A DNA stretch of 64,000 nucleotides from the NCBI GenBank assembly GCA_963820825.1, contig CAWGBN010000002.1:128001-192000 (forward strand), read 5' to 3'. The position numbers and the translations under genes are program-made. Below the pieces are notes generated by a model. The model had not been told where the DNA came from and ran no database searches. It was given only the letters and a program-made list of their open reading frames with translations. This stretch comes from Vulcanimicrobiota bacterium (GTDB lineage: Bacteria; Vulcanimicrobiota; Vulcanimicrobiia; Vulcanimicrobiales; Vulcanimicrobiaceae). Positions within the stretch are counted from its first letter, which is position 1; each line of letters begins with the position of its first letter. This document shows positions 1 through 64,000 of the stretch, piece after piece.

Positions 1-532
1 GGCTGCAGCTCGCGTGGTGCTGCTCGCATTCCAGCGTCGTGACGATCGTCTGCATCGCTCGATGGAGCGTCGGCGTAAAGATCGAGGAGTCGCGCGTGTC
101 GGCGTAATAGACGAAGACGAGCAGGACCGGCCAGGCTAACGAGTCGATCTCCCACTTCCGTTCCCAGACGTGATAATCGGCCGAGAAGGCCTCAGCGTAA
201 GGATCGGTGAGAATATTCTTGGCGTCGCGCTGAATGACGCCGTAAAACGCCGCGTGCAGCGCCGAGTACGATCGCACGAAACGGATGTACGGAATCGTCT
301 GGGCCGCCGAGTCGCGCAGCCACATCGCCGGAATATCTCCCGTCTGCACGTACGTGGTTTCATCGGGCTCCTTGAAGAAGTCGGCAAAGAGCTCGTGAAA
401 GAGCGTCTCGGTTTGAATCGGCCGAACTCCCGACGCGAGCGGAACGTCGAGCGTCTCGGCCAAGGCAGCGCCGCCGGGAAGGCTGCAGCATACGACGAGA
501 ACGAGCGCTAACGGCGTGATCCATCGGCTCAC
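1..532 (-). CDS. Glycoside hydrolase family 125 (exo-alpha-1,6-mannosidase-like), secreted; runs off the left edge
   Basis: Not in the ORF track; translated by hand from GTG at 532 (GAGGA upstream). Reads MSRWITPLALVLVVCCSLPGGAALA (signal-like), then TGDIPAMWLRDSAAQ, DPYAEAF and VWERKWEIDSL, which are GH125 motifs. Confidence 0.85.
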   Translation of the reverse strand, partial: MSRWITPLALVLVVCCSLPGGAALAETLDVPLASGVRPIQTETLFHELFADFFKEPDETTYVQTGDIPAMWLRDSAAQTIPYIRFVRSYSALHAAFYGVIQRDAKNILTDPYAEAFSADYHVWERKWEIDSLAWPVLLVFVYYADTRDSSIFTPTLHRAMQTIVTTLECEQHHASCS

Positions 533-575
533 GCGATTCCTCTTCGCCCCACAAACAAGCTTTGCCTCGGCGGCT

Positions 576-2657
576 TTACGTCAAGAGCCGCTCCGGTACG
601 ATCGGAAGGTCGCGCACGCGGATGCCCGTTGCGTGGTAGACGGCGTTGACGACCGCGGCAGCCGCACCCGTGATTGCGATCTCGCCGATCCCTTTCACGT
701 GCGCCGGATTCACGTGCGGATCGTCGGCCTCGATCGTAAAGATTTCGGGATCGGGAATATCGGCGTGCGTCGGAATGAGATACTCGCCGAGCCCGGGGTT
801 GGTGATCCGCGCGGTGCGAGAATCGTAGCGCGTCTTTTCGAAGAGCGCCATGCTGATGCCCCACACGATCCCGCCTAAGAGCTGACTGCGCGCGGTCTTT
901 GCGTTGAGCACGCGGCCGCAATCGAACGCGCCGACAAAACGCGTGACGCGCACCTCCCCGAGGTCCGGGTCGACCTGCACTTGCGCAAACTGCGCCCCGA
1001 ACGTCTGGTGGGCGTAGCCTTCTTCCTCGGAGTCGGGCTTCGATTCGACCTCGAGCGCGAGGCCGCCCGGCGGGATACGCCCGCCCAGCGATGCGAGCTC
1101 TTCACGAAGGCGTGCGGCGGCAAGTACGACGGCAGAGCCGACGCTCCCGGACGTCATCGACCCCGCGGCGATCGGAGCGTACGGAAGGTCCGTATCGCCG
1201 AACTCAAAGCGTACGCGTTCGAAGGGAATCTCGAGAAGCTCGGCGGCGAGCTGGGCGTAGACCGTCGACGAGCCGCAACCTTGTTCGATCGTGCCGCACG
1301 CAATGACGACTCCTCCATCCTCGTCGAGCCGGATGCGGGCGTGCGCCTCGCTTCGGCCCGCACCATGCGACGCGGTGGCCATGCCGAGCCCGACGAGCAT
1401 TCTTCCGTTGCGCATCGAGCGCACAAGCGGAGTTCGCCGGCTCCAACCAAACCGCTCGGCCGCGAGCCGATAACAATCGCGCAAGCGTTTGCTGCCGTAG
1501 GGTTTGCCGCTATCGGGATCGCGCTCGGCGTGGTTTCGCAGACGCAGCTCGAGCGGATCGACGCCTAATGCGTATGCGAGCTCGTCCATCGCGGACTCCA
1601 TGGCGAAGGAACCGGTCGACTCGCCCGGAGATCGTTGATACGTGGGCTTGCTGATGCTCAGCCGGGGAAGCTGATGCGACATCGCGTAGTTCGAAACCGC
1701 GTATAAATCGCGGCTGAAGAGACCGCACGGCTCGATGAACTCGTCGCTCAGGCTCGTCTCGCTCAACACGTCGTGCGAGAGGCCGACGAGCCGTCCGTCG
1801 CGCTCGGCCCCGAGCGCGACGTGCTGCTCGGTCTGAGGCCGGTGGCCGATCCAGGCAAACATCTGCGGCCGCGTAACGACGAGCTTCACCGGCCGGTCGA
1901 CGAGCTTCGCTGCCATCGCGGCAAGCGCGACGTGCGAGCGCGGCTCTCCCTTCGAGCCGAAGGCGCCGCCGACGTACGGGACGATCACCCGAATCTGCGA
2001 CGGCGCAATCTCGAAGACCGCAGCAAGACGCTGACGAACGCCGAACGCCCACTGAGTCGAATCGCGCAGCGTTAGACGCTCTTCGTTCCACTGGGCGATC
2101 GTCGCGTGCGTCTCGATCGGGTTGTGATGCTCCGTCGGCGTACGATACGTCTGCTCGACGCGCACCGGCGCGCCCGCCAACGCGCCCGCGGGATCGCCGC
2201 GCCGATGTTTGGCCGGGCGGCCGAAGATCGCTTCGGGGACGTACCGCGTGGCCGTCTCGAAATCCATCTCCGGATCCTTAGCACGATACTCGACGCGAAC
2301 GAGTCGCGCGGCGTATGCCGCCTCGTCGAGGCTCTTGGCGATCACGACCGCGACCGGCTGACCGTCGAACTCGATGCGATCCTCTTGGAGCAAGAACATG
2401 TGCGAGCCGAACCGCTCCCCTTTGCTGCTCGTCACGCGCGGGGCGTTGGCGTGCGTCATCACCTCGATCACGCCCGGCGCACGACGCGCGGGCGCATCGT
2501 CGATCGCAACGACGCGCCCCCGCGCGATCGTACTGGTGACGACGACCGCGTGAACCATGCCCTCGACGCTATAATCGGCGGTGTAGATTGCCGCGCCGGT
2601 CACTTTCTCGGGTCCGTCGACGCGGTCGCGCGGCGCCCCGGTGAGCGGCCGGCTCAT
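576..2657 (-). CDS. Xanthine dehydrogenase-family molybdopterin-binding subunit (PaoC/YagR-like)
   Basis: RVDGPEKVTG N-terminus, VGGAFGSKG motif, KGIGE motif with the catalytic Glu, C-terminal AVYHATGIRVRDLP. Confidence 0.93.
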   Translation of the reverse strand: MSRPLTGAPRDRVDGPEKVTGAAIYTADYSVEGMVHAVVVTSTIARGRVVAIDDAPARRAPGVIEVMTHANAPRVTSSKGERFGSHMFLLQEDRIEFDGQPVAVVIAKSLDEAAYAARLVRVEYRAKDPEMDFETATRYVPEAIFGRPAKHRRGDPAGALAGAPVRVEQTYRTPTEHHNPIETHATIAQWNEERLTLRDSTQWAFGVRQRLAAVFEIAPSQIRVIVPYVGGAFGSKGEPRSHVALAAMAAKLVDRPVKLVVTRPQMFAWIGHRPQTEQHVALGAERDGRLVGLSHDVLSETSLSDEFIEPCGLFSRDLYAVSNYAMSHQLPRLSISKPTYQRSPGESTGSFAMESAMDELAYALGVDPLELRLRNHAERDPDSGKPYGSKRLRDCYRLAAERFGWSRRTPLVRSMRNGRMLVGLGMATASHGAGRSEAHARIRLDEDGGVVIACGTIEQGCGSSTVYAQLAAELLEIPFERVRFEFGDTDLPYAPIAAGSMTSGSVGSAVVLAAARLREELASLGGRIPPGGLALEVESKPDSEEEGYAHQTFGAQFAQVQVDPDLGEVRVTRFVGAFDCGRVLNAKTARSQLLGGIVWGISMALFEKTRYDSRTARITNPGLGEYLIPTHADIPDPEIFTIEADDPHVNPAHVKGIGEIAITGAAAAVVNAVYHATGIRVRDLPIVPERLLT

Positions 2658-3634
2658 GCGCCCGCCGCGATCTCGAGCGCGCGAACCAGCGCACGTTGAG
2701 CCAATCGAATCTTGAACTCGTTCGCGCCGTGGCCGCGCGCGCCGTCCAGCGCGGCGACGGCCGCACTTTCGAAGGTTTCGCGGATTGGCGGCAGGCCGGC
2801 GAGCGCGCGCTCCGCCGATACCGAGTGCCAGGGAATGGTACCGACGCCGCCGAGCGCGACGCGCGCCTCTCGAATTCGTCCTGCTGCCGAGTCGAGCGCG
2901 ACGGCAACGGAGACCAGCGCGAAGTCGTATTGCGCGCGGTCGCGAACCTTGACATAGGTCGAATGCGCGCCATAACTCGGCACGGACACCGATACTCCGA
3001 CGATCAGCTCGTCCGCGCAGAGCGCCGTTTCGATTTGCGGCGTCTCGCCCGGTAAGCGGTAGAACTCGCGAAACGCGATCCCACGATTCCCGGCGGTTCC
3101 GGTAACGTGAACGGTTGCGTCGAGCGCGACCAACGCAACGGCGAGGTCGGAAGGATGCGCCGCGATGCAGTGCGCGCTCGTTCCCAGAACGGCTTGACGC
3201 CGGTTCTCGCCGTGCAGCGCTGCGCAGCCGCTCCCGGGGGCGCGCTTGTTGCAGGGCGCCGCCACGTCGCGAAAGTAGGGGCAGCGCGTACGCTGCAAGA
3301 GGTTGCCGCCGACCGTCGCCACGTTACGAATTTGCGGCGAGGCGCTCTGCTGCAGCGCGATCGCGACGAGCGGAAGCCGGGAACGAACCGCTTCGTTCGC
3401 CGCAACGTCGCTTAGACGTGTGAGAGCACCGAGATATAGATGCTCGCCGCGCAGCTCGACTTCGGTCAACGGCAGCGCGTTAATGTCGATGACCAGCGGC
3501 GGCTCCTCGACCGCACCCTTCATAAGATCGAACAGGTTCGTCCCACCGGCAACGTACCGCGCGCCCGGGCGTGCGGCAAGCGCGGCCGCAGCGTCGGCGG
3601 GGCTCACGGCTCTGACGTACTCGAAGGGGTTCAC
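2654..3634 (-). CDS. Xanthine dehydrogenase-family FAD-binding subunit (PaoB/YagS-like)
   Basis: AGGTNL and IRNVATVGGNLLQRTRC motifs plus a Cys insert (CPYF..CNK..GC..HC). Start reset to GTG 3634, which overlaps the upstream stop (GTGA). Confidence 0.92.
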   Translation of the reverse strand: MNPFEYVRAVSPADAAAALAARPGARYVAGGTNLFDLMKGAVEEPPLVIDINALPLTEVELRGEHLYLGALTRLSDVAANEAVRSRLPLVAIALQQSASPQIRNVATVGGNLLQRTRCPYFRDVAAPCNKRAPGSGCAALHGENRRQAVLGTSAHCIAAHPSDLAVALVALDATVHVTGTAGNRGIAFREFYRLPGETPQIETALCADELIVGVSVSVPSYGAHSTYVKVRDRAQYDFALVSVAVALDSAAGRIREARVALGGVGTIPWHSVSAERALAGLPPIRETFESAAVAALDGARGHGANEFKIRLAQRALVRALEIAAGA

Positions 3635-4104
3635 GTCGAGGCGCTCACCTCGAGGATCGCCTCGACAATATTCGGATAGCACCCGCAGCGGCAGAGATTG
3701 CCGCTCATCTCTTCACGGATGGTCTCCCGATCGAGGCTCTTACCGGCGCCGAGCAGAGCGACGGCCGAGACGATCTGTCCGGGCGTGCAGTAGCCGCATT
3801 GCAATCCGTCGTGCTCGATGAAGGCGCGTTGAATCGGATGGAGCTCGCCCTCTTCGGCGATCCCCTCGATGGTGACGATGAACTCGCCGTCGTGCATTAC
3901 CGCCAGGGTCAAACACGAGAGAACCGGCCGTCCGTTGACGAGCACCGTGCACGCGCCGCAGGTGCCCTGGTCGCAACCCTTCTTGGCGCCGGTCGATCCC
4001 AGCCGCTCGCGCAATGCGTCGAGCAGCGTCACGCGCGGCTCGAGGACGAGTTCCCGATCGGTGCCGTTGACGTTGAGAACGAGGTGCGCCGTCGACGACG
4101 CCAT
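3631..4104 (-). CDS. (2Fe-2S)-binding subunit (PaoA/YagT-like)
   Basis: GCDQGTCGAC, QCGYCTPG and NLCRCG motifs; no Tat leader. Confidence 0.93.
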   Translation of the reverse strand: MASSTAHLVLNVNGTDRELVLEPRVTLLDALRERLGSTGAKKGCDQGTCGACTVLVNGRPVLSCLTLAVMHDGEFIVTIEGIAEEGELHPIQRAFIEHDGLQCGYCTPGQIVSAVALLGAGKSLDRETIREEMSGNLCRCGCYPNIVEAILEVSAST

Positions 4105-4111
4105 CGCCGCG

Positions 4112-5092
4112 CTAGCCGAGGAAAGCGGGCGCCGTCTGCAGCCCGCCGCCGTTGCCGTTACCCCAGAGCGCGTACTGCAGCGATTGCTTGGAGTTCATCG
4201 AGGCCGCGCCGGTCTCGCCGCTGGGATTGATGGCGATCACACAATACATGTCGTCGTGCAGATTCGGCGCGGTTTTGGCCATGAATCGCATGACGTCGTT
4301 GCAAGCCTCTTGCGGGTGCGCGCCTTGCGCCATCCGCTGCACGATGAACATCGACGTGCAATAGTTCGCCATCACGTCGCCGTTACCGGTCGCCGACGCC
4401 GCTCCCGCCGCGTCGTCCGCGTAGTATCCGCAACCGACCAAGGGCGAGTCGGCAACGCGCCCGGGGATCTTCCAAGCCAGCCCGCTCGTCGAGCAGCCGG
4501 CCACAACGTGCCCGGCGCCGTCGATGCCGACCATGCCGACGGTGTCGTGATGATTCCGGTCGATCCAAAAGTCATCGTGGTTCGGCCTGTTCTTCCACTT
4601 CAACCACTCTGCGAGGCTGTGCGGCGTCAAGAGCTGCATCGGTTCGAATCCCATCGCGATCGCAAACGCAAGCGCGCCCTCGCCGGCCATGGTCGTATGC
4701 CGCGTCTTCTCCATCACCAGACGCGCGACGGAGATCGGATTCTTGATCTTATGGAGGTTGCAGACCGACCCGGCGCGGTGCGTCGTGCCGTTCATGATGC
4801 CGGCGTCGAGCTCGACCTCGCCCTGCGCGTTGGGAAGTCCGCCGTAGCCGACGCTATCGACGTTGGGATCGTCCTCGACGACGTTGATGCCTTTCTCGAC
4901 CGCATCCATGAGCGATCCGCCTGCGGCCAGCACCTGCGCCGCGCGCGCATTCGCCTCGATCCCCCAGTCCCACGTTGTAAGAAAGACCGCCCCGCCCGGC
5001 GCCGCCTGGATCGGCGCTGGGGTCACGGCGGCGAGCGTCGCCGTGGCGGCGCCGGTGGTTACCAGAAACGTACGGCGGTCGATTGGGTCCAC
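4112..5092 (-). CDS. N(4)-(beta-N-acetylglucosaminyl)-L-asparaginase (Ntn hydrolase), Tat-exported
   Basis: DRRTFL Tat motif, SVGYGGLP, HDTVG autocleavage site, GRVADSP. Confidence 0.9.
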   Translation of the reverse strand: MDPIDRRTFLVTTGAATATLAAVTPAPIQAAPGGAVFLTTWDWGIEANARAAQVLAAGGSLMDAVEKGINVVEDDPNVDSVGYGGLPNAQGEVELDAGIMNGTTHRAGSVCNLHKIKNPISVARLVMEKTRHTTMAGEGALAFAIAMGFEPMQLLTPHSLAEWLKWKNRPNHDDFWIDRNHHDTVGMVGIDGAGHVVAGCSTSGLAWKIPGRVADSPLVGCGYYADDAAGAASATGNGDVMANYCTSMFIVQRMAQGAHPQEACNDVMRFMAKTAPNLHDDMYCVIAINPSGETGAASMNSKQSLQYALWGNGNGGGLQTAPAFLG

Positions 5093-5111
5093 CTCGCATC
5101 GCTCCTTTCTT

Positions 5112-5570
5112 TCAAGCCGGTATGTAACGGGCTAGTTCGAAGATCTCGTCGGCCTCAAATCCAAGCCGTGCGTAGAACTCCTTGAGGTGCGGCTCGCGAC
5201 GCGGGAGCTCGACCATAACGCTCGACGCGTCGGTCTCGCGGGCGTACTCCACGACCCGCTCGACGAGCCGCCGCCCGATGCCGCCCTTCCGGCTGCGCTC
5301 CTCCACGTAGAGATCGCTCAAGAACCATATTCGGCGGCAGTGCCACGACGACCAGAGCGGATAGAGCGCAATGAAGCCGTGCACGCCGGCGCCGGTCCTG
5401 GCGATGAAGATCACCGAATCGCCCGCGGCAAACCGCTGCGCTAAGAATCGCTTCGAGCGCGCGACGTCGCAATGCCCGGCGAAGAACCGGCGATACGCAT
5501 CGAAGAGCGGCGCGAGGCCGTCGAGGTCCCGCTCTTCGGCTCGGACGATCGCGTAATCCGATGCCGCCAC
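5112..5570 (-). CDS. GNAT N-acetyltransferase
   Basis: LSDLYV..RKGGIGRRL acetyl-CoA motif; FYARLGF. Confidence 0.88.
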   Translation of the reverse strand: MAASDYAIVRAEERDLDGLAPLFDAYRRFFAGHCDVARSKRFLAQRFAAGDSVIFIARTGAGVHGFIALYPLWSSWHCRRIWFLSDLYVEERSRKGGIGRRLVERVVEYARETDASSVMVELPRREPHLKEFYARLGFEADEIFELARYIPA

Positions 5571-6542
5571 TTACCGTGCGCGGCTGACGGTCACGCCGAC
5601 CGGCTCGGTGAACCCGGTAATCGTCTTGAGCGCCGAGCCGGCGTCGGGATACTTCCACCACATGACGTTCGGCGCGCTGCCGATGTTCGGTCCGATGATC
5701 GTACTGCCTTCGATCCAGAACTGAATTATGTCAGTGGATCCCGCGAGCGTTATCGTGCGCACCTTTTTGCCGGAGCTCCCGCTGATCTTGAACTGGTAGA
5801 CGGTCGAGCCGTGGTAGCCGGCGCCCTGGTCTTCAACGGCAACGTACTTGCCGTCCCATTTTACGCCGCCCGGTACGTTGATCTGCTGATTCAGCGTGAC
5901 GTCGGTGAAGGACGTGCCGCCCGCAGCGACTTCCGCAAACTTGAAAAAGCCGTGGAAATCTCCACCCGAAACGTACAAGTTGCCTTTGCCGTCGTACGCG
6001 CAGTCGTAGTAGAGAAAGATCGACGGATCGGCGTACATGCTCGGCGTTCCCTTCGCGTGCTTGTAAAACGCGATGTTCCCCGAGCCGCTGCCGGAGACTT
6101 CGCCGATATTTGCCACCGCGAGCGTACCGGTCGTGGGATCGACCGAACAGCCGGTGGGGCCGTAACCCGCGTCGATCAGCGTCCGGATCGGCTTCGTGCC
6201 GCCGTGCGCGAATTCGTAGATTCGTTCGCTGCTCGTGATGAAGACGTTGCCTTGGGCGTCGACGCAACCGCTGTGAACCGCGGTGAAACCGCTGAGCGTT
6301 CCTTTCAGCTTGCCTTTTGGAAAGGAGTAGACGTCGACGAGGTCGGTGCCGAGATCGGAGACGTAGAGGAGATCGTGATGCTTTGCATCGGGAGCCATCC
6401 ACGAGTGCGGCATCCGCAGCCGCGCCGGCGCGCTCTGCGCTGGGGAGAGCGCGGCCGGTTGCAGAGCGCCGGCGTTACAGCCCGCTCCTGCGGCGATCGC
6501 CGCGGCAGCGGCAACGTAGCGGAACGAAATCCGAAGCCTCAT
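5571..6542 (-). CDS. Secreted lipoprotein, beta-propeller-like, unknown function
   Basis: Lipobox-like GAGC; repeated units LLYVSD, CSVDPTTGTLAV, CAYDGKGNLYV; paralogous to 35872..36828. Confidence 0.75.
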   Translation of the reverse strand: MRLRISFRYVAAAAAIAAGAGCNAGALQPAALSPAQSAPARLRMPHSWMAPDAKHHDLLYVSDLGTDLVDVYSFPKGKLKGTLSGFTAVHSGCVDAQGNVFITSSERIYEFAHGGTKPIRTLIDAGYGPTGCSVDPTTGTLAVANIGEVSGSGSGNIAFYKHAKGTPSMYADPSIFLYYDCAYDGKGNLYVSGGDFHGFFKFAEVAAGGTSFTDVTLNQQINVPGGVKWDGKYVAVEDQGAGYHGSTVYQFKISGSSGKKVRTITLAGSTDIIQFWIEGSTIIGPNIGSAPNVMWWKYPDAGSALKTITGFTEPVGVTVSRAR

Positions 6543-6554
6543 CCTGGGCCTCCC

Positions 6555-9500
6555 TTATAGCTTGACTTGCAGCGAAAAGTAGAGGTTGAGCGCGAGCGGA
6601 TAGTTACCGGAGTTCGGGTCGCCGTACGACGCGGCGAAGGACTGCGCGAAGTACGGATTCTCCGCAACGCCGTTCGCTTTGGCGTCGAATGGGCTGCTTC
6701 CGTTATAGAAGTAACCGCCGTTGTAGAACGTGTTCGAGGTGTAACCGCAGACGACGCTGTTCGCCGGGTATGCCCGCGACCACGGCTCGCTCGAGCCGCC
6801 GAAGCACTGGTTGACGAGATTAGTCACGACCAGGCGCCCGGAGACGCGCGGGGTGAAATCGTACGACATTTGCACGCCGAGATTAAAGTTCCACGGCTGC
6901 CGGAACTCGCCGAACGTATCGAACGTGCCCGTCTGCGGGTTGGGAATGAAGAGATAACCCGGAGTCGTGCCGTCGCTGGTCAGCGCCTTTCCGCACGACG
7001 TATAGTCGGCCATCAGCGGAGTTGAGGTAGCGATTCCCCGCGAGCCCTGATTGGCGAAACAGCTTCGCGGATCGAGCCCTTGAACGTCGGCCGGCGTACC
7101 GTAGGTCGTGCCTTCCAAGAGCTCCATCGCCGGCGTGAGGGCAAACTTCCCGTGACGGTAGTTCATGACCACCGCAAACGTATTGGGCGAGATGTACGGG
7201 AAGTCGAGGCCCGGAGCGTACCAGCCGTGGGGATCGAGCGTCGCCTCCGGCGACATATGGTAGTACGGATTGAGGATTGACGCCGACGGGCACGTCGGAG
7301 CCGGTATTCCCTTGCCGTTGGGCCGATAGCAGGGCGCCCCGCCGCCTGCTTTTGTGAGCGCGTTGAACTCTTCGATGTCTTGGTTATACTGGTCGACCGG
7401 GCCGATCGGGCTATTGAGGTAGTTGTTCCATTTCTCGGCCGAGTTCGTATACGTGTAGGCGAACGTTCCCGAGAATCCGTTCCTGCTGAAATCGCCCTTG
7501 GTAACCAACAGCTCCACCCCGTCAACGCGTTGCGTTCCCGCGTTGAACGACGGTGAGACGTTCAGGCTCGGAAGGTTCGGCGTCTCGTAGAGCTGGTCGG
7601 TCGCGTAGCGATAGTACGGCGTCAGCTTCACAGCCAGGTCCGTTCCCTTGAAGTGATGCTCGACCGAGAAGTCGTAGTTGTCCGAGAACTGCGGCTGCGC
7701 TTCGTGCAGCGGCGAGCTGTAGCCGAAGGGGATGAAGCCGAGCAGCTGCGAGGCAAGATTCGGCTCCAGCGTATTATACTGAATCTCGTAGTTCTGCGGC
7801 TGCTGCGCGTACCGCCCGAGCGAGGCACGCAGCACCGTATCGGGATTGACCGTGTAGGTCGCCGAAATGCGCGGCAGCACGTAGCCGACCGAATACGAGG
7901 ACGGATAGTTGTTGGTCAGCAGGATGCCGTCGGTTCCGTTCGGGTGAACGGTCTGTACCGGCGTCCCGGTCGAGCGGTCGATCGGGCAATTGAACGAAAC
8001 GTACGGCGTGTAGACGTAGATGCTCTGCGGCGGCTGGGGCACGAAGATCGGTTGCCGCGTCACCGGATTCACGCAAAACTCACGCTGCGCGGCGGCAAAC
8101 CAGAAGTTCATCGCCGGGTTGTTGGTATCGGCCAGGTCGTAGGTATCGTTTTCGAAGCGGACGGCCGCGTTGATATTCCACGCGTCGCCGGGACGCCACT
8201 GATCGCTCAGCGCCGCGCTGGTGATCTTCGGCGAGACCGCGTTGGCGAAGCCTTGATTTCCGGAGTAGGTCAGCAACATCGAGGCACCCGCGGTGCAGGC
8301 CGGCGCGTTCGAGGCAAGCTCGCCATCGCCGCACGGATTCTGGCCGTTGAATCCGCCGTAGGGACTGCCGAACTGACCCTGCGATACGTACTTGTTGCAC
8401 GGCGCGGGGTCGCCGACCGGATACTTCGGGCTGCTATACGTGGCGAAGCACTGCGAGCCGTTGGTGAAGTTGCTCACCTGCTGGCCCGACGTGTTGTAGT
8501 AGTTCTGGTTGTAGTACCGCAGGGTGTTCGAAGTGATGTAGGAGGCCATGCCCTCCAGCAAGTGCTGGTTGGAGATCTGATCGGCGAACTGCAGCTCGAG
8601 GCCGCCCGTGTGCGAATTCACCTCATACTGGTAGTTCGTAACGCCGAGCGTAACGTTGTTCCCCCAGCCGTTCGGGCTCGCACGGTTGGTGTTCGAGTAG
8701 AACGTGTAGCCGAAGAGCCGAACGTAGGCGGTCGAGCCGAGATTCTTCTGATATTGCAATTTCGCGATGCTGGACGTATCCCAACGGGCGTCGCGGAAGT
8801 TCGACGGCACGAGCTGCGCGATCTGATTGCCGTGCGCGTCGATCGGGCAGGCATTCGGTACGCCGGTAACGTTCGCGCAGCGTCCCGTCGGCGATCCGGG
8901 ATAGTAATAGGCGAGCACCCGGGTCGATGCCGGCGCGAGCCACGGCGTGTTACCGGGAAACGTGTAGAAGTCCGGCCACTGGTTGATGTTGCCGCCGTAG
9001 AAGTCGTGGGGAGGGTAGAGCGTCCCGTTGTTCTCGATCCCCAGGCCTAACGGTCCGGCATCGTCGAGACTCGAATAGTACTGCGTGTAATTGGCCGACG
9101 ACATGTAGAGCATCTGGACGTCGTCGCGCCCGGCGTCGTGCCGGTGGGGAATGCCGACGTGGAAGTTTGCGACGACGTCGCGGCTGTCGACGGCCGAGGC
9201 TTGACCGAAGTTCGAGGGATAGGAGCCGAAACACCCCGGATCGCTCGAGAGAAACTTCGTTGCCGGATTGCTATAAGTCGTGTTGTTCCGGCAATCGGGA
9301 TATACCGCAGGCCAGAACGATAGGAACGTCGTTTCGTACGACGGCCAGTACCCGTACGGGATCGTGTCGATCAGGCTTGCGCCGTTGAACTGATCGAAAT
9401 AGCGAAGAGCCTGATTCGTTCCGCTGACGCCGACGTAGTAGGAGAACATGCGATCCGGCGTCGAGCCGCCGGCTTCGAGCCGCGCGTCGTGATAGAAGGT

Positions 9501-10306
9501 CGGCGTTCCCATTGCAAGGCCGCCGACGGCAAAACCCGGATAAGTTCCGGTCTTGATGACTTGATTGATGAAGCCGGCGAGGCCCGTCGCATTTGCGTCG
9601 GCTTCGCCGCCGCCGGCATAGATCTGCAGCTCTTGCTGGCCGAGCGTCGTCTCGGAGTTCCCCGGATAGTTATCGAACGATCGGTTGATCGGTACGCCGT
9701 CGTACTCGTAGCCGATCTGATCGTAGTATCCGCCGCGAATGTAGACGGTCTGATTGACGCCGACTGATTCGGCGGCACGTACGAGCCGGGCATCGCCGCA
9801 ATCGCAGAGTAGGCGTTGTTCAAACCGCCTCCGCCGCCGAGCGTCGCCGCGGCGGTGGTCAGTCCCGGATTGACCGAGTATACGTCGGTGCCCGTTCCGG
9901 GGCGCACCGGACTGAGCGACGAGCGGGACGTGACGCGGGCAATCTGCTTGAGACTCTTCTGCAGCGCTATCGGCAGCGATTGGCTTTGATCGGCGAAGAC
10001 CGAGATGCCGGTGATCGCGACCGTATCGTATCCCTCGTGCACGACGGTGATGGTATACGTCTCGGGCGCGAGCGAGAGAAAGGTGTAACGGCCCGCGGCA
10101 TCCGTCGTGACCCGAGCGACTTGCGACGGACTCGTCGCCGTCACTTCGGCACCGGCGATCGGCGCCCGGGTCGACGCGTTGAAGACTGTTCCGGTAATCG
10201 TACCCGTCGTACCGGCTATCGCTTCTTGCTCTCCAAGGCAAACGAGCAACGCCGCAACGAGCAGCGCGCAGACTAACGAAGAGAGAGACCAGCTCCTCAA
10301 GTTCAT
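6555..10306 (-). CDS. TonB-dependent receptor with N-terminal carboxypeptidase-regulatory-like domain; one frameshift near 9765
   Basis: Signal peptide and GTTGTITGTV..TDAAGRY lie in ORF 9371..10306. The plug (YIRGG..IGYEYDGVP) and barrel ending YFSLQVKL lie in ORF 6555..10511. One missing base at AAT CAG ^TC GGC GTC joins the frames. Confidence 0.85.
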
Positions 10307-10389
10307 CCCTCCAACAGCAGCAACTCAGGAAGGCACTTAGCGCGTTTGAGCGGTATGCTCCTTCATTGCGCTTGCTATTGGAGGACACC

Positions 10390-10926
10390 ATGAATAGCTT
10401 ACTCACACGCAAGGCCGTCGGCGCGGCGATTGGCCTGGCTCTCTTGACCGCATGCGCGGGCAGCTCAAGCGCCGGCGGCGTCCCGGCTGCCGGATCCTCG
10501 ATGCCGACCACGGCGAGCCGCGATCGCGGCGCGACCTATCCGAATCTCAGCGGCGAATACGCCGGCAAGTTCGTCGACAATGCGTACGGGAAGGGCAAGG
10601 GGAGCGCGATCTACGCTCAGTACCAGAGCGCATTCGGCGGCCAGCTGACGATCAAATATGCGACGAGCACCCTCTCGGCCTCGGTCTCCCAGACCGTTAG
10701 CGGAAGTTCCGTCAACGGGAGCACGGCCGGCGGCGCGGGGAGCCTCTACTGCACGTTCTCGACGACCGCGACCTACGACAAAGCGACCCACATTTTAAGC
10801 GGCTCGTACACGGCGGCGTACGGCTGCGCCGGTGAAACCGGAACGTTCTCGCTCAAGCATCTCTGCGTTTTCAAGGGCACGACGCACGAAGATATCCGTC
10901 CCGATAACGGACCGCGCCCCTGCTAG
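10390..10926 (+). CDS. Hypothetical lipoprotein
   Basis: GGAGGA RBS before ATG 10390; LLTAC lipobox; beta-rich body with 4 further Cys; divergent from the receptor. Confidence 0.75.
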   Translation: MNSLLTRKAVGAAIGLALLTACAGSSSAGGVPAAGSSMPTTASRDRGATYPNLSGEYAGKFVDNAYGKGKGSAIYAQYQSAFGGQLTIKYATSTLSASVSQTVSGSSVNGSTAGGAGSLYCTFSTTATYDKATHILSGSYTAAYGCAGETGTFSLKHLCVFKGTTHEDIRPDNGPRPC

Positions 10927-13620
10927 TAGGATAGCGCGTTCGATAGGCCTTGATCTTGAGTCCAGCTCGCGCCTTCGGATAGTAGCTGCGCGAGGTCGGA
11001 CGCTTGCAGTTTCTGCCGGAGGCTGGCGTGGAGGCCGGCGATCGTCATCGTATCCGGCGGAAGCAGCTCCCAGCCGAACGTTCGGAACTGCTCTTCCGCG
11101 TAGCCGATGAGGCGCGCGCGCAATTCGCGGCCGCTCTTCGCCGGCCACGACGGCGAGATACGATATTGCGAGTGCGGCGAGGATTTCGTGCCGCGCCTTT
11201 ACCGCGAGCGCGAGCGCCCGGCGCGCGAAGGGCTCGGCCCGCGTCCGGTCGCCCGCTGCGAGGAGGGCGCTGGCGATGTCGTTGGTGAGAGACGTCAATG
11301 CCGCATCGCGATCGGCGAGTTCGGCGGCCTCGAGCAGTCGCCGCGCGGCGTTGTCGTGATTGCCGACGTTGTTCTCCCACTGGCCCCACCACTGCAAGGC
11401 TCGCGCCGTATCGTCGGCACGACCGAGCAATTGAAAGAGCGCCACACTCTCCTCATACCGCGCGCGCACCGAATCGGCTCCGGTGTCGCCGAAGGCCTCC
11501 GCGCACCGCCGGAGTACGTCGGCCAGTAGCCGCCGGTCGCCGCTATCGCGCGCAAACTGCAGCGCTTCTTCTGCCGCCGGTTTCGCCTCGTCGTAGCGCG
11601 ATTGCGGCGCGTATCGCGAAGCGACTTGCGAGAGCGCTCGCGCCAAGCCCCGCCGGTCGCCGACGCCTCGATAGAGCGCAGCGGCGATCAATGCCTCGTC
11701 GAGACACCTCTGCTCAGCGCCGGTGGAGCTATACAGCATCGAGAGCCCGTATCGCAGCCGCGCCTCAACCGACGCAGGCAATGCAAAGGCACCTTGCAGC
11801 ACGCAATCGCTCCACTCGATTCCTTCGGCGAGAAAGCCCAGCCGCAAGAAAAGAATCGTCGCATCCGCGACCAGTTGCCCGCCGAGCACGGCAGCGTTGC
11901 CTTCCTCGACGCTCCAACGCAAGGCCGCGCGCACGTTTGCAAGCTCTCGCTCGGCGCGTACGAGCCAATCCGCAGCCGGACCCTTCTCCCACTCGTCGTA
12001 TGCCGCGGCGGCAAACGCCGCGAACGCGGCGCAGTGGCGTCGCCTCGCCTCGTCAAGCTCGCCCGATTCGACGAGCCTCTCCCAGCCGTATTCGCGAATC
12101 GGCTCGAGCAGACGGTAACGCTGATCGGCTTCGTCGACGTCCACGACGACGAGCGAGCCGTCGGCCAGCGAGGTGAGCATATCGAGGATCCGCCACTCGT
12201 CGTCACCCTCCCCGCTGCAGACTTCGGCGGCGTGCGCGACCGTAAATCCCTTGAGAAAGACCGCAGCCCGGCGGAGAACCCGTCTCTCGTCGTCGGTCAG
12301 CAGCTCGTAGCTCCAATCGATGAGCGCGCGCATCGTCTGTTGGCGCGGACGCCGGTCGCGTCCGCCGGTCAGCAGGCGGAGTTCCAGATGCGAAGCGAGG
12401 CTCTCCACCGATATCGTTCGCACGCGCGCCGCGGCAAGCTCGATGGCCAATGCGATGCCGTCCAATCGCAAGCAGATCGCTTCGATCGCGGCCGTCTTGG
12501 CCTCGAGGTGGAATGCGGGATTGGCCGCGCGGGCACGGTCGGCGAAGAGCTGGACTGCCGAAGCCGGATCGAGCGTGGCGAGGCGATAGACGCGCTCGGC
12601 CGAGATATCGAGCGGTATTCGGCTCGTTGCGAGCACGGTCAGGTGCGGACACCGCTCGACGAGCCGAGCGACGATCGGCGCCACGTCGGCGACGAGATGT
12701 TCGCTATTATCCAAGACCAGCAGCAACTGGCGCCGCCTGAGAAACTCGATGAGATCGTCGAGCGGGTCGCCGTCGTTCGAAGGCTCCGCGCCGACGGCTG
12801 ATAGAATCGTACCGGCGATCAGCGCCGGATCGCCGACGGCCGAGAGATCGGCAAACCAAACGCCGTCGCGCTCCTCGTTGAGGCGGGCCGCCGCAATTTC
12901 CAGCGCGAGCCGCGTCTTGCCGATGCCGCCGGCGCCTGCGACGGTAACGACGGAACCTTCGTCTAACAGCGCCTCGACGCGAGCGAGATCGTCGTGGCGT
13001 CCGACAAAGCTCGTGCTCTGCCGGGGAAGATTGTTCGGCGGGGTTCGCAACGCGCGCAGCGGCTTGAACTCGGAGCGCAATCCTTCTCCGACCGCCTGAT
13101 ATATGCGCTCGGGCTCCTTGATGCCGCGCAGTGGAACGGTGCCGAGATTACGCAGCGTGATGCCGGCCGGAAGCTTTCCGAATGCCAGCTCTGCGGCAAA
13201 TGCGGAGAGCACGATCTGGCCGCCGTGCGCGGCGGAGAGCAGGCGCGCCGTGCGATTGAGGGCGGTGCCGAAGTAATCGCCGGAGCGCTCGTCGGTTTCA
13301 CCGGCATGGATCGCCATTCGAACGCGCAAGCCGTCGACCGCGCGAAAATCCTCGCGTTCGAACCGGCGCTGCACGTCGGTCGCAGCCTCTAACGCGTCGG
13401 CCGCACTCCAGAAGGCGGCACAGAATGCGTCGCCGATCGTTTTGAAGACGTAACCGCGCCGAAGCTCGATCGCTTCACGGAGGAGTTCGTCGTGACGGCG
13501 CAGCGCATCGCGCATTCCCTCGCCATACTGCTCCCAGCGCCGCGTACTCGCTTCGACGTCCGAAAACAAGAACGCAACCATCCCGGTCGGCAGAGCAGCT
13601 GGGGCATCGGGCACGTGCAC
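10923..13620 (-). CDS. Class III adenylate/guanylate cyclase + STAND (NB-ARC-like) ATPase + TPR-like protein; one frameshift near 11125
   Basis: FLFSDVEAST and KTIGDAF cyclase motifs, NNLPRQSTSFVGR, Walker A GAGGIGKT, Walker B LLLVLDNSEH. The helical C-terminus continues in ORF 10923..11123. Confidence 0.88.
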
Positions 13621-13638
13621 CTCTTCCGCCCGCGGGCA

Positions 13639-14334
13639 TCACGCGCCCTTCGCCGCCTTTTGCTCGCCTCTGCCCGGACGCGCAAAGAAGAGCGTCATCG
13701 CAAGCGCGGCGAGGATGGCGCCGGTGCACGGACCGGCGACATAGATCCACATGAGATCGGCCGCTCCGCCGAGGAGTTGCGGCGGGATCGAACGCGCGGG
13801 ATTCATCGAGGCGCCGCTGATCGGTCCCGCGGCGAAGCCGCAGGCCGCAACCGTTAGACCGACGGCGAGCGCCGCTTGTTTACCGACGACCGCCTCTTTT
13901 GCGGTCATGAGGATCACGAGCATGAGCAGAAACGTCAGCACGGCCTCAACGATTGCCGCCTGCGCGTGCGTGTACGAGGGACCGGGATGACTCGCGCCCA
14001 GGACGAGCGCGTGACCCCAGAGCGCGAAGAGCAGCAGTGCGGCGCCAAAACCACCGGCGAACTGTGCGAGCCAATACCAGAGCATCTGCGCCACCGGCAT
14101 CGCTCGGCGCACGACGAAACCGAGCGAGACGGCCGGATCGATGTGGGCGCCGGAGACCTGCGAGAAGGCGTAGATCATCGCCGCGGTGATAAAACCGCGC
14201 GCCAGCCAGCGCGAAACGTAATCGACGTGGCCGGCACCGGTGTAATACAGCACGTCGACGCCGGTCGCGACGAGCGTTTGGAAGAACGTGCCGAGGAGCT
14301 CGGCACCGAGCTTGCGTGCCACCTCCGATTTCAT
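13639..14334 (-). CDS. MIP/aquaporin family channel
   Basis: AELLGTF, SGAHIDPAVS (first NPA box reads DPA), SGASMNPARS, six hydrophobic segments. Confidence 0.9.
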   Translation of the reverse strand: MKSEVARKLGAELLGTFFQTLVATGVDVLYYTGAGHVDYVSRWLARGFITAAMIYAFSQVSGAHIDPAVSLGFVVRRAMPVAQMLWYWLAQFAGGFGAALLLFALWGHALVLGASHPGPSYTHAQAAIVEAVLTFLLMLVILMTAKEAVVGKQAALAVGLTVAACGFAAGPISGASMNPARSIPPQLLGGAADLMWIYVAGPCTGAILAALAMTLFFARPGRGEQKAAKGA

Positions 14335-14476
14335 ACCCGTACTCGCCGCCCACCCAAGCGGGCGCGTTCGATCTATGGCAAGTTGGGGCTGCGCAATCGC
14401 TCAGAGCTCCAGCATTCGTCGGCCGCGCCGATAGGGCGCGGCCGAAGGACTAGAAATAACCCCGCGAAGCGGTGGC

Positions 14477-16027
14477 TTAGTTGTAGTGGCGCTTGTCGCG
14501 CAGCATCGTCACCGGCGCGACCGGCTTCGATAGCGCGGCAACCAGCTCGGCCCGACTCTTCACGTTAAAGGTTTGGAAGAGCTGCGAGAGCTGGTTGCGG
14601 ACGGTGTTCGGACTGCGGCCGAGAACCGTTGCGATCTCCGCGTTTCGTCGTCCGGCGCGAACGAGCTCGAGCACTTGCCGCTTCGCCGGCGGAATCCGAT
14701 CGAGACGCAGCACCGAGGTATTCGTCGCCTCCGCGACGCGGCGGGCGATCCAGCTGTGCGGCCAGGGGTCGATCTTGCGCGCGGCGCGCTGCACCCATTT
14801 GCGATCTTTCGTTACGTCGTAGAGCGCCAGTGCGCAGAGCGCGGCACGCCATGCATAGTTGAAATCTTCGAAGATCGACCAGGCTTCGGTGAGGGCGGCC
14901 TTGCCCTCGTCGACGTCTCCCAACCGAAGCCACGCCACGCCTTGGGAGTATGCTTCAAATCCCTTGACGCGCGGATCGGTGCCGTACGAAAGAATCGGGA
15001 TGACCGACGTCGTCAGCGTCCGGAATCGCGCGAGGTATTGCTCGGCGATGGCCGGATCGTCGTGCGCGAAGAGCTCCGCGAGGACGAGCAACGCCGACCG
15101 TTCCTCGCCGGTGACGTCGTTCCACGAGACGCTCTGCGCGATCTCGTGCGCCTCTTGAATCTGCTCGGTCGCGAACGCATACTCGCCGGTGTTACGGGCC
15201 AGCAGCGCTCGATCGAGGAAACAGAGGACGCTCCAGTGATTGGATGGCGCGAGCCGCGCCGCTCGGCGGAAGCCGGCGAACGCGGCAAGCTCGTTTCCGT
15301 CGAGCTCGTCGATCGCCGCGAGAAAGCGCGTGACCTGGAAATGCTCGAGCTGCAGACCCTTCGTCCACGGCAGCCCTTCGAAGATGCTGCGGACCCGGTC
15401 GGCGACCTCGCGCAACGGGAGCTCGCGACAGAGCAGCGCAAGCGTGAAGAGCGCGTTGGCCCGGAAGTACTGGTCGGCCGCTTCGGCGGCATCGAGCTCG
15501 TCGAGCGCCTTCTGCAGCTCGTCGACCTGGCGAAGAATCTCGCCGCGGCGCAACGCGATCCACGAGAGTAGAATATGCGCCCGCGCGCGATTATTCGGAT
15601 CGGCCGAACGCAGCTCGGTCGAGGCTGCCTGCTCGGCCTCGCGGTGGTCCTGCCTCATCCATGCAATAAGCGCTTTATAATGAAGGGCGTCGTAATACCA
15701 GGCGCTCTGCGGCGAGAGCTCGTTGAGCGCCCGCTCGATCAGGCGCGTCCCGGCGACGTAATCTCGCGTGAGTCCCAGCGCGGCACCGAGCAAGACGTCG
15801 CGCGCTACCCGGACCTCCGGCGACGCCTTCGGAACCTCCGAAAGCGCGCCGATGATCTCGACGTACCGGCGTTCCCGCAGCGCGAGGCGCGCGCGGGCAA
15901 GAACGGCGTCGTAACCGTCGCCGATCTCAACGAGTTCACGGCAGCGGTCAAAGTCCGCAGCCGTGAAGGCTTTTTCGAACTCCACCGCGTCAAAGCCGCG
16001 GTGGGTCAGTGCAGCGCTTGTCAACAT
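14477..16027 (-). CDS. Transcriptional regulator: long helical (TPR-like) N-terminal region + C-terminal LuxR HTH
   Basis: C-terminal RQVLELVRAGRRNAEIATVLGRSPNTVRNQLSQLFQTFNVKSRAEL is a LuxR/GerE HTH. The first ~450 aa are Ala/Leu-rich helical repeats. ATG 16027 has GGGGA upstream (alternative TTG 16051). Confidence 0.85.
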   Translation of the reverse strand: MLTSAALTHRGFDAVEFEKAFTAADFDRCRELVEIGDGYDAVLARARLALRERRYVEIIGALSEVPKASPEVRVARDVLLGAALGLTRDYVAGTRLIERALNELSPQSAWYYDALHYKALIAWMRQDHREAEQAASTELRSADPNNRARAHILLSWIALRRGEILRQVDELQKALDELDAAEAADQYFRANALFTLALLCRELPLREVADRVRSIFEGLPWTKGLQLEHFQVTRFLAAIDELDGNELAAFAGFRRAARLAPSNHWSVLCFLDRALLARNTGEYAFATEQIQEAHEIAQSVSWNDVTGEERSALLVLAELFAHDDPAIAEQYLARFRTLTTSVIPILSYGTDPRVKGFEAYSQGVAWLRLGDVDEGKAALTEAWSIFEDFNYAWRAALCALALYDVTKDRKWVQRAARKIDPWPHSWIARRVAEATNTSVLRLDRIPPAKRQVLELVRAGRRNAEIATVLGRSPNTVRNQLSQLFQTFNVKSRAELVAALSKPVAPVTMLRDKRHYN

Positions 16028-16138
16028 GGTCGTCCCCGGTTTAATCAACAATATGCATGGTAAAAGGGCCCGCGGTCTATACCACCGGACAATGCCGGAA
16101 GTTACTTAGTACATTCGTCTGCCTGGTTCCTTCCCGGT

Positions 16139-16504
16139 CTAGCCGTGCCCACCGCTATGAGGGACCGGGCCCCCGCCGACTGAGTCCATGTGACGAGGGA
16201 CCGGGCCGCCGCCGACCGAGTCGAGATGGCGGGTCCGGGCATCCTTACGCGGGACCGGACCACCGCCGACGGAGTCGAGGTGGTGGATGCGCGCCGCCGC
16301 GTGCGGGACGGGACCGCCGCCGACCGAGTCCATGTGCCGCATATCGGGACGCGGAACCGGACCGCCGCCGACGGAGTCGAGGTGGTGCATCATCGTTTGG
16401 TTAGCGCTTGGAAGGGGGGAACCGCCGGCAAAGCCACCGCCCGCACATCCGCCGAGCATAGCTCCTGCGAGGACGAGGCCGGCCACAGCGATCATCTTGC
16501 GCAT
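16139..16504 (-). CDS. Small lipoprotein-signal precursor with 5 repeats of H[L/M]DSVGGGPVP
   Basis: MRK + hydrophobic core + LGGC lipobox; AAGGG RBS; the repeats differ almost only at synonymous positions. Confidence 0.85.
   Translation of the reverse strand: MRKMIAVAGLVLAGAMLGGCAGGGFAGGSPLPSANQTMMHHLDSVGGGPVPRPDMRHMDSVGGGPVPHAAARIHHLDSVGGGPVPRKDARTRHLDSVGGGPVPRHMDSVGGGPVPHSGGHG
16160..16384 (-). repeat. Five 33-bp coding repeats separated by 1-7 codon spacers
   Basis: Consensus CAY (CTC/ATG) GAC TCN GTC GGC GGN GGY CCS GTY CCN, read directly from the sequence. Confidence 0.9.
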
Positions 16505-16761
16505 CTCTGTTTACCCTTTCAGCGCCGGGAGGCGCCAGGAAGCATAAAAGGTAGTACGAATATACTAGTACCAAAAAGCCTCCAGGGATAGGGCCGCTTG
16601 GCAAACTTTGCAGAAACTAGATAAACCTAGCGGATGGCTACGACAAGATGTCGGCAAACAGCTCAGCAGGCCTCTCACTTCGAGAGGTCTAAGGGTGTTT
16701 GCCGCGGTTTGGAAGGCCCTTCCCAACCGCTAATCTCCCTTGAGAAGAAGGAACCAACTCT

Positions 16762-17769
16762 ATGACTCACTCTCTTCTTCGCGTGCGCAGGCAATTGTTA
16801 ACGGCAGCGTTGCTTGCGATCGTCACTCCGGCGATCGTAGCCTGCAGCGGGACCTCATCGTTTGCGCCCTCGGCGCAGACGCCGTCCGGCTCGGCAGTAT
16901 CGGACGGCGTACGCCACTTCGGCTCGACCTCATGGAACTTTTCAACGCTGGACGATCCGAACAATCCGTCGTACAGCGAGCTGCTCGGCATCAACAACGA
17001 AAAGAAGATCTGCGGCTACTATGGCGCCGGCACCACCGGCGATCCCGCCAACGGCTTCTGCCTCGCCGAGCAAGGTAACGCCCACTTCCGCCAGCACGAC
17101 TACCCTACCGCGCTAGACACCTACGTCACGTCGCTGAACAACACGAAGGCGTTCGCGGGCTGGTATTTGAGCAACTTCGGCCCGACCTTCGGCTTCATTA
17201 TGCAGCACGGGGTCTGGACGAGCTACAAAGATCTCAAGCTCCGCAAGGGGCACACGAATATCACCAAGATTCTCGGATTGAGCGACGCCGGTCTGGCCGT
17301 CGGCTTCTACGTTGACGATGCCGGCGTGAACCACGGATTCGAGCTCAACTCAACCGTCGCGAAGTATCACCCCATCGTCCCGCCCGGCGGCATCAGCGTC
17401 GAGGCGACCGGAATCAACGGCAAGGGTGATATCGTCGGCTTCATGACGACCGGGAACGGCGATACGAAGAGCTTCCTCTTAAAAGGAGGCAGCTTTACCA
17501 TCTTCGCCTATCCGAAATCCCAGAACACGCAGGCGCTCGGCGTCAACTGGCAGGACCAGGTCGTCGGCTCGTTCGTCGACGCCTCCGGGAACACGCACGC
17601 CTTCTTGTTGACCGATCCGCTGAGCCATCCGTCGTGGATGCAGATCGACGAACCCAAGGCCGCCGGACCGACCGTGCTCACGAGCCTGGAGAACCACGAC
17701 TATATGGTCGGGTACTACGTCGATAGCGTCGGGCACACCAACGGCTTCTTAGCGACGCCGGCAAAGTAG
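16762..17769 (+). CDS. Secreted lipoprotein with HAF-like extracellular repeats
   Basis: IVAC lipobox; repeated units of the type GIN..G.IVG.Y.D..G.THAF/NHGF/TNGF. Confidence 0.75.
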   Translation: MTHSLLRVRRQLLTAALLAIVTPAIVACSGTSSFAPSAQTPSGSAVSDGVRHFGSTSWNFSTLDDPNNPSYSELLGINNEKKICGYYGAGTTGDPANGFCLAEQGNAHFRQHDYPTALDTYVTSLNNTKAFAGWYLSNFGPTFGFIMQHGVWTSYKDLKLRKGHTNITKILGLSDAGLAVGFYVDDAGVNHGFELNSTVAKYHPIVPPGGISVEATGINGKGDIVGFMTTGNGDTKSFLLKGGSFTIFAYPKSQNTQALGVNWQDQVVGSFVDASGNTHAFLLTDPLSHPSWMQIDEPKAAGPTVLTSLENHDYMVGYYVDSVGHTNGFLATPAK

Positions 17770-17788
17770 GGCGGAGAACCCGCCCTAC
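17766..17788. terminator. Hairpin between convergent genes
   Basis: GTAGGGCGG-AGAAC-CCGCCCTAC, 9-bp stem; no U-tract. Confidence 0.45.
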
Positions 17789-17803
17789 GCCCGTGCCCCG
17801 GGA

Positions 17804-19201
17804 CTACTCCGTATCGGGCGGGTAGTGGCTCGTGGGCTGGTGGAGGAAGAAATCCTTGCCGTATTTGGCCGGGATTACTTTGAACTTGCGCGGCGGTTGT
17901 GTGAAGTCGAACGCATCCGATTCCGGTGAGCGGCCCGCGCATCGCTGGCCGACAGCCGTCCGAGGCCGAACTGGTCTTCGATGAATCGCAGAATGCTGCC
18001 GTGCTCGTAGGGGACGTGAGACACGTAGCCCTTTCTTTGCATACGGTGAGATGATCAGCATCGGCAGCCGCAAGCCAAGTCCGTCGTAGTCGACGAAGGC
18101 AGGCGCGACCGGGATCGTACCATCCGCCGTAGTCGTCCCAGAAGATGAAGATGGCGGTCGAGTCCCAATACTTCGACTGTGCCGACGGCGTTGACCAGCG
18201 ACGTCTACCCACGACGGCCCGGTTTTGGAGCCGCTGCCGGCGTGGTCGGAGTTCTCCCACGTCGGCGTGATCCAGCTGACCGCCGGCAAATTGCCGTTCG
18301 AAAGGTCGTTGAAGACTTGCGTTTGCGGCGTGATGATTTCTCGTCTTCCAATCCGGACCGTTGTAGATGTGGTTGATCGCCTGATAGGCGCTCCAGATAC
18401 CCAGATCGCCGTTGACCGTCGCGGTGTAGAATCCCCACGAAACGCCCGCGCTGTCGAGCTCGTCTCCGAGGGTCGTCGGATCCCAGCACACGACTTCGTT
18501 CCCCGACGGAATCTGACGCTGCTGTCCGACCTGGAAATCTTATCGCCGGATCCACCGGGACAGCCCCAAGCACCGTCGGGATAGTTGACCGCCGATTCCG
18601 CCTGCCCGGAGATAATGTACTGGTGCGAAATGAAGCTGCTCGCGTCGAAGTTCGACGCGAACATTTGATCGGCCAGCACGTACTGCTTGGCCATTTCGAA
18701 ATAGGGCTTCGTTTCGGTGTGCGGCACGTAACTGTACGTTGGATTCGGGTTCGGGCAAGGGGGCCGGGACCGGCCGCCGCACCCGACGTACTCGTTGTTG
18801 AAGCCGTTCATCCGGCAGTTGGTACCGGGAATGCTTCCCGGTGCCGTTGCAGGCGGCAAAAAACGAGTTCGAGCTGTGGTCGATGTCCCAGGACGTTTCG
18901 AGGCCGACCGGCTGCAGCGTGATCTTTTGACCGCTGGAGTTGATAGCCGTACTTTGCCGTCTTCGCGCCGGGGAAACCGTAGAAGAGGTTGTTGAAGCTC
19001 GCGATTCTCTTGCACGATGATGATGACGTGTTGAATCTTGCCTCTGGCCGGATCGCGCAGCTCCTCGAGGACCGGCGGCGTACGCTGCGGCGCGGAGAGT
19101 GAGGCTAAGGGTAGGGCCGGAGCGGGGCCGGCCGGCGCACCGCCGCCGCAGGCCGTGAGGCCGGCGACGCCGGCGATGGCGAACGATAAGCGGCGAATCA
19201 T
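17804..19201 (-). pseudogene. Phosphoesterase/phospholipase C family lipoprotein, copy 3, with many indels (pseudogene or assembly error)
   Basis: ATG 19201 overlaps the upstream stop; LTAC lipobox; KIQHVIIIVQENR. Sequence matching the two intact paralogs is spread over all three frames (ORFs 17715..18491, 17804..19597). Confidence 0.75.
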
Positions 19202-20595
19202 TGGTCGTCCGGGAGATGGTGATCGGAAGGTTGATGCATAAAGTAATCCTTGCTCAGTACCGTTGGGATTATTTTGAAGGTGCGCGGAGGCTGTTTGAAG
19301 TCGAACTCCTTGACGATGGAGTTGGCGCGCGTGTCGCTTGCCGAGAGACGCCCCAAACCGAACTGGTCTTCGATGAACTTGAGAATGCTGCCGTGTTCGT
19401 AGTGAACGTGCGCGACGCGGTTCTTCGCATATGGTGAGATGATCAGCATGGGAATCCGCATCCCCAAACCGTCGTAGTCTACGTAATCCGGCGGCTCGGG
19501 ATCGAACCAGCCGCCATAATCGTCCCAAAAGATGACGATCGCGGTGGAGTCCCAGTATTGCGATTGCCCGATAGCGTTGACCAGCGTCGCAACCCACTGC
19601 GGTCCGGAGGTCGAGCCGGAGCCGGCGTGGTCGGAGTTCGTCCAGGTTGGCGTCACCCAGCTCACTGTCCGCAGCTTTCCGTTATAGATGTCGTCGAGAA
19701 ACTGCGTCGGCGGGCTGAAGACGTCTTTCTTCCAATCAGGCCCGTAATAGATGTGTTTGATCGCCTGATAGGAGCTCCAGATCCAGGGATAGTTGGAGTA
19801 CGCGACCGCGTAGAAAGCCCACGAGAGACCGGCATTGTCGAGCTCGTCGCCGAGCGTGTTGGGATCCCAGCAGACGACTTCGTATCCGCTGGGAATCTGG
19901 CGTTTCTGGCCAACCGTGGCGATCATGTCGCCCGAGCCGCCCGGACACCCCCACGCGCTCCACGGAAAGTTCACCGCCGACACCGCCTGCCCGGCGATGA
20001 TGTATTGGTGCGAGATGAAGCTGCTCGCGTCGAAGTTCGACGCATACATTTGGTCGGCGAGCACGTACTGCTTGGCCATATCGAAGTACGGCTTCGTCTC
20101 GCTGTGCGGCACGTAGCTGTACGGCGGATTCTGATTCGGACACGGCGCGTAGTGCGCGCCGCAGCCGAAGCCTTCGTGGTCGAAGCCGTTCATCTGGCAA
20201 TTCGTTCCGGGAATGCTTCCCGTACCATTGCAGGCCGCGAAGAAGCCGGAGGAGTCGTGTTCGATGTCCCAGGTGGTGGCGAGGGTGATCGGCTGCAGCG
20301 TGATCTTCGTTCCGGAGGTATTGTAACCGTACTTCGCCGTGGTCGCTCCCCTAAAACCGTAGAAGAGGTTGTTGAACGAGCGGTTCTCTTGAACGATGAT
20401 CACGACGTGTTGAATCTTGCCCTTGGCCGCACGCCGCTGACGCATCGGCGCGACCAGCAACCGCGATGCAGCCGGTGGTTGAAGCGAGCCGAGCGGCAGA
20501 GCCGGTGGGGTCGCGCTCGAGCCGCCGTTACAGGCCGACAAGAGCGCGGCACAGGCCGCGGCGAGATACGCCGTATTTACACGCATCTTGCGCAT
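19198..20595 (-). CDS. Phosphoesterase / phospholipase C (AcpA/PlcH family) lipoprotein, copy 2
   Basis: LSAC lipobox; IQHVVIIVQENRSF, SSFISHQY, SDHAG, FWDDYGGW, GMRIP, EHGSILKFIE. Confidence 0.9.
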   Translation of the reverse strand: MRKMRVNTAYLAAACAALLSACNGGSSATPPALPLGSLQPPAASRLLVAPMRQRRAAKGKIQHVVIIVQENRSFNNLFYGFRGATTAKYGYNTSGTKITLQPITLATTWDIEHDSSGFFAACNGTGSIPGTNCQMNGFDHEGFGCGAHYAPCPNQNPPYSYVPHSETKPYFDMAKQYVLADQMYASNFDASSFISHQYIIAGQAVSAVNFPWSAWGCPGGSGDMIATVGQKRQIPSGYEVVCWDPNTLGDELDNAGLSWAFYAVAYSNYPWIWSSYQAIKHIYYGPDWKKDVFSPPTQFLDDIYNGKLRTVSWVTPTWTNSDHAGSGSTSGPQWVATLVNAIGQSQYWDSTAIVIFWDDYGGWFDPEPPDYVDYDGLGMRIPMLIISPYAKNRVAHVHYEHGSILKFIEDQFGLGRLSASDTRANSIVKEFDFKQPPRTFKIIPTVLSKDYFMHQPSDHHLPDDQ

Positions 20596-20622
20596 GCGCT
20601 TACTCCTTGCGATTTGGTGAGT

Positions 20623-22050
20623 TTACTCTTCGTCGGGCCAGCGATTGTCGGGCGGCTGGTGCAGGAAGTACTCCTTGTCCAACACCGACGGAATCACTTG
20701 GAACGCGCGTGGCGGCTTCTTGAAGTTGAAGCAGTCTTTCTCCGGCGACGTGGCACGCGTGTCGCTTGCGGCCAGGCGCCCGAGACCGAACTGGTCCTCG
20801 ACGAACCTTAGAATGCTTCCATGCTCGTAGTGCACGTGCGAAACGAAGCGCTTCTTCGCATAGGGTGAGACGATGATCATCGGAATCCGCAGGCCGAGCC
20901 CGTCGTAGTCGGCGTAGGCCGGCGCCTCAGGATCGTACCAGCCGCCGTAATCGTCCCAGAAGATGAAGATTGCGGTCGAATCCCAGTACTGCGACTCGCC
21001 GATCGCGTTGACCAGCGACGCAACCCAAGCCGGACCGGTGTTCGCGTTGCAGCCGGCGTGGTCGGAGTTCTCGCAGGTTGGGGTGATCCAGCTGATTTGA
21101 CGGAGCTTTCCGTTCGACACGTCGTTGAAGAACTGCGTCTGCGGGGTGATGACGTCGCTCTTCCAATCGGAGCCGTAGTATACGTAGCGATTCGCTTGAT
21201 AGGCGCTCCAGATGTTGCCGTCGCCGTTGAGCGAGGCCGTGTAGAACGCCCAGGTCACGCCCGCTTCATCGGCTTCTTGACCGAGGGACGTGTCGTTATA
21301 ACAGGCTTGTTGATAGCCGTACGGCACCTGGCGATCGGGGCCGACGGTCGAGATCATGTCGCCCGAACCGCCGTCGCAGCCCCACGCACCCCACGGGTAG
21401 TTTACCGACGACTCGGCCTGTCCGGCGATGATGTACTGGTGCGAGATGAAGCTGCTTGCGTCGAAGTTCGACGCGTACATTTGATCGGCGACGACGTACT
21501 GCTTGCCCATCGCAAAATAGGGCTTCGTCTCGGAGTGCGGGACGTAGCTGTACTGCGGGTGCGAGTTCGGACACGGCGGCCCGCCGCTATGTCCGCAGCC
21601 GACCCACTCGCGATTGAAGCCGTTCATTTTGCAGTCCGTGCCGGGGATGCTGCCCGTGCCGTTGCACGCCTGGAAGAACGAAGTCGAGCTATGGTCGAGA
21701 TCCCAGATCGTCTTCAGGCTGACCGGCTTGAGCTCGATCTGGTTACCGTTGGAGTCGTAGCCGTACTTGGCGGTGGTTGCACCGGGAAAGCCGTAGAGCA
21801 AGTTATTAAAAGAACGATTCTCTTGAACGATGATGACGACGTGCTTGATCTTGCCGCTCGCGGTGTGATGGCGATGGAAGGGCTCCACCGCTTCGGTAGC
21901 GCGGGGCGCCGATTGCAGAAAAGCCGGAAGACCCGGCGCGCTGCCGGCAACGCCGTTGCCGGCGGGGATACTGGAACCGTTGCAGGCCGAAAGTAAGAGC
22001 ACCGCGGCCGCAACGGCGAGCGGCCGGCTCAAGGGTGGATTACAACGCAT
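20623..22050 (-). CDS. Phosphoesterase / phospholipase C (AcpA/PlcH family) lipoprotein, copy 1
   Basis: LSAC lipobox and the same motif set as copy 2. Confidence 0.9.
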   Translation of the reverse strand: MRCNPPLSRPLAVAAAVLLLSACNGSSIPAGNGVAGSAPGLPAFLQSAPRATEAVEPFHRHHTASGKIKHVVIIVQENRSFNNLLYGFPGATTAKYGYDSNGNQIELKPVSLKTIWDLDHSSTSFFQACNGTGSIPGTDCKMNGFNREWVGCGHSGGPPCPNSHPQYSYVPHSETKPYFAMGKQYVVADQMYASNFDASSFISHQYIIAGQAESSVNYPWGAWGCDGGSGDMISTVGPDRQVPYGYQQACYNDTSLGQEADEAGVTWAFYTASLNGDGNIWSAYQANRYVYYGSDWKSDVITPQTQFFNDVSNGKLRQISWITPTCENSDHAGCNANTGPAWVASLVNAIGESQYWDSTAIFIFWDDYGGWYDPEAPAYADYDGLGLRIPMIIVSPYAKKRFVSHVHYEHGSILRFVEDQFGLGRLAASDTRATSPEKDCFNFKKPPRAFQVIPSVLDKEYFLHQPPDNRWPDEE

Positions 22051-22133
22051 GCGCGTCTCCTCAAATAGCAGGGTGGCCTAAGCCACGTTACGACGTTTCA
22101 AGCAGAAGTCCCAGGCCAAGAAAATGACGTGAA

Positions 22134-22547
22134 TCAACTTCCGCGATCGAAGACCATCCGAACGCTCGTGCCGTCCGACGTGTCGATGGTGAGTTGAGCC
22201 GCGATCGCTCGGATGATTCGCAGACCGAATCCTCGACCCGGCACCGGACGGCGCTCGACGAACGATCCGTTATCGGAAACGACGACGCAGAGCCGGCCGT
22301 TGCGATCGAGTTTCGCGCGAAGTTCGAGATAGCGCTCGGTTGTCTTACGGCTCCGCGCATAGGCGTGTTCGACGATATTCGCCAGCGCCTCGCCGGCGGC
22401 GGTGGTAATATCTTCAAGCGATTGCCGCTCGAACTCGAGCGCCTGCAAGAAGGCCGCAAGCGCGTGACGGACCGGCGCCACGTAGCGCGATTGCGCCGGA
22501 CAGCGAAGGCGGAGCTGCGACGCGCCGCTTACGACTCTTTCCCGCAC
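22134..22547 (-). CDS. Anti-sigma factor / Ser kinase (RsbW-like HATPase)
   Basis: EALANIVEHAY (N box), VSDNG (G1), GRGFGLRII (G2). Confidence 0.85.
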   Translation of the reverse strand: MRERVVSGASQLRLRCPAQSRYVAPVRHALAAFLQALEFERQSLEDITTAAGEALANIVEHAYARSRKTTERYLELRAKLDRNGRLCVVVSDNGSFVERRPVPGRGFGLRIIRAIAAQLTIDTSDGTSVRMVFDRGS

Positions 22548-22864
22548 TCGCCGAGATACTCCATCGCTTCGCCGGTCTCGCCGAAGACCTTAAACGCGCT
22601 CGCGAGCCCCGCGTATTGGACGAGCCGAGCGAACTGCGGCGTGCGAATGACCAACGCGACCGGGCGGTCGTTGCGGCTGGCATCGGCGCAGAAACGCAAC
22701 AGCTCGGTCAGCGCGATCGAATCGGCGTAGGTTACTTCGCCCAGATCGAGCAGAACGGCGCCGCTGCCGTCGGCGAGCGCGAGCGCGTCGCGGATCTCGC
22801 TCTTTCGCCCGATCTCGAGTTCGCCGCTCAACCGAATGACCTTGATCGTATCGCTCTCTTTCAC
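22529..22864 (-). CDS. STAS anti-anti-sigma factor (RsbV-like)
   Basis: IRLSGELEI; LDLGEVTYADS with the phosphorylatable Ser; GTG 22864 overlaps the upstream stop. Confidence 0.85.
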   Translation of the reverse strand: MKESDTIKVIRLSGELEIGRKSEIRDALALADGSGAVLLDLGEVTYADSIALTELLRFCADASRNDRPVALVIRTPQFARLVQYAGLASAFKVFGETGEAMEYLGECGKES

Positions 22865-24315
22865 GCAATCCTCCGAGGTGACTCTGCCGTCGCCGATGGC
22901 TCCCACAATCGCGCCGTGAGGATCGCGATGTCGTCGGCAACCCGCCGCCGGCTGAAGATCCGGTCGCGAATGGCCTTGGCGGCCAGGCCGCGCGGTGCTG
23001 CGGCCGCCGACTCGATGGCCTCCATCAAGACTGCCTCTCCTCCCATCAAATCGCGCGAGTGCTCGATCACGCCGTCGGTATAGAGAACGATCATCGCACC
23101 CGGAACCGTCGCCGTCGTGCGGGTCGCGTACTCGGTATTCGCCGAAACCCCGAGCGGCAACCCACCGAACTCCAGGAGCGTCGCGGTGCGCCCGGGCTCC
23201 AGGAGTATCGGCGGCGGATGGCCCGCGACGGCATAGCTCACCTCGTACGTTCGCGTATCGACGACCGCGCAGACCGCGGTGATCAGCGGCGACCTCCCGC
23301 GAACGAGCTCCAGGTTCGCCCGAGCGAGGATCGCCGATGGATTGGCATCGATCAGCGCCGAGCCGTTGAGGAGCTGACGCGCCTTATTCATGGCGATCAC
23401 GGCATCGATGCCGTGTCCGGTGACGTCGCCGATGACGAGCAAGACGCGCTCCTGCGGCAACTGCAGCGCGTCGTACCAATCGCCGCCAACCTTCGACTCT
23501 TCGGTTGCCGGCAGATAGGTGGCACTGAAGCTCATCGTCGGCAAATTCGGAAAAATGCGCTCCGAGAAGGCCTGCTGGAGCGTGTCGGCGATGCGTTTCT
23601 CCGCCGCGTAGGCCGCGCTCGCCTCAACCGACCGCCGGCGTTCCGCTTCAGACGTGACGCGTTCGCGTTCGAGCCGTTCTCCGAGACGGTACTGTTGCAC
23701 CGTGAAGATCAGCGCGGCGAGAACGATCGCGACGACCGAGGCGAGGGCGAGCGCCCCGACCGAAAGAATGGCGCGCTGGGCGCGCATGTCGACGAGCGAG
23801 CCGCGACGCGCCAGCGCGTCGTCGACGGCAGCGCCGTCGGCACGAATGCGATCGACGAGCGCCTTTCCCCGCAACTCGATGCGTTCGTGCGGCCCCCGCG
23901 TGAGGATGAGCGGCACCGCGACCTCGTGCAACCAACGGCGATTGGTCTCAATCGCGTCGCGCAGCGCGGGCTCCGCCTCGGTTACGTCCAAACGTTCCAG
24001 ATCCGAGCGGATCCGCTGCGCGGCAGCGGGGAAGGCATTGCGCCCCAGATAGTACGGCGCGAGCAAGATCGGCTCGCGAGCGGCGACGTAACCGCGCATG
24101 CCGGTCTCCTCGTCGAGCTGGGCGTTGAGCAGATCCGCGACGTGCATACGTGACGCGCGAATGCCCTCGGCGTCGCGGAACGACGACCGGACGATCTCGC
24201 GAACGAAGAGACCGGCGGCAACGAGCAGCGCGACGACGAGCACCATGAACGCGAGCGTGAACGCGAGCGGTGCGTGGCGGTGCGGATTTGCCGAAGGAAG
24301 CGCTTCAGTGCCCAA
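22861..24315 (-). CDS. Membrane CHASE3-like sensor + SpoIIE/PP2C phosphatase (RsbU-like)
   Basis: TM - DEETGMRGY - TM, then VGGDWYD, IGDVTGHG, YTDGVIE, DDIAIL. Start uncertain (TTG 24315). Confidence 0.85.
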   Translation of the reverse strand: MGTEALPSANPHRHAPLAFTLAFMVLVVALLVAAGLFVREIVRSSFRDAEGIRASRMHVADLLNAQLDEETGMRGYVAAREPILLAPYYLGRNAFPAAAQRIRSDLERLDVTEAEPALRDAIETNRRWLHEVAVPLILTRGPHERIELRGKALVDRIRADGAAVDDALARRGSLVDMRAQRAILSVGALALASVVAIVLAALIFTVQQYRLGERLERERVTSEAERRRSVEASAAYAAEKRIADTLQQAFSERIFPNLPTMSFSATYLPATEESKVGGDWYDALQLPQERVLLVIGDVTGHGIDAVIAMNKARQLLNGSALIDANPSAILARANLELVRGRSPLITAVCAVVDTRTYEVSYAVAGHPPPILLEPGRTATLLEFGGLPLGVSANTEYATRTTATVPGAMIVLYTDGVIEHSRDLMGGEAVLMEAIESAAAAPRGLAAKAIRDRIFSRRRVADDIAILTARLWEPSATAESPRRIA

Positions 24316-24465
24316 GGTGCCATCCGTGTTGGGGACAGCGATAGGGTCGCAGGCGCAGCGCCCTCGGCGGTATCGCCCGCTCCGCCGCCTTCTTCGTTTC
24401 GAAAGCAGTCTTTGGCGCCCCGATTCGCGTGAAGCACGAACGCGGACCGCCAAGCTTGCGCGCGC

Positions 24466-24945
24466 TCACTCTTCACCGTCGAAATAATCGAGCGGCTCCG
24501 AACGCAGCGAGCGCCGCTGCGGTGATTGAACGCCCCATTTGTTGCTGTCGGGGTAGTACCACGACTCGCCGATCGGATTGTCGGCTACGACGTACAACAC
24601 CAGATCGCCGGAGCCGTCGTTGAAGAATTGGTGGGCTTCGCCGGGACCGAAGATGCAGGCGTCGCCGGCGGCGACGGGCGTCGTACCGGCGTCGTGGCGC
24701 ACGGTTCCGCTGCCGGAGATGACGTGGTAAAACTCCCATTGCGCGCTATGCGAGTGATAGGGGTAGGGCGCCTTGCCCGGCGGTATGCGAAGAATTTCGA
24801 CGTCAAAGGGATGACGGTCGCGCAGCTTGGCCGACTCCGGATTGCGGCCGAGCGCCTCGGATACTTCGATGCCTTCCCCCGCGAAGGTCCCTTTGGGTGA
24901 AGACCACGCAAGCGGCTTCAGCTCGTTCGTGTTGACCTTCTGCAT
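24466..24945 (-). CDS. Cupin domain protein
   Basis: PYHSHSAQWEFYHVISG and GEAHQF cupin metal motifs. Confidence 0.85.
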   Translation of the reverse strand: MQKVNTNELKPLAWSSPKGTFAGEGIEVSEALGRNPESAKLRDRHPFDVEILRIPPGKAPYPYHSHSAQWEFYHVISGSGTVRHDAGTTPVAAGDACIFGPGEAHQFFNDGSGDLVLYVVADNPIGESWYYPDSNKWGVQSPQRRSLRSEPLDYFDGEE

Positions 24946-25006
24946 CGTTGCCGAAATTTATAAGGTGGCCGCTAGGAAGTTCCTTCTGGGCGCCGAGCGG
25001 CCGCCT

Positions 25007-28000
25007 TCAATGGAAGCTATGAACGGCGAGGGTCCGGGTGATGCCTTCGTCGTCGAAGCTCCAGATTTTCTTGGCGAGAAGATCGATGCAACCGGCCTCT
25101 TTTTGCAGCGTTCCTTCGACGATGAGCGTCGACGACGATCGAATCGGGCGCCGATAGGTTTCGTAGACGTCGGGGCGCACGATGACGTTGACGATTCCGG
25201 TCTCATCTTCGAGCGTCAAAAAAACGAAACCCTTGGCGGTGCCCGGGCGCTGGCGCGTGATCACCAGTCCGCCGGCACGGCAGAGCGCATTACGCGCGAG
25301 GCCGGCCAGCTGCGCGGCCGGAACGACCCGCTGCGCGGCGAGATGCTCGCGAAAGTACTCGATCACTTGACCCGACGGCGTGACGCCCGTCGACCAGAGA
25401 TCGAAGGCGACGAGTCGCTTGCGCGAGGGCGATTCGAACTCTACCGCGGGCTCGTCTAAATCCATGAGCGCGCCGAGCTCACCGCGCGCTTGGCGTTCGT
25501 CGAGGCCGCGCAGCGCCCACATCGCCGCGCGACGCGAGACGTACCAGGGTGCGAAGGCGCCCGCGATCGCGAGGTTCTCGAGCGTCTCGCGCTCGAGTTG
25601 CGTGCGTCGCGCGAAGGCGAGCACGTCGTCGAAGGGTCCCTGCGCGATCGCCGTCTCCAAACGTTTGCGTCCAACCTCGCCCAAGCCGCGTACGAGATGA
25701 AACCCCAACCGCAAAGCACCGTCGCGCTCGACGCCCGACCAATACTCGCTCGCGTTGACTTCGATCGGCTTGATCGCGACGCCGTGGCGGCGCGCGTCGT
25801 TGACGAGCACTTCGGTCGAGTAAAAGCCCATCGGCTGCACGTTGAGAATCGCCGCGGCAAAGACGGCGGGAAGGTGGCACTTCAGATAGGCCGATGCGTA
25901 GGCCAAGAGCGCGAAGCTCGCGGCATGCGACTCCGGGAAGCCGTAATCGGCAAATCCCTCGAGCATGTGAAAGAGCTGCTCGGCGGCGGGGCGGTCGATA
26001 CCGTTTGCGACCATGCCGTCGACGAGCTTGGCGTGCATCGCCTCCATCCGCTCGCGCGAACGCTTATGTCCCATCGCGCGGCGAAGCTGATCGGCCTCGC
26101 CGGGCGAAAAGCCGGCCGCCTCGATCGCCATTCGCATTCCTTGCTCTTGAAAGAGCGGGACCCCGAGCGTGCGCTCCAATACGGGCTTGAGTTTGGGATG
26201 CGGATAGGTGACGGGTTCGGCGCCCGATCGCCGGCGCAGAAATGGATGGATCATCTGCCCTTGAATCGGCCCGGGCCGAATGATCGCGACCTGCATCACG
26301 ATGTCGTAAAAGCAGGCCGGTTTCAATCGCGGAAGCATCGATTGCTGCGCGCGGGATTCGATCTGAAAGACGCCGATCGTATCGGCGCGCTGCATCATCG
26401 CGTACGTCGCTGGATCGCCGGCGGGAATCGTATGCAGCTCGAGATCTCCGGCAACGGCCGGCGGCAGCCACGGATCGCCGCGCGCGACGCAGCGCCGATA
26501 GATCGTGAAGGCTTCCCGTAAGAGCGAGAGCATCCCCAAGCCGAGCAAGTCGATCTTGATCAAACCGAGATCTTGAAGGTCGTCTTTATCCCATTGCACG
26601 ACGGTGCGATCCCGCATCGTCGCCCACTCGACCGGTGCGACCTGCACGAGCGGATCGCGCGTGATCAGCATGCCGCCGGAATGAATCCCGAGATGGCGCG
26701 GAAAGTTCGCGATCCGGCGGCAGAGCACAAAGAGCATCTCCGTGGAGTCAGGCAGCGTTTCGCGCGCGTCGAACTCTCGCGCGATTTCGCCGACGGCCTC
26801 AAGCGAGAGTCCCAGCGCCTTGCCGACGTCGCGAATTGCCGAACGCGTCCGGTAGCTGATTACCTCGGCGACCATCGCCGCGTTCGCCCGGCCGTACCGT
26901 TCGTAGACGTATTGAATAACGCGCTCGCGATCTTGATGGGCGAAGTCGATGTCGATGTCGGGAATCTCGCGCCGCTCTTCCGACATGAAACGCTCGAAGA
27001 GCAAGTTCATCGCAATCGGATCGACCGCCGTGATGCCGAGCGCGTAGCAGACCGCGGAGTTCGCCGCCGAACCCCGCCCCTGGCAGAGCACGCCGAGCCG
27101 GGCGGCTTCGCGCACGATGTCCCAGACGATCAAAAAGTATCCGGCCAGATCCATCTTGGCGATGAGGCCGAGCTCGTATTCGAGCTGCCGCTCGACTTTG
27201 GTTTCGAGCGGCATCGGGTAACGCTTCGCCGCGCCTTCGTAGACGAGCCGGCGAAGGTAACGCTGCGGCGAGCTTCCTTCGGGCACTGGAAAGAGCGGAA
27301 ACTGTCCGGCCAGCCGCTCGAGCCGAAAACGGCATCGCTGCGCGATCGCGACGCTGGCGGCAACGGCCTCGGGGTATTGCGCGAAGAGCCGGCGCATGGC
27401 GCCCGGCGATTTGAGATGGTATTCGGCATTGGGGCGCAGGGCGTTGGCAGCGCGCGCCGCTTCGAGCGTCGTGCCGTCGCGCACGCAGGAGAGCACGTCG
27501 GCGACGAGCGCGTCGTCCTTTGCTGCATAGACGGCCCCGTTGGTCGCAACGTAAGGCACGCCGCATTCGCGGGCGAGCGCAACGAGCCGCACGTTATACC
27601 GCGTCTCTCGCGGAGTTAGATGCTGCTGGAGCTCGAGATAGAAGCGCTCGCCGAAGAGCGACTTGTACGTTGCGATCCGCGCGCGATCGGCGCGACCGAA
27701 CTCACCGCCGCAGAGCGCGATCAAACCGCCGCTGCGGCCTTGAAGATCGTCTAAGCGCAGTCGCGCGTCGCCCTTTCGGCCGCGCATCTGCGCGCGCGAG
27801 ATCAGTTCGCAGAGATGCGCGTAGCCCGGCTCGTCTTCGACCAGGAGTACGATGCGCGCCCCGTCCTCAAAGGTGAGCTCGCTGCCGAGAATCGCGGCGA
27901 TTCCACGCCGGCGAGCGCAGCTCGAAAAACGCACCGCGCCGTAGAGACCGTCGCGATCCGTGAGCGCGATTGCGTGCAATCCCAACTCGGCGGCACGCTC

Positions 28001-28078
28001 TACCAGCTCTTCGGGATGCGAACCGCCTTGTAAGAAACTGAAGTTCGACCAGCAATGGAGCTCGGCATACTCATTCAT
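25007..28078 (-). CDS. dnaE2: Error-prone DNA polymerase DnaE2 (ImuC)
   Basis: YAELHCWSNFSFL PHP start (ATG 28078), QGRGSAANS, PDIDIDF, RQRPGTAKG, C-terminal HSFH. Confidence 0.96.
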   Translation of the reverse strand: MNEYAELHCWSNFSFLQGGSHPEELVERAAELGLHAIALTDRDGLYGAVRFSSCARRRGIAAILGSELTFEDGARIVLLVEDEPGYAHLCELISRAQMRGRKGDARLRLDDLQGRSGGLIALCGGEFGRADRARIATYKSLFGERFYLELQQHLTPRETRYNVRLVALARECGVPYVATNGAVYAAKDDALVADVLSCVRDGTTLEAARAANALRPNAEYHLKSPGAMRRLFAQYPEAVAASVAIAQRCRFRLERLAGQFPLFPVPEGSSPQRYLRRLVYEGAAKRYPMPLETKVERQLEYELGLIAKMDLAGYFLIVWDIVREAARLGVLCQGRGSAANSAVCYALGITAVDPIAMNLLFERFMSEERREIPDIDIDFAHQDRERVIQYVYERYGRANAAMVAEVISYRTRSAIRDVGKALGLSLEAVGEIAREFDARETLPDSTEMLFVLCRRIANFPRHLGIHSGGMLITRDPLVQVAPVEWATMRDRTVVQWDKDDLQDLGLIKIDLLGLGMLSLLREAFTIYRRCVARGDPWLPPAVAGDLELHTIPAGDPATYAMMQRADTIGVFQIESRAQQSMLPRLKPACFYDIVMQVAIIRPGPIQGQMIHPFLRRRSGAEPVTYPHPKLKPVLERTLGVPLFQEQGMRMAIEAAGFSPGEADQLRRAMGHKRSRERMEAMHAKLVDGMVANGIDRPAAEQLFHMLEGFADYGFPESHAASFALLAYASAYLKCHLPAVFAAAILNVQPMGFYSTEVLVNDARRHGVAIKPIEVNASEYWSGVERDGALRLGFHLVRGLGEVGRKRLETAIAQGPFDDVLAFARRTQLERETLENLAIAGAFAPWYVSRRAAMWALRGLDERQARGELGALMDLDEPAVEFESPSRKRLVAFDLWSTGVTPSGQVIEYFREHLAAQRVVPAAQLAGLARNALCRAGGLVITRQRPGTAKGFVFLTLEDETGIVNVIVRPDVYETYRRPIRSSSTLIVEGTLQKEAGCIDLLAKKIWSFDDEGITRTLAVHSFH

Positions 28079-29321
28079 ACACGCCGCGGAGATACCAGTG
28101 CGAGCCTTGATGGTAGATGCGCGCAAAGGTTCCGTCCTCGAGCACGACGTCGTACTCGTCGCGCACGACCGGTCCTTCGGCGTGCGGGCGTTCGGCAATT
28201 CGCCAGGGCCCCGTGCATTGGCGAACCCTCTGCCGGTCGACGACTGCGGGCTCGCCGCCGCGAAGCTGCACCGACACTTCGCGCACCTCGAGCAGCCGGA
28301 GTTGGGGGACGACGCTGCATTGCGCATCGCCGGGAGCTTCGCGACGATCGAGCCGGCGAAACTCGAAGGGTTCGTAGCTAAAGCGCTCCTCGAGGACGTG
28401 CGCGTCACGCGTCCGCGCACGTGCCACGCCGGCGCCGAGCGCCGCTTCGAGGCGCGCGATCGTCACCGCGACGCGCTGCGGATCGAGATCCTCGGCGGAG
28501 AAAAACGTTTGCTCCTCTCCTCCTTCTTCGAGCTGGAGCGCTTGCAGGCGCAGCCCAACGATCGCCGCTGCAAACGTCGCGCCGTCGAGCTTTGCTCGCA
28601 GCATCTCGAACATCGTCCGTTCGTGCGCCGTCGGAAGCGCGAGCGGCACCTCGAAGCTGCACGCGTCGACATCTTCCAGCTCGATTGCCAAATGTAGTGC
28701 GCCGGCGCGTTTACCGCACTGCTCGAGATCGGCGCAGATGCGCGACAACAGCATCCGCAAGGCGAAATATACCTGCGCTTCGTCGGAAGCGCGGCCTTCC
28801 CCAAAGATCGAAGCCTCGATCGCAACCGCATGAGGGCGCGGCACGAATGGACGGCGATCGATGCCCCGCGCGAGTTCGTGCCAGCTCGCCGCAGCGGCAC
28901 CGAAACGGCGCACGAACGGCCCGTGCGGCAGACGGGCGAGATCGCGAAGACGTTCGATTCCAAGCAGCCGGAGGCGCTCGACGATCGCCGGATCGATTTC
29001 GAGCAGCGTCAAGGGGAGCGGCGCGAGCAGCGCGCGTTCCATCCCCGGTTCGCAGATCGTTCCGTCGGCAAGATGCGCCGCCGCCTGCGCGGCGATTTTA
29101 TTCGGCCCGGCACCGATCCGCAGCGAGCGCTCGAAGCGAGCCAGTTCCGCATGCGTTCGCGCAATCTGCGCGCGCGTCGTACCGGCGATGCCGTGCATCT
29201 CGATAAACGCGAGGCCCGGGCGCAGGCTCTCGACGAGCGGCGAGACGGCATCGAGAACATCGAGCATCTCCTCCCAGAGCTCCGCCGTCAACTCTCCGGC
29301 AACGCTAAGGCAGAATAGCAT
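28071..29321 (-). CDS. imuB: ImuB-like inactive Y-family polymerase
   Basis: SPLVE, IGAGPNKIAAQAA, LRLLGIERLRDLA, C-terminal GPWR..RDEY..WYLRGVYE; lies between imuA and dnaE2. Confidence 0.82.
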   Translation of the reverse strand: MLFCLSVAGELTAELWEEMLDVLDAVSPLVESLRPGLAFIEMHGIAGTTRAQIARTHAELARFERSLRIGAGPNKIAAQAAAHLADGTICEPGMERALLAPLPLTLLEIDPAIVERLRLLGIERLRDLARLPHGPFVRRFGAAAASWHELARGIDRRPFVPRPHAVAIEASIFGEGRASDEAQVYFALRMLLSRICADLEQCGKRAGALHLAIELEDVDACSFEVPLALPTAHERTMFEMLRAKLDGATFAAAIVGLRLQALQLEEGGEEQTFFSAEDLDPQRVAVTIARLEAALGAGVARARTRDAHVLEERFSYEPFEFRRLDRREAPGDAQCSVVPQLRLLEVREVSVQLRGGEPAVVDRQRVRQCTGPWRIAERPHAEGPVVRDEYDVVLEDGTFARIYHQGSHWYLRGVYE

Positions 29322-30045
29322 CGCCGCGCTCCTCTCGCTCGACCCGCACGCGAGCGGTACGACCTGCGATTCTGCACCGATGCTTGCGCACGTCGACGGA
29401 GAGCTCGAAGCCGGCGATGCTTCCCCAAAGCCCGCACCCGCCGTGCATGAGAATCCGCTCGAGCGCGCAGTGCAGACGCACGCCCGCCGCCGCGCTCAAC
29501 GCCGCACCGGCACCCGCCGCTACGACGATCAAGAGCGCGCCGCTCCGATGAGCGAGTCTCGCCAGCCGCTCCCAGACCGCATCGCGCAAGGTAATCGCCG
29601 GCATGAGGATCAGCCGGCAGATGCGCGAGCGCAGCAGAATATCGGCGGCACGCGCCGTTGCGAGCGCCTTGCGGACCGGAACCACTAAGATGCGCTCGAG
29701 CAGGGCGCCCGCCTCGGCGAGTGCCGGCGGATAGAGGCTGCCGTCGTCGAGGATCGCGACCAAGCCGCGGCGCGTCATTCGAGCGATGAGCCCGGCGGCG
29801 AGACTCCAGCGGCCGGTCAGGCCCTCGAGCGTGACCACGGCCCCAGCCGGGAAGCCGCCTCCGAGTAAGCGGTCGAGCTCCGGTATGGCGGTGGAGACGA
29901 GCCCTTCGACCGGGAGGGCCGAGGGCATCGCACTCAGGCGGGCTTTGAGGAGCTCGAACCGCTCACCCTTCGACTCCGTGCCTTCGGCCGCTTCGACACG
30001 CTCAGCGTCAGGATGACAAGATTCGAGTGCCGCCGGCGCCGCCAT
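29305..30045 (-). CDS. imuA: ImuA-like RecA-fold protein
   Basis: STAIPELDRLLGGGFPAG, degenerate Walker A, LYPPALAEAG; first gene of the cassette. Confidence 0.82.
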   Translation of the reverse strand: MAAPAALESCHPDAERVEAAEGTESKGERFELLKARLSAMPSALPVEGLVSTAIPELDRLLGGGFPAGAVVTLEGLTGRWSLAAGLIARMTRRGLVAILDDGSLYPPALAEAGALLERILVVPVRKALATARAADILLRSRICRLILMPAITLRDAVWERLARLAHRSGALLIVVAAGAGAALSAAAGVRLHCALERILMHGGCGLWGSIAGFELSVDVRKHRCRIAGRTARVRVEREERGDAILP

Positions 30046-30054
30046 GGAAGATTC

Positions 30055-30083
30055 ATGCTAATCGAACATATGTTCGATGTCAA
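30055..30083 (-). promoter_or_regulatory. Sigma70 promoter with a LexA (SOS) box in the spacer
   Basis: Minus strand TTGACA (30083-30078), 17 bp, TAGCAT (30060-30055). Perfect palindrome ATCGAACATATGTTCGAT at 30061-30078 contains GAAC-N4-GTTC. Confidence 0.92.
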
Positions 30084-30108
30084 GATGCCCTGGCGAGGTG
30101 GGCGAAGG

Positions 30109-30657
30109 TTATGCTAGGCGGCGGTTTTCGCCTTCGAAAATTTGGGCGAGCCGCTCCGGGTCGCAGGGGCGTTCGAGCAGGCTTCCCGGATCCCACTCGC
30201 TGCGGTCGGCGCTGAAAAAGTCGCCGCGATAGACGTGGATGGCGCCGGTAAAGCATTCGATCGGATTGGTGACCGAGTGGATGATCTCGGGCCCAAGCAG
30301 CGCGGCGTCCCGATCGGAGAGCGCCTTCGCGCCGACCGCCTCGACGTGGTGCGCGTCGCTGGGCGAGCGCCGCCAGAAGATGTTGTCTTCACGCCCCGAG
30401 TAGATGCCGATGACCGCCGCCATATTGTGGTTGTGCGGAAAGATGGTCATCTTCGGCGCCCAGATCACGTTTAAGACGGTCAGCTCCGGCGATCGATAGA
30501 GCCGCTGAATCTGGGCGTGCGCCGGTTCGCCGAGCGATTTGACGACGGCGGAGGGCGTGCTCACGGCACGTGCGACGACTTCGCGAACGGCGGCGAAGGA
30601 GTGGTCTTGCGCCAGCGCGGCGCGACAGTCGGCTACGAATTGCTCGACGTCGAACAT
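30109..30657 (-). CDS. Cysteine-dioxygenase-like cupin protein
   Basis: WAP...PHNH, IYSGREDN, IIHSVTNP, AIHVY. Confidence 0.78.
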   Translation of the reverse strand: MFDVEQFVADCRAALAQDHSFAAVREVVARAVSTPSAVVKSLGEPAHAQIQRLYRSPELTVLNVIWAPKMTIFPHNHNMAAVIGIYSGREDNIFWRRSPSDAHHVEAVGAKALSDRDAALLGPEIIHSVTNPIECFTGAIHVYRGDFFSADRSEWDPGSLLERPCDPERLAQIFEGENRRLA

Positions 30658-30712
30658 CGTATCGTCCTCCGGCGATACGATTTCGCAGCGGAGCGCGCCG
30701 GCCTTGCCTTCC

Positions 30713-31648
30713 CTACAGGTGCGCGCGGTCGTGGGGCGCGTCGAGGTCCATGATCGGCCCGATCGGTACGATTCGCGTGGGATTGATGTCGTCGTGCGTC
30801 ACGTAATAATGGCGTTTGATCTGATCGAAATCGACGGTTTCGGCGATGCCGTCGATCTGATAGAGATCGCGCAGATAGCCGTAGAGATTCGGATAATCGA
30901 CGATGCGATGAAGGTTGCACTTGAAGTGCCCGTAGTAGACGGGATCGAAGCGCACGAGCGTCACGAAGAATCGCCAGTCGGTTTCGAGCGGTTGCGCGCC
31001 TAAGAGGTAGCGCCGGTATGCAAGGCGCTCCTCCATCGCGTCGACGGCGGTAAAGACGCCGAAGGCGGCCTTTTCGTAGGCCGCTTGCGAGGTGGCGAAG
31101 CCGGCCTTGTAGACGCCGTTGTTGAACGTTGCGTAGAGAAAATCGTTGAGCTCGTCGATTTCGGGACGCAGGTCGCGTGGATAGAGATCGAGCTCCGGAT
31201 TGCCGGCGACCGCGTCGAACTCGGTCTCGAACATGCGCATGATGTCGTCGTCGGAGTTGCTGACGATGCGCCGCCGCTCTTTGTCCCAGAGGATCGGCAC
31301 GGTGATGCGGCCGCGGTAGCCGGGATCGCTGGCGAAATACCCCTCGCTCAAAAAGGCCCAACCGTTGAGCGGATCGGGTTCATTCGGCGTAAAATGCCAT
31401 CCACGCTCGTCGCGAATCGGATCGACGACCGTCATACCGACGGCCGCTTCCAAGCCTTTGAGCTTGCGCACGATTACGGTGCGCGACGCCCACGGACAGG
31501 CCAGCGAAACGTAGAGATGGTACCGCCCCGCGACGGCCGGATACTCCGAGCTGCCGTCGGCCCGAACCCAATCGCGAAACGCGTCCTCCTGGCGCTCGAA
31601 GCTGCCGTCGGTCGTCTGTTCTTCGGGGAACTGCGCTTTGATTGTCAT
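30713..31648 (-). CDS. Glutathionyl-hydroquinone reductase (YqjG/GST omega-like)
   Basis: RYHLYVSLACPWA, TVPILWD, NNGVYKAGFA, RFDPVY, HFKCN; start reset to ATG 31648. Confidence 0.92.
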   Translation of the reverse strand: MTIKAQFPEEQTTDGSFERQEDAFRDWVRADGSSEYPAVAGRYHLYVSLACPWASRTVIVRKLKGLEAAVGMTVVDPIRDERGWHFTPNEPDPLNGWAFLSEGYFASDPGYRGRITVPILWDKERRRIVSNSDDDIMRMFETEFDAVAGNPELDLYPRDLRPEIDELNDFLYATFNNGVYKAGFATSQAAYEKAAFGVFTAVDAMEERLAYRRYLLGAQPLETDWRFFVTLVRFDPVYYGHFKCNLHRIVDYPNLYGYLRDLYQIDGIAETVDFDQIKRHYYVTHDDINPTRIVPIGPIMDLDAPHDRAHL

Positions 31649-31673
31649 GAACGAGTCGTACCCGCTATTGCGG

Positions 31674-32561
31674 CTATTGCGGCGTTTTGAGATAGGTGAG
31701 GCCGGCGCGCTCGAGGATCGCCCGCCCATCGCCGCCGAGGATAAACTCCGCGAAGGCTTTGGCCGCGTCGGGGTGCGGAGCGTTCTTCATCGTCGCTAGA
31801 CTGTAAGTGATGCGATCGGTCAGCGCGGCCGCGCCGGGGAGCGGGATGAAACGATAACCGCGCGCGATCGCTTCGGTTCGATAGAAGAAACCGACGTCGG
31901 CCTGACCGGTATCGATTCGCGCTAAGAGATCTTGTTCGGGAAAGATCTGTGCCGGATTTTCGTCGTCGCCAAGGAGCTTTTGCTCGCCGGCCGTTCCAAG
32001 CCAGAGCCTCACTCCCGCAAGCGTATACTCACCCTTTGGATCGAGTTTTGGATCGGTCCGGCCGATCTTGATGCCGGGCGTTTCCAGCGCGCTTTCAAGC
32101 GAGGTCTTCCCCGCGGCAACGCCGTCGAAGAGTTGCGCGTAGCGAGAGCTTGGCGACCACGAGATGCCCAAGCTCGTTCCGGCAAAGGTCACCGATGAGG
32201 CGACGCGATCGCCGAGCTGCGCGATCAGCTTCGGATTGACGCTGATGAAGACGTCGGGCGAACGGACGCCCGCAATGATGAGGTTCGCCAGCTCTTTGCT
32301 GCCGCCGGGCTCCCCCTGGAAGTCGATTCCACGCTCGCGCAACGCCGTTTTGATCGGACCCTCCATCGGGGTAACGAGCGATCCGGCGTAGAGCACGCTT
32401 ACCGTTTGGAGCGCGCCTCGCGCTGCGGACGTGCCGAGCACGGCGGAGAGCGTTACTCCGGCGGCGACGGCTGAAAGTCGAGCGAAGCCGAGTTGATGCA
32501 GTAGCGTGTCCCTCGCGGTCCGGGACCGTCTTCGAAGACGTGGCCAAGGTGTGAATCGCAT
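31674..32561 (-). CDS. Molybdate/tungstate-type extracellular solute-binding protein
   Basis: [30 protein letters not shown]. True start uncertain; the ORF overlaps msrB. Confidence 0.75.
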
Positions 32562-32872
32562 CGCTTGCAGCGCACTTCAACGCGGTGCATGCCGTGGCTG
32601 TAATCGTCGAGAAGCCGGACGTTCTCCTGTTCCTCGGGATGGGTGAAGCTCGGCCAGCCGCAGTGCGATTCGAACTTCGAACCGGCGGTAAAGAGCGGCT
32701 GACCGCAGGCACCGCAGAGGTACGTGCCGTCGTCGTTGACCTGCAAGAGCGAGCCGGAGAAGGGCGCTTCCGTTCCGGCCTCGCGCAGAACGTTATAGCG
32801 TTGCGGACCGAGGATTGCTTTCCACTCCTCCTCGCTCTTTTGGACTTCGGGGGCTGCGTCGTGCTTCATCAT
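32453..32872 (-). CDS. msrB: Peptide-methionine (R)-S-oxide reductase
   Basis: [30 protein letters not shown]. Confidence 0.96.
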
Positions 32873-32933
32873 TCCTCCTCACCGTGCATAACGAGCGAAG
32901 GCACCAAAGCGATGCGGGGAACAATAGAGCCCT

Positions 32934-33122
32934 ATGAAGCTGTTCCTCGAGATTCTGCTCTCAATCGTCCTGCACCCGATCGCAATGATCCTCATGTGGA
33001 TCAATCTCTTGGCGCGCGGCGACCTCACGACGTTTCAAAAAGTCGTGTGGTTCGTGGTGAGTATCATTTGGGGGCTCGGACCGATTCTCTACCTCTTGGT
33101 AGCAGAAGGCTCGCTGTGGTAA
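32934..33122 (+). CDS. Small two-TM membrane protein (PLDc N-terminal-like)
   Basis: 62 aa; two hydrophobic helices; KVVW...GLGPILY pattern. Confidence 0.65.
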   Translation: MKLFLEILLSIVLHPIAMILMWINLLARGDLTTFQKVVWFVVSIIWGLGPILYLLVAEGSLW

Positions 33123-33150
33123 GCGAGCCTTCCGACTTTTTGCCGACGGG

Positions 33151-34065
33151 CTAACGCCGCGGAGGACGTCCGCCCCCGCCGCTGACCGGGGCGTGTGCGC
33201 CGCCCGATACCGGGGCGCGCATTCCGCCGGAGACCGGGGCGCGCATTCCGCCGGAGACCGGGGCGCGCATGTTTCCGCCTCCAGGCGGGGCGTTGATCCG
33301 TCCGCCGCGCCAGCCGGGCGGCGGCGGCCGGTATCCGCCGCGATACCCGCCGTAGTATCCCGGGTAGCCGCCGTAGTAGCCGGGGTAACCCCAATAACCG
33401 GGATATCCCCAGTAGCCGGGCCATCCCCAACCCCAGCCCCAGCCCCAGTTGATGCCGAGGCTCAGCCCGTACGGATAGCCGTAACCGCCGTATCCGCCGT
33501 AGCCATAACCGCCGTATCCGCCGTAGCCATAACCGCTGTCGGGATAGTAGCCGCCGCCATAGCCGCCGCCGTAATCGTAGGCCGGGTTACCGTTCGACCC
33601 ATAGTACGGCGAATAGGGCGAGTAAGCTACGTCGACGCGGTTTGCTTGAAACGTCGGGCCGTCGGGGTTGCCGTAGATCGTAACCCGCATCCCTTCGAGC
33701 AGTTTGATGCCCGTCGGGTTGATGACCGTCCCTTGATGCAGCGTGATGTGGTCGGTGTAGCCTTTGTCGTCGTGCATGTAGACGATCCACTGGCCGTCAA
33801 ACCCGCTGACCGTGCCTTTGATCGCATTCTGCCGCCCGTACGCGGGCGCCGGCGGCGGCTGCGCGTAGGTCGGCGTCTGCTGCGGGTAATTCTGCTGCGG
33901 CTCTTGCGGCTGCTGCTGCGGATAGGGCTGCTGCTGCTGCGGATAGGGCTGCTGCTGCGGGTATGGCGCCTGTTGTGCCGAGGCCACCATTGGCCACGTA
34001 AGGCAGGCCGCTGCGCCGAGCGCGGCAACGATTTTCGAGGCGGTCTCGAAGCTTCGCAAACGCAT
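33151..34065 (-). CDS. Secreted low-complexity protein (Q/P-rich, small beta domain, G/Y/W-rich and APVSGG repeats)
   Basis: Signal peptide ending ASA; QQQPYP repeats; GYGGY and GYPGY repeats; APVSGG x4. Confidence 0.75.
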   Translation of the reverse strand: MRLRSFETASKIVAALGAAACLTWPMVASAQQAPYPQQQPYPQQQQPYPQQQPQEPQQNYPQQTPTYAQPPPAPAYGRQNAIKGTVSGFDGQWIVYMHDDKGYTDHITLHQGTVINPTGIKLLEGMRVTIYGNPDGPTFQANRVDVAYSPYSPYYGSNGNPAYDYGGGYGGGYYPDSGYGYGGYGGYGYGGYGGYGYPYGLSLGINWGWGWGWGWPGYWGYPGYWGYPGYYGGYPGYYGGYRGGYRPPPPGWRGGRINAPPGGGNMRAPVSGGMRAPVSGGMRAPVSGGAHAPVSGGGGRPPRR

Positions 34066-34171
34066 ATGATCCTATTATAGCGCCACGCTCGCTTCAGCGT
34101 GGTTAGAATCCGTGCAAAAAGATGCTCTCCCGCTCTACCGGCCAAGCAAACGTGAAGATCCTCGAGAATAC

Positions 34172-34202
34172 TTGACTCCGACGTTACGTCAGGGGCTAGG
34201 CT
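34172..34202 (+). promoter_or_regulatory. MerR-type promoter with 19-bp spacer and dyad
   Basis: TTGACT (34172-77), 19 bp containing GACGT-T-ACGTC, TAGGCT (34197-202); directly upstream of the MerR gene. Confidence 0.8.
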
Positions 34203-34220
34203 TGCCGTTGGAGAGGAGCG

Positions 34221-34985
34221 ATGAAGACCGCCATTGCCAATCTACGCCGCGTCAAGGAGTTCGCAAGCGAAGCGGGCGTTACCGTTCGTACGCTGCACCT
34301 CTACGATCGGCTTGGTTTGCTCAAACCCGCGGCCCTGAGCGAATCGGGCTACCGGATGTACGGAGAGGCCGAGCTCGAGCGCCTCGAGCATATTTTGGCG
34401 CTGCGTTTCGTCGGATTCAACCTCGACCAAATCAAGGAGCTGCTCGGAGGATCGCACCGGCCGCTGCTCGTCGCCCTGCGCATGCAGCGAGCGGTCGTCG
34501 CCCGGCAGAAGCGCCGGCTCGAGTCGGCTTTGGCTGCAATCGATGAGGCCGAGCGCGCCCTGTCGCGCGAAGAGCCGGTCGATCTTTGGACGACGCTCCG
34601 TTTCGTGATGGAGTCTTTCAAAATGCAAAACGATTGGGAGTGGACGCAGAAGTATTACTCGAAGGAGGCGCTGCAGCAACTCGAAGAGGTCCGCCAACAG
34701 GTCTCGCCCGATGCAATTGCGCAAGCGCAGCGCGATTGGAGCGTTCTGCTCGCCGAGGTCGAGGAGGCCGTGGCACGCGGCATCGCTCCATCGAGCGACG
34801 AGGCGCAAGCTCTGGCAACGCGATGGCGCGCGCTGCTGCGCCAGTTCACGCAAAGCAACGCCGAAATTCAGAACGGCCTGAATCGCCTTTGGTCGGATCC
34901 CTCCAACTGGCCGGCCGATTTCAAAAGGCCTTGGAGCGACGCCGCCGATGCATTTATCAAAGCAACAATGAGCTGCGCGTCGTAA
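34221..34985 (+). CDS. MerR-family regulator with TipAS-like ligand domain
   Basis: GVTVRTLHLYDRLGLL..SGYRMY HTH; C-terminal PSSDEAQALATRW. Confidence 0.9.
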   Translation: MKTAIANLRRVKEFASEAGVTVRTLHLYDRLGLLKPAALSESGYRMYGEAELERLEHILALRFVGFNLDQIKELLGGSHRPLLVALRMQRAVVARQKRRLESALAAIDEAERALSREEPVDLWTTLRFVMESFKMQNDWEWTQKYYSKEALQQLEEVRQQVSPDAIAQAQRDWSVLLAEVEEAVARGIAPSSDEAQALATRWRALLRQFTQSNAEIQNGLNRLWSDPSNWPADFKRPWSDAADAFIKATMSCAS

Positions 34986-35009
34986 CGCAGCGAATATGTG
35001 AAAAGGGAG

Positions 35010-35084
35010 TGGAGCCGTCGATGGGGATTGAACCCATGGCCTCGTCCTTACCAAGGACGTGCTCTACCACTGAGCTACGACGGC
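35010..35084 (-). tRNA. tRNA-Thr(GGU)
   Basis: GCCGTCG acceptor stem, anticodon arm CGTCC-TTGGTAA-GGACG, GTTCAAT T-loop, encoded CCA. Confidence 0.96.
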
Positions 35085-35190
35085 GCTTTTGGTCCGAGAG
35101 CGTTACTCCGCCGGCGGCTTCGGTCCCTACTGCAAGCTAGGGTGCCCCGGCTTACGGGGCGAAAACGCTTGCGATAGGAGGTTTTCTTTA

Positions 35191-35535
35191 ATGCTTCTTT
35201 CTTCCACGATGTTACGCCGGATGGGGATCGCCGTTGCCGCATTCGCGGTACTCGGCGCGACCGCGCTTCCGGGAGCGGCGCAGATGCGTCAGCAAATGGC
35301 CGACAAAGTCGCGACTCAGGCTGCCAACTCGTTCGTGAGCAAGATTAACGGCGAAAGCTGTTCCGATTTTGCAAATACGATGGCGCAGATGAAGCATAAG
35401 TCGGGCGCGACGCCGAGCCCGATGTCCGCGAAACTCAAGGGCAACTCGCAGGCGCGGACGGACTTCGTCAATATCGTCGCCGGGCCGTTGCTCAACAAGA
35501 TGATCGACTGCAACATGATGCCGGGAGGAATGTAG
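35191..35535 (+). CDS. Small secreted helical protein with 2 Cys
   Basis: AGGAGG RBS before ATG 35191; signal peptide; Cys pair. Confidence 0.65.
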   Translation: MLLSSTMLRRMGIAVAAFAVLGATALPGAAQMRQQMADKVATQAANSFVSKINGESCSDFANTMAQMKHKSGATPSPMSAKLKGNSQARTDFVNIVAGPLLNKMIDCNMMPGGM

Positions 35536-35868
35536 ATGCGACGCGTTCTTCTCGCCGCGTTGCTTGCGTGCGTTCCGGCGATCGCCGTCGCGGCGGCGCT
35601 CGCGCCTTCGACGATTCTCGCGAATCCGTCGAGCTACGATGGAAAGAGCGTCACCGTCACCGGTAAGGTCGCGCACTTCCAATCCTCGAGCACGCCGATG
35701 GGTCCGGTTGCCGGATTTCAGCTCTGCGATTCCAAGTGCGTCGTGGTGATCGACAAAACGAATCAGTCGCGCAGCGACGGCGCGACCGCAACGGTCAGCG
35801 GCACCTTCCACGTCAGCTTCAAGGGTCCGCGAAAGACCTTCAGCAACGCCATCGTCGTCGGGCGATAG
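35536..35868 (+). CDS. Small secreted OB-fold-like protein
   Basis: Signal peptide; ILANPSSYDGKSVTVTGKV...ATVSGTF pattern; abuts the upstream gene. Confidence 0.7.
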   Translation: MRRVLLAALLACVPAIAVAAALAPSTILANPSSYDGKSVTVTGKVAHFQSSSTPMGPVAGFQLCDSKCVVVIDKTNQSRSDGATATVSGTFHVSFKGPRKTFSNAIVVGR

Positions 35869-35871
35869 CGC

Positions 35872-36828
35872 TTAGCGGCTGGGGAGCGCGCTCACGGTAA
35901 CCCCGTAGAGCTCCTCCCCGTCGAAACGCGAGAGCTGGCCGACGGGATAGCCGCCGGATGGATAGTTCCAGAACCCGATCTTGTTAACGTTCTTCCCGGT
36001 GCCGAACGGCATGATCAGCCTCCCGCCGTTGAGCCAAAACTCGGCGCCCTCAGGCGGCTGCCGGACCGGGCCTTCGAGCGTCACGGTCTCCGCCAGCGTC
36101 GCAATCCTCTTCCGCGGCTCGATCTTGAGCCGATAGACGACGCCCGGAGAGGTGTAGTCGCCCACGGCGAGATCGGTGCCGTCCCATTGTATGTTTCCGG
36201 GCAACCCGATTGCCGCTTTGACGGCGAGCCGCACAAAGTGAACGCCGGCGTAGATGAGCTCGGAGAGCCGGAAGTGATCGCCGTCGTGCAGATGATAACC
36301 GTCGACGAAGAGATCGCCCTTCGCATCGTAGGCACATGCGAACGGATAGTCAACCGCAGCGGCATAGGTCTGCGGTTCGCCGCCGGCGGCCGGATAGATC
36401 ACCACCGTGGGCGGCTCGGTATTCACGACGGCAAGACTTCCGGTTAGAGGATCGACCGAACAGCCGCGCGGCTCGGCGTTGGGATCGTCGAGCACGTCGA
36501 TCGGCGTCGTACCACCGTGCGCGTACTCGACCACCTGATCGTGCCCGGCATTGAAGTTCATCACCCAGACGTTCCCGCTCGCGTCGCTGCAGAGCCCGAG
36601 CGGATATTTATCGTCGGCGAGCGTCTGAACGAGATCGCCCGCGGGATAGGTGAAGACGAAGATCTTGCCGGCCTTCCAATCGCTGGCGTAGAGCAGATCG
36701 CTGCTCGAGCTCGTTGCGGGAGCGGAGCGGCTCTGACTCGCTGCGATCTGCACCTGCGCTCCGGCGCATCCCGCGAGCACGAATGCGGCAGTGCTGACGT
36801 AGAGCGCATATCGCCTCACGCTGCGCAT
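35872..36828 (-). CDS. Secreted lipoprotein, beta-propeller-like (paralog of 5571..6542)
   Basis: LAGC lipobox; LLYASD, EYAHGGTTPI, GCSVDPLTGSLAV, CAYDAKGDLFV, GVTVS; start reset to ATG 36828. Confidence 0.75.
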   Translation of the reverse strand: MRSVRRYALYVSTAAFVLAGCAGAQVQIAASQSRSAPATSSSSDLLYASDWKAGKIFVFTYPAGDLVQTLADDKYPLGLCSDASGNVWVMNFNAGHDQVVEYAHGGTTPIDVLDDPNAEPRGCSVDPLTGSLAVVNTEPPTVVIYPAAGGEPQTYAAAVDYPFACAYDAKGDLFVDGYHLHDGDHFRLSELIYAGVHFVRLAVKAAIGLPGNIQWDGTDLAVGDYTSPGVVYRLKIEPRKRIATLAETVTLEGPVRQPPEGAEFWLNGGRLIMPFGTGKNVNKIGFWNYPSGGYPVGQLSRFDGEELYGVTVSALPSR

Positions 36829-36858
36829 TTCGACACGGCTTACGGGTTTAACTAGCGA

Positions 36859-36932
36859 TGGAGCGGGCGGCGGGAATCGAACCCGCGACTCTTGCTTGGA
36901 AGGCAAGGGCATTACCACTATGCAACGCCCGC
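36859..36932 (-). tRNA. tRNA-Gly(UCC)
   Basis: GCGGGCG acceptor, CTTGC-CTTCCAA-GCAAG anticodon arm, encoded CCA. Confidence 0.96.
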
Positions 36933-37007
36933 AACGCTCGGCGACCTCTTTACCGCAGCCGGTCGCGCAACACCTACGGCGCGGGGTAAAGCCGACGCGG
37001 GAATGTC

Positions 37008-38027
37008 CTAGGGGACGTAGTTGTTCGTGTCTACGGCACTGGACGGCAGCGTCAGGCCGTTGGCGGCGCCGAGCGTCGCGATGAGCGTGCCGCTCGGATA
37101 CTCGAGCACTTGGACGTCGCCGGCGCCGAGATCGGTCACGTAGGCTCGATTATTTCTCCGGTTGATCGTCACGTGGAAGGGATCGTAATAGCCCGACCCC
37201 AGCGTGTGCGTAATCGTCTGATAGGGCGGCGCAATGACGTCTACGGTCGCCGAGAGCTGATCGCAGACGATGAGATCCTTCTGCTTATCGAGCGCCATCC
37301 CGCCGATGAACCCGAGCGGCAGCGGAAGTAAGATTCCGTTGCAGCCCCTCAAACCGTGCTGATACTCGGTAATGTATCCAAGCGAACCGGAGTTATAGCC
37401 GAGGAAGACGTCGCCGCGCTGATCGACGGCAACGCCCTCGGCCGCACCGCCCGGCGAGCAGTGTGCGATCACCGTGTTACTCTTTTGCGCGTACTCGTTG
37501 ACGAAACCGTGACCGTGCGGATAGGCATAGTCGGCTTCATAGACGTTGCCGTTGAAATCGGTCGTCACAGCGACCGGATCCATCATGCGAGCGTTATACG
37601 TAAAGGTCAGCTGCGAGGGCGGTTGGTACTGCGTGATGTCGTTACTCGCGTAGTTTGCCACGTACAGGCCGAAGGTGTCGAGCCAATTGCCGTCGGGAGC
37701 ACTGATCCCGTCGGTGATCTCTCCCTTGTTCGCCCAGGAGTTATTCTTGAGGATCTCAACGGCGTTGCTGGTAAAATCGTCGACGAAGAGCGACGCGCCG
37801 GCGTTCGGCATCACACCGGCTCGCGAAGCCGTTCCCAGCCGTACGAGCGCGAGAAACTTCGGAGCGACGCCGGAACGAGCGGCATCGGCGAGCGCACCCG
37901 GCGCACCAACACGCGCACTCTGCGCCGCGGAGCCGGTCCATTGCGTAGCGGCGCCCGAGCAGCCCGCAAGGACGGCGAAGGCGGTTATTGAAGCCGCGGC
38001 TACGACGGAAAATGAATACTTCTGCAC
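37008..38027 (-). CDS. Secreted lipoprotein with NHL/propeller-like repeats
   Basis: AGGAG RBS before GTG 38027; LAGC lipobox; repeats PVAVTTDFNGNVYEAD, AEGVAVDQRGDVF, GGMALDKQKDLIVCD. Confidence 0.72.
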   Translation of the reverse strand: MQKYSFSVVAAASITAFAVLAGCSGAATQWTGSAAQSARVGAPGALADAARSGVAPKFLALVRLGTASRAGVMPNAGASLFVDDFTSNAVEILKNNSWANKGEITDGISAPDGNWLDTFGLYVANYASNDITQYQPPSQLTFTYNARMMDPVAVTTDFNGNVYEADYAYPHGHGFVNEYAQKSNTVIAHCSPGGAAEGVAVDQRGDVFLGYNSGSLGYITEYQHGLRGCNGILLPLPLGFIGGMALDKQKDLIVCDQLSATVDVIAPPYQTITHTLGSGYYDPFHVTINRRNNRAYVTDLGAGDVQVLEYPSGTLIATLGAANGLTLPSSAVDTNNYVP

Positions 38028-38114
38028 GAGATAACTCCTGCAAGCTTCAGACCGCCCGGAAACTACCCGGCGGGCTGCGATGCGTTCGTCTTTGCGCGAA
38101 GAGCTCCTCGGTCG

Positions 38115-38660
38115 ATGCCCGCGTTTGAGGTGCGCCCCGCGTCGCGCGACGACGTGGAGACCATCCGCCAAATCTATAACGAAGGCGTCGAGGATCGCGT
38201 CGCGACGCTCGATCGCGAGCCGAAATCGCCCGATGAGATGGCGCAATGGTGGGCGGATCATGACGAGCGCCATGCGGTGCTCGTTGCGCTCGATGCAGGC
38301 GAGGTCGTCGGTTGGGCCTCGCTCAATCGGTTCTCTGCGCGCTGCGCGCACGCGAACATTGCCGACCTCTCCGTCTACGTCAAGCGCAGCGAACGCGGCC
38401 GGGGCGTCGGTCGCGAGTTGCTGAAGCGGCTCGTGGAACGCGCGACGCGCGAGGGTTTTCATAAAATCGTTCTTCACGCATTGGACTGCAACGAATCCGG
38501 AAAGCGGCTCTACCGCGGCAGCGGATTCATCGAGGTCGGCGTCTTCAGAGAACATGGGATGATCGACGGAGCATACGTGGACGTCGTCGCGATGGAGCGG
38601 CTCCTGCGATCGTCTTCGCCGGAGGCGGATCTGGGCAGGGCTGGATTCGAACCAGCGTAG
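38115..38660 (+). CDS. GNAT acetyltransferase, phosphinothricin/arsinothricin (Pat/ArsN1-like) type
   Basis: IYNEGVEDRVAT, VVGWASL, DLSVYV..RGRGVG, GFIEVGVFREHG, DVVAMERLL. Confidence 0.85.
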   Translation: MPAFEVRPASRDDVETIRQIYNEGVEDRVATLDREPKSPDEMAQWWADHDERHAVLVALDAGEVVGWASLNRFSARCAHANIADLSVYVKRSERGRGVGRELLKRLVERATREGFHKIVLHALDCNESGKRLYRGSGFIEVGVFREHGMIDGAYVDVVAMERLLRSSSPEADLGRAGFEPA

Positions 38661-38716
38661 CGCCTTCGCGCGCCAGATTTACAGTCTGGTGCCATTAACC
38701 ACTCGGCCACCTACCC
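38632..38716 (-). tRNA. tRNA-Tyr(GUA)
   Basis: GGGTAGG acceptor, CCAGA-CTGTAAA-TCTGG anticodon arm, long V-arm; CCA not encoded. Confidence 0.95.
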
Positions 38717-38909
38717 ATAGGCCTTTCGCCTTTTCCCGTTGTTCTTGGGGGCTCAGCAGGGTACGATAGGGAGGCTACGGGCTCCTCGGGTTGGTGATGA
38801 CGGTCACCCGCAAAACCTCTCCTCATCGACTTCTCATGTGACCCGCCGTTCGAGTAGCCTACCATGGGAACTGTAGCAAACTCGTCTACGACCCTCGGGA
38901 GTACCTAGG

Positions 38910-39812
38910 ATGGCTCGCTTAGCAGCCCTTGCGGTTGCCGCCCTGACCGGTCTCCTCCTCGCCGGATGCAGCGGGGGTAGTTTTGCTCAGGCCGGGCTCT
39001 CACTGCCCGCCGCCTCAGGCGATGGACTTCAGACCGTGAGCGACGCAGCCGATGCCCTCGACGGGCACCGCAGCTCCGCGACGGCCGACGCCAAGGCCGC
39101 GATCGCCGTGACCGATGCGCTCGGCTCGTTCGTCCGCGACATTGCTGCGGCCCAGCGTTCGTTCGGCCAGGCGGGCACGCAACAGGCGAGGCTTCGCTCG
39201 AATCTCCACTCGATTCGGCAGTACACCGTCGAGGTCAACGGCCGGCGGATCGCCGCCGGATCGGAGCTCATCATGCGGTCGGGGTTGGGCGAGTACTGCC
39301 AGAACTCCGCGGGCTACAGCGTCAGCGGCATTCCTTCGCTCGACGCGACCTTCGGGTGGCAGAGCGGCGCGCTGATCGGCGGCTCCCGGAAGACCGATTC
39401 GCGCGGGGGATCGACCTGGTCGGCAAATGCCAGCGGCGCCGTGGTCCAGGGTGCGATCGGTACCCTATCGATCGCTCGCGGGGGCGCGAGCGCGTCGTGC
39501 CCGATGAGCGCACCGGCCTTCGTTCTGAAGGGCGGGACGGCAGAGAACGCATTTTCCCTTCCGCTCTCGATGGCATTCCGTCGCGGCGACCTGAGCAATC
39601 TCAGCGTCGTCAACGGCCGTTTCGCAAACGGCGAGAACCTCGAGGTCACGACGCGGCCGAACCATCAGCCAGCCGAGGTCGACGGCGTCGTCGCGAAGGG
39701 GCGCACGCAAGTTGCGACCTTCCGCGCCAACGCGTCGGGTTACGGAACGCTGACGATCACCAGTACCGGCGCGCAATACGTCATCGCCGACTGGATCGTC
39801 GTCGGAACTTAA
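38910..39812 (+). CDS. Hypothetical lipoprotein
   Basis: LAGC lipobox; beta-rich body; no recognisable catalytic motif. Confidence 0.72.
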   Translation: MARLAALAVAALTGLLLAGCSGGSFAQAGLSLPAASGDGLQTVSDAADALDGHRSSATADAKAAIAVTDALGSFVRDIAAAQRSFGQAGTQQARLRSNLHSIRQYTVEVNGRRIAAGSELIMRSGLGEYCQNSAGYSVSGIPSLDATFGWQSGALIGGSRKTDSRGGSTWSANASGAVVQGAIGTLSIARGGASASCPMSAPAFVLKGGTAENAFSLPLSMAFRRGDLSNLSVVNGRFANGENLEVTTRPNHQPAEVDGVVAKGRTQVATFRANASGYGTLTITSTGAQYVIADWIVVGT

Positions 39813-39830
39813 ACTCCTAACGGCACCGCC

Positions 39831-40187
39831 TTAGTCAGGCGCGACGCACGCGACGCGCTTGCCGGAGGCAAGCGTTACGTGTTTGGCCATGACGGTACTC
39901 TTCGAGGCGTTTACCGTCACGCTCGCACTCTTGCTGCCGCTGGCAAGCATAATCGTTTGGGCGTTGGGGTTTGCATCGTCGATGTCGGAATCGACGCCCG
40001 GGCCCTCGGCCACGCGCAGGTGTCCCAGCGTCAGTGAGATCGCCGCGAGCGTCCCGGCCGGACACGACGAAAGCGCCTGCTTAAAGCCGATGCTCGACGG
40101 CTGCACCGTCACGCTCGACGAGGCGGCGGTGGCACCCAGCCCGACGACGAGCGATAGAACGGCAAACGGTCTTATATCCATCTTCAT
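39831..40187 (-). CDS. Small secreted hypothetical protein with 2 Cys
   Basis: MKMDIRPFAVLSLVVGLGATAA signal peptide; the upstream part of the track ORF overlaps the opposite-strand gene. Confidence 0.6.
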   Translation of the reverse strand: MKMDIRPFAVLSLVVGLGATAASSSVTVQPSSIGFKQALSSCPAGTLAAISLTLGHLRVAEGPGVDSDIDDANPNAQTIMLASGSKSASVTVNASKSTVMAKHVTLASGKRVACVAPD

Positions 40188-40244
40188 AACGATGCAGTGC
40201 TTTTGCGCGTCACTCCGAGGGCCCTCTCGCCGGGCTTCGAAGTC

Positions 40245-41036
40245 ATGCGGGTGTTTCTTACGCAAGAACTGCATGCACTCATTACGCGCGCCGAGATCGC
40301 CGGGATCCGAAGCAACGTTGCATCGATCCAACGACTCTACCCGCAGACGCATGCCGAGAGCATCGACGTCGCCGACGGAGTCGCCGCCTTTGCCGGCATC
40401 GATTCGCCTCTTTCGAAAGCCTTCGGCATCGGCGCGTTCGAGCCCGTAACCGGCGAGCAGATCGCGAGCGTTTCGGAGTTCTTCGAATCGCGTAACGTCG
40501 TGCCGCGCGTTTTCGTGACGCCGCTGAGCGCCCCGACGCTGGCCCGGGCATTGGCCGCCGCCGGCTATGCGCCCGTCGAGTACGACAGCGTAATGGTCGC
40601 CGTCGCGCCGGAACGTCACGGTCATCGCGACGCTCGAATCGCCGTTGCTGCTGATTTAAAGGCTTGGGCTCGCGCTTCCGTTGAGGGCTTCATCGCGCGA
40701 GACCGCATACATGACGACGCGCTCGCCCGGATCATCGGATCGTCGCAGGACGTCGTTCCACTCGAAGCACGCCAGAACGGTGAAATCGTCGCTACGGCGG
40801 CGTACAGCATGCGCGGCGAGTGTTCCGGGCTCTTCGCCGGATCGACGCTGCGCGAGTTTCGCAACCGCGGTTGGCAGCTCGCCATGATACGCGATCGCAT
40901 CGCTCGCGCACGCGACGCGGGCGCACGCGTTATATTTGCCGCCACAGCCCCCGCCAGCGTTTCCGAGCGCAACTTTCATCGCGCCGGTTTCGTCACGCTG
41001 TACACGCGTGCACGATGGGATCGCATACACGCGTAA
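40245..41036 (+). CDS. GNAT-fold acetyltransferase-like protein
   Basis: C-terminal GSTLREFRNRGWQLAMI..R, SVSERNFHRAGF. Confidence 0.78.
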   Translation: MRVFLTQELHALITRAEIAGIRSNVASIQRLYPQTHAESIDVADGVAAFAGIDSPLSKAFGIGAFEPVTGEQIASVSEFFESRNVVPRVFVTPLSAPTLARALAAAGYAPVEYDSVMVAVAPERHGHRDARIAVAADLKAWARASVEGFIARDRIHDDALARIIGSSQDVVPLEARQNGEIVATAAYSMRGECSGLFAGSTLREFRNRGWQLAMIRDRIARARDAGARVIFAATAPASVSERNFHRAGFVTLYTRARWDRIHA

Positions 41037-41082
41037 ACCACACTGCCATACATATGGCATAGCGGTATCATAGTATTGGCGC

Positions 41083-41592
41083 ATGAATGCAAGGAAGTTT
41101 CGCGGCTGGTGCCTGACTGATTGCGGTAACGCGATTAAACACGGGGCAACAAAATATTGCTCATTTAGATGCCTACAAGTGGCACGCAGTCAGGAACGCG
41201 TGCAGACCCTGGAGTCCGGGTTTTACGTTGCCCTTCAGGCAACGCGGTTTCTTCGCAGATACTTGATCGAACGTCTCGGCGAGAAGCGCACACGGTGCGG
41301 CTGGGCCGAGCGACATCCCACAACCAGAAACGTTCCTATCGAAGTCGAACACATCGACGGAAACTGGCAAAACTATAGGCTCGAAAATCTGACCTTGCTC
41401 TGCCCGAATTGTCATGCTCTAACCCCGACGTTCCGCAGCCTCAACCGGGGTCGAGGCAGGGCTCATCGACTCGGTGGCAGAGCGAACCCGATTAACGCTA
41501 GCGGCCAACCTGAAAGGCGGCGCGAGCGGGCGTCTAGGCAAAAGGTGTTCGAGGGACCCCTGATGCAACTGAATCTACTACCGCCGACGTAG
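41083..41592 (+). CDS. HNH endonuclease with N-terminal Cys motif
   Basis: EVEHIDGN..N..LENLTLLCPNCH; KYCSFRC; appears lower in GC than the flanks; stop codon falls inside the downstream tRNA. Confidence 0.85.
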   Translation: MNARKFRGWCLTDCGNAIKHGATKYCSFRCLQVARSQERVQTLESGFYVALQATRFLRRYLIERLGEKRTRCGWAERHPTTRNVPIEVEHIDGNWQNYRLENLTLLCPNCHALTPTFRSLNRGRGRAHRLGGRANPINASGQPERRRERASRQKVFEGPLMQLNLLPPT

Positions 41593-41667
41593 CCAAGTGG
41601 TTGAAGGCAATTGATTTGTAATCAATTCCCAGAAATGGGCACGTGGGTTCGAATCCCACCGTCGGCT
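41583..41667 (+). tRNA. tRNA-Thr(UGU) with long variable arm
   Basis: GCCGACG/CGTCGGC acceptor with U73; ATTGA-TTTGTAA-TCAAT anticodon arm; V-arm T-CCCA-GAAA-TGGG-CAC; GTGGG-TTCGAAT-CCCAC T arm. Confidence 0.9.
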
Positions 41668-41689
41668 CCGTTCGTTTTTTTGAAAGTAC

Positions 41690-42079
41690 ATGCAAAACGT
41701 AAATCCAAAGTGGTTGAAGTCGGGGCTCGTGCTCGTATGCGAGCGCTGCTTCAAAGAGCGTATCCCCGAAGAAGATCCCGACGCCGCCGAACGGATCGGC
41801 GACTTCCATCTTCGCAACTGGTTAAAAGATCGGCTCAAAGAAGACGGGCGATGGGGACCGATTCGTGCGATCAGTACGAGCTGCATGGACGTCTGTGCAC
41901 GCGGGCGGGTAACGCTCTGCATCGAGCCGCAAGACGGCGAAACGACGGTTATGGTCGTCGACCCCGTCGCCGATCGCGAAGCGATCTATCGCGAGATCGT
42001 CGCGCGGCTAAACGGTGGCGACAACGGCGCGTACCAGGGCGGCGCGGGCGAGGAGCCGAGTCGAGTCGAGCGTCGGTAA
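41690..42079 (+). CDS. Thioredoxin-like (2Fe-2S) ferredoxin-type hypothetical protein
   Basis: VLVCERC and TSCMDVC Cys motifs. Confidence 0.6.
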   Translation: MQNVNPKWLKSGLVLVCERCFKERIPEEDPDAAERIGDFHLRNWLKDRLKEDGRWGPIRAISTSCMDVCARGRVTLCIEPQDGETTVMVVDPVADREAIYREIVARLNGGDNGAYQGGAGEEPSRVERR

Positions 42080-42709
42080 CGATGAGTTCTCGTCGTTGAC
42101 GATGAGCGGGATCTCGGTGCAGCCGAGAACGACCGCGTCGCAGCCGGCGTCCTTCATCCGCTCGATCACGCGTTGGAAATACGCGGCCGCTTCCGGCTTG
42201 AAGGCGCCGTAAACCAAGTCGTCCATGATGATTCGGTTGATTTCAGCGCGCTCGTCCGAAGTCGGAAGCACGTACTCCCTTCCACGCGCCGACAACTTCT
42301 CCGGATAGACGTCGCTTTCGACGAGCCAGCGAGTCCCGGTCAGCCCAACGCGCCGAAAGCCGCGGCGCACCGCTTCGTCGGCGACGACATCGGCGATATG
42401 CAGCCACGGCAGCGGGGACCGCGATTCGATTGGCGGCAGCGCTTGGTGGATCGTATTGTCGGGACAGATGAGAAAGTCGGCGCCGATCGCCGCCAGCTTG
42501 CGGGCGGAATCCAGCATGATCTGGCCGACGCCCGGCCAGTCATCGCGATCCATGCACGCTTCGTACTCCGCGAACGACGGCGAGTGCATTGAAATCTCCG
42601 GGTGCGCGTGCGCGCCCAACAACTGGACACCTTCCGAACAAATCGTTTGGTAGCAGAGCGCGGCGCCCGGGGCCGAACACGCCACGATGCCGATATGGAG
42701 CGGTTTAAT
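42008..42709 (-). CDS. Aspartate/glutamate racemase family protein
   Basis: HIGIVACS, LICPDNT, LGCTEIP, LDST. The conserved N-terminal strand lies upstream of GTG 42685; possible ATT start near 42709. Confidence 0.85.
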   Translation of the reverse strand: MKPLHIGIVACSAPGAALCYQTICSEGVQLLGAHAHPEISMHSPSFAEYEACMDRDDWPGVGQIMLDSARKLAAIGADFLICPDNTIHQALPPIESRSPLPWLHIADVVADEAVRRGFRRVGLTGTRWLVESDVYPEKLSARGREYVLPTSDERAEINRIIMDDLVYGAFKPEAAAYFQRVIERMKDAGCDAVVLGCTEIPLIVNDENSSLPTLDSTRLLARAALVRAVVATV

Positions 42710-42732
42710 CGGACGTTCCGGGAAGCGGAACT

Positions 42733-42758
42733 GCCGCGCTAACTAAGGTTAGCGCGGC
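42733..42758. terminator. Strong hairpin downstream of sigH
   Basis: GCCGCGCTAAC-TAAG-GTTAGCGCGGC, perfect 11-bp stem. Confidence 0.55.
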
Positions 42759-42779
42759 TGCCGCGAGGCAAAGGATTGC

Positions 42780-42828
42780 GTCATGCTCGTCCTTCGAGAC
42801 GCGCGCCGCGCGCGCTCCTCAGGATGAC
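42780..42828 (-). repeat. REP-like palindromic element (CCTGAG...TCGAAGG type)
   Basis: Minus strand GTCATCCTGAGGAGCGCGCGCGGCGCGCGTCTCGAAGGACGAGCATGAC; a related element lies at 63467..63502. Confidence 0.55.
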
Positions 42829-42841
42829 ACATGGCGGCGAG

Positions 42842-43490
42842 CTACTGGAACTCGAACTCGGCGAGATTCTTTTCGATCTTCCGCTTGACGCGCTGGAGCG
42901 CGTTGTCGATGGACTTCACGTGACGCCCGAGATCGCGCGCCATCTCCTGATAGCTCTTGCCCTCGAGATACGATTCGAGCACCTGCGACTCGAGCTCCGA
43001 GAGATTCTCGTCGAATTCGCTGGCGGATGTCGTCGGAGACCTCCTGCGTTACGACGAGCTCTTCGGGGTCGGAGGTCTTCTGCGAAGCCATCACGTCGAG
43101 GAGCGTGCGTTCGCTGTCCTCGTCGTAGATCGGCTTGTTCAGCGAGATGTACTGATTGAGCGGAATATGCTTCTGCCGGGTCGCGGTTTTGATCGCGGTG
43201 ATGATCTGCCGCGTAATGCAGAGCTCGGCGAACGCGCGGAAGCTGGAAAGCTTGTCGGCCTTGAAGTCGCGCACCGCCTTGTAGAGACCGATCATCCCCT
43301 CTTGGATGATATCCTCGCGGTCGGCCCCGATCAGGAAGTAGCTCTTGGCCTTGATCCGGACAAAATTCTTGTACTTGTTGAGCAGGTACTCCATCGCAAG
43401 GTTATCACCGGTCTTGGCGATAGCGACCAAGTCCTCGTCGACTCTCTGCTGATATTCCACGCCATCCGAGACTGGATGGGTCATTGCCAT
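42842..43490 (-). CDS. sigH: RNA polymerase sigma factor SigH (Spo0H-like); one frameshift near 43010
   Basis: YFLIGADREDIIQEGMIGLYKAVRDF, SFRAFAELCITRQIITAIKTATRQKHIPLN. Region 4 (LSELESQVL..GKSYQEMA..KSIDNALQRVKRK) is in a shifted frame ending TAG at 42842. Confidence 0.93.
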
Positions 43491-43594
43491 AATTTTCTGT
43501 CTGCCTCGTGGGTAAGACGAGCCGCATGCGCAGGCCGCAGCCCGTCGGGCGCGGCACGTCGAGGCTAAGTATATAGGAGGGTCCCCCTCCCCCG

Positions 43595-44467
43595 TCAAGG
43601 ACGAAGCGAGCACTCTCCTTGTCTTAAGGCCTCGTAAATGAGAATAGCGGCGGCCACCGAGGCGTTGAGCGAGGCAACCCGCCCCCGCATCGGCAGTCTG
43701 ACCAGGTAGTCGCACTCGCGCCGGACGAGCTGGGAGAGCCCCGTATCCTCCGCCCCGATCACCAGGGCGAGTGGGCGCCCCAGGTCGGCCTTAGCGAGCT
43801 CTACCGCCTCGGGACCCGGGTCGGCGCCGACCACCCAGAGCCCGGCCTTCTTCAACGTCCGGATGGCATCGGCGATATTGGCGACGCGCGCGATCGGCAG
43901 ATGCGCGGCCGCCCCCGCGGCGGCTTTGCGCACCGTCGCGTTGACCCCGGCCGACCGGCGGTCGGGCAACACGAGTCCGGCCGCGCCGGCCGCCTCGGCG
44001 GTGCGAATGATCGCGCCGACATTATGCGGATCGGTTAAATGGTCGAGCACCACGACCAGACGCGGCACGCCGCCGCCGTCATTGCGGCGGGCGAGGATCT
44101 CGGGCAACGAAACGTATTCGAAGGGCGGACCGACGGCGACCACGCCTTGATGCGCTTTGAAGGGCAGTCGTTCGAAGAACGTGCGCCGTTCGAAACGCAC
44201 CGGAACCGCGCGCTCCTTCGCTTGCGCGAGCAGCGCTCGCAACACGTTGTCCTTGCTGCGATCCATGGCAACGTGCACGACGCGCAGCGGTTCGCTCGCC
44301 GCAAGCGCCTCACCGACCGTATGGACTCCGTAGATGAGATCGTCGAAATCCATCCGTCGCCCTTGCGCAGCACCGCTTCGCGGCGCGCTCGGGGTGACCG
44401 CGTGGCGGCCGCGCTTCTTTACGAAACCGCCGGGGCCGCGCTTCTTTACAGGGCGGCGACGTTCCAC
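43595..44467 (-). CDS. rlmB: 23S rRNA Gm2251 methyltransferase
   Basis: HQGVVA, LDHLTDPHNVGAIIRTA, IGAE..GLS, SLNASVA. Start GTG 44467 or ATG 44353. Confidence 0.93.
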   Translation of the reverse strand: MERRRPVKKRGPGGFVKKRGRHAVTPSAPRSGAAQGRRMDFDDLIYGVHTVGEALAASEPLRVVHVAMDRSKDNVLRALLAQAKERAVPVRFERRTFFERLPFKAHQGVVAVGPPFEYVSLPEILARRNDGGGVPRLVVVLDHLTDPHNVGAIIRTAEAAGAAGLVLPDRRSAGVNATVRKAAAGAAAHLPIARVANIADAIRTLKKAGLWVVGADPGPEAVELAKADLGRPLALVIGAEDTGLSQLVRRECDYLVRLPMRGRVASLNASVAAAILIYEALRQGECSLRP

Positions 44468-45897
44468 GTCGTGCCTTCCTTGGAATCCTTGACTTCGACG
44501 CCGCAGCGCGCGAGCGCGTCGCGAAACCGATCGGAGGCCGCCCAATCTTTTGCGCGACGCGCTTCGTCGCGCAGCGCGATCACGCGTGCGATCGCCTCTT
44601 CCGCCGATGCAGCGCCGATGGAGTGCCCAGCCGCTTCGATGCCGGCATCGCGCAGCGCCGCTTGCAGCCGCACGACGAAATCGAGAGCGAGTTCAGCGCG
44701 CGGCTCCTCGAGCCACGAATCGTTTGGCGCGACGCCGAGAATGCCGAGCCAATAGGCGAGATCCTCTCGGCTCGGCGTCGAGCGATCGACGGCGTCGTAG
44801 AGCACCGCGAGCGCGGCCGCCGTATTCATGTCGTCGTCAAGCGCCGCTTCCATCCGTTCGTCGAGCTCGGGCGACGCAACCGATTCGCCGTCGGTTGCCG
44901 GCGCGAGGCTTCGATATGCAGCCCTGATGCGCCCGAGGCCGAGCGCCGCCGCGGCGATCGAATCTTCGGTGAAGTTCATCACCTTTCGATAGCCCGTTTG
45001 CAGAAAGAGCCAGCGAAGGGCCTGCGGATCGTGCCGCTGCAATAGATCCGAGAGCGGTTCGAAATTGCCGAGCGACTTCGACATCTTGCGGCTGTCGAAG
45101 AGCAAGAGCCCGCCGTGAACCCAGACGTTCGCCATCGGCGGGCGCGCCATCAGCGGCTCGCTCTGAGCGATCTCGTTCTCGTGATGCGGAAAGATCAAAT
45201 CCGCACCGCCGCCGTGAATGTCGAAGCCGATCCCGCCCGGATCGAGCAACGCGCGCGCCATCGCCGAGCACTCGATGTGCCAGCCCGGCCGCCCGTCGCC
45301 GTACGGCTCGAACCCCCAGCGCGGTTCGCCAGGTTTGGCAAACTTCCAGAGTGCAAAATCGAGGGGATCTTCCTTATGCTCGTCGACTTCGATGCGCGCA
45401 CCCGCCTCGAGCTCATCGACGTTGCGGTTGGCGAGGCGGCCGTAGCGCGCAAAGGTTGAGACGCGATAGTAGATGCCGTCCTGTGCGGGATAGGCGTGAC
45501 CGCCGGCGATCAGCTCCGCAATCATCGTTTGAATCGGCTCGATATACCGGGTCGCGTAGGGTTCGTGATCGTAGGCGAGCACGCCGAGCTTGCGCATCGA
45601 ATCGGTGAACTCCGCATAGTACCGCTCGACGATATCGTGATAGTCTTCGCCCGTCTCTTTTGCCTCGTTGATGCTGCGGTCGTCGATGTCAGTGACGTTC
45701 TGCACGTACGTCACCTTGTAGCCGCGATGCATCAAGTAGCGGCGGAGTACGTCGAAGAAGAGAAACGAGCGGGCGTGGCCGAGGTGCGCCTGCGCCGAGG
45801 GCGTCAGCCCGCAGACGTAGATGCGGACGTCGCGGTCGCGCAACGGCTCGAACGCCTCGACGCTGCGCGTGCGAGTGTTATAAAGCTTGATCGGCAC
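44446..45897 (-). CDS. cysS: Cysteine--tRNA ligase
   Basis: YVCG, HLGH, GRPGWHIECSAM, FPHHENE, KMSKS. Confidence 0.97.
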   Translation of the reverse strand: MPIKLYNTRTRSVEAFEPLRDRDVRIYVCGLTPSAQAHLGHARSFLFFDVLRRYLMHRGYKVTYVQNVTDIDDRSINEAKETGEDYHDIVERYYAEFTDSMRKLGVLAYDHEPYATRYIEPIQTMIAELIAGGHAYPAQDGIYYRVSTFARYGRLANRNVDELEAGARIEVDEHKEDPLDFALWKFAKPGEPRWGFEPYGDGRPGWHIECSAMARALLDPGGIGFDIHGGGADLIFPHHENEIAQSEPLMARPPMANVWVHGGLLLFDSRKMSKSLGNFEPLSDLLQRHDPQALRWLFLQTGYRKVMNFTEDSIAAAALGLGRIRAAYRSLAPATDGESVASPELDERMEAALDDDMNTAAALAVLYDAVDRSTPSREDLAYWLGILGVAPNDSWLEEPRAELALDFVVRLQAALRDAGIEAAGHSIGAASAEEAIARVIALRDEARRAKDWAASDRFRDALARCGVEVKDSKEGTTWNVAAL

Positions 45898-45900
45898 CGC

Positions 45901-46611
45901 TCAGATAACCCAGCTCCAGGCTTCGTCTTCGGTCGCCTCGCCGTGTTCGAGCTCGCTCAAGCGCCGTTCGAGCTGCGCCAACTGCTGCTGCAGGCGCACG
46001 ATCGCGTCGGTCGTTGGGTCGGGCATGTCGACCTGCGGGCGTTCCGGGACGACGCGAATCGGCTTGCCGTCCTGCATCACGATGCGCGCCGGAACTCCGA
46101 CCACGGTTGCATTCGCCGGAACGTCTTTCACCACGACCGATCCGCCGCCGACTCTCGCGTTGTCGCCGAGAACGATCGCACCGAGCACGCTCGAGTTCAC
46201 GCCGACCACTACGTTACGCCCGAGCGTGGGATGACGCTTGCCGTGCGAGAGGCTCGTGCCTCCCAGCGTAACGCCTTGATAGATCGTGCATCCGTCGCCG
46301 ACCTCGGCCGTCTCGCCGATCACCACGCCGGAACCGTGGTCTATGAAGATGCCCTTCCCGATCGTCGCGCCGGGATGGATCTCGATCTGGGTGAAAAAGC
46401 GCGCGACGTTGGCGAAGAGACGCGGCAGAATCGGTATCTGCGCGCGGTGCAGCGCATGGTTGATCCGATGCGCGACGAGCGCGTGGAAACCGGGGTACGA
46501 GAGCACGACGTCCAGCCAGCCGCGCGCCGCCGGATCGCGTTCGAGGGGCGCGCGCAGGTCGGCCAGAACGTCGTCGAGCCAACTCCCGCCTTGAGCCGGT
46601 TGAGGGGTCAT
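45901..46611 (-). CDS. cysE: Serine O-acetyltransferase
   Basis: RDPAA, IEIHPGA, FIDHG, GVTLGGT, KRHPT. Confidence 0.96.
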   Translation of the reverse strand: MTPQPAQGGSWLDDVLADLRAPLERDPAARGWLDVVLSYPGFHALVAHRINHALHRAQIPILPRLFANVARFFTQIEIHPGATIGKGIFIDHGSGVVIGETAEVGDGCTIYQGVTLGGTSLSHGKRHPTLGRNVVVGVNSSVLGAIVLGDNARVGGGSVVVKDVPANATVVGVPARIVMQDGKPIRVVPERPQVDMPDPTTDAIVRLQQQLAQLERRLSELEHGEATEDEAWSWVI

Positions 46612-46658
46612 CGCCAACAGTTTAACCCGGGCGGTCAATCAAGGGCTGCATCCCACCC

Positions 46659-47135
46659 TTACTGCGACGCGAGCAGCGCGACGGCGTAGACCGCAAGACC
46701 GGTTCCGTCGCCGGTATAGCCCATGCCCTCGCTGCTCTTGGCCTTTACGCTTACCGCGCCGGCGGGCAGCCCAAGACGTTGCGCGACGTTTGCGCGGATG
46801 CGTTCGATGAACGGCGCGAGTTTCGGCCGTTCGACGACGATCGTTGCGTCGACGTTGCCGATCGAGTAGCCGGCGTCGCGAACGGCCGCTGCGCACTGCG
46901 CGAGCAGCTCCATCGAATCGGCATCTTTCCAGCGCGCGTCGGTGTCGGGAAATCGCGCGCCGAGATCGCCGAGCGCGGCCGCGCCGAGCAATGCATCGGC
47001 GAGCGCGTGCGCGAGAACGTCGCCGTCGGAGTGCCCGAGCGGTCCGCGCTCGAAGGGAATGCGCACGCCACCCAAGACCAGCGGCCGCCCCTCGGCGAGA
47101 CGGTGCGCGTCGAATCCGTGCCCCACGCGCATCAT
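46659..47135 (-). CDS. ispF: 2-C-methyl-D-erythritol 2,4-cyclodiphosphate synthase
   Basis: MRVGHGFDAH, GHSDGDV, DLGARFPD. ATG 47135 overlaps the ispD stop (ATGA). Confidence 0.95.
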   Translation of the reverse strand: MMRVGHGFDAHRLAEGRPLVLGGVRIPFERGPLGHSDGDVLAHALADALLGAAALGDLGARFPDTDARWKDADSMELLAQCAAAVRDAGYSIGNVDATIVVERPKLAPFIERIRANVAQRLGLPAGAVSVKAKSSEGMGYTGDGTGLAVYAVALLASQ

Positions 47136-47810
47136 GCTTGCAGGATCGCGGCGGCGCGTTCGACGTCGCCCGGCAGCGTTACTTTGAAGTTCTCGCTCGT
47201 CGCGGCAACGACGACGACCTCGATGCCGGCGCGCTCGAGCAACGCCGCGTCGTCGGTCGCTTCGACTCCCTCGCGCGAAGCGCGTTCGTGCGCTTCGCGC
47301 AGATTCTGGGAGCATCGCGAACTGCGGCGTCTGCGCGGCCCACAACCTTGCGCGATCGAGCGTCGCCTCGACGCGCCGCGATGCCGTTTCGACCCGCTTG
47401 ATCGTGTCGACGACCGGCGCTGCGAGCAGCGACGCGCGCCCCGGGCGCACCTCACTCATTCCGGCACGCACGTCCTCGGCCGTCACCAGCGGCCGCGCGC
47501 CGTCGTGCACGAGCACGGCGTCGCAGGCGTCCGAGACGGCCCGCACGCCTTCGTAGACGCTCTGCTGCCGGGTCGCGCCGCCCCGCACGACGCGGTTCGT
47601 GTGCTTCGCGGCGAGCTCGGCGAGGAGCGCGCGCATCGGCTCGAGCGACTCGGGCTCGGTCGCGACCACGATCTCCTCAACCTCCGCCATCGCCGCAAGA
47701 GTTCGCATCGACCAGCCGACCATCGGCATTCCGGCGAGTTCGATGAACTGCTTCGGCCGGCCGAATCGTGTGCCGTGGCCGGCCGCCACGATCACGGCCG
47801 CCCATTTCAA
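47132..47810 (-). CDS. ispD: 2-C-methyl-D-erythritol 4-phosphate cytidylyltransferase; one frameshift near 47310
   Basis: AAGHGTRF..PKQF, GGATRQQSV, VHDGARP, QTPQ. TDDAALLE and NFKVT are in the shifted frame (ORF 47132..47455). Confidence 0.93.
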
Positions 47811-48856
47811 GAGGCGACGCCTTCGCGCTTCGGCCGCGCGAAGATCATTCGTCCGGCAACGGTCTGCAGCACGCTGGTGACGATCACGTCGGTCTCTTCG
47901 CCGATCAGTCGCCGCCCGTGCTCGACGACGATCATCGTGCCGTCCTCGAGATAACCGACGCCTTGATGGAACTCTTTGCCCTCGCGAATCACCGCCACAT
48001 GCAGCTCTTCGCCGGGGAGGACGACGGGCTTTACCGCATTGGCGAGCTCGTTGACGTTGAGCACCGCGACGCCTTCGACGTGAGCGATCCGATTCAAGTT
48101 ATAATCGTTGGTCACCAGCTTCGCGCCGAGTTCCTGCGCGAGACGAACGAGCCGCGCGTCGACGTTTCCCGGCGCCATATCGGAGAAATCGCGCTCGCTG
48201 ATCTCGACGGTGGCGAGCTCTTGCAAGCGGCTGAGTACGTCGAATCCCCGCCGGCCGCGCATGCGTTTGAGCGGATCGACGGAGTCGGAGATTGCCTGGA
48301 GCTCGCGCAGAACGAAGCGCGGCACGATCAGCGCACCTTCGAGAAATCCGCTCTCGACGATCTCGACGATGCGTCCGTCGACGATCGTGGACGTGTCGAC
48401 GAGTTTGGCGATCCCGCCGCTCGCGCCTCCGGCCGCAGTTCGCGGAACCGGAACGATACGAATCTTCGCGCCGATCCGCGCGCCTAAGTACGCGGCAAAG
48501 ATTGCGACGATGAGATAGAGGACGATTGCGACGTAAGTCCCGGCACGCCCGAGATCGGAGATGAGCTCGAAGACGATGCCCTTGATGAGAAATGCGATCA
48601 GCAGACCGACGACGAGGCCGACCGCGCCGCCGGCAATCTCCGCGGGCGTGAGCCGTTCCATCGCGCCCTCCGCCTGGCGCAACTGATTCTCGAAGAGCGC
48701 CTGCGCGAGCGGCGCGAGCAGCGCGCCGACGATCGCTCCGACGACGGGTGAGAGAATCAGACACGCAACTTGCAACGCTTCGTTCGCAAAATGCGGTGAG
48801 AGAAGGCTGAAATAGGCTTCCCGGCCGAGCAGAAAGCCGGCAACCCCGAAGACCAC
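47807..48856 (-). CDS. PIN/TRAM domain membrane protein (YacL-like)
   Basis: N-terminal TMs, LVDTSTIVDGRI, TNDYNL, QGVGYLEDGTMIVVE, LQTVAGRMIFA. The frame continues upstream of 48856. Confidence 0.92.
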   Translation of the reverse strand: MVFGVAGFLLGREAYFSLLSPHFANEALQVACLILSPVVGAIVGALLAPLAQALFENQLRQAEGAMERLTPAEIAGGAVGLVVGLLIAFLIKGIVFELISDLGRAGTYVAIVLYLIVAIFAAYLGARIGAKIRIVPVPRTAAGGASGGIAKLVDTSTIVDGRIVEIVESGFLEGALIVPRFVLRELQAISDSVDPLKRMRGRRGFDVLSRLQELATVEISERDFSDMAPGNVDARLVRLAQELGAKLVTNDYNLNRIAHVEGVAVLNVNELANAVKPVVLPGEELHVAVIREGKEFHQGVGYLEDGTMIVVEHGRRLIGEETDVIVTSVLQTVAGRMIFARPKREGVAS

Positions 48857-48900
48857 GACGAAGGCGACGCGCAGGACCGTTTCCGAGAGCGCGTTAGGTG

Positions 48901-50020
48901 TTACTCGAATGTTACGAAGGCTCCGCAGACATCGTTGGCAAGAAATCGACCGCGCTGGGTCAACCGCACGGTGTCTCCGACTCGCTCCAGCAAGCCCGTC
49001 CGTGCGAATCGAGTGACGACAGGCGCGTAATCGGCCATCACGTCGATACCATAACGTTCTTTGAACTCGCTCAGCCCAACCCCCTGCGCGGTCCGCAGCG
49101 CGAGCATTACCGCCTCACCGACGCGCTTTCGACCTTCCAGCCGCTCGGCGTCCGAGGGAATCGGCCGCCCTTCGAGCGCTGCGTCGACGTACTCGTCGAG
49201 CGAGCGCGTATGCACGCTTCTCACCCCGTCGCGGTACGATGCCGCGCCGACGCCGAGTCCGGCGTACTCGCCGTTCGCCCAATAGTTCGAAATTATGCGC
49301 GCAGCGATGCCCGGACCGCGCGAAGTTGCTGATCTCGTATTGCTCGAAGCCGGCACCCTGCAGCATCTCGATTGCGAGCGCATATAGGTCGGCTTCGCAA
49401 ACGTCGTCGGCGAAGGCCGTTGGTTCGCGCGCCTGCCACGCGGCATACGGCGTCCCTTCCTCCACCGTGAGGCCGTATGCCGAGATATGATCGACGTCCA
49501 GTGCGATTGCCGCCTCGAGCGTCTGCCGCCAGCTTGCAATGCTCTGCCCCGGTACGGCGAACATCAAATCCAGCGACACGGATGCAACTCCCGCTTCGCG
49601 CGCCGCGGCGACGACGCCGGCCACCTCTTCGGGACGATGCTTGCGCCCGAGCGTTTGAATTTCGCTGGGCTCAAAGGATTGTACGCCGATCGAGATTCGC
49701 GTGATGCCGGCCTCGCGATAGCGCGGCAAGTCGCCGTCGCGTACGAGCTCCGGATTGAGCTCGATCGAGACTTCGCTCGCGCCCGGAAACCGGCGATTGA
49801 GCCCTCCGAGCAGATCCGCGATGGCCGGCGCGTCGTAGGCGTTCGGCGTTCCACCCCCCAGATAGATCGTCGCGGCGGGCGATACCGGTTCGCGTTGGAG
49901 CTCGGCAGAGAGCGCGTCGAGATACCGGCCGGCGGCGGTCGCGCGCATCGGCCACTTCGCGAAATCGCAGTACGGACAGAGATACGGACAGAACGGAAGG
50001 TGAACGTAGACGCCGAGCAT
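48901..50020 (-). CDS. hemW: Radical SAM heme chaperone HemW; one frameshift near 49290
   Basis: YVHLPFCPYLCPYCDF, GGGTP, YEISNF. NYW..GLGVGAASY and the HemN_C tail are in ORF 48901..49539; extra T in a TTT run. Confidence 0.92.
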
Positions 50021-50037
50021 GGCGACCCGCGGCCGGC

Positions 50038-51045
50038 TTACGTCGGCGCCAGATGCGGTACGATGAGCTCGCTGATCTTCCCGACGACGTCTTTCTCAAC
50101 TTCTTGAGCGGCCGCTTTGATCGCGTGTCTGATGGCGTTGCGGCTCGCGCGTCCGTGCGTCACGATGCAGTTTCCACGAAGACCGAGCAACGGCGCGCCC
50201 CCGTACTCTTCGTAATCGAATCGCCTTCGCAGCCGTTTGAGCGCCGGAGCGAGCATCGCCGTACCGATTTTGGTCAGTAGATTTCCGCCGAGCAGCGCGT
50301 CGCGCATGACCCGCGCGAGGTCGGCGATCATGCCTTCTCCCGTCTTGAGCACGACGTTTCCGACGAATCCATCGGCTACGATGACGTCGGCGACGTTATG
50401 GAAGAGGTCGCTCCCTTCGACGTTGCCGATGAAGCGCACGGGCGCGACTTCGAGCAGCCGGGCCGCTTCGAGCACGAGCTGATTACCCTTGCTGCGCTCC
50501 TCGCCGACCGAGAGGATCCCGACGCGCGGCTCGGCGACGTTGAGCACGGCCCTAGAATAGGCGGAGCCCATGATCGCAAACTGCTCGAGCCACTCCGGCC
50601 GGCAATCGACGTTCGCTCCCGAGTCGAGCAGAACGGTCGGCCCGTTGAGCGCCGGCCAAACCGTGGCGATCGCCGGACGGGAGATACCTTCGATCGTTCG
50701 GAGCTTGATTAGTGCGATCGCCAGAAAGGCGCCGCTATTGCCGGCCGAAACGACCGCGTCGGCCTCGCCCTGCTTCACCAGACCGACCGCGACGCCCAGC
50801 GAGGTCCGCTCGCACGAACGGACCGCCACCGACGGGGAGAGATCCATCGCGACCGCCTCGGGAGCGTGGATCACGCGGATGCGATCGGCTCCGTCGCCGC
50901 GAAGAAGCGAGCGAACGCGCGCCTCGTCGCCGACGAGCAGAATATCGGCATCGCACTCGCCGGCGGCAAGCATTGCACCGGCGACAATCTCGCCGGGAGC
51001 GTGGTCGCCGCCCATTGCGTCGACCGCGATGCGCGCTCGGCTCAT
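50038..51045 (-). CDS. plsX: Phosphate acyltransferase PlsX
   Basis: IAVDAMGGD, SAGNSGA, LDSGAN, DGFVGNVVLK, GGAPLLG. Confidence 0.96.
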   Translation of the reverse strand: MSRARIAVDAMGGDHAPGEIVAGAMLAAGECDADILLVGDEARVRSLLRGDGADRIRVIHAPEAVAMDLSPSVAVRSCERTSLGVAVGLVKQGEADAVVSAGNSGAFLAIALIKLRTIEGISRPAIATVWPALNGPTVLLDSGANVDCRPEWLEQFAIMGSAYSRAVLNVAEPRVGILSVGEERSKGNQLVLEAARLLEVAPVRFIGNVEGSDLFHNVADVIVADGFVGNVVLKTGEGMIADLARVMRDALLGGNLLTKIGTAMLAPALKRLRRRFDYEEYGGAPLLGLRGNCIVTHGRASRNAIRHAIKAAAQEVEKDVVGKISELIVPHLAPT

Positions 51046-51141
51046 GGCCCGCGTCTTTTGGAGCCACCCCTGGAATCCTTGCCTAGCGTCAACTTTTGGC
51101 CCTTGCCTGCCGGTCGGGCGCCGTGATACTATCGGCCGGCT

Positions 51142-51333
51142 ATGGCAAAGCGGTGCGAGATCTGTGGAAAGGGCCCTAAGGCGGGCAATAACGTCAGCCA
51201 CGCGATGAACAAGACGAAGCGGCGCTGGCTACCGAATTTACAGTCGGTCCGGATCGACGACCGCGGCGTTCACCGAACCGCCCGGGTCTGTACCGGCTGC
51301 CTGCGCTCGAATCGCGTCACGCGCCGCGCTTAG
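51142..51333 (+). CDS. rpmB: 50S ribosomal protein L28 (Zn-binding form)
   Basis: [38 protein letters not shown]. Confidence 0.97.
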
Positions 51334-51336
51334 CCG

Positions 51337-52281
51337 CTAGCGCCCGAAGTGATCCCAGCCGGAGCGCGCCAAAGGCGCTCCGTCGAAGATAACGCCCGAA
51401 CCCCTTCGTAAGAGACCGACGCGATAAAGCTCGCGCTTGAAGTGCGCGGCGTACCGCGTTGCCAAATGACGAAAGGCGCGCGGCCGCACCGCGACGAGCA
51501 GCTCGAAGTCCTCGCCGCCGGCAAGGGCAAATCGTCTCGGATCCTCTCCACGGCTTGCGGCAAGCGCGCGCGCCGACTCTGCGACGGGAACGCTCTCGAG
51601 CTCGGCGCCGCAACCGCTCGCTGCGGCCAAGCGATGGAGATCGGTCGAGAGACCGTCCGAGAGATCCATCATCGCGGTGACGTTGCGGCTCGCCGCGAGA
51701 AAGCGCCCTTCCGCGATTCGCGGCTGCGGTCGCCGGAATGCATCGAGCGCTTCTTGAATCGCCGCCGCGCCGATCGTGCTTGCATCCCGAGCGATCTCGA
51801 GGCCCGCCCGCGCCGCGCCGAGCGGCCCCGTCACCGCAAGCACGTCCCCCGGGCGTCCGCCGCTGCGCAGCTTCGCATCGGAGGCGCGCACCTCGCCGAC
51901 GACGGCGATCGATATCGTCAGGTTGCCGGCTCGCGAAAGGTCGCCGCCCACGATCTCGAGTTTCGATGCGGCGGCGCATTGCGCCAAACCGCGATAGAGG
52001 GTGAGGATATCGTCGGGAACGATCGCTTCGGAGAAACCCAAGGCGACGGTCGCCAGAATGGGACGCGCGCCCATCGCGCAGAGATCGCTGACGTTTGCCG
52101 CCATCGCACGCCAGCCCGCATCTTCGAGCGACATCGAGTCGCGCGTGAAGTCCACGCCCTCGACGAGCATATCGGTTGAAATGACGCTGCGGTGCGAACG
52201 CGACGGCTGCCAGAGCGCCGCATCATCCCCGATGCCGCGCGTGAATGGCTTAATGGCTTCGACGATCTCGTCTTCGGTCAC
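51337..52281 (-). CDS. thiL: Thiamine-monophosphate kinase
   Basis: GIGDDAA, NVSDLCAMGA, VGGD, MDLSDGL, GGEDFEL; GTG 52281 overlaps the rpe stop. Confidence 0.95.
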   Translation of the reverse strand: MTEDEIVEAIKPFTRGIGDDAALWQPSRSHRSVISTDMLVEGVDFTRDSMSLEDAGWRAMAANVSDLCAMGARPILATVALGFSEAIVPDDILTLYRGLAQCAAASKLEIVGGDLSRAGNLTISIAVVGEVRASDAKLRSGGRPGDVLAVTGPLGAARAGLEIARDASTIGAAAIQEALDAFRRPQPRIAEGRFLAASRNVTAMMDLSDGLSTDLHRLAAASGCGAELESVPVAESARALAASRGEDPRRFALAGGEDFELLVAVRPRAFRHLATRYAAHFKRELYRVGLLRRGSGVIFDGAPLARSGWDHFGR

Positions 52282-52931
52282 GCGAGCAAGGCGCGGATGC
52301 GGCGTACCTCCGCCGCCGGATCCGGCGCGTCGAAGATGGCCGACCCCATCACCAGGACGTCGGCCCCTGCCTCGACGAGATCGCGAGCGTTCTCGGCACT
52401 GACGCCGCCGTCGACCTCGATCAGACACTTCGGATTGCGCCGTTCGATCAGCGCCCGTGCCTCGCGAACCTTTTCGATCGCGCGCGTAATGAACTTCTGA
52501 CCCGAAAAGCCGGGATTCACGCTCATCACGAGCACGGTGTCGCAATTCTCGATCACGTCGACCAGCATGCCGATCGGGGTCTGCGGATCGATCGCCAGGC
52601 CGGCCTTCGCGCCGATCTCACGCAGGTGCGTCAGCAATCGTTGCGCGTGCGGCGTCGCTTCGAGATGAAAGCTAATCCGATCGCATCCTGCGGCTCGAAA
52701 ATCGTCGACGTAGCGTTCGGGCTCGACGATCATCAAATGCGCGTCGAAGACCAGCGGCGAGAGCTTGCGCAGGTCGCCGATAATCTTCGGCCCCCAGGTG
52801 ATGTTCGGCACGAACCGGCCGTCCATGACGTCGAGGTGGAGGTACTCGGCTCCGGCATCCTGCACGCAGCGAATCTGTTCGGCAATTCGCGCGAAGTCGG
52901 CCGACAGGAGCGAGGGCGCGAGAACGGTCAT
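52278..52931 (-). CDS. rpe: Ribulose-phosphate 3-epimerase
   Basis: APSLLSADF, HLDVMDG, MSVNPGF, VDGG. Confidence 0.97.
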   Translation of the reverse strand: MTVLAPSLLSADFARIAEQIRCVQDAGAEYLHLDVMDGRFVPNITWGPKIIGDLRKLSPLVFDAHLMIVEPERYVDDFRAAGCDRISFHLEATPHAQRLLTHLREIGAKAGLAIDPQTPIGMLVDVIENCDTVLVMSVNPGFSGQKFITRAIEKVREARALIERRNPKCLIEVDGGVSAENARDLVEAGADVLVMGSAIFDAPDPAAEVRRIRALLA

Positions 52932-52991
52932 GCGCCCGCCGTTCGCGCGCGCCGCGAAGCGCGCCTGCGCGCGGCTACGGTTACGCGCCCG

Positions 52992-54038
52992 TTAGAACGG
53001 CGACGGCGTCGGCGACGGACCCGGCGTGCCGTAGGCGTTCGGCGGCTCGGTGCCGAGCCGTTCTTCGCCGACGAGCGTATCGTTCACGTACATGTCGAGC
53101 AACGACGTTCCGACGGTCGTAATGTTGAAGTCGAGTTTCTGACCCGGCTCGGCGAAAGCGCGATAGAGATCGTATTGCCCGGTCGCGTCGGTAACCGATA
53201 GGCGAACGTCGAGCGGTTGATCGTTCTGCGTGTTATCGGAGACGGGAACCGAGACGAGCACGTGGACCTGGCGCACGACGTACCCCGATTCGTTCGGGCC
53301 AGCGCTCACCTGTAACGCGACGGGATCGTACGATGCGATTCTTGCCTTCGGCGCCGGAAGCTGGCGCGCGACCATACCGTGCGGCGGCGCCGACTTGCCC
53401 AGCGGCGTCCAGACGACCTGACCGATCTTGATTCCGGCATCGGCGGCAAGCGTTCGCGCCTGATCGACCGTGAGACCGACGAAGCTTGGAACGATGAGGT
53501 TGACTCTGCCGCCGCGGCTGATCGAGAGTGCCACCGTATCGCCCTCGTGAACGCTGGTCAGTGGAGACGGGCTCTGCGAGACGACGTGACCCTCCGGAAT
53601 GATGTCGCTGCGAGCGTACGAGACCTTTCCGAGCTGCAGATGCGCGCGCGAGAGGTCGAGCTGCACTTCGCGCATCGATTGGTAGCGCAGATCGGGCATC
53701 AACCGCGTAACGATGCCGTCGCTGATCACGAACGAGATCTGGCGTCCTTGGCGGACGGAATCGCCGGCCTGCGGTCGCTGCATGATGACCACGTCCTTCG
53801 GATAGCGGTCGCTCGTCGTGTGGTCGACGACCGCCGAGTTCAGCTTGAGCCGCGCGATTTCGGCGTTGGCATCGGTGAGCGTCTGACCGACGAACGACGG
53901 CACCGTGACGGTCGCCGACGACGGCAAGAGAAAGTCGTAGATCTGCCGGCCGAACCAAACCACGATCGCGACGAAGATCGCGAGCACGATTGGAAAGACC
54001 CAATCGCGCGGCAGGTACGCCTTGAGGGATGGCCTCAG
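52992..54038 (-). CDS. Membrane-anchored protein with three PASTA domains
   Basis: TM helix, then VPSFVG, MPDL and VPSFVG PASTA repeats. Proposed CTG start at 54038 with GGAGG 7 nt upstream. Confidence 0.85.
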   Translation of the reverse strand: MRPSLKAYLPRDWVFPIVLAIFVAIVVWFGRQIYDFLLPSSATVTVPSFVGQTLTDANAEIARLKLNSAVVDHTTSDRYPKDVVIMQRPQAGDSVRQGRQISFVISDGIVTRLMPDLRYQSMREVQLDLSRAHLQLGKVSYARSDIIPEGHVVSQSPSPLTSVHEGDTVALSISRGGRVNLIVPSFVGLTVDQARTLAADAGIKIGQVVWTPLGKSAPPHGMVARQLPAPKARIASYDPVALQVSAGPNESGYVVRQVHVLVSVPVSDNTQNDQPLDVRLSVTDATGQYDLYRAFAEPGQKLDFNITTVGTSLLDMYVNDTLVGEERLGTEPPNAYGTPGPSPTPSPF

Positions 54039-54781
54039 GCGAGCGCCTCCGCCGAAACGTGGCTGAAATCGAGATTGCTGAAGAGGCGTTGTACGTCTTC
54101 GTGCTCTTCGAGCGCATCGAGAAATGCGAGCGCCGCCTGCAGCTGCGCGTCCTGCAGCTCGACCTTCGTCTTCGTCCTCATGCCGAGATAGACGTCGGAG
54201 ATCTTCACGCCGCGGGCGCGCAACTCGTCGCGCACGCCGGCGAGCCGTGCCGGTTCGGTGTAGATCGTCGCAAAATCGGGATCGTACTCGATGTCCTCGA
54301 CGCCGTCGATCAGCGCTTCCTCCATGAGCGCCTCTTCCGTTCGGCCGGCCGGATCGATTTCGACCATCCCAACCGGATCGAACATCCACGCGACGCTCCC
54401 GCTCTCGCCGAGGTTCCCTTCGTGGCGGCTGAAGAGAAAGCGCAGCTCACCGGCGGTCCGATTGCGATTATCGGTCGCCGCATCGACGACGACCGCCAAA
54501 CCGTGCGGACCGTAGCCTTCGTAACGAATCTCTTCGATCTCGCGCTCGCTGTCCTGACCCGAGGCGCGCGAAATCGCGCGTTTAATATTCTCCTGGGGCA
54601 TGTTGAACTCGCGCGCCTTTTCAACGGCCATCTTCAAGCGGTAGTTGGCCTCCGGATCGGGCGAGCCGCCCTTCGCCGCAAGAATGATCTCTTTGCTCAG
54701 CTTGGTAAAGAGCGCGCCGCGCTGGGCGTCGACCTTGCCCTTCTTCAGCTTGATGTTATGCCATTTGGAGTGTCCCGACAT
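54035..54781 (-). CDS. yebC: YebC/PmpR family protein
   Basis: MSGHSKWHNIK, YEGYGP, TDNRNRT, GSVAWMF. Confidence 0.96.
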   Translation of the reverse strand: MSGHSKWHNIKLKKGKVDAQRGALFTKLSKEIILAAKGGSPDPEANYRLKMAVEKAREFNMPQENIKRAISRASGQDSEREIEEIRYEGYGPHGLAVVVDAATDNRNRTAGELRFLFSRHEGNLGESGSVAWMFDPVGMVEIDPAGRTEEALMEEALIDGVEDIEYDPDFATIYTEPARLAGVRDELRARGVKISDVYLGMRTKTKVELQDAQLQAALAFLDALEEHEDVQRLFSNLDFSHVSAEALA

Positions 54782-54807
54782 CTCAAAAACCCTCGCCGCG
54801 TCCTTCG

Positions 54808-57800
54808 CTAGCCCGGACCGATAACCCAGGTCGGGAACCACATTCGCGCGTGCCAGGCGTCCCAGCTAATCGGATGGGCCGCCAGAATTGGATAAAAGAA
54901 GACGAAGCCTGCCGCCGCGGCCGCGACGTACGCCCCGACGCCGAGGCCTCCGAGCCAGCGCCGTTCCTCGCGCCGCTGCGCCCATTGCCAAAGACGCTGG
55001 AGTACGACCACGTTGCAGATGCAAATCAGCGGAATGTTGACGTAGAAGTGATAGGCGAACGTTAAACGCGGCGATCCGACCCAGGGCAGCCATTGCAGCA
55101 GATAGGTCAAGACGATCAACGCGTAGGCTTTATTTCGCTCCTTCCAAGCGAGAACGGCGACCCAGGGCACGGCGAGCAATCCAAACCACAAGATTACCGG
55201 GTTCGGCAGCGAGGTGATCTCGTAAACGCAGCAGCCCTTCGGATTTGTCGGATCCTTGCGATGATCCTGATAGAAATACGCAATCGGCAGGTAGTCGATC
55301 GGCCACTCGAACCACCGCGACGAGTAGGGATGCGTGGCGACGAGGTTATGATGATACTCGTACATCGAGTATTGGCGATAGACGATGTCGTTGAGGTTAT
55401 GGATCTCCCCCGGGTCCGGGGAGTGACGCGCCAGATCCGGAACCCAGACGAGTGCGTAGACCGTCGCGCTGACGAAGACGATCGTGGCGAGCGCCGCGTC
55501 GAGGCGGAAGCCGCGCGGATTTCCCCAAAGCGTTGGGCTCGCCTGCGCGAAATAGCGTTGCAGCCAGACGGCAACGATCACGACGAAGCTCACGCCGAAG
55601 CCCATAACCCCGTACCACTTCGAGCTCACGAGCAGACCCAAGGCGACGGTAAAGAGGATGAGCCACAATCTCGAAGAGCGGCCTTTCTCGAGTGCGCCCG
55701 CAGTTCGAATCTCGTCTTCTGCGTAGACTGCCTCGCCGGCGGGGGTCGAGTAGGTCACGCTCGGATCGCGCCGGTACTCGATTCGTAACGGATCGTCACG
55801 ATAGACGAGCGCATCGCCTTTCGCCTGAGAGGCCGCGCCGCGCTCGATCCGCCCGCGCGAATCGATCGTACCCCCGTCGGAGGCATGCACGAAGGTCCCC
55901 TCCTTGCCGCGTAATGCATACGAGCCCTCCGCGAAGGTGAGCTCGAGCCGGCCGTCACCGAAGAGCCGCGGAAAGAGCGTATAGCGAACGAGCAGATAGC
56001 ACGCGCAGGCGATATAGAGCGTCACGACCACGGTCGACGCGGCGTCGACCCCAAAGCCCGTACGCAGAACCTGCGCCACCGCGGCGCCGATCAGTACGCA
56101 GGTGCCGATGCCGGCCAAGATCGCCCAGGACGGCGTCGCAACGTGGGCGCGTTCGCCGACCTGCGAGCTAATCCAAAACCGGTAGAACGCGTAGACGGCG
56201 AGCGTCGCAAAGAAGACGACGAAGCCTTCGGGAGTCGCGATCCGCGACTGGACGAAATGCATCCCGTCGAAGCTGAGCAAGAGCGCGGCGATCGTCGCGA
56301 AGAGGGTCGAACCGGTAACGCGCTTTGCGAAGGCGTAGAGCAGCATGACGACCAGCGCGCCGAAGACCACGTCGAGGAAACGCCAGCCGTACGAGTTGTC
56401 GCCGTTGCTTAAATGCCCGACGATCGCGTTGAGTCCCGTCCATCCGCCGAGTCCGTGCCCTTTCGGCATGCCGCCGAAGAGCACGATAGAGATCGTGATC
56501 AGCAGCTTGCTGAGCGGCGGATGGGTATTCTCGTAGATACGAAAGTTCTGCAAGTACTCTTCGCCGGCGCGCGCAAAGTAGATCTCGTCGAAGACTTTGT
56601 CGGCCGGCCACCAGTATCCGACGAACGAAAGAATGAAGTTCCCGATACCCAGCGCCGCGGCGATCGCGTAGTCGAGCGGCCAGCGCATCGCGGCCAGACC
56701 CTCGCGCGGATCGTACCAGTGACGCGCGCCGATCTCATCTTCTTCCGCCGCCTCGACCCGTTCCGGGCGTCCCGGCTCGATCGCGGTCCGCGCGGTCGCC
56801 GGCTCGGCCGCGCCGAGATACTGGTAGCCGAGCCAGAAGAACGTCCCGACGGCGACGAGCGAAAAGGCGACCGTCCAGATGCCCCAAAGGTTCTGCGCGT
56901 TCGCGCCCGGGACGCTCCCGGTGACGACCGCGAGATACTGCAGGCTGTAGATGAGGTTGGCCAAGAGCACGACCGAAAGCGCGATCGCTCCCCAGAGATA
57001 GCGGCGCGCAAAGGGGATGCAAGCGATCGTGAAGAGCAATCCGTTGAACGAGTAGCGCTCGTGCATGCGCGTCGCCAACACGAAAAACGCCAGCGTCGCA
57101 ATTGCGCAGCCTTCCAGCAGCGCCTGCGAAGTGCGATCTTGCACGTAACGCCACACGATCAGTGCGAGCGCCGCGATCACGAGCACGAGACCCCAGATCC
57201 ACTGCGGCAGCCCCAAGATCGGCTGTGTATCGGATACCCAGAGCGTCCCGCGAATCGCCCACAGGTTGAAGGCGTTGACGCTGTTATAGGCATAGACGAT
57301 CGCACCGTTGTGATAGCGGTCGTAGAGCCATGCGAAAGCGGCAATCGGATTGCTCGGGTGGAACGGCTCGGTCAGCGCGAGGGCGAGCAGCAGCGCAGCG
57401 CCGGCTCCGATCGCGCTCGCAACGATGCGCTCCCGCCGCAACTGCGGGTTCACAAACGCAAACGCCACCAACAACGGGAGCAGCACGGCCGCCTGCGGCT
57501 TAATGAGTATGGAGTAGGAAAAAGCGAGCCACGCAAAGACGATCCAGCCCGTGCCTGCGAATCCCTTGGAGCCTGCGCCGGAGGGCCTCTGGTCTTCGCT
57601 GCGCAGCAGCGCGTAGATCGCTAGCAAGGCGAAGCCGCCCGCAATGGAATCGACCTGGCCCCACAGGGCCGAGATGTAAATCGTCGCCGGATTGAACAAA
57701 TAGAATGCCGCGGCAACGAGCGCGACGCGTGCGCTTGCGAACCGGGCGACGATGGCGTAAACGAGCGCGCCGACGCCGAGGTCGGCGAGGATCGCCGGCA

Positions 57801-58113
57801 CTTTGACGAGATCGCGAAGAACCGCATAGCCGGGATCGTGCGCGCTAAAAAGGTGCCAAACGTATCCGATCGCGGCGAGGATGTAGAAATAGCCGGGCGG
57901 GTAGTCGACGAAACCGATCGTCGAATAGAACTTCGCAAAGCCGTGCTGGCTCAAACCGATCGCCCAAGCCGCGTAGGTGCTGACGTCGGTCTTGAAGCCC
58001 TCGTTCCCGATGAAGAAGAGCCTCACCACCAGCGCTGCGAGCAGAAGAACCGGGAGCGCCCAGACGAGCGATCCCTGCCGTGCCGGTGCGCGCACCGTAC
58101 TGTTGACGTTCAC
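54808..58113 (-). CDS. Tandem GT-C glycosyltransferase: N-terminal GT-C module + protein O-mannosyltransferase (GT39/PMT-like)
   Basis: N-half DYPP, WGQVD, KPQ, MHERY. C-half FDEIYF, THPPLSK, YGWR, SSKW, HPYSSRW. About 1100 aa, multi-TM. Confidence 0.82.
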   Translation of the reverse strand: MNVNSTVRAPARQGSLVWALPVLLLAALVVRLFFIGNEGFKTDVSTYAAWAIGLSQHGFAKFYSTIGFVDYPPGYFYILAAIGYVWHLFSAHDPGYAVLRDLVKVPAILADLGVGALVYAIVARFASARVALVAAAFYLFNPATIYISALWGQVDSIAGGFALLAIYALLRSEDQRPSGAGSKGFAGTGWIVFAWLAFSYSILIKPQAAVLLPLLVAFAFVNPQLRRERIVASAIGAGAALLLALALTEPFHPSNPIAAFAWLYDRYHNGAIVYAYNSVNAFNLWAIRGTLWVSDTQPILGLPQWIWGLVLVIAALALIVWRYVQDRTSQALLEGCAIATLAFFVLATRMHERYSFNGLLFTIACIPFARRYLWGAIALSVVLLANLIYSLQYLAVVTGSVPGANAQNLWGIWTVAFSLVAVGTFFWLGYQYLGAAEPATARTAIEPGRPERVEAAEEDEIGARHWYDPREGLAAMRWPLDYAIAAALGIGNFILSFVGYWWPADKVFDEIYFARAGEEYLQNFRIYENTHPPLSKLLITISIVLFGGMPKGHGLGGWTGLNAIVGHLSNGDNSYGWRFLDVVFGALVVMLLYAFAKRVTGSTLFATIAALLLSFDGMHFVQSRIATPEGFVVFFATLAVYAFYRFWISSQVGERAHVATPSWAILAGIGTCVLIGAAVAQVLRTGFGVDAASTVVVTLYIACACYLLVRYTLFPRLFGDGRLELTFAEGSYALRGKEGTFVHASDGGTIDSRGRIERGAASQAKGDALVYRDDPLRIEYRRDPSVTYSTPAGEAVYAEDEIRTAGALEKGRSSRLWLILFTVALGLLVSSKWYGVMGFGVSFVVIVAVWLQRYFAQASPTLWGNPRGFRLDAALATIVFVSATVYALVWVPDLARHSPDPGEIHNLNDIVYRQYSMYEYHHNLVATHPYSSRWFEWPIDYLPIAYFYQDHRKDPTNPKGCCVYEITSLPNPVILWFGLLAVPWVAVLAWKERNKAYALIVLTYLLQWLPWVGSPRLTFAYHFYVNIPLICICNVVVLQRLWQWAQRREERRWLGGLGVGAYVAAAAAGFVFFYPILAAHPISWDAWHARMWFPTWVIGPG

Positions 58114-58129
58114 GATCCTTCCTTTGCCG

Positions 58130-59119
58130 TCAGCGAGCCGCGGTCAGGCCCAGCGTGCTCGAAAGATAATCGCGAAGCTCCGGCTTCGGGTGATTCTCGA
58201 GGACCGCGAGGTGCTCGGCGGCCGCCTCGGCTGCAGCCCGGCGCGCGCCGACCGTATCGAGCGCATCGACGATGCGGCCGACCGCCGTTGCGTCGAGCGC
58301 GTCGCCTCGCGCGTAGGCCTCCGCGATCACGCTTCGAGCCGGCGACGGCAGCTGCGCGATCGCCCAAACCACCGGAAAGGTCCACTTTCGGCGCGCGATG
58401 TCGCCGGCGACGGTCTTCCCCGTCTCGTCGACCGAGGACCAGATGCCGGCAACGTCGTCACGGATCTGAAAGGCTATGCCGTAGGCGCGGCCGAGCGCGC
58501 CGTAACCGGCGATCGCGCTCTCGCCACAAGCGGCAGCATGGGCTCCCAGGCGGCAGGATGCATCGAAGAGCTGCGCCGTCTTACACTCGATCATCCGGTA
58601 ATAGTCGGCTAGGTTGACGGACGGCTGCGACTCGAACGAGAGATCGAGCGACTGCCCCTCGCACATCACCGCATGGGCTTCGTGCAAGAGCGCGAGCATT
58701 CGCAGCACCCGGCGTGCGTCGAGATGCGCGCGAGCCCGCTCGAGGCTGAGAAAGCTCAGCGCGCACATCGCGTCGCCGGCATCGATCGCCCGGGAAATGC
58801 CGTACGCGCTCCAGAGGGTCGGGCGACCGTGGCGCAACTCGTCGCGATCCTCGATGTCGTCGTGGACGAGCGAGTAGTTGTGAAAGATCTCGACGGCGAC
58901 CGCGGCATCGAGCGCGTGCTCGAGCGGCGCGCCCTCGACGACCGCAACGCGCATCACCATCTGCGGGCGCAGCCGTTTGCCGCGCCGCGCCGGCCCATAC
59001 GGAGCGTAGCCGAAATGCCGCAAAAGACTATCGGAGATCTCAGTAGATCCCCGATATCCCGTAATCCGTTCTTCGAGGGCGCTCTCGAAGCGCTCGGCGA
59101 ACGTCGCTTCCTTAAGCAG
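58130..59119 (-). CDS. Polyprenyl diphosphate synthase
   Basis: GKRLRP, SLVHDDIED..LRHG, GQSLD, KTA, FQIRDD. The frame is open upstream of TTG 59023 to CTG 59119, which overlaps the ispH end. Confidence 0.9.
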   Translation of the reverse strand: MLKEATFAERFESALEERITGYRGSTEISDSLLRHFGYAPYGPARRGKRLRPQMVMRVAVVEGAPLEHALDAAVAVEIFHNYSLVHDDIEDRDELRHGRPTLWSAYGISRAIDAGDAMCALSFLSLERARAHLDARRVLRMLALLHEAHAVMCEGQSLDLSFESQPSVNLADYYRMIECKTAQLFDASCRLGAHAAACGESAIAGYGALGRAYGIAFQIRDDVAGIWSSVDETGKTVAGDIARRKWTFPVVWAIAQLPSPARSVIAEAYARGDALDATAVGRIVDALDTVGARRAAAEAAAEHLAVLENHPKPELRDYLSSTLGLTAAR

Positions 59120-59951
59120 AGGCGGCCAGCTCCTCCATCCGCGCTTCGACCTTGTCGACGAGCCAGCCGGGAGTCGAGGCGCCCGACATCAGACCCGCCA
59201 CCTCCACGCCGCTAAACCACTGCCGCTCCAGCTCTTCGGGGCCTTCGATGTGATAGGCGCGCGCGCCGTGCGATTCGGAGAGATCGGCGAGGTGCTTGGT
59301 GTTCGCCGAGGTCTTACCGCCGACGACGATCATCACTTCGACGTCCTTCGCCAGCCGCAGTGCTTCGTTCTGGCGATTGTGCGTATCGGTGCAGATGGTG
59401 TTTACGGCGCGAACTTCGTAGTACTTAGCGGAGAGCGCGCGGACGATCTCGGTAAAGCCTTCGCCGGACCACGTCGATTGCACGACGACGCCGACGCGGC
59501 TCGAGCGCGGCAGCCGCTCGACGTCGGCGGGCGTTTGAATGCACCACGCACCGGGGACGTGGCTGAGCGTGCCTTTGACCTCGGGATGGTTCGGATCGCC
59601 GATGACGACGATCTTATAGCCGTCGGCCTTGAGCTTCTCGGCCTGCACGTGAATCTTCGTGACCATCGGACAGGTGGCGTCGATGATCTCGAGCTTCTTC
59701 TCTTTCGCTTTTTCGAAGACGTCGACCGGCAGGCCGTGCGCGCGAACGAAGAGTGCTCCGGCGTCGACGTCGTCGACGCTCTGGGCATTCTTCAGGCCGC
59801 GCGAAGCGAGCGATTCGACCATCTGCGGGTTGTGAACGACGTGACCGAGCGTGGTGACGTCACCGCGCGAAGCGATGGCCTCCTCCGCCTTCTTTACGGT
59901 AATCGCAACCCCGAAGCAGAATCCCTGAACCGACGCCTTACGTATTTCCAC
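59112..59951 (-). CDS. ispH: 4-hydroxy-3-methylbut-2-enyl diphosphate reductase
   Basis: GFCFGV, HN, RAHG, DATCP, HPEV, TIC..T..RQ, GASTP. Confidence 0.96.
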   Translation of the reverse strand: MEIRKASVQGFCFGVAITVKKAEEAIASRGDVTTLGHVVHNPQMVESLASRGLKNAQSVDDVDAGALFVRAHGLPVDVFEKAKEKKLEIIDATCPMVTKIHVQAEKLKADGYKIVVIGDPNHPEVKGTLSHVPGAWCIQTPADVERLPRSSRVGVVVQSTWSGEGFTEIVRALSAKYYEVRAVNTICTDTHNRQNEALRLAKDVEVMIVVGGKTSANTKHLADLSESHGARAYHIEGPEELERQWFSGVEVAGLMSGASTPGWLVDKVEARMEELAASA

Positions 59952-60540
59952 CGATGCTCCCCGCCAATACCTCGATCGCTTTCATAATCTCCGCAGCGAA
60001 CTTCGCCAAATCATCGCGCGTTGCTTTCCGGGCCGACGGAAGCGCCAGCGGCGCTCCGAAGGCGACGTCTACGCGTCCGAGCCGAAGCGCCCGGTCGGTA
60101 CCATGAACGCAGGCCGGCACGACCGGAGCGCCGGCCAGCGAGGCCAGCAAGGCGACTCCCGTCTGAGGCGCCGAGGGGGTACCCTGGCTGCGCCGCCCCT
60201 CCGGAAAGATCCCGACCGCTCCCTCCGATTCCAGCACGCGCAGCGAGCGCTTAATCGCGCCGGTAGCGCTGCCGTGGCGATCGACGCTATAGGCGCCGAG
60301 AGCGCGAATCACCGGCCCGAGGAGAGGCATTTCGAAGAGCTCCTTCTTCGCCATGTAGCGGATGCGGCGCGGACAGAGCGCGCCGAGCACCGGCGGATCA
60401 AAGTACGAGATGTGATTGCACGCGACGATCAGCCGCCCGGATGCGGGAACGTTCTCCGCGCCGAAGACGCGCGCGCGCCAGAGCACGCGCGTCATCGCGC
60501 GCACGAAGAACTTCGAGAAATCGTAGAACGCCGGATTCAT
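59938..60540 (-). CDS. plsC: 1-acyl-sn-glycerol-3-phosphate acyltransferase
   Basis: NHISYFD, MAKKELF, FPEG. Confidence 0.92.
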   Translation of the reverse strand: MNPAFYDFSKFFVRAMTRVLWRARVFGAENVPASGRLIVACNHISYFDPPVLGALCPRRIRYMAKKELFEMPLLGPVIRALGAYSVDRHGSATGAIKRSLRVLESEGAVGIFPEGRRSQGTPSAPQTGVALLASLAGAPVVPACVHGTDRALRLGRVDVAFGAPLALPSARKATRDDLAKFAAEIMKAIEVLAGSIGGNT

Positions 60541-61226
60541 CGCGTGCCGTCGCCGACGAACGCGCAGATCTCGTCGACGACCCGTTGCGCGTCGATCGCG
60601 CTCGAGTCGATGACGTGCGCGTCGGGAGCCGGCGCGAGGGGCGAGACGGCCCGCGTCCGGTCGAGCCGGTCGCGCTCCTCGATCTCTTCGGCGAGGCGGT
60701 GCGCGTCGACGTCGACTCCTGCCTCTTCGAGTTGCATGCGCCGCCGCGCGGTGCGCGCCGCAATCGAGGCGGTGAGATAGATCTTGACCGGCGCGTTGGG
60801 AAGAACCACGGTGCCGATATCGCGTCCCGCCATCACGACCGGGCCCTGCTCGCCGATCCGGCGCTGCGCGCGTACCATTTCGGAACGGACTTCGGGGTGC
60901 GCGGCAACCGCAGAGACGATTGCCGTTACCTCGTTGCTCAGCAGCGCCGGCTCGTCGAGCTCCCGCCCGCCCGCGACGATCCGGAAGCCGAGCTGCGCGT
61001 TCGCGTCGAGCTTCACTTCGATCGGTGCGATCGTCATCAGCCGCGCGAGCGCGGCGCCGTTATCGACGTCGGTTCCGGTCCGCAACGCCAGCGAGGCGAG
61101 CGCGCGATACATCGCTCCGGTATCGAGATAGAGAATGCCGAGGCGCTGCGCGGTCGCACGCGCGACGGTGGTTTTTCCCGCCGCCGCCGGCCCGTCGATT
61201 GCAATTTGCAGGTGGGTTGGATTCAC
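60537..61226 (-). CDS. cmk: Cytidylate kinase
   Basis: IAIDGPAAAGKTT, DTGAMYR, GRDIGTVV. Confidence 0.96.
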   Translation of the reverse strand: MNPTHLQIAIDGPAAAGKTTVARATAQRLGILYLDTGAMYRALASLALRTGTDVDNGAALARLMTIAPIEVKLDANAQLGFRIVAGGRELDEPALLSNEVTAIVSAVAAHPEVRSEMVRAQRRIGEQGPVVMAGRDIGTVVLPNAPVKIYLTASIAARTARRRMQLEEAGVDVDAHRLAEEIEERDRLDRTRAVSPLAPAPDAHVIDSSAIDAQRVVDEICAFVGDGTR

Positions 61227-61279
61227 TACGCGCGCCCGATTCGCCCAGGCAAAGCAGCGGCCCCGCAGAACGCTGGTGA

Positions 61280-62608
61280 ATGGCTAAAGCGCGCGCGATT
61301 TTCTTTTGCTCGGCCTGTGGTTTCGAATCGCCGCGTTGGCTCGGACGGTGTCCGCAATGCAACGCGTGGAATTCGTTCGACGAGCGTCCGTTTACCGCCG
61401 GACAAAAGTCGGCTCGCGCCACGCGCGCGGCGGCGGCACCGAGCGCCGAACCGACGCCGCTGCGCGACGTTGGGTCGGCGGCCGTCGCTCGGCTGCGCGT
61501 CGGAATGCCCGAGTTCGACGCCGTCGTCGGCGGCGGTATCGTGCCGGGGAGCCTCACGCTCGTCGGCGGCCCTCCCGGCGCCGGTAAATCGACGCTCCTC
61601 CTGCAGATCGCAGCCGAGCTGGCGCGGCAGGGCGAGGTGATCTACGTCTGCGGCGAAGAGTCGGCCTCGCAGGTACGGCTGCGCGCGGACCGCACCCTGG
61701 GCAACACGAACGACGCCGCGCTCTTCGTCTATCCGGAGACGAATCTGCGCGCAGTGCTCGACCAACTCGAGCGGCGAGCACCGCTCGCCGTCGTCGTCGA
61801 TTCGATCCAGACGGTCTGGCTGCCGGAGTCGGAGGCCTATGCGGGAAGCGTAACGCAGATTCGCGATTGTACTGCGGCGCTCGTGGAGTATGCCAAACGT
61901 TCGGGTGCGGCGTGCTTCATCGTCGGGCACGTCACCAAAGACGGCGCGATTGCCGGACCGCGCTTACTCGAGCATCTCGTCGACACGGTACTCTACTTCG
62001 AGGGCGAGACCGGCGGCGAGTACCGGATCTTACGGGCGTATAAGAACCGGTTCGGTTCGATCGACGAGATTTGCGTCTTGACGATGCACGATGCCGGTCT
62101 GCGCGAGGTCGCCAACCCATCGGAGCTCTTTCTCGGCGCACGAATGCAGCGTCCGAGCGGCTCCTGCATCGTCGCTTCGATCGTCGGATCGCGGCCCGTG
62201 CTCATCGAAGTACAGGCGCTCGTCGGCGAGGCCGCCTATGGTACGCCGCGGCGGCTGGCAAATAATCTCGACCAGCAGCGACTCGCGATGATCATCGCCG
62301 TCTTGGAGCGTCGCGCGGGCTTTTCGTTGGGCACGCACGACGTCTACGCTTCGGTCGCCGGCGGCTTGCGCATCGTCGAACCCGCGGCAGATCTCGGCAT
62401 CGCGCTGGCGATCGCATCCTCGTTTCGCAACGTCGCAATCCCCGCCTCGGTCGCGGTATTCGGCGAGCTCGGTCTGTCGGGCGAGGTTCGCGCCGTCGCG
62501 TTACCCGAACGGCGCGAGGCCGAAGCGCGCAAGCTCGGCTATTCGCAGATCATCTCGCCGGCGAACACCGCCGACGTGCTCTCCGCGATCGAAACGGCGC
62601 TGCGCTGA
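61280..62608 (+). CDS. radA: DNA repair protein RadA/Sms
   Basis: CSACG..CPQC zinc finger, GAGKST, KNRFG, GELGLSGEVR. Confidence 0.97.
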   Translation: MAKARAIFFCSACGFESPRWLGRCPQCNAWNSFDERPFTAGQKSARATRAAAAPSAEPTPLRDVGSAAVARLRVGMPEFDAVVGGGIVPGSLTLVGGPPGAGKSTLLLQIAAELARQGEVIYVCGEESASQVRLRADRTLGNTNDAALFVYPETNLRAVLDQLERRAPLAVVVDSIQTVWLPESEAYAGSVTQIRDCTAALVEYAKRSGAACFIVGHVTKDGAIAGPRLLEHLVDTVLYFEGETGGEYRILRAYKNRFGSIDEICVLTMHDAGLREVANPSELFLGARMQRPSGSCIVASIVGSRPVLIEVQALVGEAAYGTPRRLANNLDQQRLAMIIAVLERRAGFSLGTHDVYASVAGGLRIVEPAADLGIALAIASSFRNVAIPASVAVFGELGLSGEVRAVALPERREAEARKLGYSQIISPANTADVLSAIETALR

Positions 62609-63424
62609 ATGCTCTTCGAGATCGTCCCGAATCTTTCGGAGGGACGCGACCTTTCCACGATAGCGCACGCCTGCGACGCGGTGCGGTCGACCGGAGCGCG
62701 GCTGCTCGACTGGAGCAGCGACGCCCTCCATCATCGCAGCGTCTTGACGATCGTGGGGGACGCCCGCGAAGTGCTCGACGCCGCCGTTGCGCTCGCCGGA
62801 GTCGCGCTCGAGCGAATCGACTTGCGCGGCCATCGCGGTCTCCATCCGCGGATCGGCGCGCTCGACGTCTTGCCGTTCGTTCCGTTGCGCGATGCAACGC
62901 TGGAGGACGCAGCCGAGTTGGCGCATCGCGCCGGCGCCGAGATCTGGAGCCGGTACGCCATTCCCGCGTACTATTACGGCGCGGCCGCGCGCCGTCCCGA
63001 ACGCCTGCTCTTGCCGGAGATACGGCGAAACGTCGATTGGTTACCCGACGAAGGGGATCTTGCGCGCCACGTCAGCGCGGGCGCGGTCGCGATCGGCGCG
63101 CGCAACGTTTTGATTGCATTCAACGTCGAACTGGCGAGCACCGATCTCGCGGCAGCGCGCGCGATTGCCGTCGCCATCCGAGAACGAAACGGCGGCTTGC
63201 GCTCGCTTCGCGCGCTGGCACTTCCTCGCGGCGACGATCGGGTGCAGGTTTCGCTCAACGTCACGGATTATGTTGCAACGCCGCTCTATCGCGTGGTCGA
63301 GCTCGTTGCGCGGTTAGCGTGGGAACGCGGCATCGAAATTGCCGGCTGCGAGCTCGTCGGTTGCCTTCCTTGGGGAGCCGTTGAAGGGGCCGCTGCATAT
63401 TACTTAGGAGTCACACAACTGTGA
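62609..63424 (+). CDS. ftcD: Glutamate formiminotransferase
   Basis: VPNLSEGRD, HHRSVLT, HPRIGALDVLPFVP, IAFNV, VQVSLN. Confidence 0.92.
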   Translation: MLFEIVPNLSEGRDLSTIAHACDAVRSTGARLLDWSSDALHHRSVLTIVGDAREVLDAAVALAGVALERIDLRGHRGLHPRIGALDVLPFVPLRDATLEDAAELAHRAGAEIWSRYAIPAYYYGAAARRPERLLLPEIRRNVDWLPDEGDLARHVSAGAVAIGARNVLIAFNVELASTDLAAARAIAVAIRERNGGLRSLRALALPRGDDRVQVSLNVTDYVATPLYRVVELVARLAWERGIEIAGCELVGCLPWGAVEGAAAYYLGVTQL

Positions 63425-64000
63425 TCACCCCAATCGACAATTCCTTCGCGCCTGCGCGAAGCGCAGCCCTGAGCGAAGGCGCGAGGCGCCTGAGTCGAAG
63501 GGTCAGGGTGACAACGCTCTGCCTATTGGTATTAGCGGGCCCGACCTTGCCTGCGAGCGCGCAGAGCGGGCCGGGCGACGGCGGGATATTCACGACGACG
63601 CTGCACAACGGGCTGCGCGTCGTCGTCGTCGAGGGCCGCGCCGCGCCCGTCGTCCAGACCTCGGTCTGGTACGGGTTCGGCTCGCTGCAGGAGACGCCGG
63701 GGAAGACCGGGCTCGCGCACGCGCTCGAGCACATGCTCTTTCGCGGAACGCCGGAGATCTCGTCGGGCGGCCTCGACGACATCACCGCGCGCCTGGGCGC
63801 GCAGATGAATGCCGAGACGAGCTACGACTACACCCAGTTTTACTTCGAGATGCCGGCCGACAAGCTCGACGTCGCGCTCTTCATCGAGGCGGACCGAATG
63901 GAGCACGCCGCACTGCGCGCCGCCGATTGGGCGATCGAGCGTAATGCGGTGCTCAACGAGATCGACGGCGACGACAGCTCGCCCTTCTACAATTTACTAT
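63421..64000 (+). CDS. M16 (pitrilysin-family) zinc peptidase; runs off the right edge
   Basis: Translated by hand from GTG 63421, which overlaps the ftcD stop: TLHNGLRVVV..WYGFGS..E..GKTGLAHALEHMLFRGT (HxxEH). Confidence 0.88.
   Translation, partial: MITPIDNSFAPARSAALSEGARRLSRRVRVTTLCLLVLAGPTLPASAQSGPGDGGIFTTTLHNGLRVVVVEGRAAPVVQTSVWYGFGSLQETPGKTGLAHALEHMLFRGTPEISSGGLDDITARLGAQMNAETSYDYTQFYFEMPADKLDVALFIEADRMEHAALRAADWAIERNAVLNEIDGDDSSPFYNLL

Follow-up and report, generated by a model that had tools for sequence, protein, structure and literature searches.

A repeat-lipoprotein and TPR-LuxR regulator gene pair in Eremiobacterota as a candidate peptide-signalling cassette

Described systems and the locus

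Peptide signalling through cytoplasmic TPR receptors has been described in Firmicutes and their mobile elements (PMC10075063; PMC9765709). The surveys of this RRNPP group, in the portions of their text available to us, covered Firmicutes and viruses only (PMC10075063; PMC9765709), recognize members by a five-criteria signature (PMC10075063) and place 87% of AimR matches in MGEs (PMC9765709). Were an analogue to operate in a diderm and almost uncultured phylum of soil bacteria, the same logic would prove to have emerged or spread far beyond these groups, with a different DNA-binding module and a phage-borne member.

The locus analyzed here lies within a window of 64,000 nucleotides, the whole stretch of DNA under study, from a host that source names place in Ca. 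Cybelea, Baltobacteraceae, Eremiobacterota. An earlier note on this DNA had described a 121-aa ORF with an LGGC lipobox and five identical units, followed ~110 bp downstream by a regulator with a LuxR-type HTH, all of which the sequence confirms (Table 1). The note's claim of a diderm host also holds, the genome encoding one Omp85 protein and one LspA, along with nine SBP_bac_5 proteins. Of the sequencing runs listed for this DNA, none is an RNA run, and the DNA runs account for small shares only.

Table 1. Features of the cassette and of the DNA upstream of it, in window coordinates
Feature	Position	Strand	Basis or remark
Pro-peptide/lipoprotein gene	16139..16504	-	121-aa ORF
Signal peptide with lipobox L-G-G-C, residues 1-20	16445..16504	-	sequence pattern only
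Array of five DSVGGGPVP units with variable spacers	16160..16378	-	copies identical in protein sequence
Individual DSVGGGPVP units	16352-16378, 16304-16330, 16250-16276, 16196-16222, 16160-16186	-	
Regulator, 516 aa from ATG at 16027	14477..16027	-	ORF and homologue lengths
TPR-like superhelical sensor domain, residues 22-444 (524-aa numbering)	14720..15988	-	AF2 model
LuxR/GerE-type HTH, residues 458-504	14540..14680	-	Pfam PF00196
5' leader hairpin GGCGCC-TCCC-GGCGC, then Shine-Dalgarno GAAAGGG	16514..16536	-	conserved in upstream alignment
Invariant imperfect inverted repeat GGTAcTA-N9-TAcTACC around a -10-like TATATT	16550..16572	-	candidate operator/promoter
Palindrome GCAAAGTTTGC upstream of the promoter	16601..16611	-	mostly 75-90% conserved; 6 genome sites
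Conserved box CCGCTAGGTTT, then a second CTAG in the window	16617..16633	-	upstream-region alignment

As far as the available literature text describes the RRNPP(A) systems (Rap-Phr, NprR-NprX, PlcR-PapR, PrgX, Rgg-SHP, ComR), the locus resembles them in that a small exported propeptide gene adjoins the receptor gene and in that the receptor is a cytoplasmic protein of ~500 aa with a TPR-type superhelix as its putative ligand domain. Further likenesses are the occurrence in a genome of several paralogous cassettes with separate peptides, on chromosomes as well as on a mobile element, a final unit that is often C-terminal or nearly so in the propeptide, and a Sec-type export signal on the window propeptide, judged by pattern only from an MRK n-region, a hydrophobic core and the motif LGGC with Cys20, which we take to be a lipobox. 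In RRNPP(A) systems the ligand domain spans 250-500 aa, and the propeptide leaves the cell by a Sec-type signal or by the SHP/PptAB route. Unlike the RRNPP(A) receptors, whose effector is N-terminal and either an XRE-type HTH or a 3-helix bundle, the regulator carries a C-terminal LuxR/GerE HTH; its host is a diderm member of the Eremiobacterota rather than one of the Firmicutes or their mobile elements, there is no convincing sequence homology, and the precursors hold up to >20 units. The receptor length (516 aa), the propeptide length (median 118 aa) and the weak Pfam TPR score all lie outside the default limits of RRNPP_detector.

The earlier note had also set a lipid-anchored precursor of several peptides apart from RRNPP systems, which it described as usually having one mature peptide; neither a single mature peptide nor a non-lipoprotein signal proves to be defining, as the available text of two studies reports propeptides with one to four pheromone copies (PMC11343458) and 211 of 2,734 RRNPP propeptides predicted to be SPII-cleaved (PMC9765709). 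The tandem Phr propeptides of Rap phi3T and Rap phi105 are described, in the same portion of text, as holding several identical or near-identical pheromones that must be freed by extracellular cuts on both sides (PMC11343458). The cassette propeptide shares with these the presence of several identical or near-identical units, but, on that description of one to four copies, differs in having 2 to >20 units, a lipobox anchor and units that evolve in concert within each gene.

Enterococcal sex pheromones are cut from lipoprotein precursors, from the signal peptide rather than the mature part, and fungal repeat pro-pheromones such as alpha-factor derive from a tandem-repeat precursor with Kex2 dibasic sites and act through membrane receptors; the locus has the lipoprotein precursor in common with the former and the tandem-repeat precursor in common with the latter. 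A literature search returned no description of the system, in agreement with the earlier note, which did not recognize a described family.

Conservation of the lipoprotein-regulator pair

Each of the five units in the lipoprotein is directly preceded by H[LM], and the units are separated by the spacers RPDMR, HAAARIH, RKDARTR and R and followed by the tail HSGGHG. Across the five 27-nt copies there are six variable sites, every one synonymous and at a third codon position, with no non-synonymous change at ~18.7 non-synonymous sites; the DSVGGGPVP repeat is under purifying selection and is not a compositional accident. TRF also called a 54-nt period at the array. All 23 database homologues of the lipoprotein have a lipobox and repeated units, and spacers and copy number vary freely among homologues and orthologues. 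Searches of the lipoprotein against Pfam and NCBIfam gave sub-threshold chance matches only (CCD48 with 19.3 bits where the cut-off is 30.4, and StpX with 15.9 where it is 450), and the look-alikes of the cassette proteins in a protein atlas were generic small lipoproteins and generic TPR/LuxR clusters, with scores of at most 0.91.

We collected 78 orthologue-level loci, 73 of which had enough upstream DNA to evaluate, and an intact repeat lipoprotein precedes the regulator in 70 of these 73; the exceptions are L069, which is apparently frameshifted, and the extra orthologue copies L073 and L099, which have no repeat lipoprotein. A first, separate set had the pair in 12/12 loci, and since the two sets overlap in species their counts are not additive. 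Flanking genes are much less conserved, with the cyclase-STAND gene found at 57/78 loci, the phosphoesterase at 47/78, HAF at 43/78 and MIP at 23/78. The lipoprotein-regulator pair is thus a conserved unit, as the earlier note's pairing of the two genes had it.

Among orthologues the units number from 2 to >20 and differ in sequence between species, and in many the units abut one another with no basic or His residue (SVGGSIPS >20 times, AGVVGGGPTP nine times, NVIGGPTPA ten times). Cleavage at basic or His sites, which the earlier note had proposed from the spacers of the window protein, is therefore not general and we dropped it; a conserved cleavage site was not seen in the spacers. The same arrays bear on the idea that the protein is a periplasmic metal-binding lipoprotein acting through His and Asp under a metal-responsive regulator. 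The window protein does contain 13 His, and H-x-D precedes each unit, but His and Asp are wholly lost from these arrays and from many orthologues while the G-G core is retained, so that we rejected this reading as scarcely credible.

It is also very improbable, in our estimate, that the protein is a multi-core RiPP precursor with modifying enzymes encoded elsewhere and production controlled by the regulator. Identical cores with variable linkers do resemble the multi-core precursors known from cyanobactins and from fungal or plant repeat precursors. The signal here, however, is a Sec/lipoprotein signal and not a cytoplasmic leader, no modifying enzyme is conserved beside the pair at the 78 orthologue-level loci (four neighbour families tested), and none lies within ~10 kb on either side of the cassette in the window, which bears out what the earlier note had said of the adjacent genes. 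Genes near the pair in the window encode a TonB-dependent receptor, a cyclase-NB-ARC-TPR protein, an aquaporin, a HAF-repeat lipoprotein, phosphoesterases, a CHASE3-SpoIIE protein and DnaE. The phosphoesterases were considered as a hint to the regulon and rejected, because >70 tblastn matches to that family occur in the genome and adjacency is correspondingly weak evidence.

The regulator and the upstream DNA

The regulator ORF extends over 14477..16051 on the reverse strand, giving 524 aa when counted from the first TTG (16051); we take the ATG at 16027 as the start, leaving a 111-nt gap to the lipoprotein gene, because homologues are 513-516 aa long. The regulator is without a signal peptide, and its family is concentrated in one family within the Eremiobacterota; its sensor domain is represented by some 500 or more protein clusters. 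In the AF2 model (mean pLDDT 87.3), the N-terminal 440 residues are all-helical repeats, with 22 helices arranged as helix-turn-helix pairs over residues 22-444, although Pfam TPR scores stay below cut-off and TPR_2 is matched weakly (E 0.025). Residues W229, F238, W310, E317, R361 and R402 of the sensor are invariant in the regulator alignment. The C-terminal LuxR-type HTH reported in the earlier note is borne out by the Pfam match to PF00196 (E 1.7e-8, 34.4 bits against a cut-off of 23.5), and a PDB profile search matched this HTH to GerE, NarL and FixJ. No DNA-binding domain was found in the regulator besides this HTH, its Pfam scan gave no match to the autoinducer-binding domain PF03472 of AHL-type LuxR proteins, and PADLOC returned matches at the HTH level only.

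The top VIA-align row for the model is pheromone-bound Rap phi3T (Z 21.3, 336/360 residues aligned), with RapI, RapJ and RapF also among the best and NprR at 19.7 and AimR at 19.1; this range of 19-21 for Rap, NprR and AimR is tied with the unrelated eukaryotic proteins LGN, APC and OGT (Z ~20). Foldseek ranked generic TPR proteins first, and in the PDB profile search the match to RapJ (E 0.0032, 127 residues) did not surpass those to designed consensus TPR proteins.

The arrangement of a helical-repeat sensor followed by a C-terminal LuxR-type HTH is also that of MalT and the LAL regulators, and atlas look-alikes of the regulator, which we treat as leads only, fall in clusters labelled TPR_MalT and "LuxR C-terminal-related" with scores of ~0.90, TPR_MalT being present in 20% of one cluster's members. 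Unlike MalT/LAL proteins, the regulator has no N-terminal STAND (AAA/NB-ARC) NTPase in Pfam at E <= 0.1, nor did it match TPR_MalT (PF17874) at that threshold. The ligand of MalT is a sugar, and MalT is not known to have an adjacent peptide gene. Longer relatives of the regulator are tandem sensor duplications, not ATPase fusions.

Upstream of the lipoprotein gene, the GGTAcTA-N9-TAcTACC repeat is at least 90% conserved over 64 aligned upstream regions, and a genome search for its 22-mer that allowed up to three mismatches found a single site; the repeat may serve as an operator or promoter. The GTACTA hexamer of this repeat also precedes a GntR-like regulator elsewhere in the genome, and a different protein may therefore bind the promoter repeat. 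The palindrome GCAAAGTTTGC may likewise be regulatory. Repeats that contain CTAG, like the CCGCTAGGTTT box, also stand upstream of paralogue peptide genes and of a provirus peptide gene; they were observed in 64 sequences of the orthologue clade and 7 of clade B, at two loci of clade C and in the provirus. Alongside the GGTACTA-N9-TACTACC repeat, the CTAGGTTT box is a candidate regulator site within 16505-16640. Clade B cassettes share the layout of the leader, a hairpin followed by GAAAGGA. A consensus scan of promoters and terminators found no sigma-70 match, and no strong terminator between the lipoprotein and regulator genes, where the intergenic alignment contains a moderately conserved GC hairpin only; an Rfam scan of 13500-17500 gave two weak unrelated matches, none of them in the conserved leader.

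Sister cassettes and a proposed signalling circuit

Small ORFs also lie upstream of paralogous regulators (~30% identical), and their products begin with a hydrophobic stretch or a lipobox and share a related motif, D-x(1-2)-G-G-x-x-P/T. A uniform regex scan for a small ORF with a hydrophobic N-terminus and this motif, on the same strand and <=600 nt upstream of the regulator, was positive at 21/43 regulator loci and at 0/43 in each of three control regions, for a motif that was defined after the data had been inspected. In the genome G000 the same scan gave 17 matches, of which just two resemble small peptides, and these sit beside the only two regulators that this genome has. In clade B the ORF was found at 9/9 loci, with 693/555/1088 differences at the three codon positions, and in a clade from another family the last unit is the protein end in 3/3 cases (EGSHPPY, SGGGQPPY, ADGTLPPY). 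At more distant regulator loci, in other genera, a recognizable peptide ORF was missing in 10 of 22, as it was at L028. Peptide type follows regulator clade in the regulator tree, a pattern that common descent alone would also yield; small ORFs with a signal peptide or hydrophobic start beside regulator homologues, with a repeat or motif that changes with regulator clade, are what the earlier note had anticipated.

A further cassette lies in the provirus G325 (IMG/VR), where a 49-aa peptide with two copies of DAPGGLPIG, the final one C-terminal, accompanies a regulator whose nearest relatives, at 42-46% identity, are those of the clade with DTPGG in its peptides. In temperate Bacillus phages, arbitrium modules (AimR-AimP) belong to the lysogeny region. 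The G325 pair is similarly placed, with an integrase (phrog_1, E 1.4e-59) on one side and a divergent CI/Cro-like repressor pair on the other, but unlike in arbitrium the HTH of its regulator is C-terminal and LuxR-type and its peptide has two units; no aimX-like target was identified in the provirus. It is a single instance, 1/50 pattern matches in IMG/VR, and viral scans with the provirus regulator and full-length alignment gave no second phage copy. Paralogous cassettes, the provirus one included, have their own peptide variant and their own CTAG-containing promoter repeats, together with the same hairpin-plus-Shine-Dalgarno leader.

The pairing of repeat lipoprotein and regulator, and the sister cassettes with matching peptides, one of them in a prophage, therefore look like peptide-based cell-to-cell signalling of a type hitherto reported from Gram-positive Firmicutes alone. 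We put at about an even chance the reading that this is a cognate peptide-receptor signalling cassette, RRNPP-like in its working but built of different parts and not a member of RRNPP. Sec would export the pre-pro-protein, which would receive its lipid and be cleaved at LGG|C by LspA, and extracytoplasmic proteases might then cut the disordered array into several peptides of ~9-11 residues with the core DSVGGGPVP, the copy number (2 to >20 in relatives) setting the number of signal molecules per translated precursor. Having built up outside, the peptide could re-enter, for example, via one of the nine Opp/Dpp-type binding-protein systems and dock in the concave TPR groove, the site of the invariant aromatic and charged residues. 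Binding may alter the contact of the LuxR-type HTH with the conserved repeats before the peptide gene, giving autoregulation, and with further targets; the provirus version would feed the lysis-lysogeny switch.

The small protein may instead be a regulated, disordered Gly/Pro-rich envelope lipoprotein (a spacer, coat or adhesin) whose repeats slip, with a regulator that senses another ligand such as a small molecule. The lipobox, the low-complexity, elastin-like composition and the copy number of 2 to >20 are consistent with this, as is the existence of TPR-plus-LuxR regulators with small-molecule ligands (MalT). We consider it unlikely, as selection acts on the 9-residue unit and not on length or spacers, 1 to >20 units are tolerated, paralogue peptides of 39-80 aa keep the motif and cannot be structural coats, and the provirus cassette adjoins a lysogeny switch. 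A cell-autonomous circuit, in which the regulator binds unexported precursor or membrane-inserted peptide as an anti-regulator or secretion-load sensor and no intercellular signal exists, seems to us distinctly unlikely. In several clades, that of the window among them, the exported portion of a lipoprotein carries the motif, on the opposite side of the membrane from the regulator, and it is hard to see what a 1:1 tether would gain from a multi-copy array; on the other hand, linkage of the peptide and regulator genes is tight and no strong terminator separates them, and many paralogue peptides lack a charged n-region, start directly with the hydrophobic stretch and may stay in the membrane. 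The G325 peptide likewise has a hydrophobic N-terminus and no clear Sec n-region.

More tentatively, and with somewhat less than an even chance, Baltobacteraceae and at least one temperate phage may use a superfamily of peptide-communication cassettes that is undescribed and probably of independent origin. If so, its receptor would combine a TPR sensor with a C-terminal LuxR HTH and its peptide code would be built on D-x(1-2)-G-G-x-x-P/T, a genome would hold up to five or more paralogue cassettes that differ in peptide and operator, the lipid-anchored poly-pheromone precursor of the Cybelea lineage would give up to ~20 signal molecules per translation, and with the phage copy a lysis-lysogeny signal of the arbitrium type would for the first time be known from phages of hosts other than Firmicutes. 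A working signalling cassette would offer an initial entry point to communication between cells and between phages in the Eremiobacterota, and its multi-copy lipoprotein precursor poses a testable question about the tuning of signal stoichiometry. It would also provide a natural series of orthogonal peptide/receptor/operator triplets. Within the orthologue clade itself, sister regulators can differ in their unit, for example DSVGGGPM against EVIGGPVA and DSVGGGLP against DSTGGGII.

The peptide gene and its conserved pairing

The 121-aa lipoprotein reads exactly as the earlier note described it, with five exact DSVGGGPVP copies, each preceded by H-L or H-M and separated by the spacers RPDMR, HAAARIH, RKDARTR and R. 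Its start, MRKMIAVAGLVLAGAMLGGC, has a basic n-region of few residues, then a hydrophobic core, then L-G-G-C, a lipobox predicted by consensus. Six sites differ among the five 27-nt units, all at third codon positions and all synonymous, with zero changes at ~18.7 non-synonymous sites; since every difference is synonymous, the pattern indicates that selection on the protein, not recent DNA duplication, keeps the unit. All 23 database homologues of the small protein (E <= 0.01) combine a lipobox with at least two [D][SV][VI]GGG[PL]-type units. The unit varies among species (DSVGGGPV, DSVGGGLP, DVVGGGPV, EVIGGPVA, DS[ST]GGGIIL, ETLGGPT, SVGGSIPS, DFGGGPVV and others) and is nearly uniform within a single gene. 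In 63 proteins matched by one regular expression, length is 70-312 aa (median 118) and GG runs number 2-20 (median 6), the last lying <=11 residues from the protein end in 60.

By the source names of homologues, the host belongs to Candidatus Cybelea (Eremiobacterota/Vulcanimicrobiota); the window spans 128001-192000 of host contig C2. Full-length orthologues of the regulator, 64-95% identical, were found in 23 of the 24 other genomes of the genus, the remaining genome being 68% complete, and a repeat lipoprotein adjoins the regulator in 12/12 loci from the genus-genome search. A collection of named GTDB species, which shares species with this sample so that the two are not additive, gave 80 loci, of which 78 are at orthologue level (63-96% identity) and two are paralogues. 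With five of the 78 set aside for short upstream DNA (0-445 nt), the repeat peptides that had been predicted beside regulator homologues were present as an intact lipoprotein in 70 of the 73 evaluable loci (48 by strict regular expression, 20 by a relaxed reading for variant units, 2 with very long arrays). L069 has an apparent frameshift in the signal peptide; L073 and L099 have no lipoprotein, and both are extra copies in genomes with complete cassettes elsewhere. Neighboring genes are kept much less than the pair: cyclase-STAND in 57/78 loci (<=2.5 kb from the cassette), phosphoesterase in 47/78, HAF in 43/78 and aquaporin in 23/78. The phosphoesterase family has >70 tblastn matches in the 2.98-Mb host genome, with dense tandem arrays on contig C8 (~314-361 kb).

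Features of the cassette, its surroundings and related loci (C, host contig; other coordinates in the window unless marked provirus)
Feature	Position	Strand	Details
TonB-dependent receptor gene, 1318 aa	6555-10511	-	4 kb from cassette
941-aa protein	10795-13620	-	adenylate/guanylate cyclase domain, NB-ARC/AAA STAND module, TPRs
Regulator ORF	14477..16051	-	next ORF, same strand as peptide gene
Peptide lipoprotein ORF, 121 aa	16139..16504	-	from ORF listing
67-aa ORF	16401-16604	-	translation of conserved promoter/leader
Phosphoesterase-family (PF04185) gene	17715-19597	-	two overlapping ORFs; probably frameshifted
Paralogous regulator, host genome	C2:278882-280525
Box CCGCTAGGTTT	upstream of lipoprotein gene		nearly invariant, 64-locus alignment
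Palindrome GCAAAGTTTGC	upstream of lipoprotein gene		nearly invariant, 64-locus alignment
23-nt imperfect inverted repeat GGTACTA-GTATATTCG-TACTACC			encloses -10-like TATATT; 64-locus alignment
Leader hairpin GGCGCC-TCCC-GGCGC			64-locus alignment
SD GAAAGGG	upstream of lipoprotein start		64-locus alignment
Clade B peptide MFLFLHGLAL...D-GGG[ST]MPG	upstream of regulator	same as regulator	9/9 loci
Clade C peptide M..FF..L...DTPGG[PM]	upstream of regulator	same as regulator
Lipoprotein clade, DSGG[VAI]M[TP]G one to three times			L018, L115-L117
Lipoproteins with EGSHPPY x3, SGGGQPPY x2 or ADGTLPPY x2			different family of the order, G027-G029
Integrase	provirus 1..1230	-	phrog_1, E 1.4e-59
49-aa ORF	provirus 1338..1487	+	hydrophobic start, DAPGGLPIG twice
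TPR-LuxR regulator, 507 aa	provirus 1569..3092	+
CI/Cro-like repressors, divergent pair	provirus 3882..4316 and 4388..4597	- and +
RecE-like exonuclease, replication genes, methyltransferase, portal protein	provirus, further downstream

Paralogous cassettes and spread of the family

Most genomes of the genus also encode regulators ~30% identical to that of the window, the host genome exactly one; we sampled 20 such loci within the genus search and 22 from other genera of the family. A small same-strand ORF lies just upstream of nearly all within-genus paralogous regulators. For clade B this ORF shows a coding signature, with pairwise differences of 693/555/1088 at codon positions 1/2/3, and in each lipoprotein of G027-G029 the last unit is the protein end. 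A uniform scan of same-strand ORFs <=600 nt upstream found a peptide matching one regular expression in 21 of 43 non-orthologue loci, a count weakened by the motif having been fixed post hoc from data already seen, which leaves the controls unaffected: 0/43 upstream on the opposite strand, 0/43 downstream and 0/43 downstream on the opposite strand. By eye, 29 of the 43 have clear peptide ORFs and 3 doubtful ones; L028 and 10 of the 22 other-genera loci showed no such ORF. Across the whole host genome the same expression gave 17 matches, only two of them small-peptide-like, and both adjoin the genome's two regulators.

The earlier note proposed testing whether repeat and regulator clade vary together; in a quick maximum-likelihood tree of 72 sensor domains, peptide type follows regulator clade (clade supports 89-100); sister regulators inside the orthologue clade can have different units. 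The tree excluded loci with in-frame stops (L042, L099) or in-frame TGA (L129, L133), near-duplicates (L026, L030, L031) and a short one (L111), and kept 35 of the remaining 76 orthologue-level loci, picked for spread, with 41 omitted. The match is consistency rather than proof of co-evolution, because common descent alone would give the same pattern.

A profile built from only the sensor domain, run on 1.84 billion representatives clustered at 50% identity, matched 505 clusters (E <= 1e-30), or 1006 with the threshold relaxed to E <= 1e-10. In a phylum survey of 300 other genomes (E <= 1e-30, up to five matches scored per genome), matches occurred in 171/206 genomes of the window's family, 1/3 of a second, 1/22 of a third and 0/69 from 18 further families. 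Six of the 171 are unpublished (G059, G061, G091, G223, G253, G283; 165/200 without them); three of these also count in the 61-genome tally behind the other-genera paralogues, and the six support no claim besides these two counts.

The regulator compared with known peptide receptors

Homologue lengths of 513-516 aa make an ATG at 16027 the probable true start, giving 516 aa and a 111-nt gap to the peptide gene. Pfam assigns residues 458-504 to GerE/LuxR with a score above cut-off (E 1.7e-8), confirming the C-terminal LuxR HTH claimed previously; TPR_2 matches only weakly, and neither an NTPase nor an autoinducer-binding domain was found in the Pfam scan. An AF2 model from an alignment of 32 sequences (mean pLDDT 87.3, pTM 0.78) predicts paired helices from 22 to 444, then a four-helix HTH at 455-508. 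Foldseek ranked generic TPR superhelices highest (TTC7B, OGT, consensus TPR proteins), and VIA-align re-ranking gave the top place to Rap of phage phi3T in its pheromone-bound form (Z 21.3, rmsd 6.5, 336/360 residues), followed by RapI (21.2), RapJ, RapF, NprR (19.7) and AimR (19.1), with LGN, APC and OGT tied with these at Z ~20. By sequence profile against the PDB, the regulator matched GerE/NarL/FixJ HTH domains, and its sensor part only consensus TPR proteins and RapJ (E ~1e-3). The modeled fold suits the needs of a receptor of the RRNPP type (the Firmicutes peptide quorum-sensing receptors), but homology to that family does not follow. Invariant sensor residues, mostly aromatic or charged (W229, F238, W310, E317, R361, R402), may line a peptide groove.

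Among relatives, P0144 and P0245 have two tandem sensor domains before one LuxR HTH, and P0187 and P0190 (~434-458 aa) lack the HTH, perhaps as receptor-only proteins in the manner of Rap, perhaps because the gene calls are truncated. A lone in-frame stop interrupts several orthologues (L002 in G005, L006/L046 in G016, L042, L077, L099), and is TAA or TAG in those with a reported codon; pseudogenization, assembly error or another cause could explain it.

The cassette follows in spirit the five-point RRNPP signature of PMC10075063 (small propeptide, Sec signal, receptor of 250-500 aa, TPRs, adjacency). However, its effector domain is C-terminal and LuxR-type, its host is no Firmicute and homology is not demonstrable; it lacks defining features of the family. 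The earlier note had also contrasted it with RRNPP systems by their single mature peptide and by its lipid anchor, distinctions that fall away, as published work reports 1-4 pheromone copies per propeptide (PMC11343458) and 211 of 2,734 RRNPPA propeptides as predicted SPII substrates (PMC9765709). RRNPP_detector would miss this cassette by its defaults, which demand a TPR HMM match at E < 1e-5 and cap receptors at 500 aa and propeptides at 100 aa; the analysis with it took in Firmicutes and viruses only. In full-text searches of literature outside subscription journals, we found no account of peptide quorum sensing in Eremiobacterota, or of a receptor that joins TPRs to a C-terminal LuxR domain beside a repeat peptide.

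In the host genome there are genes for a single LspA, for nine binding proteins of the SBP_bac_5 (Opp/Dpp) type and for a single Omp85 protein. These fit processing of lipoproteins, uptake of peptides and the presence of an outer membrane, but point specifically to none of the three. Collectively, comparative sequence evidence is strong for a cognate peptide-regulator cassette family, the part of the earlier reading that stands, whereas its cleavage at basic/His sites is without support. Signaling itself (release, import, binding) we infer, and an RRNPP-like mechanism has, in our judgment, an even chance of being correct.

One IMG/VR record (G325, locus L138; 50.9 kb, classed as provirus, CheckV completeness 68%) encodes a regulator relative nearest to clade C (42-46% identity), whose peptides carry DTPGG; the second DAPGGLPIG copy ends its 49-aa protein. 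This placement, a single case, mirrors that of arbitrium (AimR-AimP) and phage Rap-Phr modules, and in gene order the record looks like an arbitrium module carried by an Eremiobacterota phage. No second phage copy appeared in two further viral scans, which depended on a few exact peptide patterns.

Promoter and leader

In an alignment of the 300 nt before the lipoprotein start at 64 loci, ~120 nt are nearly invariant. Some public lipoprotein gene calls (P0004, P0008, P0014) start inside this element and gain a spurious conserved N-terminal extension (...VLVLVYSYY..FLAPPG...). Between the peptide and regulator genes, a consensus scan found neither a sigma-70 consensus nor a terminator. A 22-mer of the inverted repeat is unique in the host genome at <=3 mismatches. 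In the corresponding position, clade B cassettes carry another palindrome, AGCTAGCC-N4-GGCTAGCT, which precedes the same hairpin-plus-GAAAGGA layout, and CTAG-containing repeats occur at two clade C loci and in the provirus. Given these distinct palindromes and the common hairpin/SD layout, the peptide and regulator genes seem to have duplicated and diverged as one unit with their leader and operator-like repeat, and joint duplication of the putative operators with the genes would fit autoregulation.

The hexamer GTACTA recurs before a GntR-like regulator gene (C6:318040). Several GTACTA / TACTAGTA repeats at C6:318030-318100 overlap a TTGACA-N17-TATCGT promoter that precedes the GntR-like regulator and ABC transporter genes. 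As GTACTA also forms the invariant repeat of the cassette promoter, the GntR-like regulator could possibly act across on it.
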